A stretch of DNA of 33,174 bases. Source: a virus. The DNA is taken from IMG/VR virus record IMGVR_UViG_3300044450_000017; one strand, written 5' to 3'. The notes under the pieces were generated by a model. That model made no database searches and was not told where the DNA came from. It saw nothing but the letters and a program-made list of their open reading frames with translations. The translations under genes and the position numbers were made by a program. Of this stretch, positions 1-33,174 are shown in pieces. Every line of letters begins with the position of its first letter. Positions within the stretch are counted from its first letter, which is position 1.

Positions 1-127
1 GTACTGGTGTAGGCGCTACCGGTACTGGAGTTGGAGCCGTTGGCACAGGAGTAGGCGCAACCGGTACAGGCGTTGGTGCAACAGGCACCGGTACAGGCGT
101 TGGTGCAACAGGCACCGGTACAGGCGT
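1..127. repeat. Terminal direct repeat identical to 33048..33174. This is an assembly overlap indicating a circular or circularly permuted genome with a unique length of 33047 bp.
   Basis: Base-by-base comparison of the two window ends gives an exact 127/127 match. The interrupted ORF stays in frame across the join. Confidence 0.95.
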
Positions 128-442
128 AGGTGCAACCGGTACTGGAACTGGAGTAGGTGCTACTGGTACTGGTACTGGTGTAGGCGCTACCGGAACCGGC
201 GTTGGCGCTACTGGTACAGGTGTAGGCGCGGTTGGCACAGGTGTAGGTGCTACAGGTACAGGTACAGGTACAGGAACTGGCACAGGATTTGGCGTTGGCG
301 TAGGTGCAGGTACCGGAGTTGGCGCCGTTGGTACTGGAGCAGGTACAGGTGTTGGCGTAGGTGTTGTAGGTACTGGGCTAGGTATAGGCGCCGGTACTGG
401 TGTTGGCGTTGGTGCTACCGGCACTGGTGTAGGTGCGACTGG
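1..442 (-). repeat. GC-rich degenerate tandem repeats encoding Pro/Thr/Val/Ala linker 1 of the tail-tip protein. The linker is about 149 aa when joined to 33043..33047.
   Basis: Minus-strand codons read ...[20 protein letters not shown]...[16 protein letters not shown].... The 27-nt unit cgttggtgcaacaggcaccggtacagg is exactly tandem at 71..97 and 98..124. The region is much more GC-rich than its surroundings. Confidence 0.9.
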
Positions 443-2800
443 GCAACCAACTCCTACTGAACCTGTGTAGGTTATAGAATTTAAGTCCGCGCCAGTAGTC
501 CAATCATTTAAATCGCCTACATTGTAAGCATAAAAACTTTGACCATTCCAGCTTATAGAACTAGCCGTGCTAGGGTTACCGCTTGTATTTGGTAATACGC
601 TTGTTGTTCTAATCCACATATCCAGGTTCTCATAAAAAGTATCTGGGCAACCTCTAACTATGTAATAATTGTATGTATCTACAACGGTTGGGTATGAAAT
701 TTGACTACTATTAAATAATGTATCAACGTCCGTTGATTGGTCGCCAATGTGAGAATTAAAACTATATATGTTTTGTTTTACATTATATTCTAATGTATCA
801 ATAACTAATAGTTTGCTTTCTGTAAAAGTATTAAAGTCAATATACAACCTATCGAAAAGTTGTATTGGAAATTGAGAATCTACTTTCTTTAAACTACCCT
901 CATAACGTTGCATTTTAAGCCTGTTATCGTTTATGCGTTGTTGAGCAGTTAAATCTTCAATAAATCTAGGAAATGTATCGCCGTTTCTTAAAAATTTAGT
1001 TATATAACCTTTAAACTGTGAATCAATAGGCGCCATATAGCCCTTTTGAAAACGGTTAAATGTGCTACCCTGGTAAATATCTTTATATTCTAATTTATTA
1101 GTTAGCTTTTTACTTGTTGTTTGTGAGTTGCTAGTTTGTAAATTTTCTGTATTAAAAGACAATGTTTCGATTTCAGAATCTGGCGCATCTAAATAAAATA
1201 ATGTTTCCCAATTCATTTGCACCCCACTAATAAACATAGCAACGTGCGTGCCTCCAGCTTGTATTATAGGCTTACTAAATTCAAATTTAATATCATACGG
1301 TAAATAATTTTCGCTTACACTGGGGCAGTTGTAAGTAATTTGTTTGTTATAAGTAAGCCATTCGCCGCGTCCGCTATAAATATAAAAGTTTACAAAAGAC
1401 GAATTTACCCAAAGGTTGTCTGTTTGATTATAATAAAACGTTTGGTAATTTCCTGTGTATGCTCCATTTAAGTATTCCCTAAATCTTACGGTAATTCTAA
1501 ACGGTATAGCATACTTTGCTATTGTGCCTTGAAAACCACCGTTTTGCATTTGCGTTTCAAAACTAAAATTAAATTTAGTCGTATCTTCTTCGCTGCTTTG
1601 CGCTTTAATTAAAAAAGTGTTAGAAAGTACAAACTCAAAACTTGTAACCGTACCTGTTATTTTTGCAGACTTATAGCCTTTTATTGCATTGGTTTCTAAA
1701 CTTACAAAATTACTATCGTATTCCCAATCTGTAAAATCGTCCTCAAAATTACCGTTAGGAATATAATTAAGTTGCTTATCTAAACTGACTGTATTTAAAA
1801 CTTCAATGACACCACCGCTAGTTTCTTTTAAAAGGTCATCGCCAATAGGCAAAGCATCGTTTGGTATGAATACAATTTGACCTAGTACATTGTTGCCCGC
1901 TAAAATACCTAAATAATTATAGCGTTTGTATAATATAGACGCAGGGTCTGTAATGTCGGCATTATTAATTATAACCCAACTAGCTTGCGCTTGAAATATA
2001 CGGCAGTTAAAACCTGTTAAAATTGAAGTTAAAACCTGCGACGTATTAAATTTATAAGTGTTTTGGTCGCTATAACTGCTACTATTTATAATAACGTCCT
2101 CAAATACATTAGTTATTGCAGCAGCGTTTTCTTCTTTTATGTTTGTTTTTACATAAATATCTGCTTCAAAACCTGTTTCATTTAAAGACTTGTGTAAACA
2201 TTCCCAAAGCGTAACCTCGTTATTAGGCGCAATAGGGAACTCAATTCCCTTTAGTAACCCTAAACCATCTACTGCCTTAAAAGATACGTTAAAAGGCGCC
2301 GCAGATAACCTCTGCTGGTATGTGTCCTGTATTAAAAAACCTTGCCAAAATATTTTATAATTTTCTATAATGTTACCGCCTTCCCAAACGCCACTATTAG
2401 CGTCCCAAACAATATTTGTATTTTGCCATTCGTCGGCAGGGTTGTAACCTTGGCCTAATAAATTCCAAGTTTGACTTGCAGCCTCCCAATTTTCGCTTTG
2501 GTCTTCCCAATATGGAACTCGTGTTTCTGAATAATACAACTTAACTAAAAACTCGCGTTCGTCAAAATCGTAAAATTCGTCGTAGGTAACAGAATCAGTT
2601 TGTATTAAATTAATCTCGCAGTTGGAAGCTATAATAGGGTCGTAAAAATCATTGTCTTGTTCCCATTTTATAGAAATAGGCGAACCAGTACCTATTAAAG
2701 GGTAAATAAAACCGTTATAGTTTTTTTGTAAAATATCCAAACGCCTTTTATTCCCTTCCGTATCGGAAAAATCCAAACGGTATTTCGTTCCGTATGCCAT
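1..2800 (-). CDS. Large tail-tip / receptor-binding protein, N-terminal 933 codons. The ORF runs off the window start and continues in frame at 33047..32344, giving 1167 aa in total.
   Basis: The ATG at 2798-2800 lies 3 nt after the tape-measure stop. I checked every codon of this frame from 2800 down to 1 and found no tta/cta/tca. After removing the 127-nt overlap the frame equals that of ORF 32344..33162. It is absent from the ORF track because it has no in-window stop. The N-terminus [30 protein letters not shown] is typical of tail proteins encoded just after a tape measure. Confidence 0.85.
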
Positions 2801-2803
2801 AAC

Positions 2804-5086
2804 TTATTTTATTCTTGACCTTGTTTTGTCTGCTCTTTGCAATGCAACTACTAAATCTTGCCCTCTTACTACAAATTCTCCGCTTACGTTTACATTACCG
2901 CTTGCGCCTTGGTCGCCTATTATGTTTTTAAGTTTATTAAGTGGCGCTATAACCTCTGGATTGCTTTTTGCACCAGGATATTCGCCTACTAAACCCATTG
3001 TAGGGCCGCTAACAATACCACCATTAGCAAAGGCTGCAAAACCACCGCTTTGTACTTTTGTTGCTAAACCAGTTAATACAGTACCTAATACTATTGCCGC
3101 AACTCCAGCGGCAGCGCCTATTCCTGGTATTGCAAATGTTTTTGCTAAAGCAGAAGCTGCAACCGCAGCCTCTCCCATTTGTTTTAACAACCCACCTAAA
3201 GCGCCTAATATTGCTCCGGATAAAGCACCCATTAAATTTTTACCGTCCACTATTGCGGTAGCTAATGCCTGGCCCATTGTTGTCGCTATTGAGCCAAAAT
3301 TAACTTCAAAAGCCATTTTTAAATTATCTGTGCTTTTTGCTATCTCGTTAAATGTTTCAGCTACTGGTTGCGCTATTGGTAATTGCGCTATGCCTAACAT
3401 TTCTGTTTTTAATTTAGCTACTTTAGGCGTTAAATCTTGTATTGCTTTTGTCGTTTCTTTTATAGCAGGTTTTTGATTTGGCGCTAATAAAGACAAGCCT
3501 TGTTGTTGAAAGTTTGATGCGCCGCCTGGTAATTGTGGGCCAGTAGGTGCTACTCCAGGCATTGCACTTGCACCACGTTTAGCATTTTTTAAAGACTGTG
3601 CGCTGGCTTCTGCTACGCCTAAAGATACTGCAACACCGGCAGCACCTCCGCTCATAAAACCACTTAATGCAGCTTTAGCTTGTTCAAATGTAGATAATGA
3701 AGGCGCAATTTTATCAGCAGCAGTAACAAATGCAGCCCCTAAACCTACTATTGCAGTGCCAAACAAAACAACTGGGTTAGCTAGCATTGTTATATTTAAA
3801 CTCTTTACGCCTGTAATAAGTTTACCAATAACGGCGCTACTGGCAACCGTAGAAATAGCGCCAGATAAAACTCCAAATGCCGTTATCATATTTCCAATAA
3901 CAACAAGCGCTGGCCCTAGTACAGTAATTATACCGCCTAAAATTATTATAGCTTTTTTAGCCTCTGGGCTTAAAGATTGAAAGCCTTTAAATAAATTCAT
4001 TAAGGCATTGGCAGCAGATTTTATATAAGGCAAAAATGTACTTAATAATTCGCCACCTAATTCAGTAAAAGCAACCCTTAATTCGTTTAAACTTTTTTGC
4101 AATTTAAAAGACGCGCTTTCAGACGTAGCTTCGAACGCTTTGGCAGTTGCGCCTTGCGTTTTTGTCATATTATCAAAAATCTGCCTAGTAGTTTCTACGT
4201 TAGCACCTAGTAAATCCATTACCCCAGATAAAGCCCTAACATTACCAAACACTCTTTGCGCAGCAGTATCGTTGCCTTCAAAATTCGATTTTAAGACTTC
4301 TAGTGTAGCCAGCAAACCATCTTCTTTTAAAGACCTTCTTAACTCGGCGCTAGATAAACCCATTTCAGATAATGCAGCTTCGGCGTCTGTTGTTGGCTTT
4401 AACAAACTAGCAAATATACCTCTAACTTGCGTTGCGGCTTCGGCAGCGTTTGTACCAGTTCTTGATAGCGCAGCAAATGCAGCACCAACCTCGCCAAAAG
4501 TAACTCCCATATTAGAAGCAATAGGTAAAACCCTTCCCATAGATGCAGCTAATTCGTCAGCCTCTAGCTTACCTTCACGAACCGCAGAAACCATTACGTC
4601 TGTTGCGTCAGTTGCACTTAATACTTGCGAGCCATAAGCGTTCATTGCAGACGTTGCTAAATCAGCTACTATTTTAGTTTCTCCTAAACCTACCGCAGAA
4701 GCCTTTAAAGAAGCGTTTAAAACGTCCATAGCTTCGCTGCCACGTAAACCAGCAGATGTTATAAAGAATAAAGCCTCTGCCGCGTCGTTAGCACTAACGC
4801 CTGTATCTGCTGCCATTTTTTTAGCAGCTTCCCCCATTTTATCAACTTCTGCGCTTGCAACACCTACTAATGATTTTATTTTAGTCATAGACTTGTCAAA
4901 GTCTACGCCCATTTTTATAGCAGCGCCCCCAGCTAAAGCAAGTGGCAATGATAATTTTGAAAGGCTTGTGCCTACGCCAGTTACTTTTTTACCAAAAGAT
5001 TTTAGTTTGCTGCTCGCGGTATTTAATGAAGCGCTTAACCTAGAAGCGTCCCCAGTTAGTAATACCTTTAATTCATTAGCTGCCAT
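2804..5086 (-). CDS. Tail tape measure protein (760 aa)
   Basis: It is the longest Ala/Gly-rich ORF and lies directly downstream of the G/GT chaperone pair. It has a TP901-type core motif (ADLATSAMNAYGS), central hydrophobic segments and a C-terminal GGIVSGPTMGLVGEYPG...EVIAPL motif. Confidence 0.9.
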   Translation of the reverse strand: MAANELKVLLTGDASRLSASLNTASSKLKSFGKKVTGVGTSLSKLSLPLALAGGAAIKMGVDFDKSMTKIKSLVGVASAEVDKMGEAAKKMAADTGVSANDAAEALFFITSAGLRGSEAMDVLNASLKASAVGLGETKIVADLATSAMNAYGSQVLSATDATDVMVSAVREGKLEADELAASMGRVLPIASNMGVTFGEVGAAFAALSRTGTNAAEAATQVRGIFASLLKPTTDAEAALSEMGLSSAELRRSLKEDGLLATLEVLKSNFEGNDTAAQRVFGNVRALSGVMDLLGANVETTRQIFDNMTKTQGATAKAFEATSESASFKLQKSLNELRVAFTELGGELLSTFLPYIKSAANALMNLFKGFQSLSPEAKKAIIILGGIITVLGPALVVIGNMITAFGVLSGAISTVASSAVIGKLITGVKSLNITMLANPVVLFGTAIVGLGAAFVTAADKIAPSLSTFEQAKAALSGFMSGGAAGVAVSLGVAEASAQSLKNAKRGASAMPGVAPTGPQLPGGASNFQQQGLSLLAPNQKPAIKETTKAIQDLTPKVAKLKTEMLGIAQLPIAQPVAETFNEIAKSTDNLKMAFEVNFGSIATTMGQALATAIVDGKNLMGALSGAILGALGGLLKQMGEAAVAASALAKTFAIPGIGAAAGVAAIVLGTVLTGLATKVQSGGFAAFANGGIVSGPTMGLVGEYPGAKSNPEVIAPLNKLKNIIGDQGASGNVNVSGEFVVRGQDLVVALQRADKTRSRIK

Positions 5087-5103
5087 ATAAATTTATTTAC
5101 CTA

Positions 5104-5111
5104 CAAAAATA
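5104..5111 (-). promoter_or_regulatory. Canonical Bacteroidota-type -7 box TATTTTTG (TAnnTTTG), 17 nt upstream of the tape-measure ATG
   Basis: The minus strand reads TTATTTTTGTAGGTAAATAAATTTATATG. The 12-mer ctacaaaaataa is shared with the site at 30221..30232. Confidence 0.35.
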
Positions 5112-5114
5112 ACC

Positions 5115-5141
5115 AAAAAAAGGCACTTAATTAAGTACCTT
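5115..5141 (-). terminator. Terminator/attenuator-like hairpin overlapping the GT stop codon, just before the tape-measure gene
   Basis: Minus-strand RNA is AAGGUAC-UUAAUUAA-GUGCCUU (7 bp including one G-U) running into a U7 tract. Confidence 0.4.
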
Positions 5142-5830
5142 ATCAGCTAGCGCCTTAAACGCCTCAAATTGTTCTTTAGTAGACTTAGGGCCACTAGGTT
5201 TATTATAAACGTCCTGGGGCAGTTCAAATAGCTTATTCGGCTTTATTAAGTCTCGTTTTTTACTTACGTTAGTGTTGTAAATCATAGAGGAAACATAACG
5301 CACCATTTCCCATTTTAGGTTAGTGTTTATTAACCAACTTTCGCCTAATAAAGCGTTTTCTTTCCAGGTTTGCTTCCAAAACTCTGCTGGCTTTATACCA
5401 GCTTGTCCTATATAATAGTCGGTTAAATCGTCCCAAGTTAAGGAAGCTGCTACTTTTTTGGCGCTGCCTTTGTTGGTTTTGCAGTTCTGCTTATGCCGCC
5501 GTTTAATTCATTTCCTAAAATACGGCTTTCAGTAAGTGTATTAATCATTTCGTTAAACTGCTCTGTATTTATATCGTCTAACCAGGCGCCAACTTTGTAA
5601 ATATTATAATCTATTTCGTTGCCTTCCTCTTGGTCGTAAGCTAACAAACCAGCATATACAAGCGCCCTAATTGTATTTAGGTTTAAAGAACTTGAAAAAA
5701 CTTTGTCGATTTGGTCTAATGAAATGTTAAGTTCGTCTGTAAAAGCCGCCCAAAAATTCATTGAAAAGTGTAGTGTACGATTTTTCTCGCCAATCATTAA
5801 CGAGTAATAACCTCTTTTTTTGTTTGCCAT
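5127..5830 (-). CDS. Tail assembly chaperone GT-type fusion made by a -1 programmed ribosomal frameshift (about 233 aa)
   Basis: The -1 frame is open for 108 codons from the slippery heptamer to a TAA at 5127-5129. That frame has no usable upstream start codon. The position between the major tail protein and the tape measure is the canonical one. Confidence 0.8.
5450..5830 (-). CDS. Tail assembly chaperone, gpG-like (126 aa)
   Basis: Position between the major tail protein and the tape measure, its size, and a slippery heptamer at its last codons. Confidence 0.8.
   Translation of the reverse strand: MANKKRGYYSLMIGEKNRTLHFSMNFWAAFTDELNISLDQIDKVFSSSLNLNTIRALVYAGLLAYDQEEGNEIDYNIYKVGAWLDDINTEQFNEMINTLTESRILGNELNGGISRTAKPTKAAPKK
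5453..5459 (-). promoter_or_regulatory. -1 frameshift slippery heptamer A_AAA_AAG
   Basis: The minus strand reads GCG CCA AAA AAG TAG. The heptamer is in the X_XXY_YYZ phase of the zero frame, immediately before the stop. Confidence 0.8.
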
Positions 5831-5853
5831 TTTGTTTCTTTTAATTAAACGTG

Positions 5854-5878
5854 AAAAAGGCGGTAAGTTAATACCGCC
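5854..5878 (-). terminator. Rho-independent terminator after the major tail protein gene
   Basis: Minus-strand RNA is GGCGGUA-UUAACU-UACCGCC (7 perfect bp) followed by UUUUU. Confidence 0.65.
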
Positions 5879-5899
5879 ATATATTATAATAACGTTTCC

Positions 5900-6310
5900 C
5901 TATACGTTAGTAGACTTCACTATTGGGCCAGTAATGGTAATTGAACCACTATAAGATACTGGGCTTTCCATTTCAGCAGATTGCTCAATGCTAGAAATAA
6001 AACCTTCTGCGGTATAAATAGAATCGCCGCTTTCAGTTGTTCCAAAAATTGCAGTTATTTGCGTTCTGTTTATAATGTAATCTGCTAATTCGATTGCATT
6101 TGCAGTATCGCTATAATCTACTAAACCTTCAAAAGAAATTTCGCCACTTCTTACGCCAGAAATTACCTCTTGCCACCCTGCGCTATCTTTAGTAGTCGCT
6201 TCTGGTAGGTCGTGTGAAATTGTAAGAGTACACGACGTAGTGTGTCCTACTGTTACGTCCTCTACTTTAAGTAAAAGGTTAGTTCCGTTAAATACTCCTG
6301 TTGTTGCCAT
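5900..6310 (-). CDS. Major tail (tube) protein (136 aa)
   Basis: Size and position upstream of G/GT and the tape measure. The pattern is TP901-1/phi13-like (NGTNLLLKV...GHTTSCTLTISHDLPEATTKDSAGWQE...GEISFEGL). It is flanked by a promoter-like motif and a terminator. Confidence 0.8.
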   Translation of the reverse strand: MATTGVFNGTNLLLKVEDVTVGHTTSCTLTISHDLPEATTKDSAGWQEVISGVRSGEISFEGLVDYSDTANAIELADYIINRTQITAIFGTTESGDSIYTAEGFISSIEQSAEMESPVSYSGSITITGPIVKSTNV

Positions 6311-6336
6311 ATTTATATTTTAAAATGTAATATTAA

Positions 6337-6352
6337 TTTTTTTGTAAAGATA
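6337..6352 (-). promoter_or_regulatory. Recurrent motif TATCTTTACAAAAAAA, 26 nt upstream of the major tail protein ATG
   Basis: One of five near-identical TAYYTTTACAAAAA copies placed just upstream of minus-strand start codons. It resembles the Bacteroidota -7 element TAnnTTTG. Confidence 0.4.
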
Positions 6353-6386
6353 ATATTTTTTTAGTAACTGTTTAATTGTTTTGTAT

Positions 6387-6408
6387 GGGGGCTTTTACAC
6401 CCCCTTTT
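6387..6408. other. G5/C5 hairpin whose T-tract lies on the plus-strand side
   Basis: Plus strand is gggggcttttacaccccc followed by tttt. On the coding (minus) strand the hairpin has an A-tract before it and no U-tract after it. Confidence 0.5.
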
Positions 6409-6448
6409 ATTTAAAATTGACCCAAAAGTTTAGCGAAGCTAAAATTCA

Positions 6449-9154
6449 TTAGAACTGGTTAGCAAATGCCATATAGATATAGGTACTTGAAGTATTATTA
6501 AATCCTGTTGAAGTACTGTTAAAAGAAAAACCATTCGGCGTAAAATTTACAATAGCAGGGTCGTTTACAAATTCTTCACTTGATAAATTTGCATAAACTC
6601 TTTTGTCAGAACCTCTTTTATTATCAAGCATTTGCCAATCTCCTGTACCTCCTGTTACTCTTTTAATCATTACAAACGCAGGTTCAAAACCACAGTTTTG
6701 CTCATTAGGTATTGCTGCCCCACTGTAACTACCAAACTTACTAAATCCTGCAACCTCTGCGAAACAGTAGGCTATTGTTTCTGTATTTGCGTCAAAAGAA
6801 GTGTTAGACGTACCTCCAATTAAGCTACTTGTCATACCACTTCCCCACCACTTAAAGCTACCATTTTCAGCATTAGTATTAAATTGAAGCATATATCTAC
6901 CATTTCCACCGCTTGATAAATCTTTGTGATAAATAAACCAGTTAAAAATGTCTGTGCTTTTTGTAATTACCATAGCTGGCTCTGTGTTTAATCCGTGTCC
7001 AGCAGTAAAGTCTCCACTTGATGGAACTGTAAACTTAACAATACTAAACCCAGCAGCAGGATTTGCACTAACAACAGAAGGAATACTACCGTTACTGTTT
7101 ATAGCAGGTATTTCTGCTCCTTTCCAGTTCCAAGCAACTATGCCATTTCCATTACCGTTTGCTGAAGTTGTAGTACCTAAACTAAATCCATCTGCATCAA
7201 AAGATGTTATATGATTTGTTGTAGTATCTTCTGCATCTGTAAGACTTGAATAAAGTAGTTTAGTATTGCCTCTTACTGAATCAATTAAATTGTGGTGCTG
7301 AACGGCATCTCTATTTTTAATCCAAACAAAATCTGGTTGGAATCCAACCCCTGTAATTGAACGAGCAGTTGCATTCCCTGTATAAGTAACAGTATTAAAA
7401 CTATCTTCTAAAGTAGGTTCTACTGCGGTAGGGTCAGCAGCAAATGCCATATAGATGAAAGTGTCTCCGCTACTATTTAAACCTCCAGATGTGTTTGTTA
7501 ATTCAAATCCATTTTCTAAAAATGTTACTGGTCCATAAGCACGCTCTGCATCTGAAAGGTTAGGAGCTAAAACTAAATCAGCAACATTATTCGTAGCTCT
7601 TTTGTTGTCAAATATTGACCAATCAGAAACATTACTTGACCTTTTTATAATAACCATTGCAGGCTCAAATCCTGTTACAACAACATTTCCACTTGCTACT
7701 CCTGTACCAACATACGAACCAAAGTTAGAGAAACCTTCTACTGAATGGAAGGCATAACATATATATTCGTTATTTAAAACATTAAGAGTACTTGCTCCGC
7801 CTGTATAAAATATACTTGAATTAGGTAATGGTCTGCCTGAATCTGCTTTTGCATCAGTTTTGTTTAAATAAAGAAAATCTTGAGAGCCGTCAATAATGTC
7901 TGTATAAAAATACCAATCTAAAGGACTTGTTCTATTTTTTATAATAACAATTTCTGGAGGCAAGTTTAATCCGTGTCCAATTTCTCTTTGCGAATCTCCA
8001 CTTGTATAATCTCCCGTATAACTAACAATACTAAACCCTGCCTCTGTATTAGCAGATACTTGAGATGTTATTGTTCCATCTGTGTTTGTTACTGCTGCAC
8101 CTCCTGCTTTAAAGTTCCAAGCTACGTAGTTTTGACCGCTTTCATTTGTTCCGTTAGACACACCAAGAGAAAAACCATCAGAATCAAAAGAAGTTACATT
8201 TGTATTAGTGACTTCAGCAGATGTTTCATTACTTGAAATCATTTTATTTACCCCTCTAACAGAATCTCTTAATTGATTACCACTTATGCCTGTTCTTTCC
8301 TTTATCCAAACTAAGTCGGGTTGGAAATCAACTGAACCTACTTGGTTTAATAAAGGTGTAGATTGTGTGCCTCCATTTCCCTCATAAGTAATCGTACTAA
8401 AATGCTGACTTGGCACAATAGTAGGTGTACAATATTCTTCTGTATATAATGCTTCTACTTCGTATGGTCTTAATGCTCTGTTGAATATTCTTACTTGGTC
8501 TATTGAGCCATCTGAATAAGCAGGAGTATCAATTCTTGAAATACCTATTGTATGATTATCTATAACAGAAGGATAATCAATCCAAGATGTATTTGATGCA
8601 GTTCCAGTATTTTCATAAGTTCCTAATAATTTAGAGCCATTAACATATATTTCTTTATCTGTGTCTGTAACTTGCACTAAGATATGAACCCAATTAGTCG
8701 TTGGAGTTATATCTGCTTTATAAATTGACCTATTAGCTGTAGAACCGTCTGTAACATTTATTCTTATAAAACTTAAATCATTAAACCAACCTAATTGAAA
8801 ATAATGAAGTGCACTTGAATCATCACTTGCTCCATAAGGGAAAATCCTACTTGTTAAAGTGTTTGGTTTTATCCAAGTACTTATTGATTTTATAATATTA
8901 GATTTATTAAAAGGACTACCGCTTGGTAAAGTAATTCTACTACTCCCATCAAAAACCCCTGCTTGACCAAATACACCTGTACCATAAGTAACATTCGTAG
9001 CAGTACCATTATAGTTTCCACTAACATCAGTAGCATCTCCATTTAATTGATATAAAGCTAAACCACCACCATCGGGAAATGGGTTGTATAAATCTACTGT
9101 ATTAGTACAAGCACCGCCTCCTGCATCATTTGATTTGATTAATCTATTATTCAT
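6449..9154 (-). CDS. Large tail fibre / receptor-binding protein (901 aa) with an N-terminal ConA/LamG-like domain and a 2 x 3 array of ~100-aa repeats
   Basis: The N-terminal part has a Laminin_G_3-like pattern (GQAGVFDGSSRITLP...ISTWIKPN...DQVRIFNRAL). The rest contains six modules with the recurring pattern Y.G.G...GF(Q/E)P(D/A).V.IK.R....W...D..R...F...GF.L....Y(I/V)..AF. Confidence 0.7.
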   Translation of the reverse strand: MNNRLIKSNDAGGGACTNTVDLYNPFPDGGGLALYQLNGDATDVSGNYNGTATNVTYGTGVFGQAGVFDGSSRITLPSGSPFNKSNIIKSISTWIKPNTLTSRIFPYGASDDSSALHYFQLGWFNDLSFIRINVTDGSTANRSIYKADITPTTNWVHILVQVTDTDKEIYVNGSKLLGTYENTGTASNTSWIDYPSVIDNHTIGISRIDTPAYSDGSIDQVRIFNRALRPYEVEALYTEEYCTPTIVPSQHFSTITYEGNGGTQSTPLLNQVGSVDFQPDLVWIKERTGISGNQLRDSVRGVNKMISSNETSAEVTNTNVTSFDSDGFSLGVSNGTNESGQNYVAWNFKAGGAAVTNTDGTITSQVSANTEAGFSIVSYTGDYTSGDSQREIGHGLNLPPEIVIIKNRTSPLDWYFYTDIIDGSQDFLYLNKTDAKADSGRPLPNSSIFYTGGASTLNVLNNEYICYAFHSVEGFSNFGSYVGTGVASGNVVVTGFEPAMVIIKRSSNVSDWSIFDNKRATNNVADLVLAPNLSDAERAYGPVTFLENGFELTNTSGGLNSSGDTFIYMAFAADPTAVEPTLEDSFNTVTYTGNATARSITGVGFQPDFVWIKNRDAVQHHNLIDSVRGNTKLLYSSLTDAEDTTTNHITSFDADGFSLGTTTSANGNGNGIVAWNWKGAEIPAINSNGSIPSVVSANPAAGFSIVKFTVPSSGDFTAGHGLNTEPAMVITKSTDIFNWFIYHKDLSSGGNGRYMLQFNTNAENGSFKWWGSGMTSSLIGGTSNTSFDANTETIAYCFAEVAGFSKFGSYSGAAIPNEQNCGFEPAFVMIKRVTGGTGDWQMLDNKRGSDKRVYANLSSEEFVNDPAIVNFTPNGFSFNSTSTGFNNTSSTYIYMAFANQF

Positions 9155-9155
9155 A

Positions 9156-9713
9156 CTATTCAGTTATTGGTTCAACTTCATCTAAACTTGGCTGGGGGTA
9201 ATATGCGTGCGAGTATCTTAAAACTTCTTCTACTGTTGTTAATGCGTTAATTTCTGTCTCAAATAAGTCTGACTTAGTAATTATATCAAGTCTTTCTTCT
9301 GCTATCTCTGCTGGTATCTCAATGGCTCTTTCAGCTAATCTTGTTACATACCAATCAGTAGGGCTTAGTAATTTACCAGCCTCTGTTTTGATAGCTTGTA
9401 TCTTACTTGCTTTTAACTCTGCAATATCATAGTTAGGCTTTGTTTCAATTACATTGCCTTCCTCGTCTAATATATCGTGAGTACCTTCTAAGTCAATAGC
9501 AACTACATCGTAAGTGAATTTATCTCCATCAAAGTACATCGCAGAAAGCCTTTCGCTAATCTTATCGTATTGTGGTGTTACAACATCGTAAAACCCAAAC
9601 TGTGTTGGGTCAGCTACTTTTCTAAAGTTTAAGTGTACACCATTTTCATCTTCCCATACATTAGGTAGCCTTCTAAATGTCTTAATGTTTCCGTTAATTT
9701 CTATTGCTTTCAT
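9156..9713 (-). CDS. Tail-fibre-associated protein, DUF4376-like C-terminus (possible fibre assembly/chaperone)
   Basis: C-terminal pattern IKTEAGKLLSPTDWYVTRLAERAIEIPAEIAEERLDI and its position between two fibre genes. Confidence 0.4.
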   Translation of the reverse strand: MKAIEINGNIKTFRRLPNVWEDENGVHLNFRKVADPTQFGFYDVVTPQYDKISERLSAMYFDGDKFTYDVVAIDLEGTHDILDEEGNVIETKPNYDIAELKASKIQAIKTEAGKLLSPTDWYVTRLAERAIEIPAEIAEERLDIITKSDLFETEINALTTVEEVLRYSHAYYPQPSLDEVEPITE

Positions 9714-9716
9714 ATC

Positions 9717-10427
9717 TTATATTGCTTGTGAAATTGAAGTCCAAAATTCTCCTGCTGCAGTAACTACAACTTGGATAAAGTTAATTCCTGTGGTTGGTGT
9801 ACCTGCTATAATTTTAGTGCCTGGGGGTAAAGTAAATGTATTACCATTTGCGTTTATAACTAAATCTTTAACCATACCTACTTGAGTACCTGCATAAGTA
9901 AAATCAGTTGGTGCAGTTAAAGTTTTTGTAAATACTTGTGCAGTACTAAAATCTACGGCTGAAGCAGCTACTGCGGCGCTTGTTGTAAATTCTGCTCCTA
10001 GTTTGGCATAGGTAATAACATCATTTGCAATAGTTAATGCAGTTGCTCCTGTAACGTCTCCTGTGTGGGTTTGATTATATAAATTAGTGGCGCCTTCTGC
10101 AATGTCGTCTGAATCCAAAACAACAACTCCTGTTTGACTATTTACAGAATCTACTGGAGCAGTTGAATCAATCCAATTTGTGCCAGTACCGGTACTCGAT
10201 AAAATTTGTCCGCTTGTACCTAAATCGTCGCTACTATCTTTTATACCTCCAGTTGCTTTTACAGTACCAGCAGCTATAACATTACCGTTAGTATCTAATG
10301 TAACGCCTGTACTATTACCTAAACCATCGGTAATAACTTTACCCCCAGAAGTTAAAACATCGTTGTCGGTAGTTTTTAGCAGACCGTCATACGTACTGCT
10401 TATTGTTTGTCCAGTTAAACTTGCCAT
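9717..10427 (-). CDS. Tail fibre protein (236 aa)
   Basis: Fibre-type motifs SGQILSSTGTGTNWID and VDSVNSQTGVVVLDSDDIAEG, with Gly/Thr/Ser-rich composition. Confidence 0.65.
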   Translation of the reverse strand: MASLTGQTISSTYDGLLKTTDNDVLTSGGKVITDGLGNSTGVTLDTNGNVIAAGTVKATGGIKDSSDDLGTSGQILSSTGTGTNWIDSTAPVDSVNSQTGVVVLDSDDIAEGATNLYNQTHTGDVTGATALTIANDVITYAKLGAEFTTSAAVAASAVDFSTAQVFTKTLTAPTDFTYAGTQVGMVKDLVINANGNTFTLPPGTKIIAGTPTTGINFIQVVVTAAGEFWTSISQAI

Positions 10428-10438
10428 ATTATATTTTT

Positions 10439-10561
10439 TTATGTATTATCCCAATCAGTACTTTGGTCTTGCCAAGAATTAACCTGGTCTTGCCAAAAAT
10501 CACTAATTATAGTTATAGTTTTTTGTATTATTCTTGTTAAATTATTTCCTATGCCTAGCAT
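10439..10561 (-). CDS. Possible 40-aa ORF (MLGIGNNLTRIIQKTITIISDFWQDQVNSWQDQSTDWDNT)
   Basis: It fills the 138-nt gap between two genes, starts with ATG and contains a WQDQ repeat encoded by the direct repeat tggtcttgccaa x2. It is below the track's size cutoff. Confidence 0.3.
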   Translation of the reverse strand: MLGIGNNLTRIIQKTITIISDFWQDQVNSWQDQSTDWDNT

Positions 10562-10565
10562 AACA

Positions 10566-10838
10566 TTACCTTAAATAAGCAATCACTTTACCGCTTGTAA
10601 CATTAACATCTTCAAAATTTCCATAAATAGCCTGACCAGCAGATAGCGATAAACTTGTAATAGTTGTGTCTCCGCCATCAGTACTATTTGTCATACTAAT
10701 AACACAATCTGCTAAAACTTGTAAGGCAGCAAAATTTTCATTTGCTACACTTGTTTCGCCACTACTTAAAATTCTAAGTCCATAATCGCCAAAAGAAGCC
10801 CTTTGAAATACGCTAGTATATTGCAATTCGTTTGCCAT
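10566..10838 (-). CDS. Hypothetical protein (90 aa), probably structural
   Basis: ORF in the fibre gene neighbourhood with a canonical -7 box upstream. I recognise no family. Confidence 0.5.
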   Translation of the reverse strand: MANELQYTSVFQRASFGDYGLRILSSGETSVANENFAALQVLADCVISMTNSTDGGDTTITSLSLSAGQAIYGNFEDVNVTSGKVIAYLR

Positions 10839-10853
10839 AAATCTATTTTTTTA

Positions 10854-10861
10854 CAAAGTTA
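10854..10861 (-). promoter_or_regulatory. Canonical -7 box TAACTTTG, 15 nt upstream of the ATG at 10838
   Basis: The minus strand reads TTAACTTTGTAAAAAAATAGATTTATG. Confidence 0.35.
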
Positions 10862-10870
10862 AGCAAAAAG

Positions 10871-11305
10871 CTACAACTTAATTTTGAGCAGTAATAGGTT
10901 TACAATTACTGAAAAAATTAAAGACAATACTAACCAAATAGGCGTTCTGTATTTAATCTTTAGTGTGTCGCTTTTTTGAGTAGTATCTATCGCTTTACTT
11001 TCGTATCGCTTTTCAATACTTTGTACAATACTATCTAAGTTTATATTAGCTTGTATAACGTTGTTTTTTGATTGTATGGTAATTTGCCCTTGTGCAGTTT
11101 TTAATCGTTCCTTAAAAGGCTTTAAAACGCCTAATGAATCGCAAGGGCTTTCAATAAGTATAGTGTCATTTACCGCCTTAGTTACTATGCGGTCTTTGGT
11201 AAGTATAATTGTATCATTAACAATAACCTCCTTAGTCTGGGTTATTACTTTTTTAGCGGTACAACTTGCAAAAAGTAGTAATATTACTACGCTATATTTC
11301 AGCAT
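10871..11305 (-). CDS. Unimolecular spanin candidate (144 aa) with an N-terminal lipoprotein signal and a C-terminal TMD
   Basis: MLKYSVVILLLFASC (signal plus lipobox Cys) and a C-terminal IWLVLSLIFSVIVNLLLL. It overlaps the upstream endolysin candidate by 14 nt. Confidence 0.55.
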   Translation of the reverse strand: MLKYSVVILLLFASCTAKKVITQTKEVIVNDTIILTKDRIVTKAVNDTILIESPCDSLGVLKPFKERLKTAQGQITIQSKNNVIQANINLDSIVQSIEKRYESKAIDTTQKSDTLKIKYRTPIWLVLSLIFSVIVNLLLLKIKL

Positions 11306-11723
11306 CTTTTTTTGGTTTTGTTTTTATTTCTAAATCAAAACCTTCTGGTGCTATCTTTAATAATTTTTGCATCGTTAATTTACTGTTAGTTACATCTTTG
11401 TAACCGTCAGAGTTTAAATCAGCTAATTTTTCTCCAATTAAAATGCAACCTTTTGTTTGAGACTTAAAGTTGCCAATATGAATAAGTATAAAAGAGCGCC
11501 CAGAAACGTCTTGTATATGATAGTGTTTGTTATACCTTGCAGATTGTCTGGTTATTACTTTGTAATTACCTAAAGGTATGCAGCTTTCGTTTCTTTTATT
11601 ATCAAGCCAGGGCAATTCTAACGTTTTGCAGCTAAATAATTTATTGCCTTCTTCGTCTGTTAAAACTAATGTGCCTAAAGTTTGCGCCTCTTGTAGTTTA
11701 TCTCTTGTAATTGTTGCCTTCAT
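11292..11723 (-). CDS. Endolysin candidate, DUF5675 / YkuD (L,D-transpeptidase-fold)-like (143 aa)
   Basis: Motif SFILIHIGNFKSQTKGCILIG resembles the YkuD H-G...(S/T)-x-G-C active site. It sits between holin-like genes and the spanin candidate. Confidence 0.4.
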   Translation of the reverse strand: MKATITRDKLQEAQTLGTLVLTDEEGNKLFSCKTLELPWLDNKRNESCIPLGNYKVITRQSARYNKHYHIQDVSGRSFILIHIGNFKSQTKGCILIGEKLADLNSDGYKDVTNSKLTMQKLLKIAPEGFDLEIKTKPKKDAEI

Positions 11724-11858
11724 ATTTAAAATAAGTAGTTTTAATTATACTTAATATAACATTTATGTTATAAATAAGATACATAATTGTTTTTTTTCCG
11801 ATTAACTGCACAATTTTTAACCTATTATTTGCACACCTATATGCAAAAACTTAATAAG

Positions 11859-12068
11859 TTAAAACTTTTTATCCTTATTGTTTTTTATAATGCTTCTTAA
11901 ACCGTCAATAATAGTATCTGGCGCAAATAAAAATCCTATTCCTACAACTAACAAAATGGAAAATTGAAATACTTTACTGTCTTGTACAATAAAAATATAA
12001 GCAATTCCAGCTCCTATAATTAGCAAACCTAAAACAGTAGTTTTCCAACCGGCAACGATATTTTTCAT
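11859..12068 (-). CDS. Holin-like membrane protein (69 aa, two TMDs, basic C-terminus)
   Basis: TVLGLLIIGAGIAYIFIV and FSILLVVGIGFLFA are followed by KNNKDKKF. Confidence 0.5.
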   Translation of the reverse strand: MKNIVAGWKTTVLGLLIIGAGIAYIFIVQDSKVFQFSILLVVGIGFLFAPDTIIDGLRSIIKNNKDKKF

Positions 12069-12140
12069 AATAAAAATAAATTATAAATGGCGCCTACAAC
12101 ACCAACAACCCAAATTATAAATAATATATAACAAAAATAT

Positions 12141-12434
12141 TTAAGAAGCGTGTATGTCATCTCGCACTTCTTTAGTTTTTCTAACAATACCGTTTTTAAC
12201 AATAGTATTTGCGCTACCTTTTTTATCCAATGCTTTACCCTTGGCGGCATCATCTTGTATTTTTAACTCTTTTTTTAACTTACGTTCCTCATTCATTATA
12301 TACCATTTTTGCAAGGTGTAACCAATAGCAACCGCAGTAAGTAATAATTTTAATGTTATATCTATTTGAGTAAAGTTAAAAGCCATTGCAATCGTGTTTA
12401 GGCCGTAAATTTTAAGGTCGTTAATTGTAGTCAT
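12141..12434 (-). CDS. Holin/antiholin-like membrane protein (97 aa)
   Basis: An N-terminal hydrophobic stretch (LNTIAMAFNF...LKLLLTAVAIGYTL) is followed by a long, highly charged C-terminal tail. Confidence 0.45.
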   Translation of the reverse strand: MTTINDLKIYGLNTIAMAFNFTQIDITLKLLLTAVAIGYTLQKWYIMNEERKLKKELKIQDDAAKGKALDKKGSANTIVKNGIVRKTKEVRDDIHAS

Positions 12435-12435
12435 T

Positions 12436-13029
12436 TTATAAGTCTTTGTGCTTTTGTGTGCATTGAATAAAATATATTACATCGTAAATATTTCCATTAT
12501 GAGAACTTTTAACTTTTAAAGAAAGCCCATTTGTTATAACATCGCTATCGGCGTAATATGGTAAGTTAATAGCAAACGTATGCTCAATATCGTTACCCTT
12601 TGGAAATACTACGGTTTGGTGTACCCTTTCATAAGGTGTGCCATTTCCGCCTTCCATAAAAATATCTAAAAACCCATTAGCGTTTGAAATCTTAGCCTTA
12701 AATGCAAAGGTCAAAAAATAAACATCGTTTTCGCTTTCAGCTTTTATCTTTTGCGTATCTGCATCGTAAAAAGGTACGGTACTATGTATATGGTCATTTA
12801 TTACACTGCCGGCGTTATTTGAAACAGTAAAAGACGTTTCTCCTGTCATTACATAAGGCGCAGCGCTAGTATATTGTGTATCGTCATATCTAGCCCAACC
12901 AACTCGTTCGTCATATAAAACATTAACGCTTGCTTTTATCTCGTTAAGATTGTCAGCAGTTACTTTATTTATAGAAGGTAATTCGCTAACCTGGTTATCT
13001 ATTTTGGTAGTATATGTAATTTGTGCCAT
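12436..13029 (-). CDS. Hypothetical structural protein (197 aa), fibre/neck-appendage-like N-terminus
   Basis: The N-terminal KVTADNLNEIKASVNVLY pattern is common in fibre-type proteins. It follows the tail terminator gene with a 1-nt gap. Confidence 0.35.
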   Translation of the reverse strand: MAQITYTTKIDNQVSELPSINKVTADNLNEIKASVNVLYDERVGWARYDDTQYTSAAPYVMTGETSFTVSNNAGSVINDHIHSTVPFYDADTQKIKAESENDVYFLTFAFKAKISNANGFLDIFMEGGNGTPYERVHQTVVFPKGNDIEHTFAINLPYYADSDVITNGLSLKVKSSHNGNIYDVIYFIQCTQKHKDL

Positions 13030-13030
13030 A

Positions 13031-13516
13031 TTAACTTTGTAATTCTATTTGTAATTTATTTTGCAAGCCACCGGTTTTATCTATTGGCTCAACTCTATTT
13101 GACAATTCTAATATTGCCCTATAATATGTATGGTCTTTTAAATCGTCTTGTAAATACGTAATGCCCTCATTGACGCTAGTATAAACATTAAATCCAGCAG
13201 CAGTTAAATCTAAATAATCCGCAGACCTTGTACGTAGCAAAGATAATATTTTTGAAATTGCTAAATTACAGTCAAGTTCCCCACCATTGTCGCCAACAAA
13301 CCTTGTAACAACTTCAACCCTGGTAATCAACTCCATTGTTAGGCTGCTTTGGTTTTGGTCTATTTCGTTATTAGAAACGCTATAAACTATAACATAAGGC
13401 GCCTTGGCATTGCTCGGTACTCTGTTATAAACCGGCAAAGCCTTGTTGTTTATTAAAACCTGTCCATTTAACCTTTCAATTATTGCCTTGCGTAAGTAAT
13501 GTATTGCCTCTAGCAT
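13031..13516 (-). CDS. Tail terminator / tail completion protein (DUF3168-like, 161 aa)
   Basis: Pattern IIERLNGQV...LPVYNRVPSNAKAPYVIV and gene order after the gp10-like protein. Confidence 0.5.
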   Translation of the reverse strand: MLEAIHYLRKAIIERLNGQVLINNKALPVYNRVPSNAKAPYVIVYSVSNNEIDQNQSSLTMELITRVEVVTRFVGDNGGELDCNLAISKILSLLRTRSADYLDLTAAGFNVYTSVNEGITYLQDDLKDHTYYRAILELSNRVEPIDKTGGLQNKLQIELQS

Positions 13517-13956
13517 TATTTAGTTAATTTTTTAATTCTGTTATTTATATCAATCATACCTTTTGCCAATGCTATTCGCAAAGAACTAAAAAAGAACGGC
13601 CTCGCTGGTAAATTAACCTCTCTAATGCCATTACCTTTAAATTGCGCTGCATAACTTGCAGGTATGCCTAATTCCTCCATTTCGCTAAGGTTTACAAGCC
13701 TGCCAGTCCCATATTCTACATAAGGCGCATATTTTACGCTTGCTTTAAAAACAACAGTATTTTTGTCTGCTTTACTAGCCGATATACTCCTTTTTAAATC
13801 TCCGTTATCAACAACGACATTTTGTTTTGCTATTCTAGCAGCGTCAAAAGCTACAGTAGCTAAAGCATTGCTTAACTCTTGTTCGCTTAAACCTTTAAGT
13901 CTAGCGATTTTTTTGTTAAGCGCCTTTAAATGTGGCTGGCTAATTTTAGCTTGCAT
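13516..13956 (-). CDS. HK97 gp10-like head-tail joining protein (146 aa)
   Basis: Motif AARIAKQNVVVDNGDLKRSI plus gene order. Confidence 0.65.
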   Translation of the reverse strand: MQAKISQPHLKALNKKIARLKGLSEQELSNALATVAFDAARIAKQNVVVDNGDLKRSISASKADKNTVVFKASVKYAPYVEYGTGRLVNLSEMEELGIPASYAAQFKGNGIREVNLPARPFFFSSLRIALAKGMIDINNRIKKLTK

Positions 13957-14282
13957 TATTCTACTTTTGTGGCCATTAGCGTCGTATAAAAATCCAATGT
14001 GCTTTCGAACTTATCATTTATACGGTAATTACCTGTTTGATTGCTTACAACTATTGTATCGCCAATTTCTATTTTGTCTGCGCTTTTTTTACGCATAGTG
14101 ATTTTAATTTCTGTACTTAGAGCGCGTTTGCCGCTTATTGTATCTATTTCGCCCTTTATAACATCAACGTCTGCCCAAAAACCTATATTGTATTCGGCAG
14201 TGTTATTCCATCCACCAAATTCGTCTTGAACCCTAGTATATTTTGTTACTGTAATTCTTTTATTTAGCTTGCCTGCCTGCAT
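13956..14282 (-). CDS. Head closure / head-tail adaptor protein (108 aa)
   Basis: Pattern LNKRITV...QDEFGGW...FWADVDVIKGEI is typical of SPP1 gp16/Phage_H_T_join proteins. Confidence 0.65.
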   Translation of the reverse strand: MQAGKLNKRITVTKYTRVQDEFGGWNNTAEYNIGFWADVDVIKGEIDTISGKRALSTEIKITMRKKSADKIEIGDTIVVSNQTGNYRINDKFESTLDFYTTLMATKVE

Positions 14283-14283
14283 A

Positions 14284-14796
14284 TTATATAAACATTGTTT
14301 TATATCCTGCCAATATGCTTTTTACATCGCTAGGCACTTTTTCTAAATCGCCTGTTGTTAAAGAGTAGTCAGCCCTATTATCGTAATACGTGCTAACCAA
14401 CTGCAATAAGGCTTGCTTTATTAATCCGTCGTTTATTCCGGTAGTCGTATAAGTAACCTTTACGTTGTCGGCAGGGCCACCGTCTAATTCAATGCTTAAA
14501 TCGTCTAAACCGTATTCAGTATACTCTGCGGCGTTGCCATTAATTAAAACAGATACAACGCTTGCAATAGGCGCAAAAGGTAAATCAAACATACCGTTAG
14601 TGCTAGGTAAATAGTAGGTTCTATTTTTAGGTACAATATCTCTACTTATATAATTCTCGCACCAAATACGTGCCTGGGTAATCATATTAGTTATAATGGC
14701 GTTGTCCTCGTCGCTATCAATACGAACGTAGTTCTTTACGTCCCCTAATGTAATTATTTCGTTGCCTAGTAAACTATTTACTTTTATTTGTCGCAT
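14284..14796 (-). CDS. gp6-like head-tail connector protein (170 aa)
   Basis: N-terminal pattern LGDVKNYVRIDSDEDNAIITNMITQARIWCENYISRDI. Confidence 0.65.
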   Translation of the reverse strand: MRQIKVNSLLGNEIITLGDVKNYVRIDSDEDNAIITNMITQARIWCENYISRDIVPKNRTYYLPSTNGMFDLPFAPIASVVSVLINGNAAEYTEYGLDDLSIELDGGPADNVKVTYTTTGINDGLIKQALLQLVSTYYDNRADYSLTTGDLEKVPSDVKSILAGYKTMFI

Positions 14797-14799
14797 TGC

Positions 14800-14994
14800 T
14801 TATTTCTTTTTAGTTCTGCGTCTTTTAGGCGCTTTATCTTCTTTAGTTTCAATAGCAACCTTTTGCTCTTTATGCTCAATGGCTATTCCGACGGCTAAAT
14901 AATGCCTAGCAGTATCGTCTTTAACTTCTACAATAGTATTTTTTTTATGCACTTGGTTGCCGTCAACAACACTTTTTAACATTAATAATTTCAT
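14800..14994 (-). CDS. Hypothetical protein (64 aa, Lys/Arg-rich C-terminus); start revised to the ATG at 14994
   Basis: The track's longer version uses a TTG start and would span a terminator (15018..15047) and a promoter-like motif (15003..15017). The ATG at 14992-14994 lies 8 nt after that motif. Confidence 0.5.
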   Translation of the reverse strand: MKLLMLKSVVDGNQVHKKNTIVEVKDDTARHYLAVGIAIEHKEQKVAIETKEDKAPKRRRTKKK

Positions 14995-15002
14995 TGTATT
15001 TA

Positions 15003-15017
15003 TTTTTTGTAAAGATA
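15003..15017 (-). promoter_or_regulatory. Recurrent motif TATCTTTACAAAAAA, 8 nt upstream of the ATG at 14994
   Basis: Same motif family as 6337, 18057, 20613 and 23433. Confidence 0.4.
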
Positions 15018-15047
15018 AAAAAAAAGGCACTACCAAAAGATAGCGCC
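15018..15047 (-). terminator. Rho-independent terminator after the endonuclease gene
   Basis: Minus-strand RNA is GGCGCUAUC-UUUU-GGUAGUGCC (9 bp including two G-U) followed by U9. Confidence 0.65.
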
Positions 15048-15079
15048 CTTACCATTAACTAAACTGAATTTATTATGAA

Positions 15080-15448
15080 TCAAAACAGTAAGGCAAAGTT
15101 ATTAAAAAAATCCTTACGTTCCTGCGTTATTCGCATACTAGTTTGCCCTTCGTTTTTCACTATTAACCAATCTTCTGTTTCATATAAATAAATTGCGTAA
15201 TACTCAAAATCTGTTAATTTGTATTTTTTCTTACCGTAATTTAGCAACTTATTTTTGTTGTTAGAGTCAAATAAATTTCTTGTTTTAACTTGAACCTTAA
15301 ACAATCGCTTGCCGTTATCTACTACGCAATCATATACGCAGCTATCTAAAATAGGCTTAGAAACAATAAAACCTAACTCCATACACTTTAAAAAAAACAA
15401 GTGTTCAGCATAACAACCACGTTCGTTAGTTTCCATTTGCATATTCAA
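15080..15448 (-). CDS. PD-(D/E)xK endonuclease of the I-Ssp6803I / AHJR-like family (122 aa); likely a free-standing homing endonuclease
   Basis: Pattern ERGCYAEHLFFLKCMELGFIVSKPILDSCVYDCVVDNGKRLFKVQVKT matches the G...E...G..V..P...D..YD.vvd.....kVQVKt signature. The gene is bracketed by terminators inside the structural module. Confidence 0.6.
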   Translation of the reverse strand: MNMQMETNERGCYAEHLFFLKCMELGFIVSKPILDSCVYDCVVDNGKRLFKVQVKTRNLFDSNNKNKLLNYGKKKYKLTDFEYYAIYLYETEDWLIVKNEGQTSMRITQERKDFFNNFALLF

Positions 15449-15454
15449 ATATAC

Positions 15455-15484
15455 AAAAAAGGCGCCTAACCAATTTTAAGCGCC
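15455..15484 (-). terminator. Rho-independent terminator upstream of the endonuclease gene
   Basis: Minus-strand RNA is GGCGCUUAA-AAUUGG-UUAGGCGCC (9 bp including one G-U) followed by U6. Confidence 0.6.
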
Positions 15485-15510
15485 TTTTAGCATTCAAACA
15501 AACAAACTAC

Positions 15511-15672
15511 TTACTTACTCTTAAAACTCCTTACAATGGTGTTTATTTGCAGCCCTAGCATAAAGCTAATAACTATAAAACTAAACCAGTTAAAGTTTAT
15601 AAATGTATTAACCCACCATAGGCCGCCTACTAATAATAATATAATAATGTTTCCAATTTTTTCGCTAGTCAT
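15511..15672 (-). CDS. Small membrane protein (53 aa), not in the ORF track
   Basis: ATG at 15670-15672 and TAA at 15511-15513. Translation is MTSEKIGNIIILLLVGGLWWVNTFINFNWFSFIVISFMLGLQINTIVRSFKSK, with two hydrophobic segments. Confidence 0.45.
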   Translation of the reverse strand: MTSEKIGNIIILLLVGGLWWVNTFINFNWFSFIVISFMLGLQINTIVRSFKSK

Positions 15673-15682
15673 ATAATTTAAT

Positions 15683-15898
15683 TTAATTGTTAGTTATTTT
15701 TTCAATGCAAATTCGTGTCAGTTCCTCTAACTGCCCAAAAGAAAATATATCGTATATATCAACCTCCCCAGCAAATATATGGTAAATTTCAAACTCGTCT
15801 CCACTTCCTGGGTAGTCAAAAGAGCGTTCCTCGCCCTCGTGATATTCGCCTTCTACTGTAAGGCTAACACCTCTATAATTGACCTGTAATAGTCTCAT
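15683..15898 (-). CDS. Hypothetical acidic protein (71 aa)
   Basis: ORF on the coding strand; no family recognised. Confidence 0.45.
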   Translation of the reverse strand: MRLLQVNYRGVSLTVEGEYHEGEERSFDYPGSGDEFEIYHIFAGEVDIYDIFSFGQLEELTRICIEKITNN

Positions 15899-16022
15899 AC
15901 TCTATTTCTATTTTTCTAATTAATAAATCCCTTACTTTGGTTAGTTTGTTTCTTACAAGAGCATTGTCCGAAAGCTCGGCTAAATAAATGCAGTCGTTTA
16001 AGTGGCTAAATATTTCGTCCAT
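15873..16022 (-). CDS. Possible 49-aa ORF (MDEIFSHLNDCIYLAELSDNALVRNKLTKVRDLLIRKIEIEYETITGQL)
   Basis: It has an ATG start, fills the gap after the capsid terminator and overlaps the next ORF by 26 nt. It is below the track's cutoff. Confidence 0.3.
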   Translation of the reverse strand: MDEIFSHLNDCIYLAELSDNALVRNKLTKVRDLLIRKIEIEYETITGQL

Positions 16023-16115
16023 AGGTTGATTATTTAATTTAAAGCTAATTTAAAATAAATTTTTAATATATACCAAACAAAATGCAAAAATATTTTAAAT
16101 TTATTTTTTAGGCAT

Positions 16116-16145
16116 AAAAAAACCCCAGCCGTTAAGCCAGGGTTT
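16116..16145 (-). terminator. Rho-independent terminator after the major capsid gene
   Basis: Minus-strand RNA is CCCUGGC-UUAACG-GCUGGGG (7 bp including two G-U, extendable by A-U pairs) followed by U7. Confidence 0.6.
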
Positions 16146-16166
16146 AGTTTGTTATTCAGTAACTAA

Positions 16167-17360
16167 TTAAGCAGTCTCTAAAGCAGCTTTATCAGTTGCG
16201 AAGTCTCCAGTTACGAATCCTTTTGGTAGGTAGTTAGTTAAAGCAATTCTTTCACTTACTCTTACAGTAACGAAACCGTCTCTAACGTTAGTACCATCTT
16301 CTCTGAAGAACTCAACGCTTACGTTATCTCTAACCCATAGTTGCGTACCCATTCCAAAGTTACCTACTAAGTAATCTCCGGCAGGAATAGCCGTGTTGAT
16401 TACAACAGGAACACCTAAGAAAGTAGGCTGCAATCCAGCGTAAACAGAATCTTTAATGTAGTGGTTGTCAGAACCTTTTAACAATAAGATTTTGTGGAAA
16501 TCAGTTGGGTTAAGCATAATATAATCAGCGTTGTAGTTAGATAACGCTAATTGGTTTAATGCAGCAGTTAATACGTCAAACTCGTTAGCAGCTTCTACCG
16601 CTCCAGCAAACCCACCGGCAGCAAATGCAGTTGCATCTGTAATGATACCAGATAAGTTAGAACCTGTACCAGCACCGCTTAAAATTTGCGTGTCCTCAAC
16701 TTCTAATAATTTTTCTGGCGCTCTTGCAGAAAGGTAAGAAGTTAATTGTGGCGTGTCAGCTAACATTTCCTCTGAAATTCTAAAGTAAGTACCGATTTTT
16801 CTAACGTTAGCGTCAGCAGCAGTCATATCGAAATCAGACTGTGCCATTGTAGCGCCTTCTGCAACTGGTGCAGCACCATTAGAATATCCGCTTTCTTTTA
16901 CGAATCTTACTACGTCAGAAGTTGTAGAACCTTGTGGTATTAACTGTCTAGCGTGTACAGGTCTTGTTGGGTCAAATTTGTACCCAGGTACTCTGTCAGC
17001 AGCAATAACTTCGCCAGTAAAATCAGCGCCAGTTGTCATATCAGCTTTAACCTCAAAAGATGCAGAGCGTGAACCACCTTTTACAAGGCTTTCAATAGCA
17101 CCGTCTTTTAACGCAGTCAATAAGCCGTTTTTAAAAGATGCAGGTTTAGAAGCCTCAAATCTTTTTTTAGCAGCAGTTTCGCTAGCGTCTAATCTTTCGT
17201 TAAGTTCGTTGAACTTGTTTACAAGGTTGGTAACCTCGCCTTTAATCATTTCGTCTGCTTTTCCTGTTGCAGACTCTAACGCTTGGCCATAAGCCTTTTC
17301 AATGCGTGAATCAATTTCGTTAGAAATATTATCTAACTGTGATTTTAAATTTTCGTCCAT
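16167..17360 (-). CDS. Major capsid protein, HK97 fold (397 aa)
   Basis: It lies immediately after the prohead protease and has an N-terminal coiled-coil delta-like region. Its size and a terminator downstream also fit. Confidence 0.85.
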   Translation of the reverse strand: MDENLKSQLDNISNEIDSRIEKAYGQALESATGKADEMIKGEVTNLVNKFNELNERLDASETAAKKRFEASKPASFKNGLLTALKDGAIESLVKGGSRSASFEVKADMTTGADFTGEVIAADRVPGYKFDPTRPVHARQLIPQGSTTSDVVRFVKESGYSNGAAPVAEGATMAQSDFDMTAADANVRKIGTYFRISEEMLADTPQLTSYLSARAPEKLLEVEDTQILSGAGTGSNLSGIITDATAFAAGGFAGAVEAANEFDVLTAALNQLALSNYNADYIMLNPTDFHKILLLKGSDNHYIKDSVYAGLQPTFLGVPVVINTAIPAGDYLVGNFGMGTQLWVRDNVSVEFFREDGTNVRDGFVTVRVSERIALTNYLPKGFVTGDFATDKAALETA

Positions 17361-17364
17361 TTTA

Positions 17365-18045
17365 TTATTTTTTAAGACTGTTATACAAATATTTCAATAC
17401 CTCGCTAACATCTTCGTTTTTTGTTTCCGGCAAAGTGTCCTCAACAGACGGCTCTGTGGCATTTACAAATAAAGATTTTAGCTTGTAAAGTTCAGCTTCA
17501 ATAGCATAACCTAACTCGTCGGATATATCGCCCTTACGAATTAGCTTTGCTAGGTTATCATATTTATTAGCTATTTTCTCAACGTCCATATTACCTTTAA
17601 CGTCTAGTATTAAGGCTTGGTCGTTTGCTGCTAATGTAACGGCGCTAATTTCAAAAAGTTTAACCTCTCTAATTTCACGAACACCATTAACCATAGCTTT
17701 ATTGATTGGCAAAATACCAACGCTATTTTCAGTAACTACGCCTGCCTTAATTAATTGCATTACGTCTTTACCTAATCTAGTTTGCGGTATTTCAGCTTCA
17801 AATACTAAACCTTTTTCGTCCTCGTAAAGACTTAGCATTTTACCAAGTGGCCAATCCATATTATGCTGGTATAAATACCTAACACGGTCGCCATTTTCTT
17901 TTATAGTTTTAGTATATGCGCCTTTTGTAATTATATCGCCGTCCGAATCTTTGTTTCCAAAAACTGAACCGTAACCTTTAACAATACCGCTTTTATCGTC
18001 GGCATCTAAAAGTTCGCCCATTGGCGATGCTTTATATAACATCAT
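17365..18045 (-). CDS. HK97-family prohead serine protease (226 aa)
   Basis: Motif GIVKGYGSVFGNKDSDGDIITKGAYTKTI...YQHN, plus its position between the head-morphogenesis and capsid genes. Confidence 0.85.
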   Translation of the reverse strand: MMLYKASPMGELLDADDKSGIVKGYGSVFGNKDSDGDIITKGAYTKTIKENGDRVRYLYQHNMDWPLGKMLSLYEDEKGLVFEAEIPQTRLGKDVMQLIKAGVVTENSVGILPINKAMVNGVREIREVKLFEISAVTLAANDQALILDVKGNMDVEKIANKYDNLAKLIRKGDISDELGYAIEAELYKLKSLFVNATEPSVEDTLPETKNEDVSEVLKYLYNSLKK

Positions 18046-18056
18046 AGTTTATAAAA

Positions 18057-18070
18057 TTTTTGTAAAGATA
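18057..18070 (-). promoter_or_regulatory. Recurrent motif TATCTTTACAAAAA, 11 nt upstream of the protease ATG
   Basis: Same motif family as 6337, 15003, 20613 and 23433. Confidence 0.4.
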
Positions 18071-18091
18071 TTAAATTTTGTTTTATTTAAG

Positions 18092-19243
18092 TTAGTCGTC
18101 CAACTCGCCCAATTCCCTTAGTTTTTTACGCGACCAATTTAAACCAGCCTTACCACCCCATAATAAATAAGAAATAGTACCGCAGGCTTTTGTATCGCTT
18201 GGGTCGTAATATTCTAAAGCCCTACTTAAATAAGAATACATACGCTTTATTGTTTTTACAGATATTTTTTCTTTTTTAGCTAATTGCTGCGCTCTTTGCT
18301 TACCTACGTCTGTGGCGCATTTGTTATTTAGCTTTTCGTTTAATTCAATGCCGCGTTTAGCATTATTACTTACGCTTTGTGGGTAATCATTATAAGTATC
18401 GTTTTCTGCCTTATGGTTTAAACTTTTAAATCCAAAACCTATATCAGTAATTATATCAGTTGTATTTGCGTCAGGCTTAGGAAATGGTGCGGCAGAACAT
18501 CTGCAGTTTACAACGTTTCTAGCGCTACCACTACCAGGGCCAATAATATATTCACCGTCTACTAAAAAGTTTTTATTAAAATCTACTATCTGACCATTTG
18601 CAGCGCCGTGCCATTCGCGTTCTCTGCCATCCATAGACGTAATCCATTCCTTTTGCATATCCTGCCCAGCGTAAACACTTTGAGCGCTGCGCATAGTTGC
18701 TATATTTGCGGCCCTTGTTGCTTCGGTTCTAACTAAACGCCTAGCTTGAAATTTACTGTAATTATCATACTGGCGCATAAGCATCCTAGCCCTTACAACT
18801 TCGCCCTCTGCCATAAATATCGGGTCAGCCATTAGCTTACGCAATACCTTTAGTAAATTACTTTTTGCCGTGCCTTGCACTAACGTAACCCTTTCGGCAG
18901 CCACTTGCATACCATAAGAGCGAAAATAAGCGCGCCAGCTTTCTTGCTCTTGGGTTGCATCAAATTGCTTTGAAATGTATTTATCTGAATTTTTAGCGTA
19001 CCAGTTTGCAAAGCGCATACCAATACTCTCATAAAGGCTTTCGTAACCCTTTTGGAAACCGTCCTTTGTAAATACCGCTAATAAATCTGCAGAATTTAAG
19101 GCGCCGTTTTGTGTGTATATATCAACGGCTTTTTTGCTTTCTGCCAAATAGTATTTTGTAAAATCTCGTAAACTTGCAGCTTCGGCAGTTTTTAAAAGGC
19201 TTTCAAAATCCTTTTGCCATTTTGCCCTTTGCTCATTATTCAT
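18092..19243 (-). CDS. Head morphogenesis protein, Mu F / SPP1 gp7 family (383 aa), with a C-terminal extension
   Basis: Motif EWITSMDGREREWHGAANGQIVDFNKNF...NCRCS, plus its position after the portal gene. Confidence 0.75.
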   Translation of the reverse strand: MNNEQRAKWQKDFESLLKTAEAASLRDFTKYYLAESKKAVDIYTQNGALNSADLLAVFTKDGFQKGYESLYESIGMRFANWYAKNSDKYISKQFDATQEQESWRAYFRSYGMQVAAERVTLVQGTAKSNLLKVLRKLMADPIFMAEGEVVRARMLMRQYDNYSKFQARRLVRTEATRAANIATMRSAQSVYAGQDMQKEWITSMDGREREWHGAANGQIVDFNKNFLVDGEYIIGPGSGSARNVVNCRCSAAPFPKPDANTTDIITDIGFGFKSLNHKAENDTYNDYPQSVSNNAKRGIELNEKLNNKCATDVGKQRAQQLAKKEKISVKTIKRMYSYLSRALEYYDPSDTKACGTISYLLWGGKAGLNWSRKKLRELGELDD

Positions 19244-20599
19244 TTACTGCTGGTTTGGTTCGTCTAGTAATGGGTCTGGCATATTTAACGGCATAAGGTT
19301 AGCTGGTATGTAGAAGTCATCCATTTGCACGTTTTCCTCTCTGCCATAATACATAGCTTCACGTTTTTCGTTTGGTGTAACCCACCAGGCTTGACCTAAT
19401 TGCCCAACGATTTTTTCTAATTCGTCTTGCAGTTCTGGAACGGCGCTAAAATCAAAATCTATATAAACATTAGGGCCATATTGTGGCGCCAACCATCTGT
19501 TCAATTCGTCTCTTAATTTTACCAATTCTGGAATTACCGCGTTTTGATATAAAGCCTTTTTGGCTTCTTTCATATTGTTGTAAGTAGAACTGTCTGTGTT
19601 ATTTAAAAGTTGTACCGGTACGTTGTAAACATTACAAAGGTCTTTAACAGTAGAATTGTACTGCTCAATAAGCGCCAAATCTGTTGCAGGCAATCCAAAG
19701 TTTACCCAGCTTAACTTAGACGGCGTTATAATAATATCTCCAGCATTTTGGCTGCCTTGGTGCTGCTTTCTAAATTTGTCTTTTAACGCTTGCGCTTGCA
19801 CTTCGTTTATATCTCCTTCATCGCTCATTAAAATACCTCTAGCCGTTTGGTTTTGTAGGTATTTAACCCCAGTTGTAAGCGCTTCGTTATTTGCAGTTAA
19901 AGAACGCAAACCAGCGCGTAATGGCGACTGTCCGTATAAATGCGTACCAGTACCGTCGTAATCTGGGTTAAAATCTTTTATGTGGCATATAGCGTCAGCG
20001 TCAGCCTCAAAAGTTCCGTTGTATTGCAGCTTATAACCTTGCACCGGCTCTAATATACCACCACTTACAATTTCTACGTTTTGCGAAGGCAATACATAAA
20101 GTTCCGTAAATTTATTTGCGTTGCTACCAGTTTCTGGCCCAATACCATAGATAAATCTATTTCCTGTCAATTTACCAAAAGCTATAATTTCAGTTAGCCA
20201 AGCGTTATAAGATTGCGCAGGGTTTGGGCGTTCTAATAATTCGTGTAATGGGTGTCCTTCTAATTCGTTAAACGCCTTAGCTTTTAATACCCTAGCATTG
20301 TGCATTACGTTGCCGTCCATATATCCGCTAGTCATTGATTTGTAGCGCTTAGAATCTGCAACGTTTTTAACCTCATACACTTGCAGCGGTATTGTAGTTG
20401 CCGCTTTTGTAATTAGGTTAATAATAGAGTAAACAGTTGCGTTTGTTTGGTAGCCTTGCTTTATATATGTGTCGTCATTCTCTTGGTTCCATACAATGGA
20501 ATTACCAAGCCAGTTATATAGCGCTTTATTGTAATTTATATTGGTGTTTTGTGCGCCTTTAGTAACAAGCGACTTTATTCTGTCCAGGATAGATGCCAT
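19244..20599 (-). CDS. Portal protein (451 aa)
   Basis: Size and position between the large terminase and the Mu F-like gene. Confidence 0.8.
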   Translation of the reverse strand: MASILDRIKSLVTKGAQNTNINYNKALYNWLGNSIVWNQENDDTYIKQGYQTNATVYSIINLITKAATTIPLQVYEVKNVADSKRYKSMTSGYMDGNVMHNARVLKAKAFNELEGHPLHELLERPNPAQSYNAWLTEIIAFGKLTGNRFIYGIGPETGSNANKFTELYVLPSQNVEIVSGGILEPVQGYKLQYNGTFEADADAICHIKDFNPDYDGTGTHLYGQSPLRAGLRSLTANNEALTTGVKYLQNQTARGILMSDEGDINEVQAQALKDKFRKQHQGSQNAGDIIITPSKLSWVNFGLPATDLALIEQYNSTVKDLCNVYNVPVQLLNNTDSSTYNNMKEAKKALYQNAVIPELVKLRDELNRWLAPQYGPNVYIDFDFSAVPELQDELEKIVGQLGQAWWVTPNEKREAMYYGREENVQMDDFYIPANLMPLNMPDPLLDEPNQQ

Positions 20600-20612
20600 T
20601 GTCTATATAAAA

Positions 20613-20627
20613 TTTTTTGTAAAAATA
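20613..20627 (-). promoter_or_regulatory. Recurrent motif TATTTTTACAAAAAA, 13 nt upstream of the portal ATG
   Basis: Same motif family as 6337, 15003, 18057 and 23433. Confidence 0.4.
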
Positions 20628-20633
20628 CGAATT

Positions 20634-21995
20634 TTACACTACAAAAAAGTTATTAATTAAATTACGTTCTATTGAGTAGCTAGTAACGTCTATATGTTCG
20701 TCGTGTTTAGCGTTTGGGAAAGTGCTAACTTGTTGAATAAACGCTTCGTTCCAATTATCCTTAACTAAAAACACCCTGCCACCTTCAATAAATGGCGACG
20801 ATGCCCTGGCCCTTTCAATTTTTGAATACTTTACAAAGTTAGTTTTTAACTCGCTTACATTAAAATTTGTTTCGCGCCTTAATAACTGAACTAATGATTT
20901 CCCAGATGCTTTAGGCTCTACTAAAATTTGTTGTATATGTACACTGCAACTTTTCACAAAACTTTCAATAAAAGTTTTAAGTTCTGGCATTTCTAAGTAT
21001 TTATCTATGCTTTTAAGTATATACAAATTACCGTCTTTACCTTTACCGCTAATCTGTATTCCTGTTGGGTCGTTTCTTGTGTCTTTTGTATATGCGCCAT
21101 CTATAAACATTTCCCAATAAACATCCGCTGGAACCTCGGCTTTGTTTATTATACTAAACCAATCTTTGCGCCATTCCCCACCCTCTTGCGGTGCTGGCTC
21201 TTGCATATACTGACCGCTAAAAGTATAACGGTCTGCCTGCCTAATAGCTTCTAGTTCGTCAAAGCTATGTTTGCTGGGCCATAGTGCATTATTGTTTTCG
21301 TCTATTGCAGCTAACTTTAAATGGTGCCATTTTTCTCCACTACCACCGTCTAATAGATAGCCGCTTAAATCGTCTTCGTGCAACCTTTGCATAATAACTA
21401 TAATAGGCACGTCTCTGCTATTTACACGCGACCTAATGGTAGTATTGTATCGGTTATTAATAAACGAGCGCTTAACATCTGAAACGGCATCGTCCGGCTT
21501 TAAAGGGTCGTCAATAATAATAGCCCCACCAGTACCAGCACCAAATCCAGTTATAGCACCCCCAGAAGCGGTAGCATAAACACCGCCGCCAGCAGTTGTG
21601 TACCACTTCTTTTGGCTTTGGCTATCTTTTTTAAGTTGCAATGGCCAAATGCTTTGATAAGCGTCGCTAGTAATATAGTCCCTAGTTTGGCTAGAATTAT
21701 CTAATGCTAAGGCGTCTGAATAAGATAAGTGTATAAATTTTGAAGCTGGGTTTTTAGCAAGCGACCAGGCCATAAACATTTTAACGGCAATCTCGGTCTT
21801 ACCATACCTAGGCGGTATATTTATTATAAGGCGGTTTATTTCGCCTTTGCTTACCTTTTCAAGGGTTTCGGCCATTTGGATATGAAATGGCGCCACTTCA
21901 AACCTATTGCCTGTATTTTCTTTAAAAATAAATCTTGTAAAGAATAGTAAGCTATTAATACATTTATCTTTAATAATCTCCCTAACTGCTTCCAT
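20634..21995 (-). CDS. terL: Terminase large subunit (453 aa)
   Basis: Walker A-like PPRYGKTE, Walker B AIIIDDPLKPDD, the coupling motif IVIMQRLHEDDLSGYL, and a C-terminal nuclease-size domain. Confidence 0.9.
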   Translation of the reverse strand: MEAVREIIKDKCINSLLFFTRFIFKENTGNRFEVAPFHIQMAETLEKVSKGEINRLIINIPPRYGKTEIAVKMFMAWSLAKNPASKFIHLSYSDALALDNSSQTRDYITSDAYQSIWPLQLKKDSQSQKKWYTTAGGGVYATASGGAITGFGAGTGGAIIIDDPLKPDDAVSDVKRSFINNRYNTTIRSRVNSRDVPIIVIMQRLHEDDLSGYLLDGGSGEKWHHLKLAAIDENNNALWPSKHSFDELEAIRQADRYTFSGQYMQEPAPQEGGEWRKDWFSIINKAEVPADVYWEMFIDGAYTKDTRNDPTGIQISGKGKDGNLYILKSIDKYLEMPELKTFIESFVKSCSVHIQQILVEPKASGKSLVQLLRRETNFNVSELKTNFVKYSKIERARASSPFIEGGRVFLVKDNWNEAFIQQVSTFPNAKHDEHIDVTSYSIERNLINNFFVV

Positions 21996-22004
21996 TTTCC
22001 CATT

Positions 22005-22409
22005 TTAGTATTCTTTATCTAGTATTTGGTCTATTTTTTCTTTTGTTTCTTTTGACATTTTAGAAATAGAAACATCTGCTTTATGTTTTATTTCTTGTCT
22101 TGAACCGTTAAGCCTATGTGCTTCGTCATCGGTAGCTATCATTTTCATAAGGGCAACTTGCAAAGTAGCGTTTTCAGATTTGTACCATTTATTGCGCATA
22201 GAAACTTTAACATTAATTTTATTTTTTGCTAAAGCGTCCTTTATACTGTCCAATTTATCTAAGCCGTGATTATAAAACGTTGCTCGTGAGCAGCTTATAT
22301 AAGCGATAATATCTTCTATAAAAAACAGTTTATATTTTTCAATAGCATTAAGCGCTTCTTGTTCTAATTTATCTGTATTGTATGTATTTGAATTTTTACT
22401 TTTTGCCAT
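22005..22409 (-). CDS. Terminase small subunit candidate (134 aa, HTH-containing)
   Basis: It lies immediately upstream of terL and has an HTH-like segment (IIAYISCSRATFYNHGL). Confidence 0.5.
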   Translation of the reverse strand: MAKSKNSNTYNTDKLEQEALNAIEKYKLFFIEDIIAYISCSRATFYNHGLDKLDSIKDALAKNKINVKVSMRNKWYKSENATLQVALMKMIATDDEAHRLNGSRQEIKHKADVSISKMSKETKEKIDQILDKEY

Positions 22410-22410
22410 A

Positions 22411-22866
22411 TTATTTTATTTTTGCGCCGCAGGTTGGGCATATCTCTTTAGGTATATCTGCATCTTTACTATCATTAACTGGGTCTGCATCTTCAGCAAA
22501 TAATTCTTTTGGCATTTCAATACCCCAGTCTACTAAATTTTCAGTATTCCATTCGTTAGCTAATATTTCCCAATCCCAAGACCCAAAGCTAGAATTATCT
22601 TTTATAATAAATTGGTCTTTTTGGTCTTGCGTCCAGTATTTAATTTGGTGTATATAAATCTCTTTGTAACCAGCTTCTTTTAATGCTTTTAAACGCATAT
22701 TGCCGCCTAAAACAATAAAATTTTCGTCTACAACTAAAGGTCTAACTTGTAACATTTCTGGAAACTCTTTTAATGAATTTACAAGTTTTTTAAAGTTTTG
22801 CTTATTTATATATCTAGGGTTTGTTTCGTTTTCCTTTGGTATATCTATGCTAATCTTTTGAATCAT
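22411..22866 (-). CDS. ParB N-terminal (ParB-like nuclease) domain protein with a C-terminal CxxC zinc-ribbon tail (151 aa)
   Basis: NPRYINKQNFKKLVNSLKEF...VRPLVVDENFIVLGGNMRLKALKEAG matches the ParB-box pattern. The C-terminus is CPTCGAKIK. Confidence 0.6.
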   Translation of the reverse strand: MIQKISIDIPKENETNPRYINKQNFKKLVNSLKEFPEMLQVRPLVVDENFIVLGGNMRLKALKEAGYKEIYIHQIKYWTQDQKDQFIIKDNSSFGSWDWEILANEWNTENLVDWGIEMPKELFAEDADPVNDSKDADIPKEICPTCGAKIK

Positions 22867-23258
22867 ATACTTAATTTATCTAATTGCCAGTTTTTACCTA
22901 TTTTATTTAAAACGTCAATAAGTGGTTCTGGTGCCGTGCTATTCCATTGACCAATATAATATGCCGCTTCAACCTTACATTCTCGCAAAGGTATATCTTT
23001 ACTGTCGTTTTTGTAATTATGCGTTACAAATAAAACTATTGATTTTTTAGTATGCCAACTATCTGCTATGCGTTCTAATAACAACCTTTGGCCAGTTGGT
23101 AATTTACTGCCTTCCCTTTTAACTTCCATTAATATTAGCGCCTCGTTGTCAAACTCTAAAACGGCGTCAATATCGCTTGGGTGTATTTTACCGTTCTCAA
23201 CGCCAGTAAAATCTAAACCTTGCTTTGCCTGGTTGCTATTTCTTATTAGTGATTTCAT
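22863..23258 (-). CDS. Hypothetical protein with a PD-(D/E)xK-like motif (131 aa)
   Basis: DIDAVLEFDNEALILMEVK gives D...E-x-K spacing. No further support. Confidence 0.3.
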   Translation of the reverse strand: MKSLIRNSNQAKQGLDFTGVENGKIHPSDIDAVLEFDNEALILMEVKREGSKLPTGQRLLLERIADSWHTKKSIVLFVTHNYKNDSKDIPLRECKVEAAYYIGQWNSTAPEPLIDVLNKIGKNWQLDKLSI

Positions 23259-23422
23259 TCATTTTGCTTTAGCCATAATATAGAAACGCCAAATACTAAA
23301 AACATTATTTGCACCATACGCTCATCTTCTTGCATCTCAAACGCTTCGTATTTGCCACTTGCAAAATTTAAACCTAATACCAAACCAAAAATTGGAAAAA
23401 AAGTAATTTGAAAAGTTCCCAT
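23255..23422 (-). CDS. Small membrane protein (55 aa); start revised to the ATG at 23422
   Basis: The ATG lies 1 nt after the stop of the upstream ORF and 10 nt after a TACCTTTACAAAAAA motif. Hydrophobic segments are FQITFFPIFGLVLGLNF and MVQIMFLVFGVSILW. Confidence 0.45.
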   Translation of the reverse strand: MGTFQITFFPIFGLVLGLNFASGKYEAFEMQEDERMVQIMFLVFGVSILWLKQNE

Positions 23423-23423
23423 A

Positions 23424-23657
23424 TTAAAAATATTTTTTGTAAAGGTACTCATAAATTTCAAAAATCTTTGCATTAACGGTTTGGTTTGTATAGTAGTCTG
23501 GCGATTTTGTTATTGTACCCATAACGTCTAATATTAAATATATGCCTCTAAACGTAGGCTCTGGCATAATTTTTATATTATTTCTTATGCACCATATTTT
23601 AGCATTTGTTTGCGCTTCTGTTGGTACGTACTGTTTTATGTTTTTACGTTTTGCCAT
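23424..23657 (-). CDS. Hypothetical protein (77 aa)
   Basis: ORF on the coding strand, start-stop coupled with the primase-helicase gene. Confidence 0.45.
   Translation of the reverse strand: MAKRKNIKQYVPTEAQTNAKIWCIRNNIKIMPEPTFRGIYLILDVMGTITKSPDYYTNQTVNAKIFEIYEYLYKKYF
23433..23447 (-). promoter_or_regulatory. Recurrent motif TACCTTTACAAAAAA, 10 nt upstream of the ATG at 23422
   Basis: Same motif family as 6337, 15003, 18057 and 20613. This copy is embedded in the 3' end of the upstream ORF. Confidence 0.35.
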
Positions 23658-25375
23658 TAAAAAGGTATTACATCTTTTTTATCTTCTATTTTAGGTACTG
23701 GTGCAGGCTTAAAAACAGGGGGGTCAAATTTCATATCTCCAGCATTTAAACCTCTATATACACCGCCATTTTTAAAGTCTGGCGCTATATTAAAACTACC
23801 AAGCTGCCCATTTTCTTTACGCTTTACTTTTTCAACGTAAACCTCAACGCTATCGCTTCCGTAATTAGTTCTATTGCCAATATTTCTAAAGCATATCATA
23901 CCATTGTATGATTTATTAAAAAAGTCCGCAGACCCGCTTATATCGTATAACGTTGGTTTTTTATACTTACCATTATCGCTTTCAATTTTTCTAGGGTGCG
24001 CCACTAAATATAAGTGCGTATTTGTTTGTTGGCAAAATTGTGTTATTTGCGAAAGTGCTTTTCCAATATAACTGTGGTCTCTTTGCGCGCTATGGTCTAG
24101 CATATTCCAAGGGTCAATAACACAAACGTTTACACCTTTTTGAAATACAAGGTCTTTGAAATGGTTTAGTATTGCCTCTAGCGTTAAGTTTTTAAGGTCA
24201 ATTTTAACCCAGTAAAAATGTTCCTCAATAAAATCTTTTGTTTTGTTTAGAGCTTCGCTATCGCAGTTTTTTTCATTTAGTTTATTTGCTATACGCTTTA
24301 TATGCCCCTCGTATGGCCAGCTTTCTGGGCTAAACATAGCAACCCTAAAATCGTATTTCATTGCAAGGTTTACGCATATCTGGTCTATAATATCAGACTT
24401 ACCGCTATTTGGTATACCAGTTACTACCGTCCATTCTCCCATAGCCATTTTATAATATTCGTCGCTTATACCTAACTCAACGCTATAATTTACTATGCCA
24501 TTTTCGTTATACCTTAGCACGTCGTCCCATATATCTGAAACATTTAAAACGCCTTCTAATGGAAAGTTTTTAGCTTGCTTTACAATATTGCGCAAGTCCT
24601 CTGCGCCTTTACTTACTAAAACTTCGTTAGCGTCTTTATACTGTCCAAAATCTACATATTTGCAGCGGTACTGCCCAAACCTTCTAGCAAGTTCGTTTCT
24701 AAGCTGCAAACCGGCGTCGTCGTTATCTGTGCAAATAATTATTTCGTCTTTGTCCTCAAAGTATTTCCAACAGTTATCTAAATATTCTAAGCGTTGGTTT
24801 CCTTTACTGGCTCCATTTGGTACTGAACAAACAGAATAAATACCGGCTTCGTGTAAACTTAGCGCGTCCATTTCGCCCTCAACTATATAAACTTTTTGTA
24901 GTTCGGTAATATTATCTAAGCCATAAAATATAAGTTCGGCCCCAGATACCATTTTAAAATTCTTTTCGGCATCTCTGTATTTAATATTTACTAGCGTATT
25001 GTTTCTGTAATAATTAAAATTTATTGTTGAGCGGTTTTTTTTAATCTGCGGTATAAATGTTTCGCTTTCGCCTATTTTCCAATGCGCAAGTGTCGCTTCG
25101 CTTATGCCTCTGCCTTTAAACCATTGAACTATTTTGTCGCTAAGTTTTAATTCAATTACAGGCGGTTTTATATATTCTTTTTTAGGTTTAAATCTAACAG
25201 ACCCAGACCAACCGCAGTTATGGCAGTTGTAAAACCCTTTTTCAATATTTACACTAAGGCTATCGTCGTTTTTGTTTTTTCGCGTTTGATGGCATTGTGG
25301 GCATTTAGTTTTAAGTTCCCCAGATTGGCGCCCTTTAAGTGAAATACCTAATTCTAAAAATTCAGCTTGGTACAT
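23657..25375 (-). CDS. Bifunctional primase-helicase, T7 gp4-like (572 aa)
   Basis: Zinc finger CPQCHQ...CHNCGW, TOPRIM motifs YIVEGEMDALSL and CTDNDDAG, Walker A GIPNSGKSD and Walker B VCVIDPW. The C-terminus is ...KKDVIPF. Confidence 0.9.
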   Translation of the reverse strand: MYQAEFLELGISLKGRQSGELKTKCPQCHQTRKNKNDDSLSVNIEKGFYNCHNCGWSGSVRFKPKKEYIKPPVIELKLSDKIVQWFKGRGISEATLAHWKIGESETFIPQIKKNRSTINFNYYRNNTLVNIKYRDAEKNFKMVSGAELIFYGLDNITELQKVYIVEGEMDALSLHEAGIYSVCSVPNGASKGNQRLEYLDNCWKYFEDKDEIIICTDNDDAGLQLRNELARRFGQYRCKYVDFGQYKDANEVLVSKGAEDLRNIVKQAKNFPLEGVLNVSDIWDDVLRYNENGIVNYSVELGISDEYYKMAMGEWTVVTGIPNSGKSDIIDQICVNLAMKYDFRVAMFSPESWPYEGHIKRIANKLNEKNCDSEALNKTKDFIEEHFYWVKIDLKNLTLEAILNHFKDLVFQKGVNVCVIDPWNMLDHSAQRDHSYIGKALSQITQFCQQTNTHLYLVAHPRKIESDNGKYKKPTLYDISGSADFFNKSYNGMICFRNIGNRTNYGSDSVEVYVEKVKRKENGQLGSFNIAPDFKNGGVYRGLNAGDMKFDPPVFKPAPVPKIEDKKDVIPF

Positions 25376-25408
25376 AATAATTCGTTTAGTTATGGCTAAA
25401 TTAAAAAT

Positions 25409-25636
25409 TTATTTTAAATCCGCAAGTATTTTTTTTAGCTTTTCCAAATACAACACAAAATCCATTGCTTCCTCTTGAGCGTGTTTAAGCCATTCTAAGG
25501 GCGTTAAATCTTCTCTGTCTAGTGTTACCCCATATTTTTGCGTTCCTACGTTAGAACGGCTTATAAATGCCTCTAACACGTTATTTACTATGCTATCGTT
25601 TGTAAGCGGAGTACAATTTCTACATTTTCCTTTCAT
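25409..25636 (-). CDS. Small conserved phage protein (75 aa), possibly an all-alpha MazG-like fold
   Basis: QKYGVTLDREDLTPLEWLKHAQEEAMDFVLYLEKL carries an EE..D acidic helix motif. The assignment is weak. Confidence 0.25.
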   Translation of the reverse strand: MKGKCRNCTPLTNDSIVNNVLEAFISRSNVGTQKYGVTLDREDLTPLEWLKHAQEEAMDFVLYLEKLKKILADLK

Positions 25637-26585
25637 CTGTTATATATTTTATTATTAGTTCAAAATCCTGTGGCGTAAGCATTGCGTTTTGTTTTAATAT
25701 AAATTGGTTTAAATAACTGCCGTCGTTTAATTCAGCAACAAGTTCCATTTCGCCAATTTTGTTTTTACCGTAATGCCATTGTTTTACGTTTTTTATTTTA
25801 GTCATTGCAGCTGGCTTTTTTAACTCCGCTTCTACTGCATTATACTTTGCCATTATGTTATCTATTTTGCGTACACTATTGCGTACATTTTTTAGCGCCG
25901 GTAACGACAATACATTGGGTCTCCAAAAAGCATCCTCTCTGGCCCATTTTACGGCAGCATAAATACGCCTTAAATCGTAATCGTTTTTTTCAAACCATTT
26001 TAAAGCATTTTTCCAAGTTGTTTCCTGGCTTTTATTTTTTGGTAGTGTGTTTTCGCCTTCAAATAGTTTTATAAAATTTGGGTAGGCGCTTTCAACTAAA
26101 TTAGAAAATTTAGGCGACGCATCAACCTTTTTAGGTTGTGCGGTAGTATTTCTTTCTTTTAGTATTTCTTTACTATCAATAATATTATTATTAGTATTAC
26201 TTTGTAGCCGATTTGTGTGCGGCCGGTTTTCGGGCTGCACGTAAACTGTGCCGCCGGATAATCCACCGCCGGATAATCGGTCTGCCGGTTCTAAAACCAA
26301 TTCATAGTTATAACCAATAAACAAACCTTTGTCTCCTTTTACCCTTTCGCGTATTAAATAACCAGCATTTTCCAACTCTTTAATTTTTGATTTTACGGAC
26401 GCTTTGCCTTCCTTAAAAGCGCCAATAATAAACTCTATTGAAATACTAAATTCGGAAGTGTGAGAAAATAAAAAACAATATAATCCAACGGCGCCCATTG
26501 ATAAATTGTTGTCTCTTAAAATTGGATTTGGTACAACCGTAAAGTTTGTAAAATCTTTAGGTTTTTTTATTATTCCAGTTTTCAT
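25620..26585 (-). CDS. Replication initiator / replisome organiser with an N-terminal winged helix (321 aa)
   Basis: N-terminal FTVVPNPILRDNNLSMGAVGLYCFL...ELENAGYLIRERV is typical of phage wHTH initiators (DUF4373/DnaD-like). It lies just upstream of the primase-helicase. Confidence 0.5.
   Translation of the reverse strand: MKTGIIKKPKDFTNFTVVPNPILRDNNLSMGAVGLYCFLFSHTSEFSISIEFIIGAFKEGKASVKSKIKELENAGYLIRERVKGDKGLFIGYNYELVLEPADRLSGGGLSGGTVYVQPENRPHTNRLQSNTNNNIIDSKEILKERNTTAQPKKVDASPKFSNLVESAYPNFIKLFEGENTLPKNKSQETTWKNALKWFEKNDYDLRRIYAAVKWAREDAFWRPNVLSLPALKNVRNSVRKIDNIMAKYNAVEAELKKPAAMTKIKNVKQWHYGKNKIGEMELVAELNDGSYLNQFILKQNAMLTPQDFELIIKYITDERKM
26251..26278. repeat. Two exact 13-nt direct repeats CCGCCGGATAATC at a 15-nt period, flanked by GCCGGTT copies; iteron-like
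   Basis: Copies at 26251..26263 and 26266..26278. GCCGGTT occurs at 26222..26228 and 26283..26289. This is a GC-rich patch next to the AT-rich stretch 26161..26205, inside the inter-domain linker of the initiator gene. Confidence 0.4.
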
Positions 26586-26590
26586 AAAAT

Positions 26591-26635
26591 AAAAAAGCAG
26601 GGGGTTCGGCGATGCGGCGCTTACTACCCTTGCTT
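26591..26635 (-). terminator. Imperfect GC-rich hairpin followed by U6 (terminator-like) just upstream of the initiator ATG
   Basis: Minus-strand RNA is GCA(A)GGG...GCGCCGCAUCGC...CCCUGC followed by UUUUUU. Confidence 0.4.
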
Positions 26636-26696
26636 TAAATGTTTTCCTTTTTTAACTCGGTTCCGCATAACTAAGTTAAAGTACAAATATAAATAA

Positions 26697-26939
26697 TTAT
26701 TCTAGTATCATTTTCATTTTTTGGCAAAATGTTTTCAGTTCGCCGTAATACCGTAAAAAGTTTTTTAAACTAATGTGGCCATCTCCATAGCGCTCAAAAA
26801 GTATTTCTATAAGTAAGTCCCTTTCAACCTCTGTTATAGTTCCAGCTAACTCGAAACCGTCTGCGGCGCCAGTAACTTCTTTATACCTGCATCGCATCTT
26901 TTGGGTATCTTCATTATAATAAATAAAAATGTATCTCAT
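26697..26939 (-). CDS. Hypothetical protein (80 aa)
   Basis: ORF on the coding strand with a 4-nt overlap with the VRR-NUC gene. Confidence 0.45.
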   Translation of the reverse strand: MRYIFIYYNEDTQKMRCRYKEVTGAADGFELAGTITEVERDLLIEILFERYGDGHISLKNFLRYYGELKTFCQKMKMILE

Positions 26940-27313
26940 AATCCGTTGTTAAAATATTGGTCAATTACTATTTTGCACTTATCAAAATCGTTAAGCCAAA
27001 CAGTAAACCAATTACAACTTTCTAAATCTTTGAGCCACTTCTTTTGGTTAAGACTTGGTTTATTATATCCAGCTTTTAATTCAATCGCTAATCCATTATA
27101 CTGACCGCTAGGCGTAAAAATTAGTATATCTGGTATGCCACTTGTTAGACCTAAATATTTTAATTTAAAACGCTCAAACGGCGAACGCTTCCCTTCGTTA
27201 GCTGGGTGCGTTACTAATGCCTTTGGGTATTCAAGACCTATATAATTTAATACTGCCCTTTGTAAATGGTCTTCTGGGCCTAAATACCGCATATACGGAT
27301 TATACTTTGCCAT
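26936..27313 (-). CDS. VRR-NUC domain nuclease (125 aa)
   Basis: Pattern EDHLQRAVLNYI...VTHPANEG...GLTSGIPDILIF...GLAIELKAG...SLNQKKW. Confidence 0.7.
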   Translation of the reverse strand: MAKYNPYMRYLGPEDHLQRAVLNYIGLEYPKALVTHPANEGKRSPFERFKLKYLGLTSGIPDILIFTPSGQYNGLAIELKAGYNKPSLNQKKWLKDLESCNWFTVWLNDFDKCKIVIDQYFNNGL

Positions 27314-27325
27314 TTTACAAAGTTA

Positions 27326-27628
27326 CTACAATTTGCTTTCAAATTGAATTTCAATATCAGCATTTATTGGCAATGAATATTTTATGTTATATTCCTTAAA
27401 TAAAAAAATTGCCCTTTCAAGTTCAACTTCATTAATTAAAACAACACAATCTTTTATGTAATTGTGTTTTGGAATATCGTCTTTAAACCATTCAATAAGA
27501 TATTTATTTTTAGCTAAAGATACAGTACTGTAAGCAATACTATATTTTTTAGCTATTTCCTCTATTGTCAAACTACTAAAATGGTAATCATAGGCAGCAT
27601 TTTGCAAAGTAAGTTCTCTTTTTGTCAT
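27326..27628 (-). CDS. HTH DNA-binding protein (100 aa)
   Basis: LTIEEIAKKYSIAYSTVSLAKNKY is a helix-turn-helix. Confidence 0.5.
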   Translation of the reverse strand: MTKRELTLQNAAYDYHFSSLTIEEIAKKYSIAYSTVSLAKNKYLIEWFKDDIPKHNYIKDCVVLINEVELERAIFLFKEYNIKYSLPINADIEIQFESKL

Positions 27629-27630
27629 CC

Positions 27631-28404
27631 CTATAATATTATTATTCCTTTATCGTTTCTTTCATAGCCTTTATATCCTGTTGGTATACCAGTTTCTAAA
27701 TAAAACTTCCAGTCTCTAATGGCGTTTAAATAAGCGCTGCGACCCTCGTCTATCATTTTTTCACTAAGCGTATAACATTCTACTGAAAATGGGTAGTTAG
27801 TTTCAATAGCTATAAATACAAACTCCTTTGGGTCAATGCCTAACATATCGCTATAAAACGCCGCTTGTAAATGGTAACCGTATTTATATACATCGTTTTT
27901 AAACGCTCTAGGGCTATTGTCCTGGCACGTTTTAGGGTCTGAAATAAAGCCTAACATCTTGTTTACGCAATCTGGTCTAACCCTTACCGGTACGCCCTCA
28001 AATTCTGTATAATGTGATAGTTCAATATCGCCTTTTGTATAATATACCGCTTGCTCGTTTTGTTTAAAATTGTTTTGTATGGCTAGTATATCGTGATAGG
28101 TTTGTTGGTCTATAACTTCTTTGCCATTCGATAATTTTTCGTGCTTAGCCTTTTCAGCTTTACCCTCTTTAGTTCTCCCGTCAACCTTTGGCATTATATA
28201 ATAATCATTATAAAACTGCTCTGGTTCTAAAACCGCAGTATGTACCGCCGTACCTAATTGTAAACTGCTGCTAGTAAATGGCTTTTTGTTAATGAAGTGG
28301 TAAACGCTTTTTTTGTGTATTGCTTTTAACCCACTTGCACTTATTGCATCGCTGCTATGGTAAACCTCGTTGGTCTCTATTTTAGTAATTATTTTGTTGC
28401 TCAT
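27631..28404 (-). CDS. PD-(D/E)xK recombination exonuclease, RecE/DUF3799-like (257 aa)
   Basis: Motifs GTAVHTAVLEP, VRVRPD, ISDPKT and YHLQAAFY, in a recombination-module context. Confidence 0.6.
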   Translation of the reverse strand: MSNKIITKIETNEVYHSSDAISASGLKAIHKKSVYHFINKKPFTSSSLQLGTAVHTAVLEPEQFYNDYYIMPKVDGRTKEGKAEKAKHEKLSNGKEVIDQQTYHDILAIQNNFKQNEQAVYYTKGDIELSHYTEFEGVPVRVRPDCVNKMLGFISDPKTCQDNSPRAFKNDVYKYGYHLQAAFYSDMLGIDPKEFVFIAIETNYPFSVECYTLSEKMIDEGRSAYLNAIRDWKFYLETGIPTGYKGYERNDKGIIIL

Positions 28405-28556
28405 ATCAAATTAAATTTTTGTAGTAACTTAATAAACCAGCCTCTGTTTGCGTAGTTTTCTGCTTCTTGTGGCGTTAGTATTTCAACTCTAATGCCGTGC
28501 TTAGTTTGGCGCTCGTAATAAACCAATCCTGTTTCTAGTGTTTTAAATTTTTTCAT
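28401..28556 (-). CDS. Possible 51-aa ORF (MKKFKTLETGLVYYERQTKHGIRVEILTPQEAENYANRGWFIKLLQKFNLI)
   Basis: It has an ATG start and an ATGA overlap with the exonuclease gene. It is below the track's cutoff. Confidence 0.4.
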   Translation of the reverse strand: MKKFKTLETGLVYYERQTKHGIRVEILTPQEAENYANRGWFIKLLQKFNLI

Positions 28557-28569
28557 AATAAATAGTTTA

Positions 28570-28587
28570 AAGGGGCCGTAGCCCCTT
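28570..28587. other. Perfect 7-bp hairpin AAGGGGC-CGTA-GCCCCTT
   Basis: Seen directly. There is no clear U-tract on the coding strand (it is followed by UAAAC). Confidence 0.4.
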
Positions 28588-28595
28588 AGTTAGTT

Positions 28596-28961
28596 TTATA
28601 GTCTTTTAAGATATTTTTTAAATAAGTTTTTTGCGTGAAACTCACTATTAGCATTTAACTTCATAACCCATTGTGGAACTATAAGCCTAACAGTTTCAAC
28701 TCCGTAGTTTTTTCTCAACCATTCTGTTTTGTTATGGTCAAGTGTCAATTCATAACCAACCCACTTATCATTTTCAGAAACATTAAAAATTTCTATATTA
28801 TGTTCCCAAAAAGTGTAAACCGCCATATACATACCTTCAATGTCTGCATAAGTTTCATAGCTACCAACCCTATCAGCAGCAGCGTTTAAAATAGCTTTCT
28901 TAATTATATGTCCGCTATTTTCTTCCCATTCTTTGTCTAAGTAATCTCTAACTGTTTTCAT
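28596..28961 (-). CDS. Hypothetical protein (121 aa)
   Basis: ORF on the coding strand; no family recognised. Confidence 0.5.
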   Translation of the reverse strand: MKTVRDYLDKEWEENSGHIIKKAILNAAADRVGSYETYADIEGMYMAVYTFWEHNIEIFNVSENDKWVGYELTLDHNKTEWLRKNYGVETVRLIVPQWVMKLNANSEFHAKNLFKKYLKRL

Positions 28962-29049
28962 AAAAAATAATTTAGTTAATGTTTGTTTACACTGCTAAAT
29001 TAAAAAAATTCTTTTAATTACCAAACATTTTTAAAAATATATTTTAAAT

Positions 29050-29075
29050 AAAAAAAGCGGCCCATTATAGACCGC
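29050..29075 (-). terminator. Rho-independent terminator after the SSB gene
   Basis: Minus-strand RNA is GCGGUCU-AUAAU-GGGCCGC (7 bp including two G-U) followed by U7. Confidence 0.55.
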
Positions 29076-29101
29076 CTTTTGGTTTAGGTTAGTTGTTTCC
29101 C

Positions 29102-29386
29102 TTAAAATGGTAAATCGTCATCAACTTCTACTGTTGCTGGCGCTGCTTCAAAATTAGCAGTTTTAGGTTCTGGCTTCCAAGTGTCCACTTGAACCTTTAC
29201 ATTCTTACCGTATTGGTCTGCTTCTTTTTTCTTTGAAATATCTAGCTTAACATATTTTTTACCGTTGTACTCAAATATATGTTCTTTTGGTAAATCGCTA
29301 AGGCAAACCGTTATTTTAAAAAATTCGCCATACTGACCGCTTACTGTTTTGCCGCTTCCTGCGTAAATGATTTCTTTGTTTTCCAT
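29102..29386 (-). CDS. Small single-stranded DNA-binding protein (94 aa) with an acidic C-terminal tip
   Basis: The C-terminus VEVDDDLPF matches the SSB tip consensus DDD(I/L)PF. The body is OB-fold sized and the gene sits in a recombination/replication context. Confidence 0.55.
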   Translation of the reverse strand: MENKEIIYAGSGKTVSGQYGEFFKITVCLSDLPKEHIFEYNGKKYVKLDISKKKEADQYGKNVKVQVDTWKPEPKTANFEAAPATVEVDDDLPF

Positions 29387-29391
29387 AATTG

Positions 29392-29532
29392 TTACTGTTT
29401 TAATTTAATTTGATTATCGTTTAATTTTTGTAGCACCTCGCAAATTGCATCTGGTGTACCTTTTATTTCTATTTTAGCGCAACTATTGCTTTCGTATATA
29501 ACTTCTATATTATCAATCGTAGTGGTTTGCAT
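29392..29532 (-). CDS. Possible 46-aa ORF (MQTTTIDNIEVIYESNSCAKIEIKGTPDAICEVLQKLNDNQIKLKQ)
   Basis: TAATG stop-start overlap with the upstream gene, and it ends 5 nt before the SSB ATG. It is below the track's cutoff. Confidence 0.4.
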   Translation of the reverse strand: MQTTTIDNIEVIYESNSCAKIEIKGTPDAICEVLQKLNDNQIKLKQ

Positions 29533-30023
29533 TATATACTAAATTTATCTTTTATCTGCGCGCGGTATTCTTTTTTCATTTTAAAGGCGCCAACAACTTT
29601 ATATGCCTGCTCTTTAGTACCTTTTAATGTAGATTGTAATTGACTATCTGTAAGCCAAGGTCTATTATCTGCTTCTTTGTTTTGGTTTTGCACGGCATTA
29701 CCCACTTCCTCTGCGCTTGCAATAGAAGTGTCAATACCTATGCCCAAATATCCTAATGCGCGGCCTAGAGCGCTTGTAAAACCGTTCTCTAAAAAGCTGG
29801 TCTTGTTTATATAGCTACTATCTCGGTATTCCTGGGCGTGCGCCGTTACAACAACGTTTCCCTCGCCGTCTGTTATAGTTACCTTAAAAACGCCTTCCTT
29901 ATCGTCTAGCCTTTCAATAGTTTCTATAATACCCCAGTTAGTAAATACGTCCTCTGACCTAAAATGTTTTAACCGCTCATTTACGGTAATGTAATTGTTC
30001 CCTTTAATGTTTACTGCTTTCAT
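29532..30023 (-). CDS. Conserved phage replication/recombination-module protein (163 aa), possible single-strand annealing protein
   Basis: The pattern YITVNERLKHFR...TAHAQE...NKTSFLENGFTSALGRALGYLGIG recurs in phage proteins encoded beside exonuclease and SSB genes. The family is not firmly recognised. Confidence 0.3.
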   Translation of the reverse strand: MKAVNIKGNNYITVNERLKHFRSEDVFTNWGIIETIERLDDKEGVFKVTITDGEGNVVVTAHAQEYRDSSYINKTSFLENGFTSALGRALGYLGIGIDTSIASAEEVGNAVQNQNKEADNRPWLTDSQLQSTLKGTKEQAYKVVGAFKMKKEYRAQIKDKFSI

Positions 30024-30039
30024 AATAAATTGCTAATGG

Positions 30040-30207
30040 TTAAACTTCTATTTCTATACCTAACTCCCTAAGCGCCCTAATATCTGAAATAGTTAGCCTA
30101 GTCGGTTCGTCTAATTTGCTCTTTAGCGTTGGCATCGTGCAACCTAAATGCGCGCATACATCGCGTTTTAATAGCTTCTTTTCTTTTAACTGTTGTCGTA
30201 TATCCAT
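30040..30207 (-). CDS. Small HTH DNA-binding protein (55 aa), first gene after the late terminator; not in the ORF track
   Basis: ATG at 30205-30207 and TAA at 30040-30042. Translation is MDIRQQLKEKKLLKRDVCAHLGCTMPTLKSKLDEPTRLTISDIRALRELGIEIEV. Confidence 0.55.
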   Translation of the reverse strand: MDIRQQLKEKKLLKRDVCAHLGCTMPTLKSKLDEPTRLTISDIRALRELGIEIEV

Positions 30208-30223
30208 TTGTAAATAATTTCTA

Positions 30224-30231
30224 CAAAAATA
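30224..30231 (-). promoter_or_regulatory. Canonical -7 box TATTTTTG, 16 nt upstream of the HTH gene ATG (candidate early promoter)
   Basis: The minus strand reads TTTTATTTTTGTAGAAATTATTTACAAATG, located directly after the strong terminator. Confidence 0.4.
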
Positions 30232-30265
30232 AAAATTATCTTTTAATTAAAAAAATATTTTACAT

Positions 30266-30300
30266 AAAAAAAGGGGCAGCAATCCGAAAATTACTACCCC
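30266..30300 (-). terminator. Strong rho-independent terminator ending the late operon
   Basis: Minus-strand RNA is GGGGUAGUAAUU-UUCG-GAUUGCUGCCCC (12 bp including three G-U, with a UUCG tetraloop) followed by U7. Confidence 0.7.
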
Positions 30301-30325
30301 TAGCAAAGAAACAAAAAAGGGAATC

Positions 30326-31156
30326 TTAAAAATTATATGTTTCTAACCATTCTTTTGCAGCTTTATAAAATTCATTATCTGGAAATTTGCTAACATCTAT
30401 TTGGCCCATATTTCTTTTGTCAAAAATAGGGTCGCAACTGTAATGCGCAATATGGTGCCAGCTTTCTAAATTGTTTACGTTTGGATAATAGCAGTTGTGC
30501 GTATCGACCATTTTAATTTTATTGTTGTGGCACGCAATATTTAAACCGTACATCGCTTGCCACCAACTATGATTGTTTCCGTTTTGTTCTGTTCCTATTT
30601 TAATACTCGTTTCAATTATTTCGTTTATAATCTTTTTAAGCGTTTTAACGCGCGCTATTACATTAAATCCGCCGTTCATATAATTATAATCGTCGTGTTT
30701 TAAATACTTCTTTATAATGCCGCTATTTGCGCTTGTCGGCTTTGTTATATGCAAATGCCAATCATTATAAATAGCGTCTGCAACCACTTCGTCAAATTTA
30801 GGAATATATCCATCGTACTTTTTTAAATGTACTAAATCAGCGTCTATAATTTCAACAACTTCATCGTCTGGCAAATCTTGTATTATTTCTCTAGCGGCGG
30901 TAAATACATTTGTAGGAATATAAATATCTCGCTGCAAATCGTACATATCCAAAATGCTATCTACCATTTTGTAAGGCAGTTTTAAATTCCAATCTACATC
31001 GTCTTGTATAGGCTCCTGCTTATTATTGCGTTTTACTATTGGTATAATCGCTTTGTTCTTAGCGTCGTTGCCATATACTTTCAAATGTTGGTATTGAAAA
31101 AAACTAATTTGTCGCCTAAAATATTCGTTGGCTACTGCGCAAGGTATTGAAATCAT
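30326..31156 (-). CDS. GT-A-like putative glycosyltransferase (276 aa)
   Basis: N-terminal MISIPCAVANEYF resembles the first strand-helix of GT-A folds, and VVEIIDADLVHL provides a DxD motif near residue 105. It has an ATGA overlap with the dioxygenase gene. The family is not identified. Confidence 0.3.
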   Translation of the reverse strand: MISIPCAVANEYFRRQISFFQYQHLKVYGNDAKNKAIIPIVKRNNKQEPIQDDVDWNLKLPYKMVDSILDMYDLQRDIYIPTNVFTAAREIIQDLPDDEVVEIIDADLVHLKKYDGYIPKFDEVVADAIYNDWHLHITKPTSANSGIIKKYLKHDDYNYMNGGFNVIARVKTLKKIINEIIETSIKIGTEQNGNNHSWWQAMYGLNIACHNNKIKMVDTHNCYYPNVNNLESWHHIAHYSCDPIFDKRNMGQIDVSKFPDNEFYKAAKEWLETYNF

Positions 31157-32331
31157 ATCAGCTTATAATGAACGTAAAAATTATTAAAACTTTCTCCTTG
31201 GAACGGTTCGGTTCTGCCGTGTTCGCATATAGCGCTTTCGTATAAAATCATTTCGCCTGGTTCTGCATATACTTTATGCCATTCTCCGTTATGGTCTTGT
31301 ATATCTAGCGGCCAATCTTCGCCAAATTCTTTATGCGAACAACCGCAACGCAAATCTTTATCTACTATTATAATGCTGCTAATATGGTGCGTTTCTACCC
31401 TATCGACGTGCTTTATTAAAGTGGCGCCTTTTTTATAAGACCTTATGCCATATATAAAAGTTGGCTCAATTTTTTGACCGCAAAACTTTTCGTGTATAGG
31501 CTGCAATTGCTTGTGTATTAATGACCTTATGCTAGTCAAATGCTCAAACGAATATATATCGCTGCCGCCGCCTATTATTACGTTTTCTTTACCCTCAAAA
31601 ACTTCTTCTGTTTTTTTGTTTTTTAAAATCTCGTATGCGTCTTTTATTATGGCCCAGGTTTCTGCTGGAACCTTTACGACCTTAAAACCTTTTTCTGTTA
31701 ATTTTGGTATTTGTTCTTTGCTAGTGTACACTTTTGGTTTATTTAATTTTTCAAATAAATTAGCGTCTTCGGCGCCATTCCAATCGTTTTCGCGCCACCA
31801 AGAAGTTATTATATATTTAATTCCTTTTGTTATTGTGGTACCTTCGTGCATTGTTTCTGGCTGCGGTTCGCCGTCAATTGTGTTTTCCCAAACTACCGCC
31901 TTACCTAATTCTGGCTTTATTATTTTTCCCAATTTAGGAAAACTAGTGCCGCCACCATCGAAATCGTCGTTTAAATAAATCATAAACGTAAATGTACGGT
32001 TGCCACTAGACAGGCAATGTTTGTCGTAAGCATCGCCACTAAAATAGTCGTTATGCTCTTTAAAGAATTGCCCTACTTCGTATTTTTGACCTTGTAAATC
32101 TTCTCCCTTTTTAATATCCAAACCTAAATTGTCGGCTATTTTTTGGTGTATAGATTTTACGGTTGGGTCATTAGGCGCCAAATTAGAAGTGCTGGAAGTT
32201 CGTGTTTCTGAAATACCGCTTCTGTCTGTTCCGCCAACTACAACGCTAGAACGTACGTTGTTGGCCTCAATCATTTCGACTAAAGCCTGGCACTCATTTT
32301 TGCTAAGAAATCCATTTATTTCTTTTACCAT
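31153..32331 (-). CDS. Fused double 2OG-Fe(II) dioxygenase (392 aa): an N-terminal prolyl-4-hydroxylase-like domain plus a second HxD...H dioxygenase domain
   Basis: Domain 1 has FLSKNECQALV, RTSSTSNL, EDLQGQKYEVGQFFKEHNDYF (HxD), NRTFTFMIYLNDDFDGGGTSFP, GKAVVWEN, MHEGTTITKGIK (His, with Lys at +10) and ITSWWRE. Domain 2 has YGIRSYKKGATLIKHVDRVETHH (HxD), EPGEMILYES and CEHGR. Confidence 0.8.
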   Translation of the reverse strand: MVKEINGFLSKNECQALVEMIEANNVRSSVVVGGTDRSGISETRTSSTSNLAPNDPTVKSIHQKIADNLGLDIKKGEDLQGQKYEVGQFFKEHNDYFSGDAYDKHCLSSGNRTFTFMIYLNDDFDGGGTSFPKLGKIIKPELGKAVVWENTIDGEPQPETMHEGTTITKGIKYIITSWWRENDWNGAEDANLFEKLNKPKVYTSKEQIPKLTEKGFKVVKVPAETWAIIKDAYEILKNKKTEEVFEGKENVIIGGGSDIYSFEHLTSIRSLIHKQLQPIHEKFCGQKIEPTFIYGIRSYKKGATLIKHVDRVETHHISSIIIVDKDLRCGCSHKEFGEDWPLDIQDHNGEWHKVYAEPGEMILYESAICEHGRTEPFQGESFNNFYVHYKLI

Positions 32332-32343
32332 AACATATTTATT

Positions 32344-33174
32344 TTAGCAAGCGTTTCTTTGCGCTACTACAATACCGCCGTTACTTATTTGAACTTGATA
32401 AGTTGCTGCAAAATCTGACGTTGTACCAACTCCATACCATTTAAAGTCTCCATCAAATGGATTAGTACCGTTAGAATCTACAAACCATCTGCCGTCTAAT
32501 TTAGTCGCTTGTGTTTCAAAATCGCCTTCATAATAAGCAGTAAATGCTAAAAACTCAAAACATTGGTTATCTGTTGTTGAACCGTTTGTTTCACTAGCCG
32601 TTATTCCCCCTTGCGTTACCAAAACTGGCGGTGTAGGTGTAGGTGTAGGCGTAGGTGCAACTGGAACCGGTGTTGGCGCAGTAGGAACTGGCGTAGGCGT
32701 AGGGGTTGGCGCAACTGGTACTGGCGTCGGAGCAACCGGAACAGGTGTCGGCGCTACTGGTACCGGTGTCGGAGCAACTGGTACTGGCGTAGGTACTGGA
32801 CCTTCACATTCACTACAACCGTTATTTAATGGGTAACCTGTTACGTCAATAGAATTTTCGTCCCCTGCATTTGCGTCGTATTGTGCTTTAGTTGCGCCAT
32901 TTTCAGCATAGTAACAAGAACCAAATATACTAATTGAAGTCGCCGCTTCTTTATTAGCACTAACTATATATGTAGACGTTGTTCTTACAACCCTATCAAT
33001 AGACGCTGCGCATCTGTTCATAAAGTAATAGTTGTAAGGGTCTACTGGTACTGGTGTAGGCGCTACCGGTACTGGAGTTGGAGCCGTTGGCACAGGAGTA
33101 GGCGCAACCGGTACAGGCGTTGGTGCAACAGGCACCGGTACAGGCGTTGGTGCAACAGGCACCGGTACAGGCGT
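32344..33174 (-). CDS. C-terminal part of the wrap-around 1167-aa tail-tip protein. The unique part is 32344..33047; 33048..33174 duplicates 1..127.
   Basis: Stop TAA at 32344-32346. The GTG start given by the track is an artefact of the window edge, because the frame is continuous with 1..2800 across the circular join. Confidence 0.85.
   Translation of the reverse strand, partial: TPVPVPVAPTPVPVPVAPTPVPVAPTPVPTAPTPVPVAPTPVPVDPYNYYFMNRCAASIDRVVRTTSTYIVSANKEAATSISIFGSCYYAENGATKAQYDANAGDENSIDVTGYPLNNGCSECEGPVPTPVPVAPTPVPVAPTPVPVAPTPVPVAPTPTPTPVPTAPTPVPVAPTPTPTPTPPVLVTQGGITASETNGSTTDNQCFEFLAFTAYYEGDFETQATKLDGRWFVDSNGTNPFDGDFKWYGVGTTSDFAATYQVQISNGGIVVAQRNAC
32626..32799 (-). repeat. Degenerate tandem repeats encoding Pro/Thr/Val/Ala linker 2 (58 aa)
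   Basis: Translation is [59 protein letters not shown]. The segment is GC-rich within an AT-rich genome. Confidence 0.9.
33048..33174. repeat. Terminal direct repeat, identical to 1..127
   Basis: Exact 127/127 match with the window start. Confidence 0.95.

What the first reader, a model, noticed from the sequence alone, without database searches (positions are those of the whole stretch)
1..2800. A 1167-aa beads-on-a-string tail-tip protein is invisible to the ORF track because it spans the window junction
Seen:
- 2.8 kb at the window start has no listed ORF. Even so, the minus frame starting at the ATG at 2800 is open all the way to base 1. I checked it codon by codon.
- It joins in frame to 33047..32344.
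- The architecture is a 786-aa N-terminal tail domain, then linker 1 (149 aa of P/T/V/A), an 81-aa module, linker 2 (58 aa) and a 93-aa C-terminal module.
- The roughly 85 residues before linker 1 ([12 protein letters not shown]...RTTS...SSIS...[10 protein letters not shown]...GC) are paralogous to the inter-linker module (VDPYNYYFMNRC...RTTS...TSIS...DENSIDVTG...GC).
- Each module is bracketed by Cys residues, and the last residue of the protein is Cys.

Inference: these are small disulfide-stabilised binding modules displayed on extended linkers, like CBMs on the PT linkers of secreted glycoside hydrolases. They probably act as the host-recognition end of the tail. No separate Dit/Tal pair is present.
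Basis: partly seen in the sequence, partly recalled or inferred. Interest (0 to 1): 0.65.

Follow-up and report, generated by a model that had tools for sequence, protein, structure and literature searches.

The report
Phage tail protein with glycosylation enzymes
The junction-spanning 1167-residue phage tail protein is real, and its proline-rich linkers sit directly beside a phage prolyl hydroxylase and a hydroxyproline-type sugar transferase, which gives these abundant but unexplained viral enzymes a candidate substrate.

Summary
The contig ends share an exact 127-nt overlap, so the circle is 33,047 bp. The minus-strand ORF 2800..1 + 33047..32344 encodes 1167 aa, and independent contigs carry the same gene unbroken.

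It is the virion protein encoded directly after the tape-measure gene. It has a conserved ~704-aa core that includes a CBM-like beta-sandwich. It is distantly related to an MS/MS-verified Cellulophaga phage virion protein. The C-terminus is lineage-specific: three small Cys-bracketed modules on X-Pro linkers (94 Pro in 207 aa, X = V/T/A).

They share the operon, which ends in a terminator. One is a collagen-type prolyl 4-hydroxylase fused to a second oxygenase-like domain. The other is a GT-A glycosyltransferase whose only Pfam match is the plant hydroxyproline O-arabinosyltransferase family.

Relatives that lack the Pro linkers lack exactly these two genes. In other viral contigs the pair again neighbours Pro-linker virion proteins of unrelated families. 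In some contigs a Skp1-hydroxyproline-GlcNAc-transferase-like enzyme replaces the GT.

Best reading (about 0.6): the linkers are hydroxylated and O-glycosylated, giving stiff, protease-resistant stalks that display adhesin modules. No chemistry was tested.

The parts
1..2800 (-). 5' part of the tail gene: codons 1-933 plus the first base of codon 934. The start ATG at 2800 lies 3 nt after the tape-measure stop.
32344..33047 (-). 3' part of the tail gene: the rest of codon 934 to codon 1167, plus the stop at 32344-32346.
33048..33174 (.). Exact duplicate of bases 1-127. This is an assembler k-mer overlap marking a circular or permuted 33,047-bp genome.
689..2800 (-). Conserved core of the tail protein (residues 1 to ~704), shared at 71-86% identity with type A and type B relatives and at 23-28% with 640-790-aa family members.
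1166..1738 (-). CBM-like beta-sandwich inside the core (residues ~355-545, begins NGNFEDDF).
443..688 (-). Module M1 (residues ~705-786, Cys718...Cys786). It is the first element of the lineage-specific block.
1..442 (-). Linker 1, first part (residues 787-934). It continues at 33043-33047. X-Pro repeats with X = V/T/A.
32800..33042 (-). Module M2 (residues 936-1016), a paralogue of M1.
32626..32799 (-). Linker 2 (residues 1017-1074), X-Pro repeats.
32347..32625 (-). Module M3 (residues 1075-1167, Cys1096...Cys1167). It is a rare module that is nearly always C-terminal and is shuffled among proteins.
31153..32331 (-). 392-aa two-domain oxygenase. Residues 1-190 are a collagen-type prolyl 4-hydroxylase (H93-x-D95, H162, K172). 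Residues ~205-392 are a second domain with an invariant HxD...H motif. The gene starts 12 nt after the tail gene stop.
30326..31156 (-). 276-aa GT-A glycosyltransferase of the HPAT (hydroxyproline O-arabinosyltransferase) family, with an invariant D104-x-D106. Its start overlaps the oxygenase stop by 4 nt.
30272..30301 (-). Intrinsic terminator (13-bp stem plus T-run) 25 nt after the GT stop. It marks the end of the late structural operon.
2804..5086 (-). Tape-measure protein gene immediately upstream (context).

Best explanation
Shown: the 1167-aa protein is the distal-tail or tail-tip structural protein of a ~33-kb siphovirus, probably of a marine Bacteroidota host. A conserved ~704-aa core containing a CBM-like beta-sandwich anchors it at the end of the tail, next to the tape-measure protein. 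A horizontally exchanged 3.4-kb block supplies everything downstream of the core. That block encodes three small Cys-bracketed modules (M1, M2, M3) on two X-Pro linkers (149 and 58 aa), plus two enzymes co-transcribed as the last genes of the late operon.

Inferred mechanism: during virion assembly in the cytoplasm, the prolyl 4-hydroxylase converts linker prolines in V/T/A-Pro repeats to 4-hydroxyproline. This step needs O2, Fe(II) and 2-oxoglutarate. The HPAT-like GT-A transferase then adds a sugar to the Hyp hydroxyl. The second oxygenase-like domain may add a further hydroxylation. The result would be an extended, stiff, protease-resistant glycosylated polyproline-II stalk, analogous to plant extensin/AGP glycomodules or the O-glycosylated PT linkers of cellulases. 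The stalk would hold out the modules, and the terminal M3 in particular is expected to contact the host surface.

Status of each step: gene, architecture, genomic linkage and enzyme family assignments are shown. Hydroxylation, glycosylation, sugar identity, disulfides and the binding role of the modules are inferred.
For: Gene and location:
- The ORF and the junction are confirmed.
- The gene lies directly after the TMP.
- The homologue gp59 of Cellulophaga phage phi18:1 occupies the same position and is an MS/MS-verified virion protein.
- Foldseek against BFVD gives E 1e-45 to 1e-23 to ~650-950-aa phage structural proteins.

Enzymes:
- The N-terminal domain of the 392-aa protein matches solved P4Hs: B. 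anthracis 4e-23, human C-P4H 2e-19, Chlamydomonas 4e-14, PBCV-1 3e-13.
- Its Fe/2OG ligands H93, D95, H162 and K172 are conserved in at least 59 of 61 relatives.
- The GT model has pLDDT 95.9 and a GT-A fold. It has an invariant DxD.
- HPAT is the GT's only Pfam hit and is above the gathering score. 16 of 35 relatives hit HPAT, best E 5e-13, and no other GT family matches.

Operon:
- The gap between tail gene and oxygenase is 12 nt, oxygenase and GT overlap by 4 nt, and a terminator follows the GT.

Co-variation:
- Homology to type B relatives, which have no Pro linkers, stops at tail residue ~704 and resumes exactly at the end of the GT gene.
- Every type A locus long enough to show the downstream genes has them: window, L001, L002 and L005-L007, where L002 (5.5 kb) ends after the oxygenase gene and L001's GT is cut by the contig end. 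Type B loci lack both.
- Within the tail-protein family, 3 loci have linkers, GT and oxygenase together and 41 have none of the three.

Generality:
- In 81 IMG/VR loci found through the GT alone, 45 of 65 loci with an oxygenase have a Pro-linker ORF within 5 kb on the same strand. The figure is 0 of 16 for loci without an oxygenase.
- 25% of same-strand ORFs of 150 aa or more within 2.5 kb of the GT carry Pro linkers, against 0-2% beyond 5 kb.
- 12 of the 25 GT clusters at 70% identity show the association.
- The neighbouring Pro-linker proteins belong to different virion families: phrog_14478, phrog_38559, phrog_8780/18179 and the window family.

Convergence:
- In loci found only through a (PT)7 DNA pattern, Pro-linker tail proteins lie next to a P4H plus a different GT, Pfam PF11397 (E 3e-35). 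This is the GlcNAc-transferase family of Skp1 hydroxyproline GlcNAc-transferase Gnt1.
- In L185 and L194 that GT accompanies the same two-domain oxygenase fusion as in the window.

Substrate fit:
- The linkers contain 94 Pro in 207 aa. All but one are non-contiguous and preceded by V, T or A.
Against: - No chemical evidence exists for Hyp or glycan on any phage protein here.
- Most phage Pro-linker proteins have no such enzymes nearby. Of 93 loci with a PT-linker ORF, 9 have a P4H and 0 have the HPAT-like GT. The modification is therefore not required for PT linkers in general.
- 20 of 65 oxygenase+GT loci show no Pro-linker ORF within the fetched flanks. In large genomes (L031-L036) the pair sits among replication genes.
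- Within the window's own family the co-variation looks like a single gain event, so physical linkage alone could produce it.
- The window protein's HPAT match is marginal (25.2 bits against a cut-off of 23.9) and covers only profile positions 129-250.
- The nearest solved structures are GT6 enzymes at TM ~0.5, not a Hyp transferase.
- The second oxygenase domain has no significant Pfam or PDB match.
- For the best-studied viral P4H (PBCV-1), Hyp was not detected in virions (PMC7019647).
- GT60 enzymes can also target Thr (PMC6939170).
Confidence: 0.6

Rival explanations
1. The tail protein is as described, but its linkers stay unmodified. The hydroxylase and glycosyltransferase are hitch-hiking auxiliary or 'moron' genes that act on host targets or other substrates. 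They sit next to tail-fibre genes only because that region tolerates insertions and recombines as a block.
For: - Most Pro-linker phage proteins lack these enzymes.
- In large genomes the pair lies among replication genes with no Pro-linker ORF within 10 kb.
- The co-variation within the family is compatible with one recombination event.
- The literature treats viral P4H as an AMG of unknown role (PMC9301287).
Against: - Three independent matches of enzyme specificity to substrate chemistry are seen: P4H, an HPAT-like GT or a Gnt1-like GT, and X-Pro repeats.
- The association recurs with at least four unrelated virion protein families and two unrelated GT families.
- Pro-linker ORF density falls sharply with distance from the GT.
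- No locus with the GT but without an oxygenase has a Pro-linker ORF within 5 kb (0 of 16).
- The enzymes are the last genes of the late operon, translationally coupled and followed by a terminator.
Confidence: 0.2
2. The linkers are glycosylated, but on threonine, as in cellulase PT linkers, mycobacteriophage virion proteins or T. cruzi GT60 enzymes. The oxygenase domains have a separate role.
For: - The linkers contain 37 Thr.
- GT60 includes Thr-directed enzymes (PMC6939170).
- A relative (P0231) joins the same modules with poly-Thr linkers.
- Some Gnt1-like loci show no P4H in the fetched flank.
Against: - The GT is almost always paired and translationally coupled with a P4H-type oxygenase.
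- Its only Pfam affinity is to a Hyp-specific family.
- Much of linker 1 in the window is V-P/A-P with little Thr.
Confidence: 0.12
3. The junction-spanning ORF is an assembly artefact. Two different Pro-linker genes would have been falsely joined through a shared 127-mer.
For: The overlap lies inside repetitive linker DNA.
Against: - At least six independent contigs carry the continuous gene with the same flanks on both sides.
- L005 aligns co-linearly across the junction for 6.5 kb.
Confidence: 0.02

Closest known systems
Cellulophaga phage phi18:1 gp59 and phi12:1 'structural protein' (virion proteins encoded after the tape-measure gene)
   Same: - The gene position is the same, directly after the TMP.
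- The N-terminal region is homologous (tblastn 23% identity over 312 aa, E 5e-6; Foldseek E 2.6e-32).
- Virion membership of the phi18:1 protein is verified by MS/MS.
   Different: - The phi18:1-type record shows no Pro-linker or bead C-terminus and no hydroxylase or GT genes downstream.
- In phi18:1, further tail genes follow gp59.
Plant and green-algal hydroxyproline-rich glycoprotein pathway (P4H, then HPAT/GT95 acting on extensins, AGP-type X-Pro glycomodules and CLE peptides)
   Same: - Both pair a P4H-type enzyme with an HPAT-family GT.
- The substrate consists of non-contiguous (A/T/V/S)-Pro repeats.
- The predicted outcome is an extended glycosylated polyproline-II rod.
   Different: - The phage GT is soluble, with no N-terminal membrane anchor in the model, and would act in a bacterial cytoplasm rather than the Golgi.
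- It is only distantly related to HPAT.
- The donor sugar is unknown.
- There is no biochemical evidence.
Skp1 prolyl hydroxylation and glycosylation in Dictyostelium and Toxoplasma (PhyA, then Gnt1/GT60)
   Same: - It is a cytoplasmic pathway running from P4H to a Hyp-specific GT.
- A Gnt1-family GT (PF11397) replaces the HPAT-like GT next to the same oxygenase fusion in loci L185 and L194 (PMC6939170).
   Different: - Skp1 carries one regulatory Pro in a folded protein. Here there are about 94 Pro in repetitive structural linkers.
- The window itself carries the HPAT-like GT, not the Gnt1-like one.
Viral prolyl 4-hydroxylase of chlorovirus PBCV-1 (PDB 5c5t)
   Same: - It is a homologous catalytic domain (E 3e-13).
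- It is virus-encoded.
- It acts on Pro-rich repeat peptides in vitro (PMC7019647).
   Different: - It comes from a eukaryotic virus.
- Its natural substrate is unknown, and Hyp was not found in virions.
- It has no adjacent Hyp-GT or in-cis candidate substrate.
Mycobacteriophage virion glycosylation by phage-encoded glycosyltransferases (from my own knowledge, Freeman et al. 2023; only cited indirectly by papers listed)
   Same: - Phage-encoded GTs modify virion structural proteins on C-terminal low-complexity extensions.
   Different: - The glycosylation there is on Ser/Thr of capsid and tail-tube proteins.
- There is no hydroxylase step.
- The GT families are different.
PT-linker plus CBM architecture of secreted glycoside hydrolases
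   Same: - Small binding modules are spaced by Pro/Thr-rich extended linkers that are often O-glycosylated and protease-protective.
- A genuine CBM-like fold is present in the core.
   Different: - The small modules M1-M3 have no detectable CBM homology.
- The protein is a virion component, not a secreted enzyme.
- The linkers are V/A/T-Pro, with dedicated hydroxylase and GT genes.

Membership tests
Post-TMP virion structural protein family (Cellulophaga phi18:1 gp59-like) | Gene lies immediately downstream of the tape-measure gene. | tested here: met
   TMP is at 2804-5086 and the tail gene starts at 2800. gp59 follows gp58 TMP in phi18:1.
Post-TMP virion structural protein family (Cellulophaga phi18:1 gp59-like) | Sequence and fold homology of the ~700-aa core. 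| tested here: met
   tblastn E 5e-6. Foldseek BFVD E 1e-45 to 1e-23, including phi12:1 structural protein. 179 related viral loci were found.
Post-TMP virion structural protein family (Cellulophaga phi18:1 gp59-like) | Physical presence in the virion. | not testable with these tools
   Only the distant homologue has MS/MS evidence.
Distal tail protein (Dit) / Tal hub | Match to Dit or Tal families or folds (Sipho_tail, Prophage_tail, gp27-like hub). | tested here: inconclusive
   No Pfam or PHROG Dit/Tal hit for the protein or for 27 relatives. Only weak lambda tail-tip matches appear, at probability 0.2-0.3.
Collagen-type prolyl 4-hydroxylase (P4Hc / PF13640) | Sequence membership above threshold. 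| tested here: met
   PF13640 at 59 bits against GA 27. PDB P4Hs match at E 4e-23 to 3e-13.
Collagen-type prolyl 4-hydroxylase (P4Hc / PF13640) | His-x-Asp...His iron triad and the 2OG-binding Lys. | tested here: met
   H93, D95, H162 and K172 align with the B. anthracis P4H motif and are conserved in at least 59 of 61 relatives.
Collagen-type prolyl 4-hydroxylase (P4Hc / PF13640) | Peptidyl-proline 4-hydroxylation activity. | not testable with these tools
   Needs an enzyme assay or mass spectrometry.
2OG-Fe(II) oxygenase superfamily (C-terminal domain, residues ~205-392) | Significant profile or fold match, plus the HxD...H motif. | tested here: inconclusive
   The HxD...H(xR) motif is invariant, and the cyanophage S-SCSM1 '2OG-Fe(II) oxygenase' matches at E 3e-25. 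However, no Pfam or PDB hit is significant, and hhalign against the P4H domain aligns only the HxD motif at E 0.22.
HPAT / GT95 hydroxyproline O-arabinosyltransferase | Pfam PF23452 match above the gathering score. | tested here: met
   25.2 bits against GA 23.9, which is marginal. 16 of 35 relatives hit it, best E 5e-13, and no competing GT family appears.
HPAT / GT95 hydroxyproline O-arabinosyltransferase | GT-A fold with a DxD metal and nucleotide-sugar motif. | tested here: met
   The model has pLDDT 95.9. Foldseek finds GT-A enzymes (GT6) at E 1e-7. D104-x-D106 is invariant.
HPAT / GT95 hydroxyproline O-arabinosyltransferase | Hyp acceptor and UDP-L-arabinofuranose donor. | not testable with these tools
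   No solved HPAT structure or sequence motif was available for specificity.
HPAT / GT95 hydroxyproline O-arabinosyltransferase | Type II membrane (Golgi) topology. | tested here: not met
   The model starts with a beta-strand at residues 2-7 and has no N-terminal hydrophobic helix. It is therefore a soluble, distant relative rather than a canonical HPAT.
   No Pfam hit. M3 hits only phrog_21885, of unknown function. AlphaFold pLDDT is below 50 for residues 686-1167.

The most novel reading that the evidence does not exclude
Many marine phages may carry a dedicated, extensin/AGP-like hydroxyproline O-glycosylation pathway for their own tail proteins. It would consist of a prolyl 4-hydroxylase, often fused to a second oxygenase, plus a Hyp-directed glycosyltransferase. 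That transferase is HPAT-like or, by non-orthologous displacement, Gnt1-like. On this reading the abundant viral P4H / 2OG-oxygenase 'auxiliary metabolic genes' would be virion-maturation enzymes, and tail maturation and infectivity would depend on O2, Fe(II) and 2-oxoglutarate in the infected cell.
Probability: 0.45. Interest if true: 0.85.

Novelty: new variant of a known kind. Interest (0 to 1): 0.7.

Why it matters
- Viral prolyl 4-hydroxylase and 2OG-Fe(II) oxygenase genes are among the most abundant 'auxiliary' genes in marine viromes, and their role is explicitly described as cryptic (PMC9301287).
- Even for the biochemically characterised PBCV-1 enzyme, no natural substrate is known (PMC7019647).
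- This locus offers a concrete candidate substrate encoded in cis, plus a partner Hyp-type glycosyltransferase. The pattern recurs across unrelated tail proteins and across two GT families.
- The question becomes directly testable by co-expressing three genes and running mass spectrometry.
- If confirmed, it would add a new type of post-translational modification to phage virions. It would reclassify a large group of 'AMGs' as structural maturation enzymes.
- It would also link phage infectivity to oxygen and iron availability, and provide soluble bacterial-type enzymes for making Hyp-glycosylated linkers.

Tried and rejected
- Pfam and PHROG scans of the 786-aa N-terminal part and of M1 and M2 gave nothing.
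- The AlphaFold full-length model failed for residues 686-1167, so the CBM/lectin idea for M1-M3 could not be tested.
- The GT has no match in 50,697 isolate phage genomes and no PDB sequence relative, even with a profile.
- For the C-terminal oxygenase domain, Pfam, PDB phmmer, a PDB profile search and hhalign against the P4H domain were all non-significant. The 'ferrochelatase' label of phrog_2954/3531 and of cyanophage records looks like a propagated misannotation, but this could not be settled.
- The assembly-artefact reading was rejected.
- Dit/Tal membership could not be shown.
- The reverse test shows that PT linkers are far more widespread in phages than these enzymes. The idea that the enzymes are needed for every PT linker is rejected.
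- Literature searches for phage Hyp glycosylation, for HPAT in phages and for a phage-encoded prolyl hydroxylase acting on tails found no prior description in the held library.
- The PF11397-like GT of L149 has no PDB sequence match. The link between that Pfam family and Skp1 Gnt1 rests on my memory of the Pfam description, plus PMC6939170 for Gnt1 biochemistry.
Full report
**Observation**

The minus frame starting at the ATG at 2800 is open down to base 1. The window ends share an exact 127-nt overlap: bases 1-127 equal 33048-33174. Removing one copy gives a 33,047-bp circle. In that circle the frame continues through 33047..32347 to a stop at 32344-32346, giving one 1167-aa product of 128.6 kDa. 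The ORF lister omits ORFs that run off the ends, which is why the region looked empty.

The Cys pattern is also reproduced (718/786; 946/978/1011/1014; 1096/1167). M1 and M2 are paralogous, with BLASTP E 4e-10.

The join is real. Relatives of 1087-1165 aa are continuous ORFs on independent contigs. Contig L005 aligns co-linearly across the junction for 6.5 kb at 83.7% identity. Because the overlap lies in repetitive linker DNA, the exact linker length here is uncertain. The nearly identical strain has 1173 aa and a different V/T pattern.

**What the protein is**

All genes lie on the minus strand. The order is major head protein, adaptor, head closure, neck and tail terminator proteins, several unknown genes, a 901-aa LamG/DUF7483 protein, the tail tube, a chaperone-like protein, the tape-measure protein (2804-5086), and then this gene 3 nt later.

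Residues 1-312 are distantly similar to 'structural proteins' of Cellulophaga and Salinibacter siphoviruses. In Cellulophaga phage phi18:1 the homologue gp59 also follows the TMP and is annotated as an MS/MS-verified virion protein.

AlphaFold modelled residues 1-93, 147-320, 355-545 and 580-685 with confidence. Everything after residue 686 had pLDDT below 50. The central domain is a CBM16/22/28/4-type beta-sandwich (E 3e-6). The whole core matches ~650-950-aa phage proteins in BFVD at E 1e-45 to 1e-23.

No Dit or Tal family is detected in this protein or anywhere else in the module. Only low-probability lambda tail-tip matches appear.

Most family members are 640-790 aa long, so the core is the ancestral protein and the C-terminus is an add-on. 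Type B relatives keep the core at 71-79% identity but carry different Cys-bracketed repeats plus a DUF285/BspA-like domain.

M3 is rare: 25 clusters among 1.84 billion representatives. It is almost always C-terminal, it is shuffled among proteins of 110-3332 aa, and it keeps a conserved Cys pair. All of this fits a host-recognition end, but the fold and ligand of M1-M3 remain unknown.

Twelve nucleotides after the tail gene stop begins a 392-aa gene (31153-32331). Its stop overlaps by 4 nt the start of a 276-aa gene (30326-31156). A strong intrinsic terminator follows 25 nt later, at 30301-30272. The two genes are therefore the last cistrons of the late structural operon.

The N-terminal half of the 392-aa protein is a collagen-type prolyl 4-hydroxylase:
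- PF13640 scores 59 bits.
- Solved P4Hs match: B. anthracis 4e-23, human C-P4H 2e-19, Chlamydomonas 4e-14, PBCV-1 3e-13.
- H93-x-D95, H162 and K172 are conserved in at least 59 of 61 relatives.

Its C-terminal half has an invariant HxD...H motif. It matches cyanophage genes annotated either '2OG-Fe(II) oxygenase' or 'ferrochelatase', the latter dubious. It has no significant Pfam or PDB match.

The 276-aa protein folds with pLDDT 95.9 into a GT-A glycosyltransferase. It has an invariant DxD. Its only Pfam affinity is the hydroxyproline O-arabinosyltransferase family: 25.2 bits against a cut-off of 23.9 for the window protein, 16 of 35 relatives hitting, and a best E of 5e-13. It has no counterpart in 50,697 isolate phage genomes.

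**Linkage of enzymes and linkers**

DNA homology between the window and type B genomes stops at window 689 (tail residue ~704). It resumes at 30327, exactly the end of the GT gene. The type-A-specific 3.4-kb block is therefore M1, linker, M2, linker, M3, oxygenase and GT.

Every type A locus that extends far enough carries the downstream genes; L002 ends after the oxygenase gene and L001's GT is cut by the contig end. Type B loci lack both and go straight to the next conserved genes. In the tail-protein family as a whole, 3 loci have linkers, GT and oxygenase together and 41 have none of the three. On its own this could reflect a single event.

Independent replication comes from 80 IMG/VR loci retrieved through the GT alone, at 35-98% identity; the counts below also include the window itself:
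- 45 of 65 loci with an oxygenase have a Pro-linker ORF within 5 kb on the same strand. A Pro-linker ORF was defined as at least 30% Pro and at least 90% P/T/S/V/A/I/G over 30 aa. The figure is 0 of 16 for loci without an oxygenase.
- The fraction of neighbouring ORFs with such linkers falls from 25% within 2.5 kb to 0-2% beyond 5 kb.
- At 70% GT identity, 12 clusters show the association, 7 have an oxygenase but no linker ORF in range, 6 have neither, and none has linkers without an oxygenase.
- The linker proteins belong to different virion families: phrog_14478, phrog_38559, phrog_8780/18179 and the window family.

A reverse search for (PT)7-coding DNA returned 120 loci, 93 of them with a Pro-linker ORF. 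Only 9 of those have a P4H and none has the HPAT-like GT, so most phage PT linkers lack these enzymes.

That reverse set nevertheless revealed two further arrangements:
- Tail fibre, P4H, radical SAM/SPASM, PF11397 'Glycosyltransferase (GlcNAc)' (E 3e-35) and an epimerase. In L185 and L194 this uses the same two-domain oxygenase fusion as the window.
- Tail fibre, P4H, an NDP-sugar epimerase/dehydratase and two unknown proteins.

From my knowledge, PF11397 is the family of Gnt1, the Skp1 hydroxyproline GlcNAc-transferase. Its Hyp specificity is described in PMC6939170. Two unrelated GT families whose characterised members glycosylate hydroxyproline therefore each sit beside a P4H and a Pro-linker tail protein.

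**Mechanism proposed**

The linkers contain 94 Pro in 207 residues. Only one Pro-Pro dipeptide occurs, and nearly every Pro is preceded by V, T or A. From established plant glycobiology, recalled from memory, this is the non-contiguous X-Pro pattern of AGP-type glycomodules.

I propose the following sequence:
1. The P4H hydroxylates these prolines in the cytoplasm late in infection.
2. The GT glycosylates the Hyp.
3. The resulting stiff, protease-resistant stalks display M2 and M3 beyond the tail tip. The core's CBM-like domain and M1 lie closer in.

Gene structure, family assignments and genomic association are shown. The chemistry, the sugar, the disulfides and the binding role are inferred. 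I put this reading at about 0.6.

**Rivals**

- The enzymes are hitch-hiking auxiliary genes with other targets (0.2).
- The glycosylation is on Thr, and the oxygenases do something else (0.12).
- The ORF is an assembly artefact (0.02).

The main counter-evidence to my reading is as follows:
- Most PT linkers lack the enzymes.
- A third of enzyme loci show no linker ORF nearby, and in large genomes the pair lies among replication genes.
- The window protein's HPAT score is marginal.
- The PBCV-1 precedent found no Hyp in virions.

**Comparison and novelty**

The tail protein itself is a new member of a known, poorly annotated family of post-TMP virion proteins. The enzyme-plus-linker cassette resembles four known systems:
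- the plant and algal P4H/HPAT pathway;
- the protist PhyA/Gnt1 pathway;
- the PBCV-1 viral P4H;
- phage virion glycosylation in mycobacteriophages.

It differs from each in host, topology, substrate or chemistry. Searches of the held literature found no description of Hyp glycosylation in phages. A 2022 virome paper states that the viral use of P4H 'remains cryptic'.

I rate it a new variant of a known kind, with interest 0.7. It turns a long-standing annotation puzzle into a three-gene co-expression experiment.

Noticed in passing
window 6449-9154 (-): A 901-aa Laminin_G_3 + DUF7483 protein (PHROG 'tail fiber / virion structural protein') is encoded upstream of the tail tube gene (5900-6310). 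This is an unusual position for a fibre-like gene.
   Followed up: no
window 30040-30207 (-), with an AT-rich repeat at 30228-30272: An unlisted 55-aa ORF (MDIRQQLKEKK..., HTH-like by eye) lies just after the late terminator and an AT-rich tandem repeat. A 55-aa gene is conserved at this position in L003, L005 and L008. It is probably the start of the early or regulatory module.
   Followed up: partly
P0005-P0023; L003 7411-11283; L008 4436-8395: Type B relatives keep the ~704-aa core but replace the C-terminus with several ~65-aa Cys-bracketed repeats (YY..KCSD...GCP) plus a DUF285/BspA-like repeat domain. They lack the hydroxylase and GT genes.
   Followed up: partly
L149 1752-2687; L185 763-1671; L194 484-1386: A radical SAM/SPASM gene always sits between the P4H and the Gnt1-like glycosyltransferase next to Pro-linker tail proteins. 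Its role is unknown. It could act in peptide or sugar modification.
   Followed up: no
L137 3366-6709; L153 1462-5600; L200 5947-9332: A third arrangement was seen: Pro-linker tail fibre, P4H, NDP-sugar epimerase/dehydratase, then conserved 319-aa and 245-aa proteins without Pfam hits. These two may be novel glycosyltransferases.
   Followed up: partly
P0231 (285 aa): A relative joins M2-like and M3-like modules with poly-Thr linkers (TTTSTTQPVTTT) instead of X-Pro linkers. This suggests the linker types are interchangeable.
   Followed up: no
L031-L036 (contigs of 8-122 kb); L031 13927-17503: In contigs that mostly come from larger viral genomes, the oxygenase+GT pair lies among replication-type genes, with no Pro-linker ORF in the fetched flanks (up to 10 kb). 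In L031 it is followed by five tandem ~200-aa leucine-rich-repeat-like genes.
   Followed up: partly
window 31153-31719 (-), C-terminal half of the 392-aa protein: Homologous cyanophage genes and phrog_2954/3531 are labelled 'ferrochelatase'. The invariant HxD...H motif, and the 'prolyl 4-hydroxylase' or '2OG-Fe(II) oxygenase' labels on other homologues, suggest a propagated misannotation.
   Followed up: partly
window 2804-5086 (-) compared with L001, L003, L005, L006, L008: Tape-measure length varies from 674 to 811 aa among close relatives (760 aa here). DNA homology drops out in its middle part, at about window 3040-4100, which implies different tail lengths.
   Followed up: no
window 1-447: Linker-coding DNA is about 60% G+C in a 36% G+C genome. 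It forms imperfect tandem repeats of period 21/27/42, a likely hotspot for length variation and for assembly breaks.
   Followed up: partly

What the first reader, a model, noticed from the sequence alone, without database searches (positions are those of the whole stretch)
30266..33174. Candidate proline hydroxylation/glycosylation system for a virion protein: Pro-rich tail-tip protein, P4H-like double dioxygenase, GT-A-like gene, then terminator
Seen in the sequence:
- The last three genes of the late structural transcription unit form a tight group.
- The first is the 1167-aa tail-tip protein. Its C-terminal third carries two linkers (about 149 aa and 58 aa) built almost only of P, T, V and A in PTPVPVA-type repeats.
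- The second starts only 12 nt downstream. It is a 392-aa protein whose N-terminal half follows the prolyl-4-hydroxylase pattern point by point: FLSxxEC, RTSxxxxL, ExLQxxKYxxGQxFxxHxD, NRxxTxxxYLNDxFxGGxTxFP, GxAVxWxN, His with Lys at +10, and WWR.
- The third overlaps it by ATGA. It is a 276-aa protein with GT-A hallmarks: an MISIP..AN first strand and an IIDADLV DxD motif.
- A 12-bp UUCG-loop hairpin plus U7 (30266..30300) then closes the operon.

Established knowledge:
- P4Hs from Chlorella virus PBCV-1 and Bacillus anthracis hydroxylate short Pro-rich repeats.
- Hydroxyproline is a glycan attachment site in plant HRGPs and in the Skp1 P4H1/Gnt1 pathway.
- Mimivirus L230 couples a hydroxylase to a glycosyltransferase to modify its own collagen-like structural proteins.

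Inference: this phage hydroxylates, and possibly glycosylates, the Pro-rich linkers of its own receptor-binding tail protein. That would stiffen them or protect them from proteases. I am not aware of an experimentally described equivalent in a tailed phage infecting Bacteroidota.
Basis: partly seen in the sequence, partly recalled or inferred. Interest (0 to 1): 0.88.

Follow-up and report, generated by a model that had tools for sequence, protein, structure and literature searches.

The report
Phage tail proline hydroxylation-glycosylation cassette
A small marine phage encodes, right behind a tail protein with long proline-rich linkers, a prolyl 4-hydroxylase and a distant relative of the plant hydroxyproline arabinosyltransferase. 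This three-part arrangement recurs in dozens of uncultured phages, so these viruses probably turn their tail linkers into plant-like hydroxyproline glycoproteins, which would explain the so-far cryptic, very abundant viral P4H genes.

Summary
The window is a circular 33,047-bp siphovirus contig. A 1167-aa protein encoded directly after the tape-measure gene wraps the contig junction. Its last third carries two (X-Pro)n linkers of about 150 and 59 aa.

Twelve nt downstream lies a 392-aa, two-domain dioxygenase. Its N-half is a clear collagen/algal-type prolyl 4-hydroxylase (B. anthracis P4H, E 4e-23; HxD...H plus Lys+10 invariant). A 276-aa GT-A glycosyltransferase overlaps it by ATGA, and a 13-bp hairpin plus T7 terminator follows.

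- **Glycosyltransferase identity.** It belongs to the HPAT/GT95 superfamily (Pfam above threshold; hhalign 97.5%, E 5e-12).
- **Synteny.** In 66 of 70 related viral loci, a Pro-rich protein sits directly upstream of the P4H. In 72 of 73, a polypeptide glycosyltransferase follows (HPAT-like, PF11397 "GlcNAc", or O-FucT-like).
- **Co-absence.** Close relatives whose homologous tail protein lacks linkers also lack both enzymes.
- **Fusions.** Elsewhere the glycosyltransferase domain is fused to P4H-type or JmjC hydroxylases.

No biochemistry exists. The sugar, the modified residues, the role of the second dioxygenase domain and the host are all unknown. I rate it a new variant of a known kind, of high interest.

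The parts
1..2800 (-). N-terminal 933 codons of the 1167-aa post-tape-measure tail protein (start codon at 2800). Bases 1..127 duplicate 33048..33174 as an assembly overlap.
   Evidence: The N-terminal 312 aa are about 23% identical to Cellulophaga phage phi18:1 gp59, an MS/MS-verified virion protein encoded right after the tape-measure gene.
32344..33174 (-). C-terminal part of the same tail protein: end of linker 1, a ~80-aa Cys-containing module, linker 2, and a ~92-aa C-terminal domain. The stop codon is at 32344..32346.
1..442 (-). Coding region of linker 1 (aa ~787-936, (X-Pro)n, about 150 aa). It continues across the junction to 33040..33047.
   Evidence: composition P 68, V 40, T 24, A 17 of 165. 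Searches show 21/27/42-nt tandem repeats, and the junction lies inside a perfect 27-nt array.
32623..32799 (-). Coding region of linker 2 (aa ~1017-1075, (X-Pro)n, about 59 aa).
31747..32331 (-). N-terminal domain (aa 1-195) of the 392-aa dioxygenase: a collagen/algal-type peptidyl-prolyl 4-hydroxylase domain. H93-x-D95...H162 and K172 are invariant.
   Evidence: PF13640, E 9.5e-16. (B. anthracis P4H 4e-23, human C-P4H alpha-2 2e-19, Chlamydomonas 4e-14, PBCV-1 3e-13). (target-normalised TM-score 0.71-0.78).
31153..31746 (-). Linker plus C-terminal second beta-rich (DSBH-like) domain (aa ~203-392). H308-x-D310...H371 and R373 are invariant. No named family matches, and the domain occurs as a stand-alone gene in a sister clade.
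30326..31156 (-). 276-aa cytosolic GT-A glycosyltransferase of the HPAT (GT95)-like superfamily. The DxD motif is D105-A-D107. Conserved motifs are WWxAMYGLNIAC and IAHYSCD.
   Evidence: PF23452, 25.2 bits against a cut-off of 23.9.. (pLDDT 95.9). (GT6-like GT-A fold).. (hhalign 97.5%, E 4.9e-12).
30265..30301 (-). Intrinsic terminator closing the unit: a 13-bp stem, TTCG loop and T7.
2804..5141 (-). Start of the same probable transcription unit: a terminator-like hairpin (5141..5120), a TAnnTTTG box (5111..5104) and the tape-measure gene (5086..2804).
   Evidence: No strong terminator lies on the minus strand between here and 30301.

Best explanation
This is a late-expressed, phage-encoded cassette that post-translationally modifies a virion protein.

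**Proposed mechanism**
1. During morphogenesis, the N-terminal P4H domain of the 392-aa enzyme uses Fe(II), 2-oxoglutarate and O2. It converts prolines in the two (X-Pro)n linkers of the distal tail protein to 4-hydroxyproline.
2. The HPAT-like GT-A enzyme then transfers a sugar from a nucleotide sugar of the host onto the new hydroxyl groups.
3. The product is an extensin- or AGP-like hydroxyproline-rich glycoprotein spacer between the tail tip and its small C-terminal modules.

**Second dioxygenase domain**
It keeps an intact metal triad and can stand alone next to the glycosyltransferase. It probably performs a further, or the glycosyltransferase-relevant, hydroxylation.

**What is shown**
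- The homologies and conserved catalytic residues.
- The GT-A and DSBH folds.
- Operon position, synteny, co-absence in relatives, and domain fusions.

**What is inferred**
- That the linkers are the substrate.
- That Hyp, rather than Thr, is the glycosylated residue.
- The identity of the sugar.
- The benefit (rigid polyproline-II (PPII) rod, protease resistance, or glycan-mediated adhesion).
For: **Enzyme identities**
- The N-domain is a P4H by sequence, by invariant H93/D95/H162/K172 and by fold. The structural matches include the algal P4H solved with a (Ser-Pro)5 peptide.
- The glycosyltransferase is HPAT-like. Pfam HPAT scores above its gathering cut-off. The family profile retrieves bona fide HPATs from 1.84 billion proteins. 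hhalign gives 97.5% probability and E 4.9e-12 over 166 columns, including the DxD, MYG..IAC and HY motifs. The model has pLDDT 95.9 and a GT-A fold.

**Operon context**
- The gap to the tail gene is 12 nt, the two enzyme genes overlap by ATGA, and they share one terminator.
- The tail protein is the only Pro-rich protein in the genome.

**Synteny**
- In 75 P4H-seeded IMG/VR loci, 66 of the 70 adjacent upstream ORFs are Pro-rich. The background is 129 of 639 ORFs of at least 150 aa.
- In 72 of 73 of these loci, an HPAT-like, PF11397-type or O-FucT-like glycosyltransferase lies within 3.5 kb downstream.
- About 60 of 80 glycosyltransferase-seeded loci carry a P4H-type domain, usually directly adjacent.

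**Co-absence**
- Relatives with 71-73% identical tail N-termini but no linkers run straight from the tail gene into the early genes, with no P4H or glycosyltransferase.

**Fusions**
- The HPAT-like domain is fused to PF13640 in a viral ORF and to Cupin_8/JmjC hydroxylases in gammaproteobacterial metagenome-assembled genomes (MAGs).
- It is also fused or adjacent to PF11397 glycosyltransferases. From my memory of the Pfam entry, PF11397 is the family of Gnt1, the Skp1 hydroxyproline GlcNAc-transferase. Gnt1's specificity for Hyp is stated in PMC6939170.
Against: - There is no chemical evidence of Hyp or glycan on any of these virions.
- The query's own Pfam HPAT hit is marginal and partial (aa 138-248).
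- GT95 is related to GT96, a peptidyl-Ser galactosyltransferase (PMC8012813), so Thr in the linkers could be the acceptor instead of Hyp.
- A sister clade (L004-L013) has only the second dioxygenase domain plus the glycosyltransferase, with no P4H domain within 8-10 kb. The P4H domain may therefore not be the glycosyltransferase's partner.
- Larger phages (L023-L029) carry P4H, HPAT-like and PF11397-type genes inside the DNA-metabolism module, with no Pro-rich ORF within 10-19 kb.
- The Pro-rich carrier proteins share non-Pro domains (one cluster), and the loci are related phages. Much of the synteny could therefore be inherited rather than independently selected.
- The co-absence could reflect block exchange of the 3' end of the tail module.
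Confidence: 0.6

Rival explanations
1. The linkers are modified, but the glycosyltransferase glycosylates Thr or Ser within them. This would resemble plant SGT1 (GT96), which acts on Ser next to Hyp, or the T. cruzi GT60 enzyme, which acts on Thr. Alternatively, only hydroxylation occurs on the virion protein and the glycosyltransferase extends some other glycan.
For: - GT95 is related to GT96, the Ser-galactosyltransferase family (PMC8012813).
- GT60 also contains a Thr-directed polypeptide GlcNAc-transferase (PMC6939170).
- The linkers contain 39 Thr.
- O-FucT-like glycosyltransferases, which classically act on Ser/Thr, substitute at the same position in 18 loci.
Against: - The glycosyltransferase domain is repeatedly fused or adjacent to protein hydroxylases of different families. 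That is hard to explain if no hydroxylated residue is needed.
- Some linkers in related loci are almost pure PV or PA repeats with few Ser or Thr (for example L030 and L057).
Confidence: 0.17
2. The dioxygenase, and possibly the glycosyltransferase, act on host proteins or metabolism. Candidate targets are EF-Tu, ribosomal proteins or oxygen sensing, so the gene would be an 'auxiliary metabolic gene'. Adjacency to the tail gene would then be incidental.
For: - The closest solved homologue, B. anthracis P4H, has been crystallised in a study titled as modifying EF-Tu (5v7y).
- The two-DSBH layout resembles the ribosomal prolyl hydroxylases OGFOD1 and Tpa1.
- The viromics literature treats P4HA as an AMG of cryptic function (PMC9301287; PMC11706807).
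- In L023-type phages the cassette sits among replication genes.
Against: - Pro-rich proteins are almost always the neighbour.
- The enzymes are lost together with the linkers.
- The genes are co-transcribed late with tail genes.
- The partners are polypeptide glycosyltransferases.
- The PHD/PPHD type of EF-Tu hydroxylase matches more weakly than the collagen/algal type.
Confidence: 0.1
3. The cassette is a mobile 'moron' that travels with tail-fibre 3' modules and acts on neither the tail protein nor translation. It might, for example, modify host envelope glycans or proteins to block superinfection.
For: - The ends of tail modules are classic insertion sites for accessory genes (established knowledge).
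- The cassette content is mosaic: three glycosyltransferase families, a carbamoyltransferase, a radical SAM enzyme and a sugar dehydratase.
Against: - Neither enzyme has a signal peptide or membrane anchor. The glycosyltransferase model begins with beta-strand 1 at residue 2.
- The P4H family acts on peptidyl proline.
- The association is specifically with Pro-rich proteins, not with tail genes in general.
Confidence: 0.08

Closest known systems
Plant and green-algal hydroxyproline-rich glycoprotein pathway: P4H followed by HPAT (CAZy GT95) Hyp-O-arabinosylation
   Same: - It uses the same two enzyme superfamilies in the same order: a collagen/algal-type P4H, then an HPAT-like GT-A.
- The substrates are extended Pro-rich repeats. 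The algal P4H has been solved with (Ser-Pro)5, an alternating X-Pro peptide like these linkers (3gze).
   Different: - The phage enzymes are soluble and cytosolic, with no type II membrane anchor and no Golgi.
- The glycosyltransferase is a very distant branch (17% identity over the aligned core).
- The donor sugar is unknown, and UDP-L-arabinofuranose is not an expected bacterial metabolite.
- The P4H carries a second dioxygenase domain.
- The substrate is a virion tail protein.
Cytoplasmic Skp1 pathway of Dictyostelium and Toxoplasma: PhyA prolyl hydroxylase followed by Gnt1 (GT60) alpha-GlcNAc on Hyp
   Same: - It is a cytoplasmic, soluble hydroxylase-then-glycosyltransferase logic, and Gnt1 strictly requires Hyp (PMC6939170).
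- PF11397-type glycosyltransferases are the commonest partner of the same phage P4H (42 loci). They are fused or adjacent to the HPAT-like domain.
   Different: - Skp1 is modified at a single proline, and PhyA is a PHD-type enzyme, not a collagen-type P4H.
- This window itself carries the HPAT-like gene, not a PF11397-type gene.
- The link between PF11397 and Gnt1 rests on my memory of the Pfam entry.
Paramecium bursaria Chlorella virus-1 prolyl 4-hydroxylase (vCPH)
   Same: - It is a virus-encoded P4H of the same family (5c5t, E 3e-13, target-normalised TM-score 0.77).
- It acts on short Pro-rich repeats such as (PAPK)n that occur in viral ORFs (Eriksson et al. 1999, cited in PMC9301287).
   Different: - It is a eukaryotic giant virus.
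- The enzyme has a single domain.
- There is no adjacent dedicated glycosyltransferase or adjacent substrate gene.
Mimivirus L230 bifunctional collagen lysyl hydroxylase/glucosyltransferase and animal LH3
   Same: A virus couples a 2OG hydroxylase to a glycosyltransferase in order to modify its own repetitive structural proteins. Fused hydroxylase-glycosyltransferase polypeptides also exist in this family (L073; bacterial JmjC fusions).
   Different: - Those enzymes modify lysine in collagen G-X-Y repeats, not proline in (X-Pro)n.
- The hydroxylase and glycosyltransferase families are unrelated to the ones here.
- The comparison is recalled from the literature and was not tested here.
Mycobacteriophage virion glycosylation by phage-encoded glycosyltransferases
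   Same: It is a tailed phage that glycosylates its own virion proteins using phage-encoded enzymes. The work is cited in 23 papers.
   Different: - It involves no hydroxylase.
- The acceptors are Ser/Thr-rich C-termini of capsid and tail-tube proteins.
- The glycosyltransferase families and the hosts (Actinobacteria) are different.
OGFOD1/Tpa1 ribosomal prolyl hydroxylases
   Same: The overall layout of two tandem DSBH domains is shared (Foldseek E ~1e-12 over about 480 columns).
   Different: - The rmsd is very high (23 Å).
- In OGFOD1 and Tpa1 the second domain lacks the metal ligands (my knowledge). Here the H-x-D...H triad is invariant, and the domain also exists alone.

Membership tests
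Collagen/algal-type peptidyl-prolyl 4-hydroxylase (P4Hc; Pfam PF13640 group) | Significant sequence homology to characterised P4Hs | tested here: met
   B. anthracis P4H E 4e-23, human C-P4H alpha-2 2e-19, Chlamydomonas P4H-1 4e-14, PBCV-1 3e-13. PF13640 E 9.5e-16 (59 bits against a cut-off of 27).
Collagen/algal-type peptidyl-prolyl 4-hydroxylase (P4Hc; Pfam PF13640 group) | Fe(II) facial triad H-x-D...H and a 2OG-binding Lys 10 residues after the distal His | tested here: met
   H93, D95, H162 and K172 are invariant in 40 homologues.
Collagen/algal-type peptidyl-prolyl 4-hydroxylase (P4Hc; Pfam PF13640 group) | Double-stranded beta-helix fold superimposable on solved P4Hs | tested here: met
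   AF2 model with pLDDT 92.4. Foldseek target-normalised TM-score 0.71-0.78 to 5hv0, 3gze, 2jig and 5c5t.
Collagen/algal-type peptidyl-prolyl 4-hydroxylase (P4Hc; Pfam PF13640 group) | Catalyses 4-hydroxylation of peptidyl proline | not testable with these tools
   This needs an enzyme assay or MS.
Hydroxyproline O-arabinosyltransferase (HPAT, CAZy GT95, Pfam PF23452) | Match to the family profile above the curated threshold | tested here: met
   The query scores 25.2 bits against a gathering score of 23.9, but only over aa 138-248. Homologues score up to E 1e-15 over nearly the whole profile. The precomputed mark is 'HPAT (weak)'.
Hydroxyproline O-arabinosyltransferase (HPAT, CAZy GT95, Pfam PF23452) | Reciprocal and profile-profile homology to bona fide HPATs, including the catalytic motifs | tested here: met
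   The family profile finds P0278 (Pfam HPAT E 4e-164) at E 3e-7 among 1.84 billion proteins. hhalign gives 97.5% and E 4.9e-12. The DxD, W..MYG..IAC and HY motifs align.
Hydroxyproline O-arabinosyltransferase (HPAT, CAZy GT95, Pfam PF23452) | GT-A fold with a DxD motif | tested here: met
   pLDDT 95.9. The best PDB matches are GT6 GT-A enzymes at E 1e-6 and TM about 0.5. D105 and D107 are invariant. No HPAT structure exists in the PDB for direct comparison.
Hydroxyproline O-arabinosyltransferase (HPAT, CAZy GT95, Pfam PF23452) | Type II membrane-anchored Golgi enzyme (PMC8012813) | tested here: not met
   The protein starts with beta-strand 1 at residue 2 and has no N-terminal hydrophobic anchor. 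It is encoded by a virus with phage-type genes (terminase, portal, tape measure). It is therefore filed as HPAT-like, not as a member of the plant enzyme group.
Hydroxyproline O-arabinosyltransferase (HPAT, CAZy GT95, Pfam PF23452) | Transfers L-arabinofuranose from UDP-beta-L-Araf to peptidyl Hyp | not testable with these tools
   Both donor and acceptor are unknown. Only genomic association with hydroxylases supports a hydroxylated acceptor.
OGFOD1/Tpa1-type two-domain prolyl hydroxylases | N-terminal catalytic DSBH plus a C-terminal non-catalytic DSBH that lacks metal ligands | tested here: not met
   The C-domain keeps invariant H308, D310 and H371 and also occurs as a stand-alone gene. 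The structural match has an rmsd of 23 Å.
Bifunctional hydroxylase-glycosyltransferase (Mimivirus L230 / LH3 type) | A lysyl hydroxylase domain and a glycosyltransferase domain in one polypeptide, acting on collagen repeats | tested here: not met
   In the window the enzymes are separate genes. The hydroxylase is P4H-type. No collagen G-X-Y repeats are found in the loci (COL column). The system works like this type but is not a member.

The most novel reading that the evidence does not exclude
Hydroxyproline O-glycosylation, thought to be confined to plants, algae and a few protists, is also a widespread virion-maturation step in uncultured marine tailed phages. It has cellular counterparts in Gammaproteobacteria, Planctomycetes and Acidobacteriota.

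On this reading, the very abundant viral 'P4HA auxiliary metabolic gene' is not metabolic at all. It would be one half of a P4H-plus-glycosyltransferase cassette that converts (X-Pro)n tail linkers into extensin-like glycoprotein rods. The second, family-less dioxygenase domain would be a new peptidyl hydroxylase.
Probability: 0.45. Interest if true: 0.9.

Novelty: new variant of a known kind. Interest (0 to 1): 0.82.

Why it matters
- **An open question becomes testable.** P4HA is reported among the most abundant viral 'auxiliary metabolic genes' in sea water, and the authors state that how viruses use it 'remains cryptic' (PMC9301287). This locus offers a concrete hypothesis: the enzyme modifies the Pro-rich tail protein encoded next to it, and a polypeptide glycosyltransferase then decorates the product.
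- **Reach of the chemistry.** If true, the GT95/HPAT-type and (if PF11397 is the Gnt1 family, as I recall) Gnt1-type Hyp-glycosylation chemistry would extend from eukaryotes to phages and bacteria.
- **Phage biology.** It would add a new kind of virion post-translational modification, relevant to tail mechanics, stability and host recognition.
- **Annotation.** It would change how a major class of virome genes is annotated.
- **Tools.** It would supply compact, soluble P4H and Hyp-glycosyltransferase enzymes for making hydroxyproline glycopeptides in bacteria.

Tried and rejected
- **Cultured relatives.** A tblastn search of 50,697 phage records found no homologue of the glycosyltransferase. 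It found only half-length hits to the dioxygenase, for example the C-half in Synechococcus phage S-SCSM1 and the N-half in Erwinia phage Y3.
- **Tail protein family.** Pfam and PHROGs gave nothing for the tail protein.
- **Family of the second dioxygenase domain.**
  - Pfam gave no hit.
  - A profile search of PDB sequences gave nothing credible.
  - NCBIfam gave only E 0.033 to a PiuC-type dioxygenase.
  - hhalign against the N-domain and against Cupin_8 found no similarity.
  - PHROG families labelled 'ferrochelatase' match it, but I regard that label as unreliable.
- **Viral structure library.** The BFVD fold search with the glycosyltransferase returned only generic GT-A matches.
- **Host identification.**
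  - Terminase and capsid searches hit unrelated phage groups.
  - There are no tRNAs.
  - The two-box Bacteroidota promoter pattern is not enriched. Only the -7 TAnnTTTG box is about 2.3-fold enriched in intergenic DNA.
- **Substrate in L023-type large phages.** Walking along the contig added about 9 kb and revealed no Pro-rich ORF.
- **Collagen-like repeats as alternative substrates.** None are present near the cassette.
- **Literature.** Searches for a phage P4H plus HPAT or Hyp-glycosylated tail found nothing.
- **Rejected idea: the 1167-aa ORF is an artefact of circularising a repeat.** An independent contig carries the same uninterrupted gene.

Full report
**1. What is in the sequence**

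The window's first and last 127 bases are identical. It is therefore a circularly closed contig of 33,047 bp, and every gene lies on the minus strand.

PHROG matches give a siphovirus layout:
- large terminase, 20637-21995
- portal
- major head protein, 16170-17360
- major tail protein, 5903-6310
- tape-measure protein, 2807-5086

Immediately after the tape measure comes a 1167-aa ORF that wraps the contig junction, running 2800..1 and then 33047..32344. The same 1167-residue gene is called, uninterrupted, on an independent JGI contig in front of the same two downstream genes.

The N-terminal ~312 aa resemble gp59 of Cellulophaga phage phi18:1 (23% identity, E 5e-6). That protein is also encoded right after the tape measure and was found in virions by MS/MS. 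Similar proteins occur in Salinibacter phages. 'Distal tail / tail-tip structural protein' is therefore justified. 'Receptor-binding' is not shown.

Residues ~787-936 and ~1017-1075 are (X-Pro)n linkers made of P, V, T and A. No other protein of the genome is Pro-rich. The linker DNA consists of 21/27/42/54-nt tandem repeats. The contig junction falls inside a perfect 27-nt array, so the copy number of the 9-aa unit is not secure. A near-identical relative has 1176 aa.

**2. The two enzymes**

*The 392-aa dioxygenase* (31153-32331) starts 12 nt after the tail gene.
- Residues 5-183 match solved prolyl 4-hydroxylases: B. anthracis 4e-23, human C-P4H alpha-2 2e-19, Chlamydomonas 4e-14, PBCV-1 3e-13.
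- Pfam PF13640 matches at 9.5e-16.
- H93-x-D95, H162 and K172 (His+10) are invariant in 40 homologues.
- The AlphaFold model (pLDDT 92.4) superposes on those P4Hs with a target-normalised TM-score of 0.71-0.78. One of them is the algal enzyme solved with a (Ser-Pro)5 peptide.

Residues ~203-392 form a second beta-rich domain.
- H308-x-D310, H371 and R373 are invariant.
- It matches no Pfam family, no NCBIfam family and no PDB sequence.
- It shows no profile similarity to the N-domain or to Cupin_8.
- In a sister clade (L004-L013) it is a stand-alone ~190-aa gene that keeps the same motifs. There it sits between a Pro-rich tail protein and the glycosyltransferase, and no P4H domain lies within 8-10 kb. 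It is therefore an autonomous module and probably catalytic. This is an inference.

*The 276-aa protein* (30326-31156) overlaps the dioxygenase gene by ATGA.
- It hits Pfam PF23452, the hydroxyproline O-arabinosyltransferase family, just above the gathering score (25.2 against 23.9 bits; aa 138-248).
- Its family is small: 82 clusters at 90% identity and 86 representatives among 1.84 billion proteins.
- Many members hit HPAT more strongly and over nearly the whole profile.
- The family profile retrieves bona fide HPATs, such as P0278 (Pfam HPAT E 4e-164) at E 3e-7.
- hhalign against four HPAT-family proteins gives 97.5% probability and E 4.9e-12 over 166 columns. The aligned region spans the DxD motif, the W..MYG..IAC motif and the HY motif.
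- The model is very confident (pLDDT 95.9) and has a GT-A fold. Its nearest solved structures are the GT6 enzymes (E 1e-6, TM about 0.5). No HPAT structure has been solved.
- It has no membrane anchor, unlike the plant enzymes, which are type II Golgi proteins (PMC8012813). I therefore call it HPAT-like rather than an HPAT.

A 13-bp hairpin with a TTCG loop and T7 follows at 30301-30265. Upstream, the nearest terminator-like site and TAnnTTTG box on this strand lie just before the tape-measure gene. The tape measure, tail protein, dioxygenase and glycosyltransferase therefore probably form one late transcription unit. This is an inference.

**3. Comparative evidence that the three genes belong together**

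(a) *Glycosyltransferase-seeded search of IMG/VR.* This returned 80 loci.
- About 60 carry a P4H-type domain, usually directly upstream or overlapping.
- About 35 have an alternating X-Pro ORF directly upstream on the same strand.

(b) *P4H-seeded search.* This returned 75 further loci with at least 54% identity.
- Of 70 with an adjacent upstream ORF, 66 are Pro-rich. The four exceptions are three ORFs cut by the contig end and one (L091) where my script picked an overlapping ORF instead of the Pro-rich one.
- For comparison, 129 of 639 ORFs of at least 150 aa on the P4H-coding strand across these loci are Pro-rich, and that count includes the targets themselves.
- A second Pro-rich protein of about 600 aa often follows. 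One representative carries a crAss muzzle C-terminal domain.

(c) *Downstream glycosyltransferases.* In 72 of 73 loci with enough downstream sequence, a glycosyltransferase lies within 3.5 kb after the P4H:
- PF11397 'GlcNAc' type in 42 loci
- HPAT-like in 21 loci
- O-FucT-like in 18 loci (this Pfam match is below threshold)

Sugar-nucleotide dehydratase, carbamoyltransferase and radical-SAM genes also appear.

(d) *Natural knock-outs.* I seeded a search with the tail protein's N-terminal 708 aa.
- Relatives that have linkers (L157, L158, L164, L083) have the P4H directly after the tail gene, and the glycosyltransferase where the contig reaches that far.
- Relatives with 71-73% identical N-termini but no linker (L161, L162, L163; 1284-1319 aa) have neither enzyme.
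- In L163, the only one read through in detail, the tail gene is followed directly by the homologue of the window's early gene at 29532-30023.

(e) *Fusions.*
- The HPAT-like domain is fused to a PF13640 oxygenase in a viral ORF (L073).
- It is fused to Cupin_8/JmjC hydroxylases in gammaproteobacterial MAGs, some on contigs of 0.6-1.3 Mb (P0217).
- It is fused to PF11397 glycosyltransferases and methyltransferases in Planctomycetes.
- In Pyrinomonadaceae MAGs, a (PPAPGRK)n protein lies 2.3 kb upstream of the glycosyltransferase.

Gnt1, a GT60 enzyme, is the Skp1 hydroxyproline GlcNAc-transferase and requires prior hydroxylation (PMC6939170). That PF11397 is the Gnt1 family is my recollection of the Pfam entry.

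**4. Limits and contrary observations**

- Nothing here measures hydroxyproline or sugar.
- The loci are related phages and their Pro-rich carriers share non-Pro domains (one cluster). Inheritance therefore inflates the counts.
- The co-absence in (d) could be a block replacement of the 3' end of the tail module.
- GT95 is related to GT96, a peptidyl-Ser galactosyltransferase, so Thr could be the acceptor.
- The clade with only the C-domain questions which dioxygenase domain feeds the glycosyltransferase.
- Larger phages (49-122 kb, L023-L029) carry P4H, HPAT-like and PF11397-type genes among ribonucleotide reductase, helicase and QueC genes. No Pro-rich ORF lies within 10 kb, nor within about 9 kb more of contig that I could reach. 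Their substrate is unknown.
- The host is not established. Hints for Bacteroidota are the tail-protein relatives and a 2.3-fold intergenic enrichment of TAnnTTTG boxes placed after terminators. The full two-box promoter pattern is not enriched.

**5. Comparison with what is known, and novelty**

Functionally this is closest to two pathways:
- the plant and algal extensin/AGP pathway (P4H, then HPAT)
- the cytoplasmic Skp1 pathway (PhyA, then Gnt1)

Viral precedents are the PBCV-1 P4H and the Mimivirus L230 hydroxylase-glycosyltransferase. The phage precedent for self-glycosylation is the mycobacteriophage virion glycosylation system.

In the held literature I found no description of a phage or bacterial HPAT-like enzyme, of Hyp glycosylation in prokaryotic viruses, or of a substrate for the abundant viral P4H. 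One virome study lists P4HA among the commonest pelagic viral AMGs and calls its use 'cryptic'. None of 50,697 deposited phage genomes carries the glycosyltransferase or the two-domain dioxygenase.

I therefore rate it a new variant of a known kind of system. The hydroxylation-then-glycosylation logic is familiar. The host domain of life, the substrate, the enzyme architecture and the cytosolic HPAT-like branch are all new.

**6. Verdict**

- Observation: confirmed.
- Interpretation: supported by homology, synteny, co-absence and fusions, but untested chemically.
- Confidence that the linkers are hydroxylated and glycosylated by these two gene products: about 0.6.
- Interest: 0.82.

Noticed in passing
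window 1..127 and 33048..33174: The contig has an exact 127-bp terminal direct repeat, so it is a circular assembly of 33,047 bp. The junction falls inside a perfect 27-nt tandem repeat of the linker-coding region, so the repeat copy number (the length of linker 1) is not secure.
   Followed up: yes
window 31153..31746; loci L004-L013 (e.g. L004:9396-10001): The second dioxygenase domain of the 392-aa protein matches no named family but keeps an H-x-D...H triad. In a sister clade it is a stand-alone ~190-aa gene next to the glycosyltransferase, with no P4H domain nearby. PHROGs label its relatives 'ferrochelatase', which looks like a mis-annotation.
   Followed up: partly
L023:8809-11658, L027:3915-6858: Larger phages (49-122 kb contigs) carry a three-gene set: two-domain P4H, HPAT-like glycosyltransferase and PF11397-type glycosyltransferase. 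It sits inside the DNA-metabolism module (RNR, DnaB-like helicase, QueC), and no Pro-rich ORF lies within reach.
   Followed up: partly
L175, L181-L184 (Gammaproteobacteria MAGs), L178 and L180 (Planctomycetaceae MAGs): Bacterial chromosomal homologues of the glycosyltransferase are fused to Cupin_8/JmjC hydroxylase domains, or to PF11397-type glycosyltransferase plus FkbM methyltransferase domains. This suggests cellular hydroxylation-glycosylation systems of unknown substrate.
   Followed up: partly
L174:6954-7736, L176:6936-7634, L177:7068-7571 (Pyrinomonadaceae MAGs): A (PPAPGRK)n repeat protein, reminiscent of the (PAPK)n substrates of the Chlorella virus P4H, lies about 2.3 kb upstream of the HPAT-like gene. 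An unannotated 708-aa ORF sits between them.
   Followed up: no
L130:11104-13512 and the ~600-aa ORFs about 1.5 kb downstream of P4H in 52 loci: A second Pro-rich protein usually follows the P4H/glycosyltransferase pair. One representative has a Crassvirus muzzle protein C-terminal domain (PF25729), which hints at tail proteins of phages that infect Bacteroidota.
   Followed up: partly
L008 and L009, between the Pro-rich ORF and the C-domain gene (about L008:8950-9370): An extra small gene with a SAM-methyltransferase-like motif (GLGLGVIPQW...DLIVFDIWFD) is inserted into the cassette. Methyltransferase fusions to the glycosyltransferase also occur (P0213, L063).
   Followed up: no
window 30224..30231, 16085..16092, 12132..12139, 10854..10861, 5104..5111 (minus strand): TAnnTTTG boxes (Bacteroidota -7 promoter type) lie 15-25 nt before gene starts, several of them right after terminator hairpins. 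Nine of 36 motif copies are in the 10.9% of the genome that is intergenic.
   Followed up: partly
window 6449..9154 (minus strand): A 901-aa protein matches PHROGs annotated 'virion structural protein' and 'tail fiber protein' very strongly (E 5e-191). It sits upstream of the major tail protein gene, an unusual position, as with the collagen-like tail fibre gp52 of Cellulophaga phage phi18:1.
   Followed up: no
L163:4436-8395: The linker-free homologue of the tail protein joins its repeated small Cys-containing modules by short 'GCPVPP' or 'GCPVIP' junctions at the places where the window's protein has its long (X-Pro)n linkers.
   Followed up: partly

What the first reader, a model, noticed from the sequence alone, without database searches (positions are those of the whole stretch)
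31153..32331. Two different 2OG-Fe(II) dioxygenase domains fused in one 392-aa polypeptide
Seen: residues 1 to about 185 form a P4Hc-like domain with H-N-D, a distal His and a Lys at +10. Residues from about 250 to 392 carry a second, different facial triad (KHVDRVETHH ... EPGEMILYES ... CEHGR), a type I recall from orphan 2OG-Fe(II) oxygenases of marine phages.

Inference: a tandem fusion suggests two sequential or distinct oxidations. Examples would be Pro hydroxylation plus hydroxylation of a second residue or position, or one catalytic and one substrate-binding pseudo-enzyme domain.

Established: multi-domain collagen-modifying enzymes (LH3, mimivirus L230) combine activities that act on the same substrate.
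Basis: partly seen in the sequence, partly recalled or inferred. Interest (0 to 1): 0.7.

Follow-up and report, generated by a model that had tools for sequence, protein, structure and literature searches.

The report
Two-headed prolyl hydroxylase for phage tail
A marine phage gene fuses two different iron/2-oxoglutarate oxygenase domains and always sits between tail proteins with long X-Pro linkers and sugar-transferase genes, which suggests that these phages hydroxylate and then glycosylate prolines in their own tails, much as plants do in cell-wall proteins.

Summary

- **N half (residues 1-185):** a collagen/plant-type prolyl 4-hydroxylase. It has H93-N-D95, H162 and K172 at +10.
- **C half (residues ~205-392):** no Pfam match, yet it models confidently (pLDDT 96) as a double-stranded beta-helix. 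Its nearest structures are PHD-type prolyl hydroxylases. H308-x-D310...H371 is invariant in 192-194 homologues.
- **Not a frameshift:** 120 listed full-length homologues have the same architecture. Fusions in reverse order and in multiple copies also exist, as do standalone C-domain genes.

The main result comes from the gene's surroundings.

- The window is a circular 33,047-bp siphovirus genome.
- The gene just upstream encodes a 1167-aa tail protein with 220 residues of strictly alternating (V/T/A)-Pro.
- The gene just downstream, with an overlapping start, is a relative of hydroxyproline O-arabinosyltransferase.
- In 80 related viral loci, X-Pro linkers lie within 1-2 kb upstream in nearly all. 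In 77 of 78 a glycosyltransferase follows.

Best reading: a two-headed prolyl hydroxylase prepares tail-protein linkers for O-glycosylation on hydroxyproline. What the second head does chemically remains inferred.

The parts
31153..32331 (-). 392-aa fusion protein carrying two Fe(II)/2OG dioxygenase domains
   Evidence: ORF. 120 listed full-length homologues. AlphaFold2 model of the whole protein has pLDDT 91.5 and pTM 0.54, so the domains are confident but their mutual orientation is not.
31777..32331 (-). N domain (residues 1-185): collagen/plant-type prolyl 4-hydroxylase catalytic domain
   Evidence: Pfam PF13640 at E 9.5e-16. PDB phmmer E 1e-23 to B. anthracis P4H. Foldseek E 1e-14, target-normalised TM 0.65-0.78, to P4Hs of B. 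anthracis, Chlamydomonas, human C-P4H-II and PBCV-1.
32047..32055 (-). N-domain iron ligands H93-N94-D95
   Evidence: Invariant in 121/121 full-length homologues.
31816..31848 (-). N-domain distal His162 and the 2OG-binding Lys172 at +10
   Evidence: Invariant in 121/121, always with a spacing of 10.
31720..31776 (-). Inter-domain linker (residues ~186-204)
   Evidence: Relatives carry insertions of 30-45 residues here (alignment columns 201-275). pLDDT dips to 73 in this stretch.
31153..31719 (-). C domain (residues ~205-392): Pfam-orphan double-stranded beta-helix, PHD-like in structure
   Evidence: AlphaFold2 pLDDT 96.2, pTM 0.91. Foldseek against PDB finds PHD2, Dictyostelium PHD and P. 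putida PPHD at E 5e-8 to 1e-7. BFVD best match is the S-SCSM1 protein, TM 0.78. PHROG phrog_2954 at E 1.6e-17. The family has 3885 cluster representatives at E<=1e-3.
31402..31410 (-). C-domain putative iron ligands H308-V-D310, at the end of strand II
   Evidence: HxD followed by THH in 192/198 homologues. Invariant in alignments A1 and A2. The strand position comes from DSSP on the model.
31213..31221 (-). C-domain distal His371 and invariant Arg373, on strand VII
   Evidence: H-x-R present in 194/198 homologues.
30326..31156 (-). 276-aa glycosyltransferase related to hydroxyproline O-arabinosyltransferases; its start overlaps the fusion gene's stop (ATGA)
   Evidence: Pfam PF23452 HPAT at E 1.3e-5, 25.2 bits against a cut-off of 23.9. 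15 of 28 family members match HPAT, best E 5.4e-13, and one of them also has a single weak hit to another family. D105-x-D107 is invariant. The ATGA overlap is shown.
1..2800 (-). N-terminal 933 residues of the 1167-aa tail protein that follows the tape measure gene; the first X-Pro linker begins at nt 451 and runs off position 1
   Evidence: Translation. Tape measure protein at 2804..5086. The 127-nt terminal overlap and the in-frame join are shown.
32344..33047 (-). C-terminal 234 residues of the same tail protein (33048-33174 repeat positions 1-127); the second X-Pro linker lies at 32611-32805
   Evidence: The linkers are residues 784-938 (68 Pro) and 1015-1079 (27 Pro), alternating X-Pro with X mostly V, T or A.

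Best explanation
**What the protein is.** It is a two-headed Fe(II)/2-oxoglutarate dioxygenase.
- Head 1 (residues 1-185) is a collagen/plant-type prolyl 4-hydroxylase.
- Head 2 (residues ~205-392) belongs to a family found almost only in phage and metagenome sequences, with no Pfam model. It has the fold of PHD-type prolyl hydroxylases and keeps an HxD...H iron site.
- A variable linker joins the heads. The model predicts no fixed packing between them.

**Where the gene sits.** It is the middle gene of a tightly packed, co-directional trio at the end of the tail module of a circular 33-kb siphovirus, probably of marine Flavobacteriia.
- Upstream is a 1167-aa tail protein. Its small Cys-bracketed modules are strung on about 220 residues of strictly alternating (V/T/A)-Pro.
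- Downstream is an HPAT-like glycosyltransferase.

**Proposed mechanism.** In the infected cell, the enzyme uses O2 and 2OG to hydroxylate prolines in the X-Pro linkers of the newly made tail protein. The glycosyltransferase then attaches sugar to the hydroxyprolines. The result would be a stiff, protease-resistant, glycan-coated rod, like a plant arabinogalactan-protein or extensin module.

I infer that the two heads divide the work, for example between different X-Pro contexts or between ring positions 4 and 3.

**Shown here:** both folds, both metal triads, conservation of the fusion, and the gene neighbourhood.

**Inferred:** the substrate, hydroxyproline as the sugar acceptor, and catalytic activity and specificity of head 2.
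For: **Domains.**
- N half.
- C half: fold and PHD-like matches.
- Triads invariant.
- Distant C-family members match PF13640 below threshold, on the C domain itself (P0400 residues 387-472, E 6e-4).

**The fusion recurs.**
- 120 listed full-length homologues.
- N-C, C-N, N-C-N-C, N-N-C and N-C-N architectures.
- 40 of 104 multidomain carriers of the C domain also carry PF13640.

**Substrate link.**
- In 80 IMG/VR loci (54-95% identity), X-Pro linker segments lie in the first kb upstream in essentially all loci with sequence there. They lie in the second kb in 82%, and in 0-14% of bins beyond 4 kb. 391 of 410 segments are on the same strand.
- The same holds in crAss-like relatives.
- In this genome, the adjacent tail protein is the only protein with such linkers.
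- Standalone C-domain genes, with no N-type gene nearby, also sit just downstream of proteins with C-x-x-C-(T/A-P)n linkers (L005, L143, L144), or about 3 kb from a small protein with an (A/T/S-P)n C-terminal stretch (L004, L141, L142).

**Glycosylation link.**
- 77 of 78 loci carry at least one glycosyltransferase-family gene within 3.5 kb downstream. The families are HPAT-like (26 loci), PF04488 with a DXD motif (27), O-FucT-like (18) and PF11397 (15, E 3e-35).
- From memory, PF11397 is the family of the GlcNAc-transferase that acts on hydroxyproline of Skp1.
- Carbamoyltransferase, NDP-sugar epimerase and radical-SAM genes also occur in these clusters.
- Cultured cyanophage S-SCSM1 has a split version: 2OG oxygenase, O-fucosyltransferase and a C-family gene in a row, followed by carbamoyl transferase and GDP-fucose synthesis genes.

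**Operon structure.** The stop of the fusion gene and the start of the glycosyltransferase gene overlap as ATGA, and 12 nt separate the tail gene from the fusion gene.

**Established knowledge (from memory).** Plant and algal P4Hs hydroxylate Pro that follows Ala, Ser, Thr or Val. HPATs use the resulting hydroxyproline as acceptor.
Against: - No biochemical data exist, and no cultured phage carries the fusion.
- The HPAT match of this window's own glycosyltransferase only just passes the Pfam cut-off (25.2 vs 23.9 bits).
- Two of the four glycosyltransferase families (O-FucT-like and PF04488) are not known to be specific for hydroxyproline. They could instead glycosylate the Thr or Ser of the linkers.
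- In head 2, the position where P4H/PHD enzymes carry the 2OG-binding Arg or Lys (H+12 here) is Asn in this protein, and only 78% Arg across the family. Cofactor binding must therefore use another residue, or differ. Invariant R373 and R297 are candidates.
- I could not inspect model coordinates, so the metal-site geometry is inferred from strand positions only.
- One standalone C-domain locus (L145) has no nearby Pro linker.
Confidence: 0.6

Rival explanations
1. Head 2 is a non-catalytic double-stranded beta-helix, as in OGFOD1/Tpa1/Ofd1. It would serve as a scaffold or a substrate- or product-binding module for the catalytic N-terminal P4H.
For: Foldseek aligns the whole model to OGFOD1 (4nhy) and Tpa1 (3kt1) over 480-565 columns, so tandem beta-helix proteins are known. 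From memory, their second domain is inactive. The canonical basic 2OG-binding position is Asn here and varies across the family.
Against: HxD...H, THH, YGIRSY and H-x-R are invariant or nearly so across about 190 sequences down to roughly 40% identity. Inactive domains usually lose their ligands. The C domain also occurs as a standalone 190-200-aa gene next to Pro-linker proteins, with no P4H partner within 6-8 kb.
Confidence: 0.12
2. Head 2 is an active oxygenase, but not a simple second prolyl 4-hydroxylase. It might oxidise hydroxyproline further (for example to 3,4-dihydroxyproline), hydroxylate another residue of the tail protein, or act on the attached sugar or a sugar nucleotide.
For: The two heads share no detectable sequence similarity. 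Head 2 has an unusual set of invariant residues (R297, R373, T314-H-H, N384, H388) and lacks the +10 basic residue. The neighbourhood is rich in sugar-modifying enzymes. A few family members are fused to a VHL beta-like domain, which from memory binds hydroxyproline.
Against: All the top PDB structural neighbours are protein prolyl hydroxylases: PHD2, PPHD, Dictyostelium and Trichoplax PHD, and Tpa1. Standalone C genes sit beside (T/A-P)n linkers with no other hydroxylase nearby. This suggests they can start the modification themselves.
Confidence: 0.2
3. The enzyme is an auxiliary metabolic or host-takeover gene that hydroxylates host proteins, such as EF-Tu (as P. putida PPHD and B. anthracis P4H do) or ribosomal proteins. 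Its position next to the tail gene would then be coincidental.
For: Virome surveys list P4HA as an abundant viral auxiliary metabolic gene whose role 'remains cryptic' (PMC9301287). PDB entries among the fold matches show P4H/PPHD acting on EF-Tu (5v7y, 4iw3). PHROGs files both halves under 'moron, auxiliary metabolic gene and host takeover'.
Against: The position between Pro-linker virion genes and glycosyltransferases is kept in 77-80 loci spanning two very different phage architectures, a tape-measure siphovirus and crAss-like phages with muzzle proteins. It lies in the late structural module, not among early genes.
Confidence: 0.07
4. The ORF is an artefact: two adjacent genes joined by a sequencing or assembly frameshift.
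For: Standalone C-domain genes and standalone P4H genes both exist.
Against: The same uninterrupted architecture appears in 120 listed protein clusters from independent projects and assemblers, and in all 80 IMG/VR loci examined.
Confidence: 0.01

Closest known systems
Plant and green-algal P4H (e.g. Chlamydomonas P4H-1, PDB 2jig/3gze) acting with hydroxyproline O-arabinosyltransferases (HPAT) on extensin and arabinogalactan-protein modules
   Same: The N domain matches CrP4H-1 (phmmer E 4e-15; Foldseek TM 0.77). The downstream gene belongs to, or is close to, Pfam HPAT. The putative substrate is a non-contiguous X-Pro repeat with X = Ala, Thr, Val or Ser. From memory, this is the sequence context that plant P4Hs hydroxylate.
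   Different: The system is encoded by a bacteriophage and would work in a bacterial cytoplasm, not the ER/Golgi. The hydroxylase carries a second, unrelated dioxygenase head. Related phages replace the HPAT-like gene with other glycosyltransferase families.
PBCV-1 viral prolyl 4-hydroxylase vCPH (PDB 5c5t)
   Same: It is a virus-encoded P4H of the same catalytic type (phmmer E 1e-13, TM 0.78). From memory, it acts on Pro-rich repeats of viral proteins rather than on collagen (Eriksson 1999, cited in PMC9301287).
   Different: vCPH has a single domain and comes from a eukaryotic giant virus. I know of no adjacent glycosyltransferase for hydroxyproline or second beta-helix domain.
OGFOD1 / Tpa1 / Ofd1 (PDB 4nhy, 3kt1)
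   Same: Two double-stranded beta-helix domains in tandem in one polypeptide, with the N-terminal one a prolyl hydroxylase. Foldseek aligns across both domains.
   Different: From memory, the second domain of those proteins lacks the iron ligands. Here the second domain keeps an invariant HxD...H. The substrate there is ribosomal protein uS12, not a linker repeat.
Dictyostelium/Toxoplasma Skp1 pathway: PhyA prolyl hydroxylase plus Gnt1 GlcNAc-transferase
   Same: The best PDB structural match of the C domain is the Dictyostelium PHD (6t8m, E 5e-8). In 15 related phage loci the gene cluster includes a PF11397 'GlcNAc' glycosyltransferase (E 3e-35). From memory, this is the Gnt1 family.
   Different: That pathway modifies a single proline on a cytoplasmic eukaryotic protein for oxygen sensing. 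Here there are about 95 candidate prolines in a structural virion protein. There is no sequence-level relationship to PhyA.
Lysyl hydroxylase LH3/PLOD3 and mimivirus L230
   Same: They combine a hydroxylation and a glycosylation that act on the same substrate.
   Different: Those enzymes fuse a hydroxylase to a glycosyltransferase and act on collagen Lys. Here two oxygenase domains are fused, the glycosyltransferase is a separate gene, and the substrate has no Gly-X-Y repeat.
Orphan 2OG-Fe(II) oxygenases of cyanophages (e.g. S-SCSM1 SSCSM1_114; PHROG phrog_2954/phrog_3531, labelled 'ferrochelatase')
   Same: The C domain is a member of this family: tblastn 35% identity, my C-domain HMM E 1.4e-49, BFVD TM 0.78 and phrog_2954 E 1.6e-17.
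   Different: Those proteins are uncharacterised, and the 'ferrochelatase' label is not supported by any of the structure matches found here. In S-SCSM1 the gene set is split rather than fused.

Membership tests
2OG-Fe(II) oxygenase superfamily: N domain | Double-stranded beta-helix fold | tested here: met
   AlphaFold2 pLDDT above 90 over most of the domain. Foldseek E 1e-14 to P4H structures.
2OG-Fe(II) oxygenase superfamily: N domain | HxD/E...H iron triad plus a basic 2OG-binding residue about 10 residues after the distal His | tested here: met
   H93, D95, H162 and K172 (+10), invariant in 121/121.
Collagen/plant-type prolyl 4-hydroxylase (P4Hc; Pfam PF13640): N domain | Significant profile match and sequence homology to characterised P4Hs | tested here: met
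   PF13640 at 59 bits against a cut-off of 27. phmmer E 1e-23 to 1e-13 against four characterised P4Hs.
Collagen/plant-type prolyl 4-hydroxylase: N domain | Converts peptidyl-Pro to 4-hydroxyproline | not testable with these tools
   Needs an enzyme assay or mass spectrometry.
2OG-Fe(II) oxygenase superfamily: C domain | Double-stranded beta-helix fold | tested here: met
   pLDDT 96.2, pTM 0.91. 323 PDB matches at E<=1e-3, and all 50 listed are 2OG oxygenases or putative oxygenases.
2OG-Fe(II) oxygenase superfamily: C domain | HxD/E...H triad at the end of strand II and on strand VII | tested here: met
   H308 and D310 follow strand 304-308, and H371 lies on strand 371-373. Conserved in 192-194 of 198 sequences.
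2OG-Fe(II) oxygenase superfamily: C domain | Basic residue on strand VIII that binds the 2OG C5 carboxylate | tested here: inconclusive
   H+12 is Arg in 151/194, Asn in 30 and Asp in 13; it is Asn383 in this protein. In more distant members it can be Ala, Ser or Thr. Invariant R373 (H+2) and R297 (in YGIRSY) are candidate substitutes, by inference only.
2OG-Fe(II) oxygenase Pfam families: C domain | Profile match above the gathering threshold | tested here: not met
   No Pfam hit for this protein's C half. Only sub-threshold PF13640/PF13661 hits in 4-5 of 38 members, and in distant relatives.
PHD/EGLN-type prolyl hydroxylases: C domain | Sequence homology to PHDs and the Arg at H+9 | tested here: not met
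   The resemblance is structural only (TM 0.55-0.64, 15-17% identity). No PDB sequence hit.
OGFOD1/Tpa1-type tandem beta-helix proteins | Catalytic N-terminal domain followed by a C-terminal domain without iron ligands | tested here: not met
   The tandem architecture is shared, but the C domain keeps its ligands.
Hydroxyproline O-arabinosyltransferase family (Pfam PF23452): downstream gene 30326..31156 | Profile match above the gathering threshold and a DxD motif | tested here: met
   25.2 bits against a cut-off of 23.9. 15 of 28 homologues match, best E 5.4e-13. D105-x-D107 is invariant. The match for this protein is marginal and covers residues 138-248 only.
Hydroxyproline O-arabinosyltransferase family: downstream gene | Transfers a sugar to the hydroxyl group of hydroxyproline | not testable with these tools
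   Needs biochemistry.
LH3 / mimivirus L230 type bifunctional collagen-modifying enzymes | Hydroxylase and glycosyltransferase in one polypeptide, with a collagen Gly-X-Y substrate | tested here: not met
   The glycosyltransferase is a separate gene. The linkers are X-Pro repeats with no Gly-X-Y periodicity.

The most novel reading that the evidence does not exclude
Tailed phages of marine bacteria, both siphoviruses and crAss-like phages, build hydroxyproline-rich, O-glycosylated rods in their tail proteins, comparable to plant arabinogalactan-protein or extensin modules. They would do this with a dedicated cassette: a two-headed prolyl hydroxylase plus interchangeable glycosyltransferases that act on hydroxyproline. 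I found no report of hydroxyproline-linked glycosylation in a bacterial virus in the held literature. This reading would explain why 'P4HA' is among the most abundant viral 'auxiliary metabolic genes' in seawater. The second head would define a new prolyl-hydroxylase family, found almost only in phage and metagenome sequences, whose 2OG-binding arginine has moved to a different position.
Probability: 0.45. Interest if true: 0.85.

Novelty: new variant of a known kind. Interest (0 to 1): 0.72.

Why it matters
- **A cryptic viral gene gets a testable role.** Viral prolyl 4-hydroxylase genes are abundant in marine viromes, and their role has been called cryptic (PMC9301287). This analysis gives a concrete hypothesis: they are virion-maturation enzymes, not metabolic genes, and they act on X-Pro linkers of tail proteins ahead of glycosylation.
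- **A plant-like modification in phages.** If true, hydroxyproline O-glycosylation, regarded as typical of plants, algae and a few protists, would extend to bacteriophages and to the bacterial cytoplasm. A glycan-coated tail tip could affect host recognition, protease resistance and stickiness of particles in seawater.
- **A large unannotated family.** The C domain defines an oxygenase family with no Pfam model (about 3,900 clusters at 50% identity) that PHROGs currently labels 'ferrochelatase'.
- **A natural experiment.** A fusion of two differently built prolyl-hydroxylase-like heads allows a direct study of division of labour between dioxygenases.

Tried and rejected
- **Near-identical DNA in 50,697 phage records:** none. 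No cultured phage holds the fused gene or the HPAT-like glycosyltransferase.
- **Sequence searches of the C half against PDB, as single sequence and as profile:** only noise.
- **NCBIfam:** only a weak 0.033 hit to PiuC-type dioxygenase.
- **Profile-profile comparison of the C and N domains:** not significant. A recent internal duplication is therefore rejected.
- **hhalign of the C profile against a PHD2 sequence typed from memory:** nothing.
- **Charge relocation from R(H+12) to K307:** this looked perfect in 39 sequences. It failed in the larger set, where K-R pairs, E-N pairs and others occur.
- **The search for related loci with the single standalone protein P0141:** no confirmed locus. 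With a standalone-only alignment it returned almost only fused genes. The standalone context therefore rests on seven loci that represent three distinct gene neighbourhoods.
- **Pfam and PHROGs on the tail protein and on the second small gene downstream in relatives:** no hits.
- **PDB profile search for the glycosyltransferase:** only noise.
- **Scan of 185,579 prokaryotic species genomes for the C domain:** five MAG/SAG contigs only. A cellular origin could not be traced.
- **Literature searches for phage hydroxyproline glycosylation or HPAT in viruses:** nothing relevant.


Full report
**1. The observation**

The ORF is real, but it lies on the minus strand: 31153..32331, ATG start, 392 aa. 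The plus-strand translation is full of stops.

- N half: H93-N-D95, H162 and K172 at +10.
- C half: KHVDRVETHH (307-316), EPGEMILYES (357-366) and CEHGR (369-373).

**2. The N half is a prolyl 4-hydroxylase**

- Pfam recognises only this half: PF13640, E 9.5e-16, residues 80-180.
- phmmer against PDB sequences gives four clear matches:

| Characterised P4H | E-value |
|---|---|
| Bacillus anthracis P4H | 1e-23 |
| Human C-P4H-II alpha catalytic domain | 7e-20 |
| Chlamydomonas P4H-1 | 4e-15 |
| PBCV-1 viral P4H | 1e-13 |

- In all 121 full-length sequences examined, HxD...H...K keeps the exact +10 spacing.

**3. The C half is a second, different dioxygenase domain**

It has no hit in Pfam, NCBIfam or PDB by sequence.

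PHROGs places it in phrog_2954 (E 1.6e-17), which is labelled 'ferrochelatase'. It also matches phrog_3531, whose profile has the two halves in the opposite order.

A second homology search found standalone proteins of about 190-200 aa that consist of this domain alone.

*Structure.*
- AlphaFold2 on the C half, aligned with 37 of these homologues (mostly standalone proteins), gave pLDDT 96.2 and pTM 0.91.
- Foldseek against the PDB returned only 2OG oxygenases or putative oxygenases among the 50 listed matches. The list is led by PHD-type prolyl hydroxylases: Dictyostelium PHD 6t8m, P. putida PPHD 4j25/4iw3 and human PHD2. These score E 5e-8 to 1e-7, probability 1.0 and TM 0.55-0.64.
- In the viral structure library, the best match is an S-SCSM1 cyanophage '2OG-Fe(II) oxygenase superfamily protein' (TM 0.78). 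Other cyanophage orphan proteins follow, including one named 'Ferrochelatase'.

*Active-site residues.*
- H308-x-D310 ends strand II and H371 lies on strand VII, which are the canonical positions.
- HxD plus THH is present in 192 of 198 homologues, and H371-x-R373 in 194.
- One defining feature is not cleanly met. The basic 2OG-binding residue on the last strand (H+12 here) is Arg in 151 of 194 sequences, but Asn in this protein and Asp in some close relatives.
- An apparent compensating Lys at position 307 did not hold up in a larger set.
- Invariant R373 and R297 (in YGIRSY) are candidate replacements, but that is inference only.

*Relationship between the halves.* They are not detectably related by profile-profile comparison (E 0.17). 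Only the Y-x2-G-x4-H-x-D segment aligns. This is a fusion of two old lineages, not a duplication.

**4. The fusion is real and recurrent**

- The full-length search returned 529 proteins. The 120 listed are all 381-436 aa with 95-100% coverage and 54-95% identity, from five data sources.
- The length differences fall in the inter-domain linker.
- The full-length model has pLDDT 91.5 but pTM 0.54. The two domains are therefore well defined, but their relative orientation is not.
- An exhaustive profile search with the C domain found 3885 cluster representatives (E<=1e-3) among 1.84 billion.
- Among the top 144, the architectures are as follows:

| Architecture | Count |
|---|---|
| C only (many with uncharacterised N-terminal extensions) | 100 |
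| N-C | 36 |
| C-C | 3 |
| N-C-N-C | 2 |
| C-N | 1 |
| N-N-C | 1 |
| N-C-N | 1 |

- 40 of 104 multidomain carriers also have PF13640.
- Repeated joining in both orders and in multiple copies is a classic sign that two domains work together.
- Foldseek also aligned the whole model to OGFOD1 and Tpa1 across both of their domains. These are the known tandem beta-helix proteins. From memory, their second domain has lost its iron ligands; here the ligands are kept.

**5. The surroundings change the picture**

*The genome.*
- The window's ends share an exact 127-nt overlap. It is therefore a circular assembly of 33,047 bp with 36% G+C.
- Terminase, portal, major head, major tail and tape measure genes are all on the minus strand.
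- The primase/helicase is closest to those of phages of Flavobacteriia.

*The upstream gene.*
- The gene after the tape measure spans the junction (2800..1 joined to 33047..32344). It reads through in frame to give a 1167-aa protein.
- A relative with a 91%-identical fusion protein has an 1129-aa equivalent in the same place.
- The protein contains two linkers, at residues 784-938 and 1015-1079. Together they hold 95 prolines in strictly alternating X-Pro, with X mostly Val, Thr or Ala. Small modules of the form ...C-x-x-C-(X-P)n-YNYY... bracket the linkers.
- No other protein in the genome has such a segment.
- The fusion gene starts 12 nt after this gene ends.

*The downstream gene.*
- Its start overlaps the fusion gene's stop as ATGA.
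- It encodes a 276-aa protein that matches Pfam HPAT, the hydroxyproline O-arabinosyltransferase family, just above threshold.
- Of 28 family members, 15 match HPAT (best E 5.4e-13), and one of them also has a single weak hit to another family. A DxD motif is invariant.

**6. The neighbourhood is conserved across very different phages**

Contigs carrying homologues at 54-72% identity include crAss-like phages with muzzle proteins. There too, the genes just upstream carry (T/S/V/A-P)n linkers after C-x-x-C, and glycosyltransferases follow.

I quantified this on 80 IMG/VR loci.
- X-Pro linker segments occur in the first kb upstream in essentially every locus that has sequence there.
- They occur in the second kb upstream in 82% of loci, and in 0-14% of bins beyond 4 kb upstream.
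- 391 of 410 segments are on the same strand as the fusion gene.
- Downstream, 77 of 78 loci have at least one glycosyltransferase-family gene within 3.5 kb:

| Family | Loci |
|---|---|
| PF04488 (DXD motif) | 27 |
| HPAT-like | 26 |
| O-FucT-like | 18 |
| PF11397 (E 3e-35) | 15 |

- From memory, PF11397 is the family of the GlcNAc-transferase that acts on hydroxyproline of Skp1.
- These genes are often accompanied by carbamoyltransferase, NDP-sugar epimerase or radical-SAM genes.
- Two of the four glycosyltransferase families (HPAT-like and, from memory, PF11397) are named for transferring sugar onto hydroxyproline.

*Standalone C-domain genes.* These have no N-type P4H within 6-8 kb.
- In L005, L143 and L144 they sit directly after large proteins with C-x-x-C-(T/A-P)n linkers.
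- In L004, L141 and L142 they lie about 3 kb from a small protein with an (A/T/S-P)n C-terminal stretch, beside a DUF2827 gene.
- One locus (L145) shows no nearby linker.
- This argues that the C domain is itself tied to Pro linkers.

*A cultured relative.* Cyanophage S-SCSM1 has a split version of the set. A 2OG oxygenase, an annotated protein O-fucosyltransferase and a C-family gene (my HMM, E 1.4e-49) lie in a row. Carbamoyl transferase and GDP-fucose synthesis genes follow.

**7. Mechanism**

*Shown here:*
- two dioxygenase folds with intact iron triads in one protein;
- a conserved fusion;
- a conserved three-part cassette of linker protein, fusion enzyme and glycosyltransferase.

*From established knowledge (from memory):*
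- P4Hs of this type hydroxylate Pro in polyproline-II-like repeats, and plant enzymes prefer Pro after Ala, Ser, Thr or Val;
- HPAT and Gnt1-type enzymes use hydroxyproline as acceptor.

*Inferred:*
- The enzyme hydroxylates the X-Pro linkers of the adjacent tail protein.
- The glycosyltransferase then decorates the hydroxyprolines.
- The two heads divide the work by sequence context or by ring position.

I put about 0.6 on this overall. I am more confident in the substrate link (about 0.7) than in head 2 being an active prolyl hydroxylase (about 0.5-0.6).

*Rivals:*
- Head 2 is a non-catalytic module, as in Tpa1 or OGFOD1. The invariant ligands and the standalone genes argue against this.
- Head 2 performs a different oxidation.
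- The enzyme targets host proteins. The conserved position in the late structural module argues against this.
- The ORF is an assembly artefact. This is refuted.

**8. Comparison with known systems, and novelty**

- The N domain is a member of the P4Hc family.
- The C domain works like, and looks like, a PHD-type hydroxylase. It fails sequence-level membership of any curated family.
- The protein is not an LH3 or L230-type enzyme. The glycosyltransferase is a separate gene and the substrate has no collagen repeat.
- Six literature searches found no report of hydroxyproline glycosylation in bacteriophages or of HPAT relatives in viruses.
- One virome survey lists P4HA among the most abundant viral auxiliary metabolic genes and says its use 'remains cryptic' (PMC9301287).
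- A scan of 185,579 prokaryotic species genomes found the C domain on only five MAG or SAG contigs. That scan needed exact peptide patterns, so it would miss distant members.
- I rate this a new variant of a known kind, with a substantial chance of revealing a modification pathway not previously described in phages.

Noticed in passing
window 1-127 and 33048-33174: The two ends of the window are identical over exactly 127 nt. The contig is therefore a circular assembly of 33,047 bp, probably a complete siphovirus genome. The break falls inside the X-Pro repeat of the tail gene, so the repeat length may be collapsed.
   Followed up: yes
window 1-2800 and 32344-33047 (minus strand); also L007, L008, L010, L016, L017, L143: The Pro linkers are always bracketed by the same pattern, ...C-x-x-C-(X-Pro)n-Y-N-Y-Y.... 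They join small modules of about 75 aa, like beads on a string. The module has no Pfam or PHROG match, and its function is unknown; carbohydrate binding is one possibility.
   Followed up: partly
L147 (Synechococcus phage S-SCSM1, MK867354, 102203-110301): This cultured cyanophage carries a split version of the gene set. A 2OG oxygenase, a 'GDP-fucose protein O-fucosyltransferase' and a C-domain-family oxygenase lie in a row. Carbamoyl transferase, mannose-6-phosphate isomerase, GDP-mannose dehydratase and GDP-fucose synthase follow. It could serve as an experimental system.
   Followed up: partly
PHROG families phrog_2954 and phrog_3531; BFVD entry E3SI68: The C-domain family is labelled 'ferrochelatase' in PHROGs and in one UniProt cyanophage entry. 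All the listed structural matches are 2OG oxygenases or putative oxygenases, so the label looks like a propagated misannotation.
   Followed up: partly
P0399 (587 aa), P0280 and P0281 (933-972 aa), P0297 (844 aa): The C-domain family shows unusual architectures. One has a VHL beta-like domain (21.7 bits against a cut-off of 21) and a weak thioredoxin-like stretch ahead of the C domain. Two are N-C-N-C double fusions. One has two C domains with ankyrin repeats, which suggests eukaryotic or giant-virus members.
   Followed up: no
L008 9167-10075, L009 1974-2882, and four other crAss-like loci: A radical SAM/SPASM gene sits between the fusion gene and the PF11397 GlcNAc-transferase gene in six loci. 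This suggests a further modification of the linker or the glycan.
   Followed up: no
L145 (ENA ERZ28594420 scaffold_3182, 14.3 kb): This contig has six separate PF13640 2OG-oxygenase genes plus a standalone C-domain gene, and no nearby Pro-linker protein. It is the exception to the neighbourhood rule, and is possibly a T4-like cyanophage or pelagiphage.
   Followed up: no
L004, L141 and L142 (gene 5' of the standalone C-domain gene): A DUF2827 protein (PF10933, E 5e-66) is consistently the immediate upstream neighbour of one clade of standalone C-domain genes. An AAA_33 kinase-like gene and a small protein with an (A/T/S-P)n C-terminal stretch lie nearby. DUF2827 may be an uncharacterised glycosyltransferase.
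   Followed up: no
window 6449-9154 (minus strand): This 901-aa virion protein has very strong PHROG matches (phrog_19943 at E 5e-191; phrog_24898 'tail fiber' at E 9e-147), each in two stretches. It lies upstream of the major tail gene, has no Pro linkers, and was not examined further.
   Followed up: no
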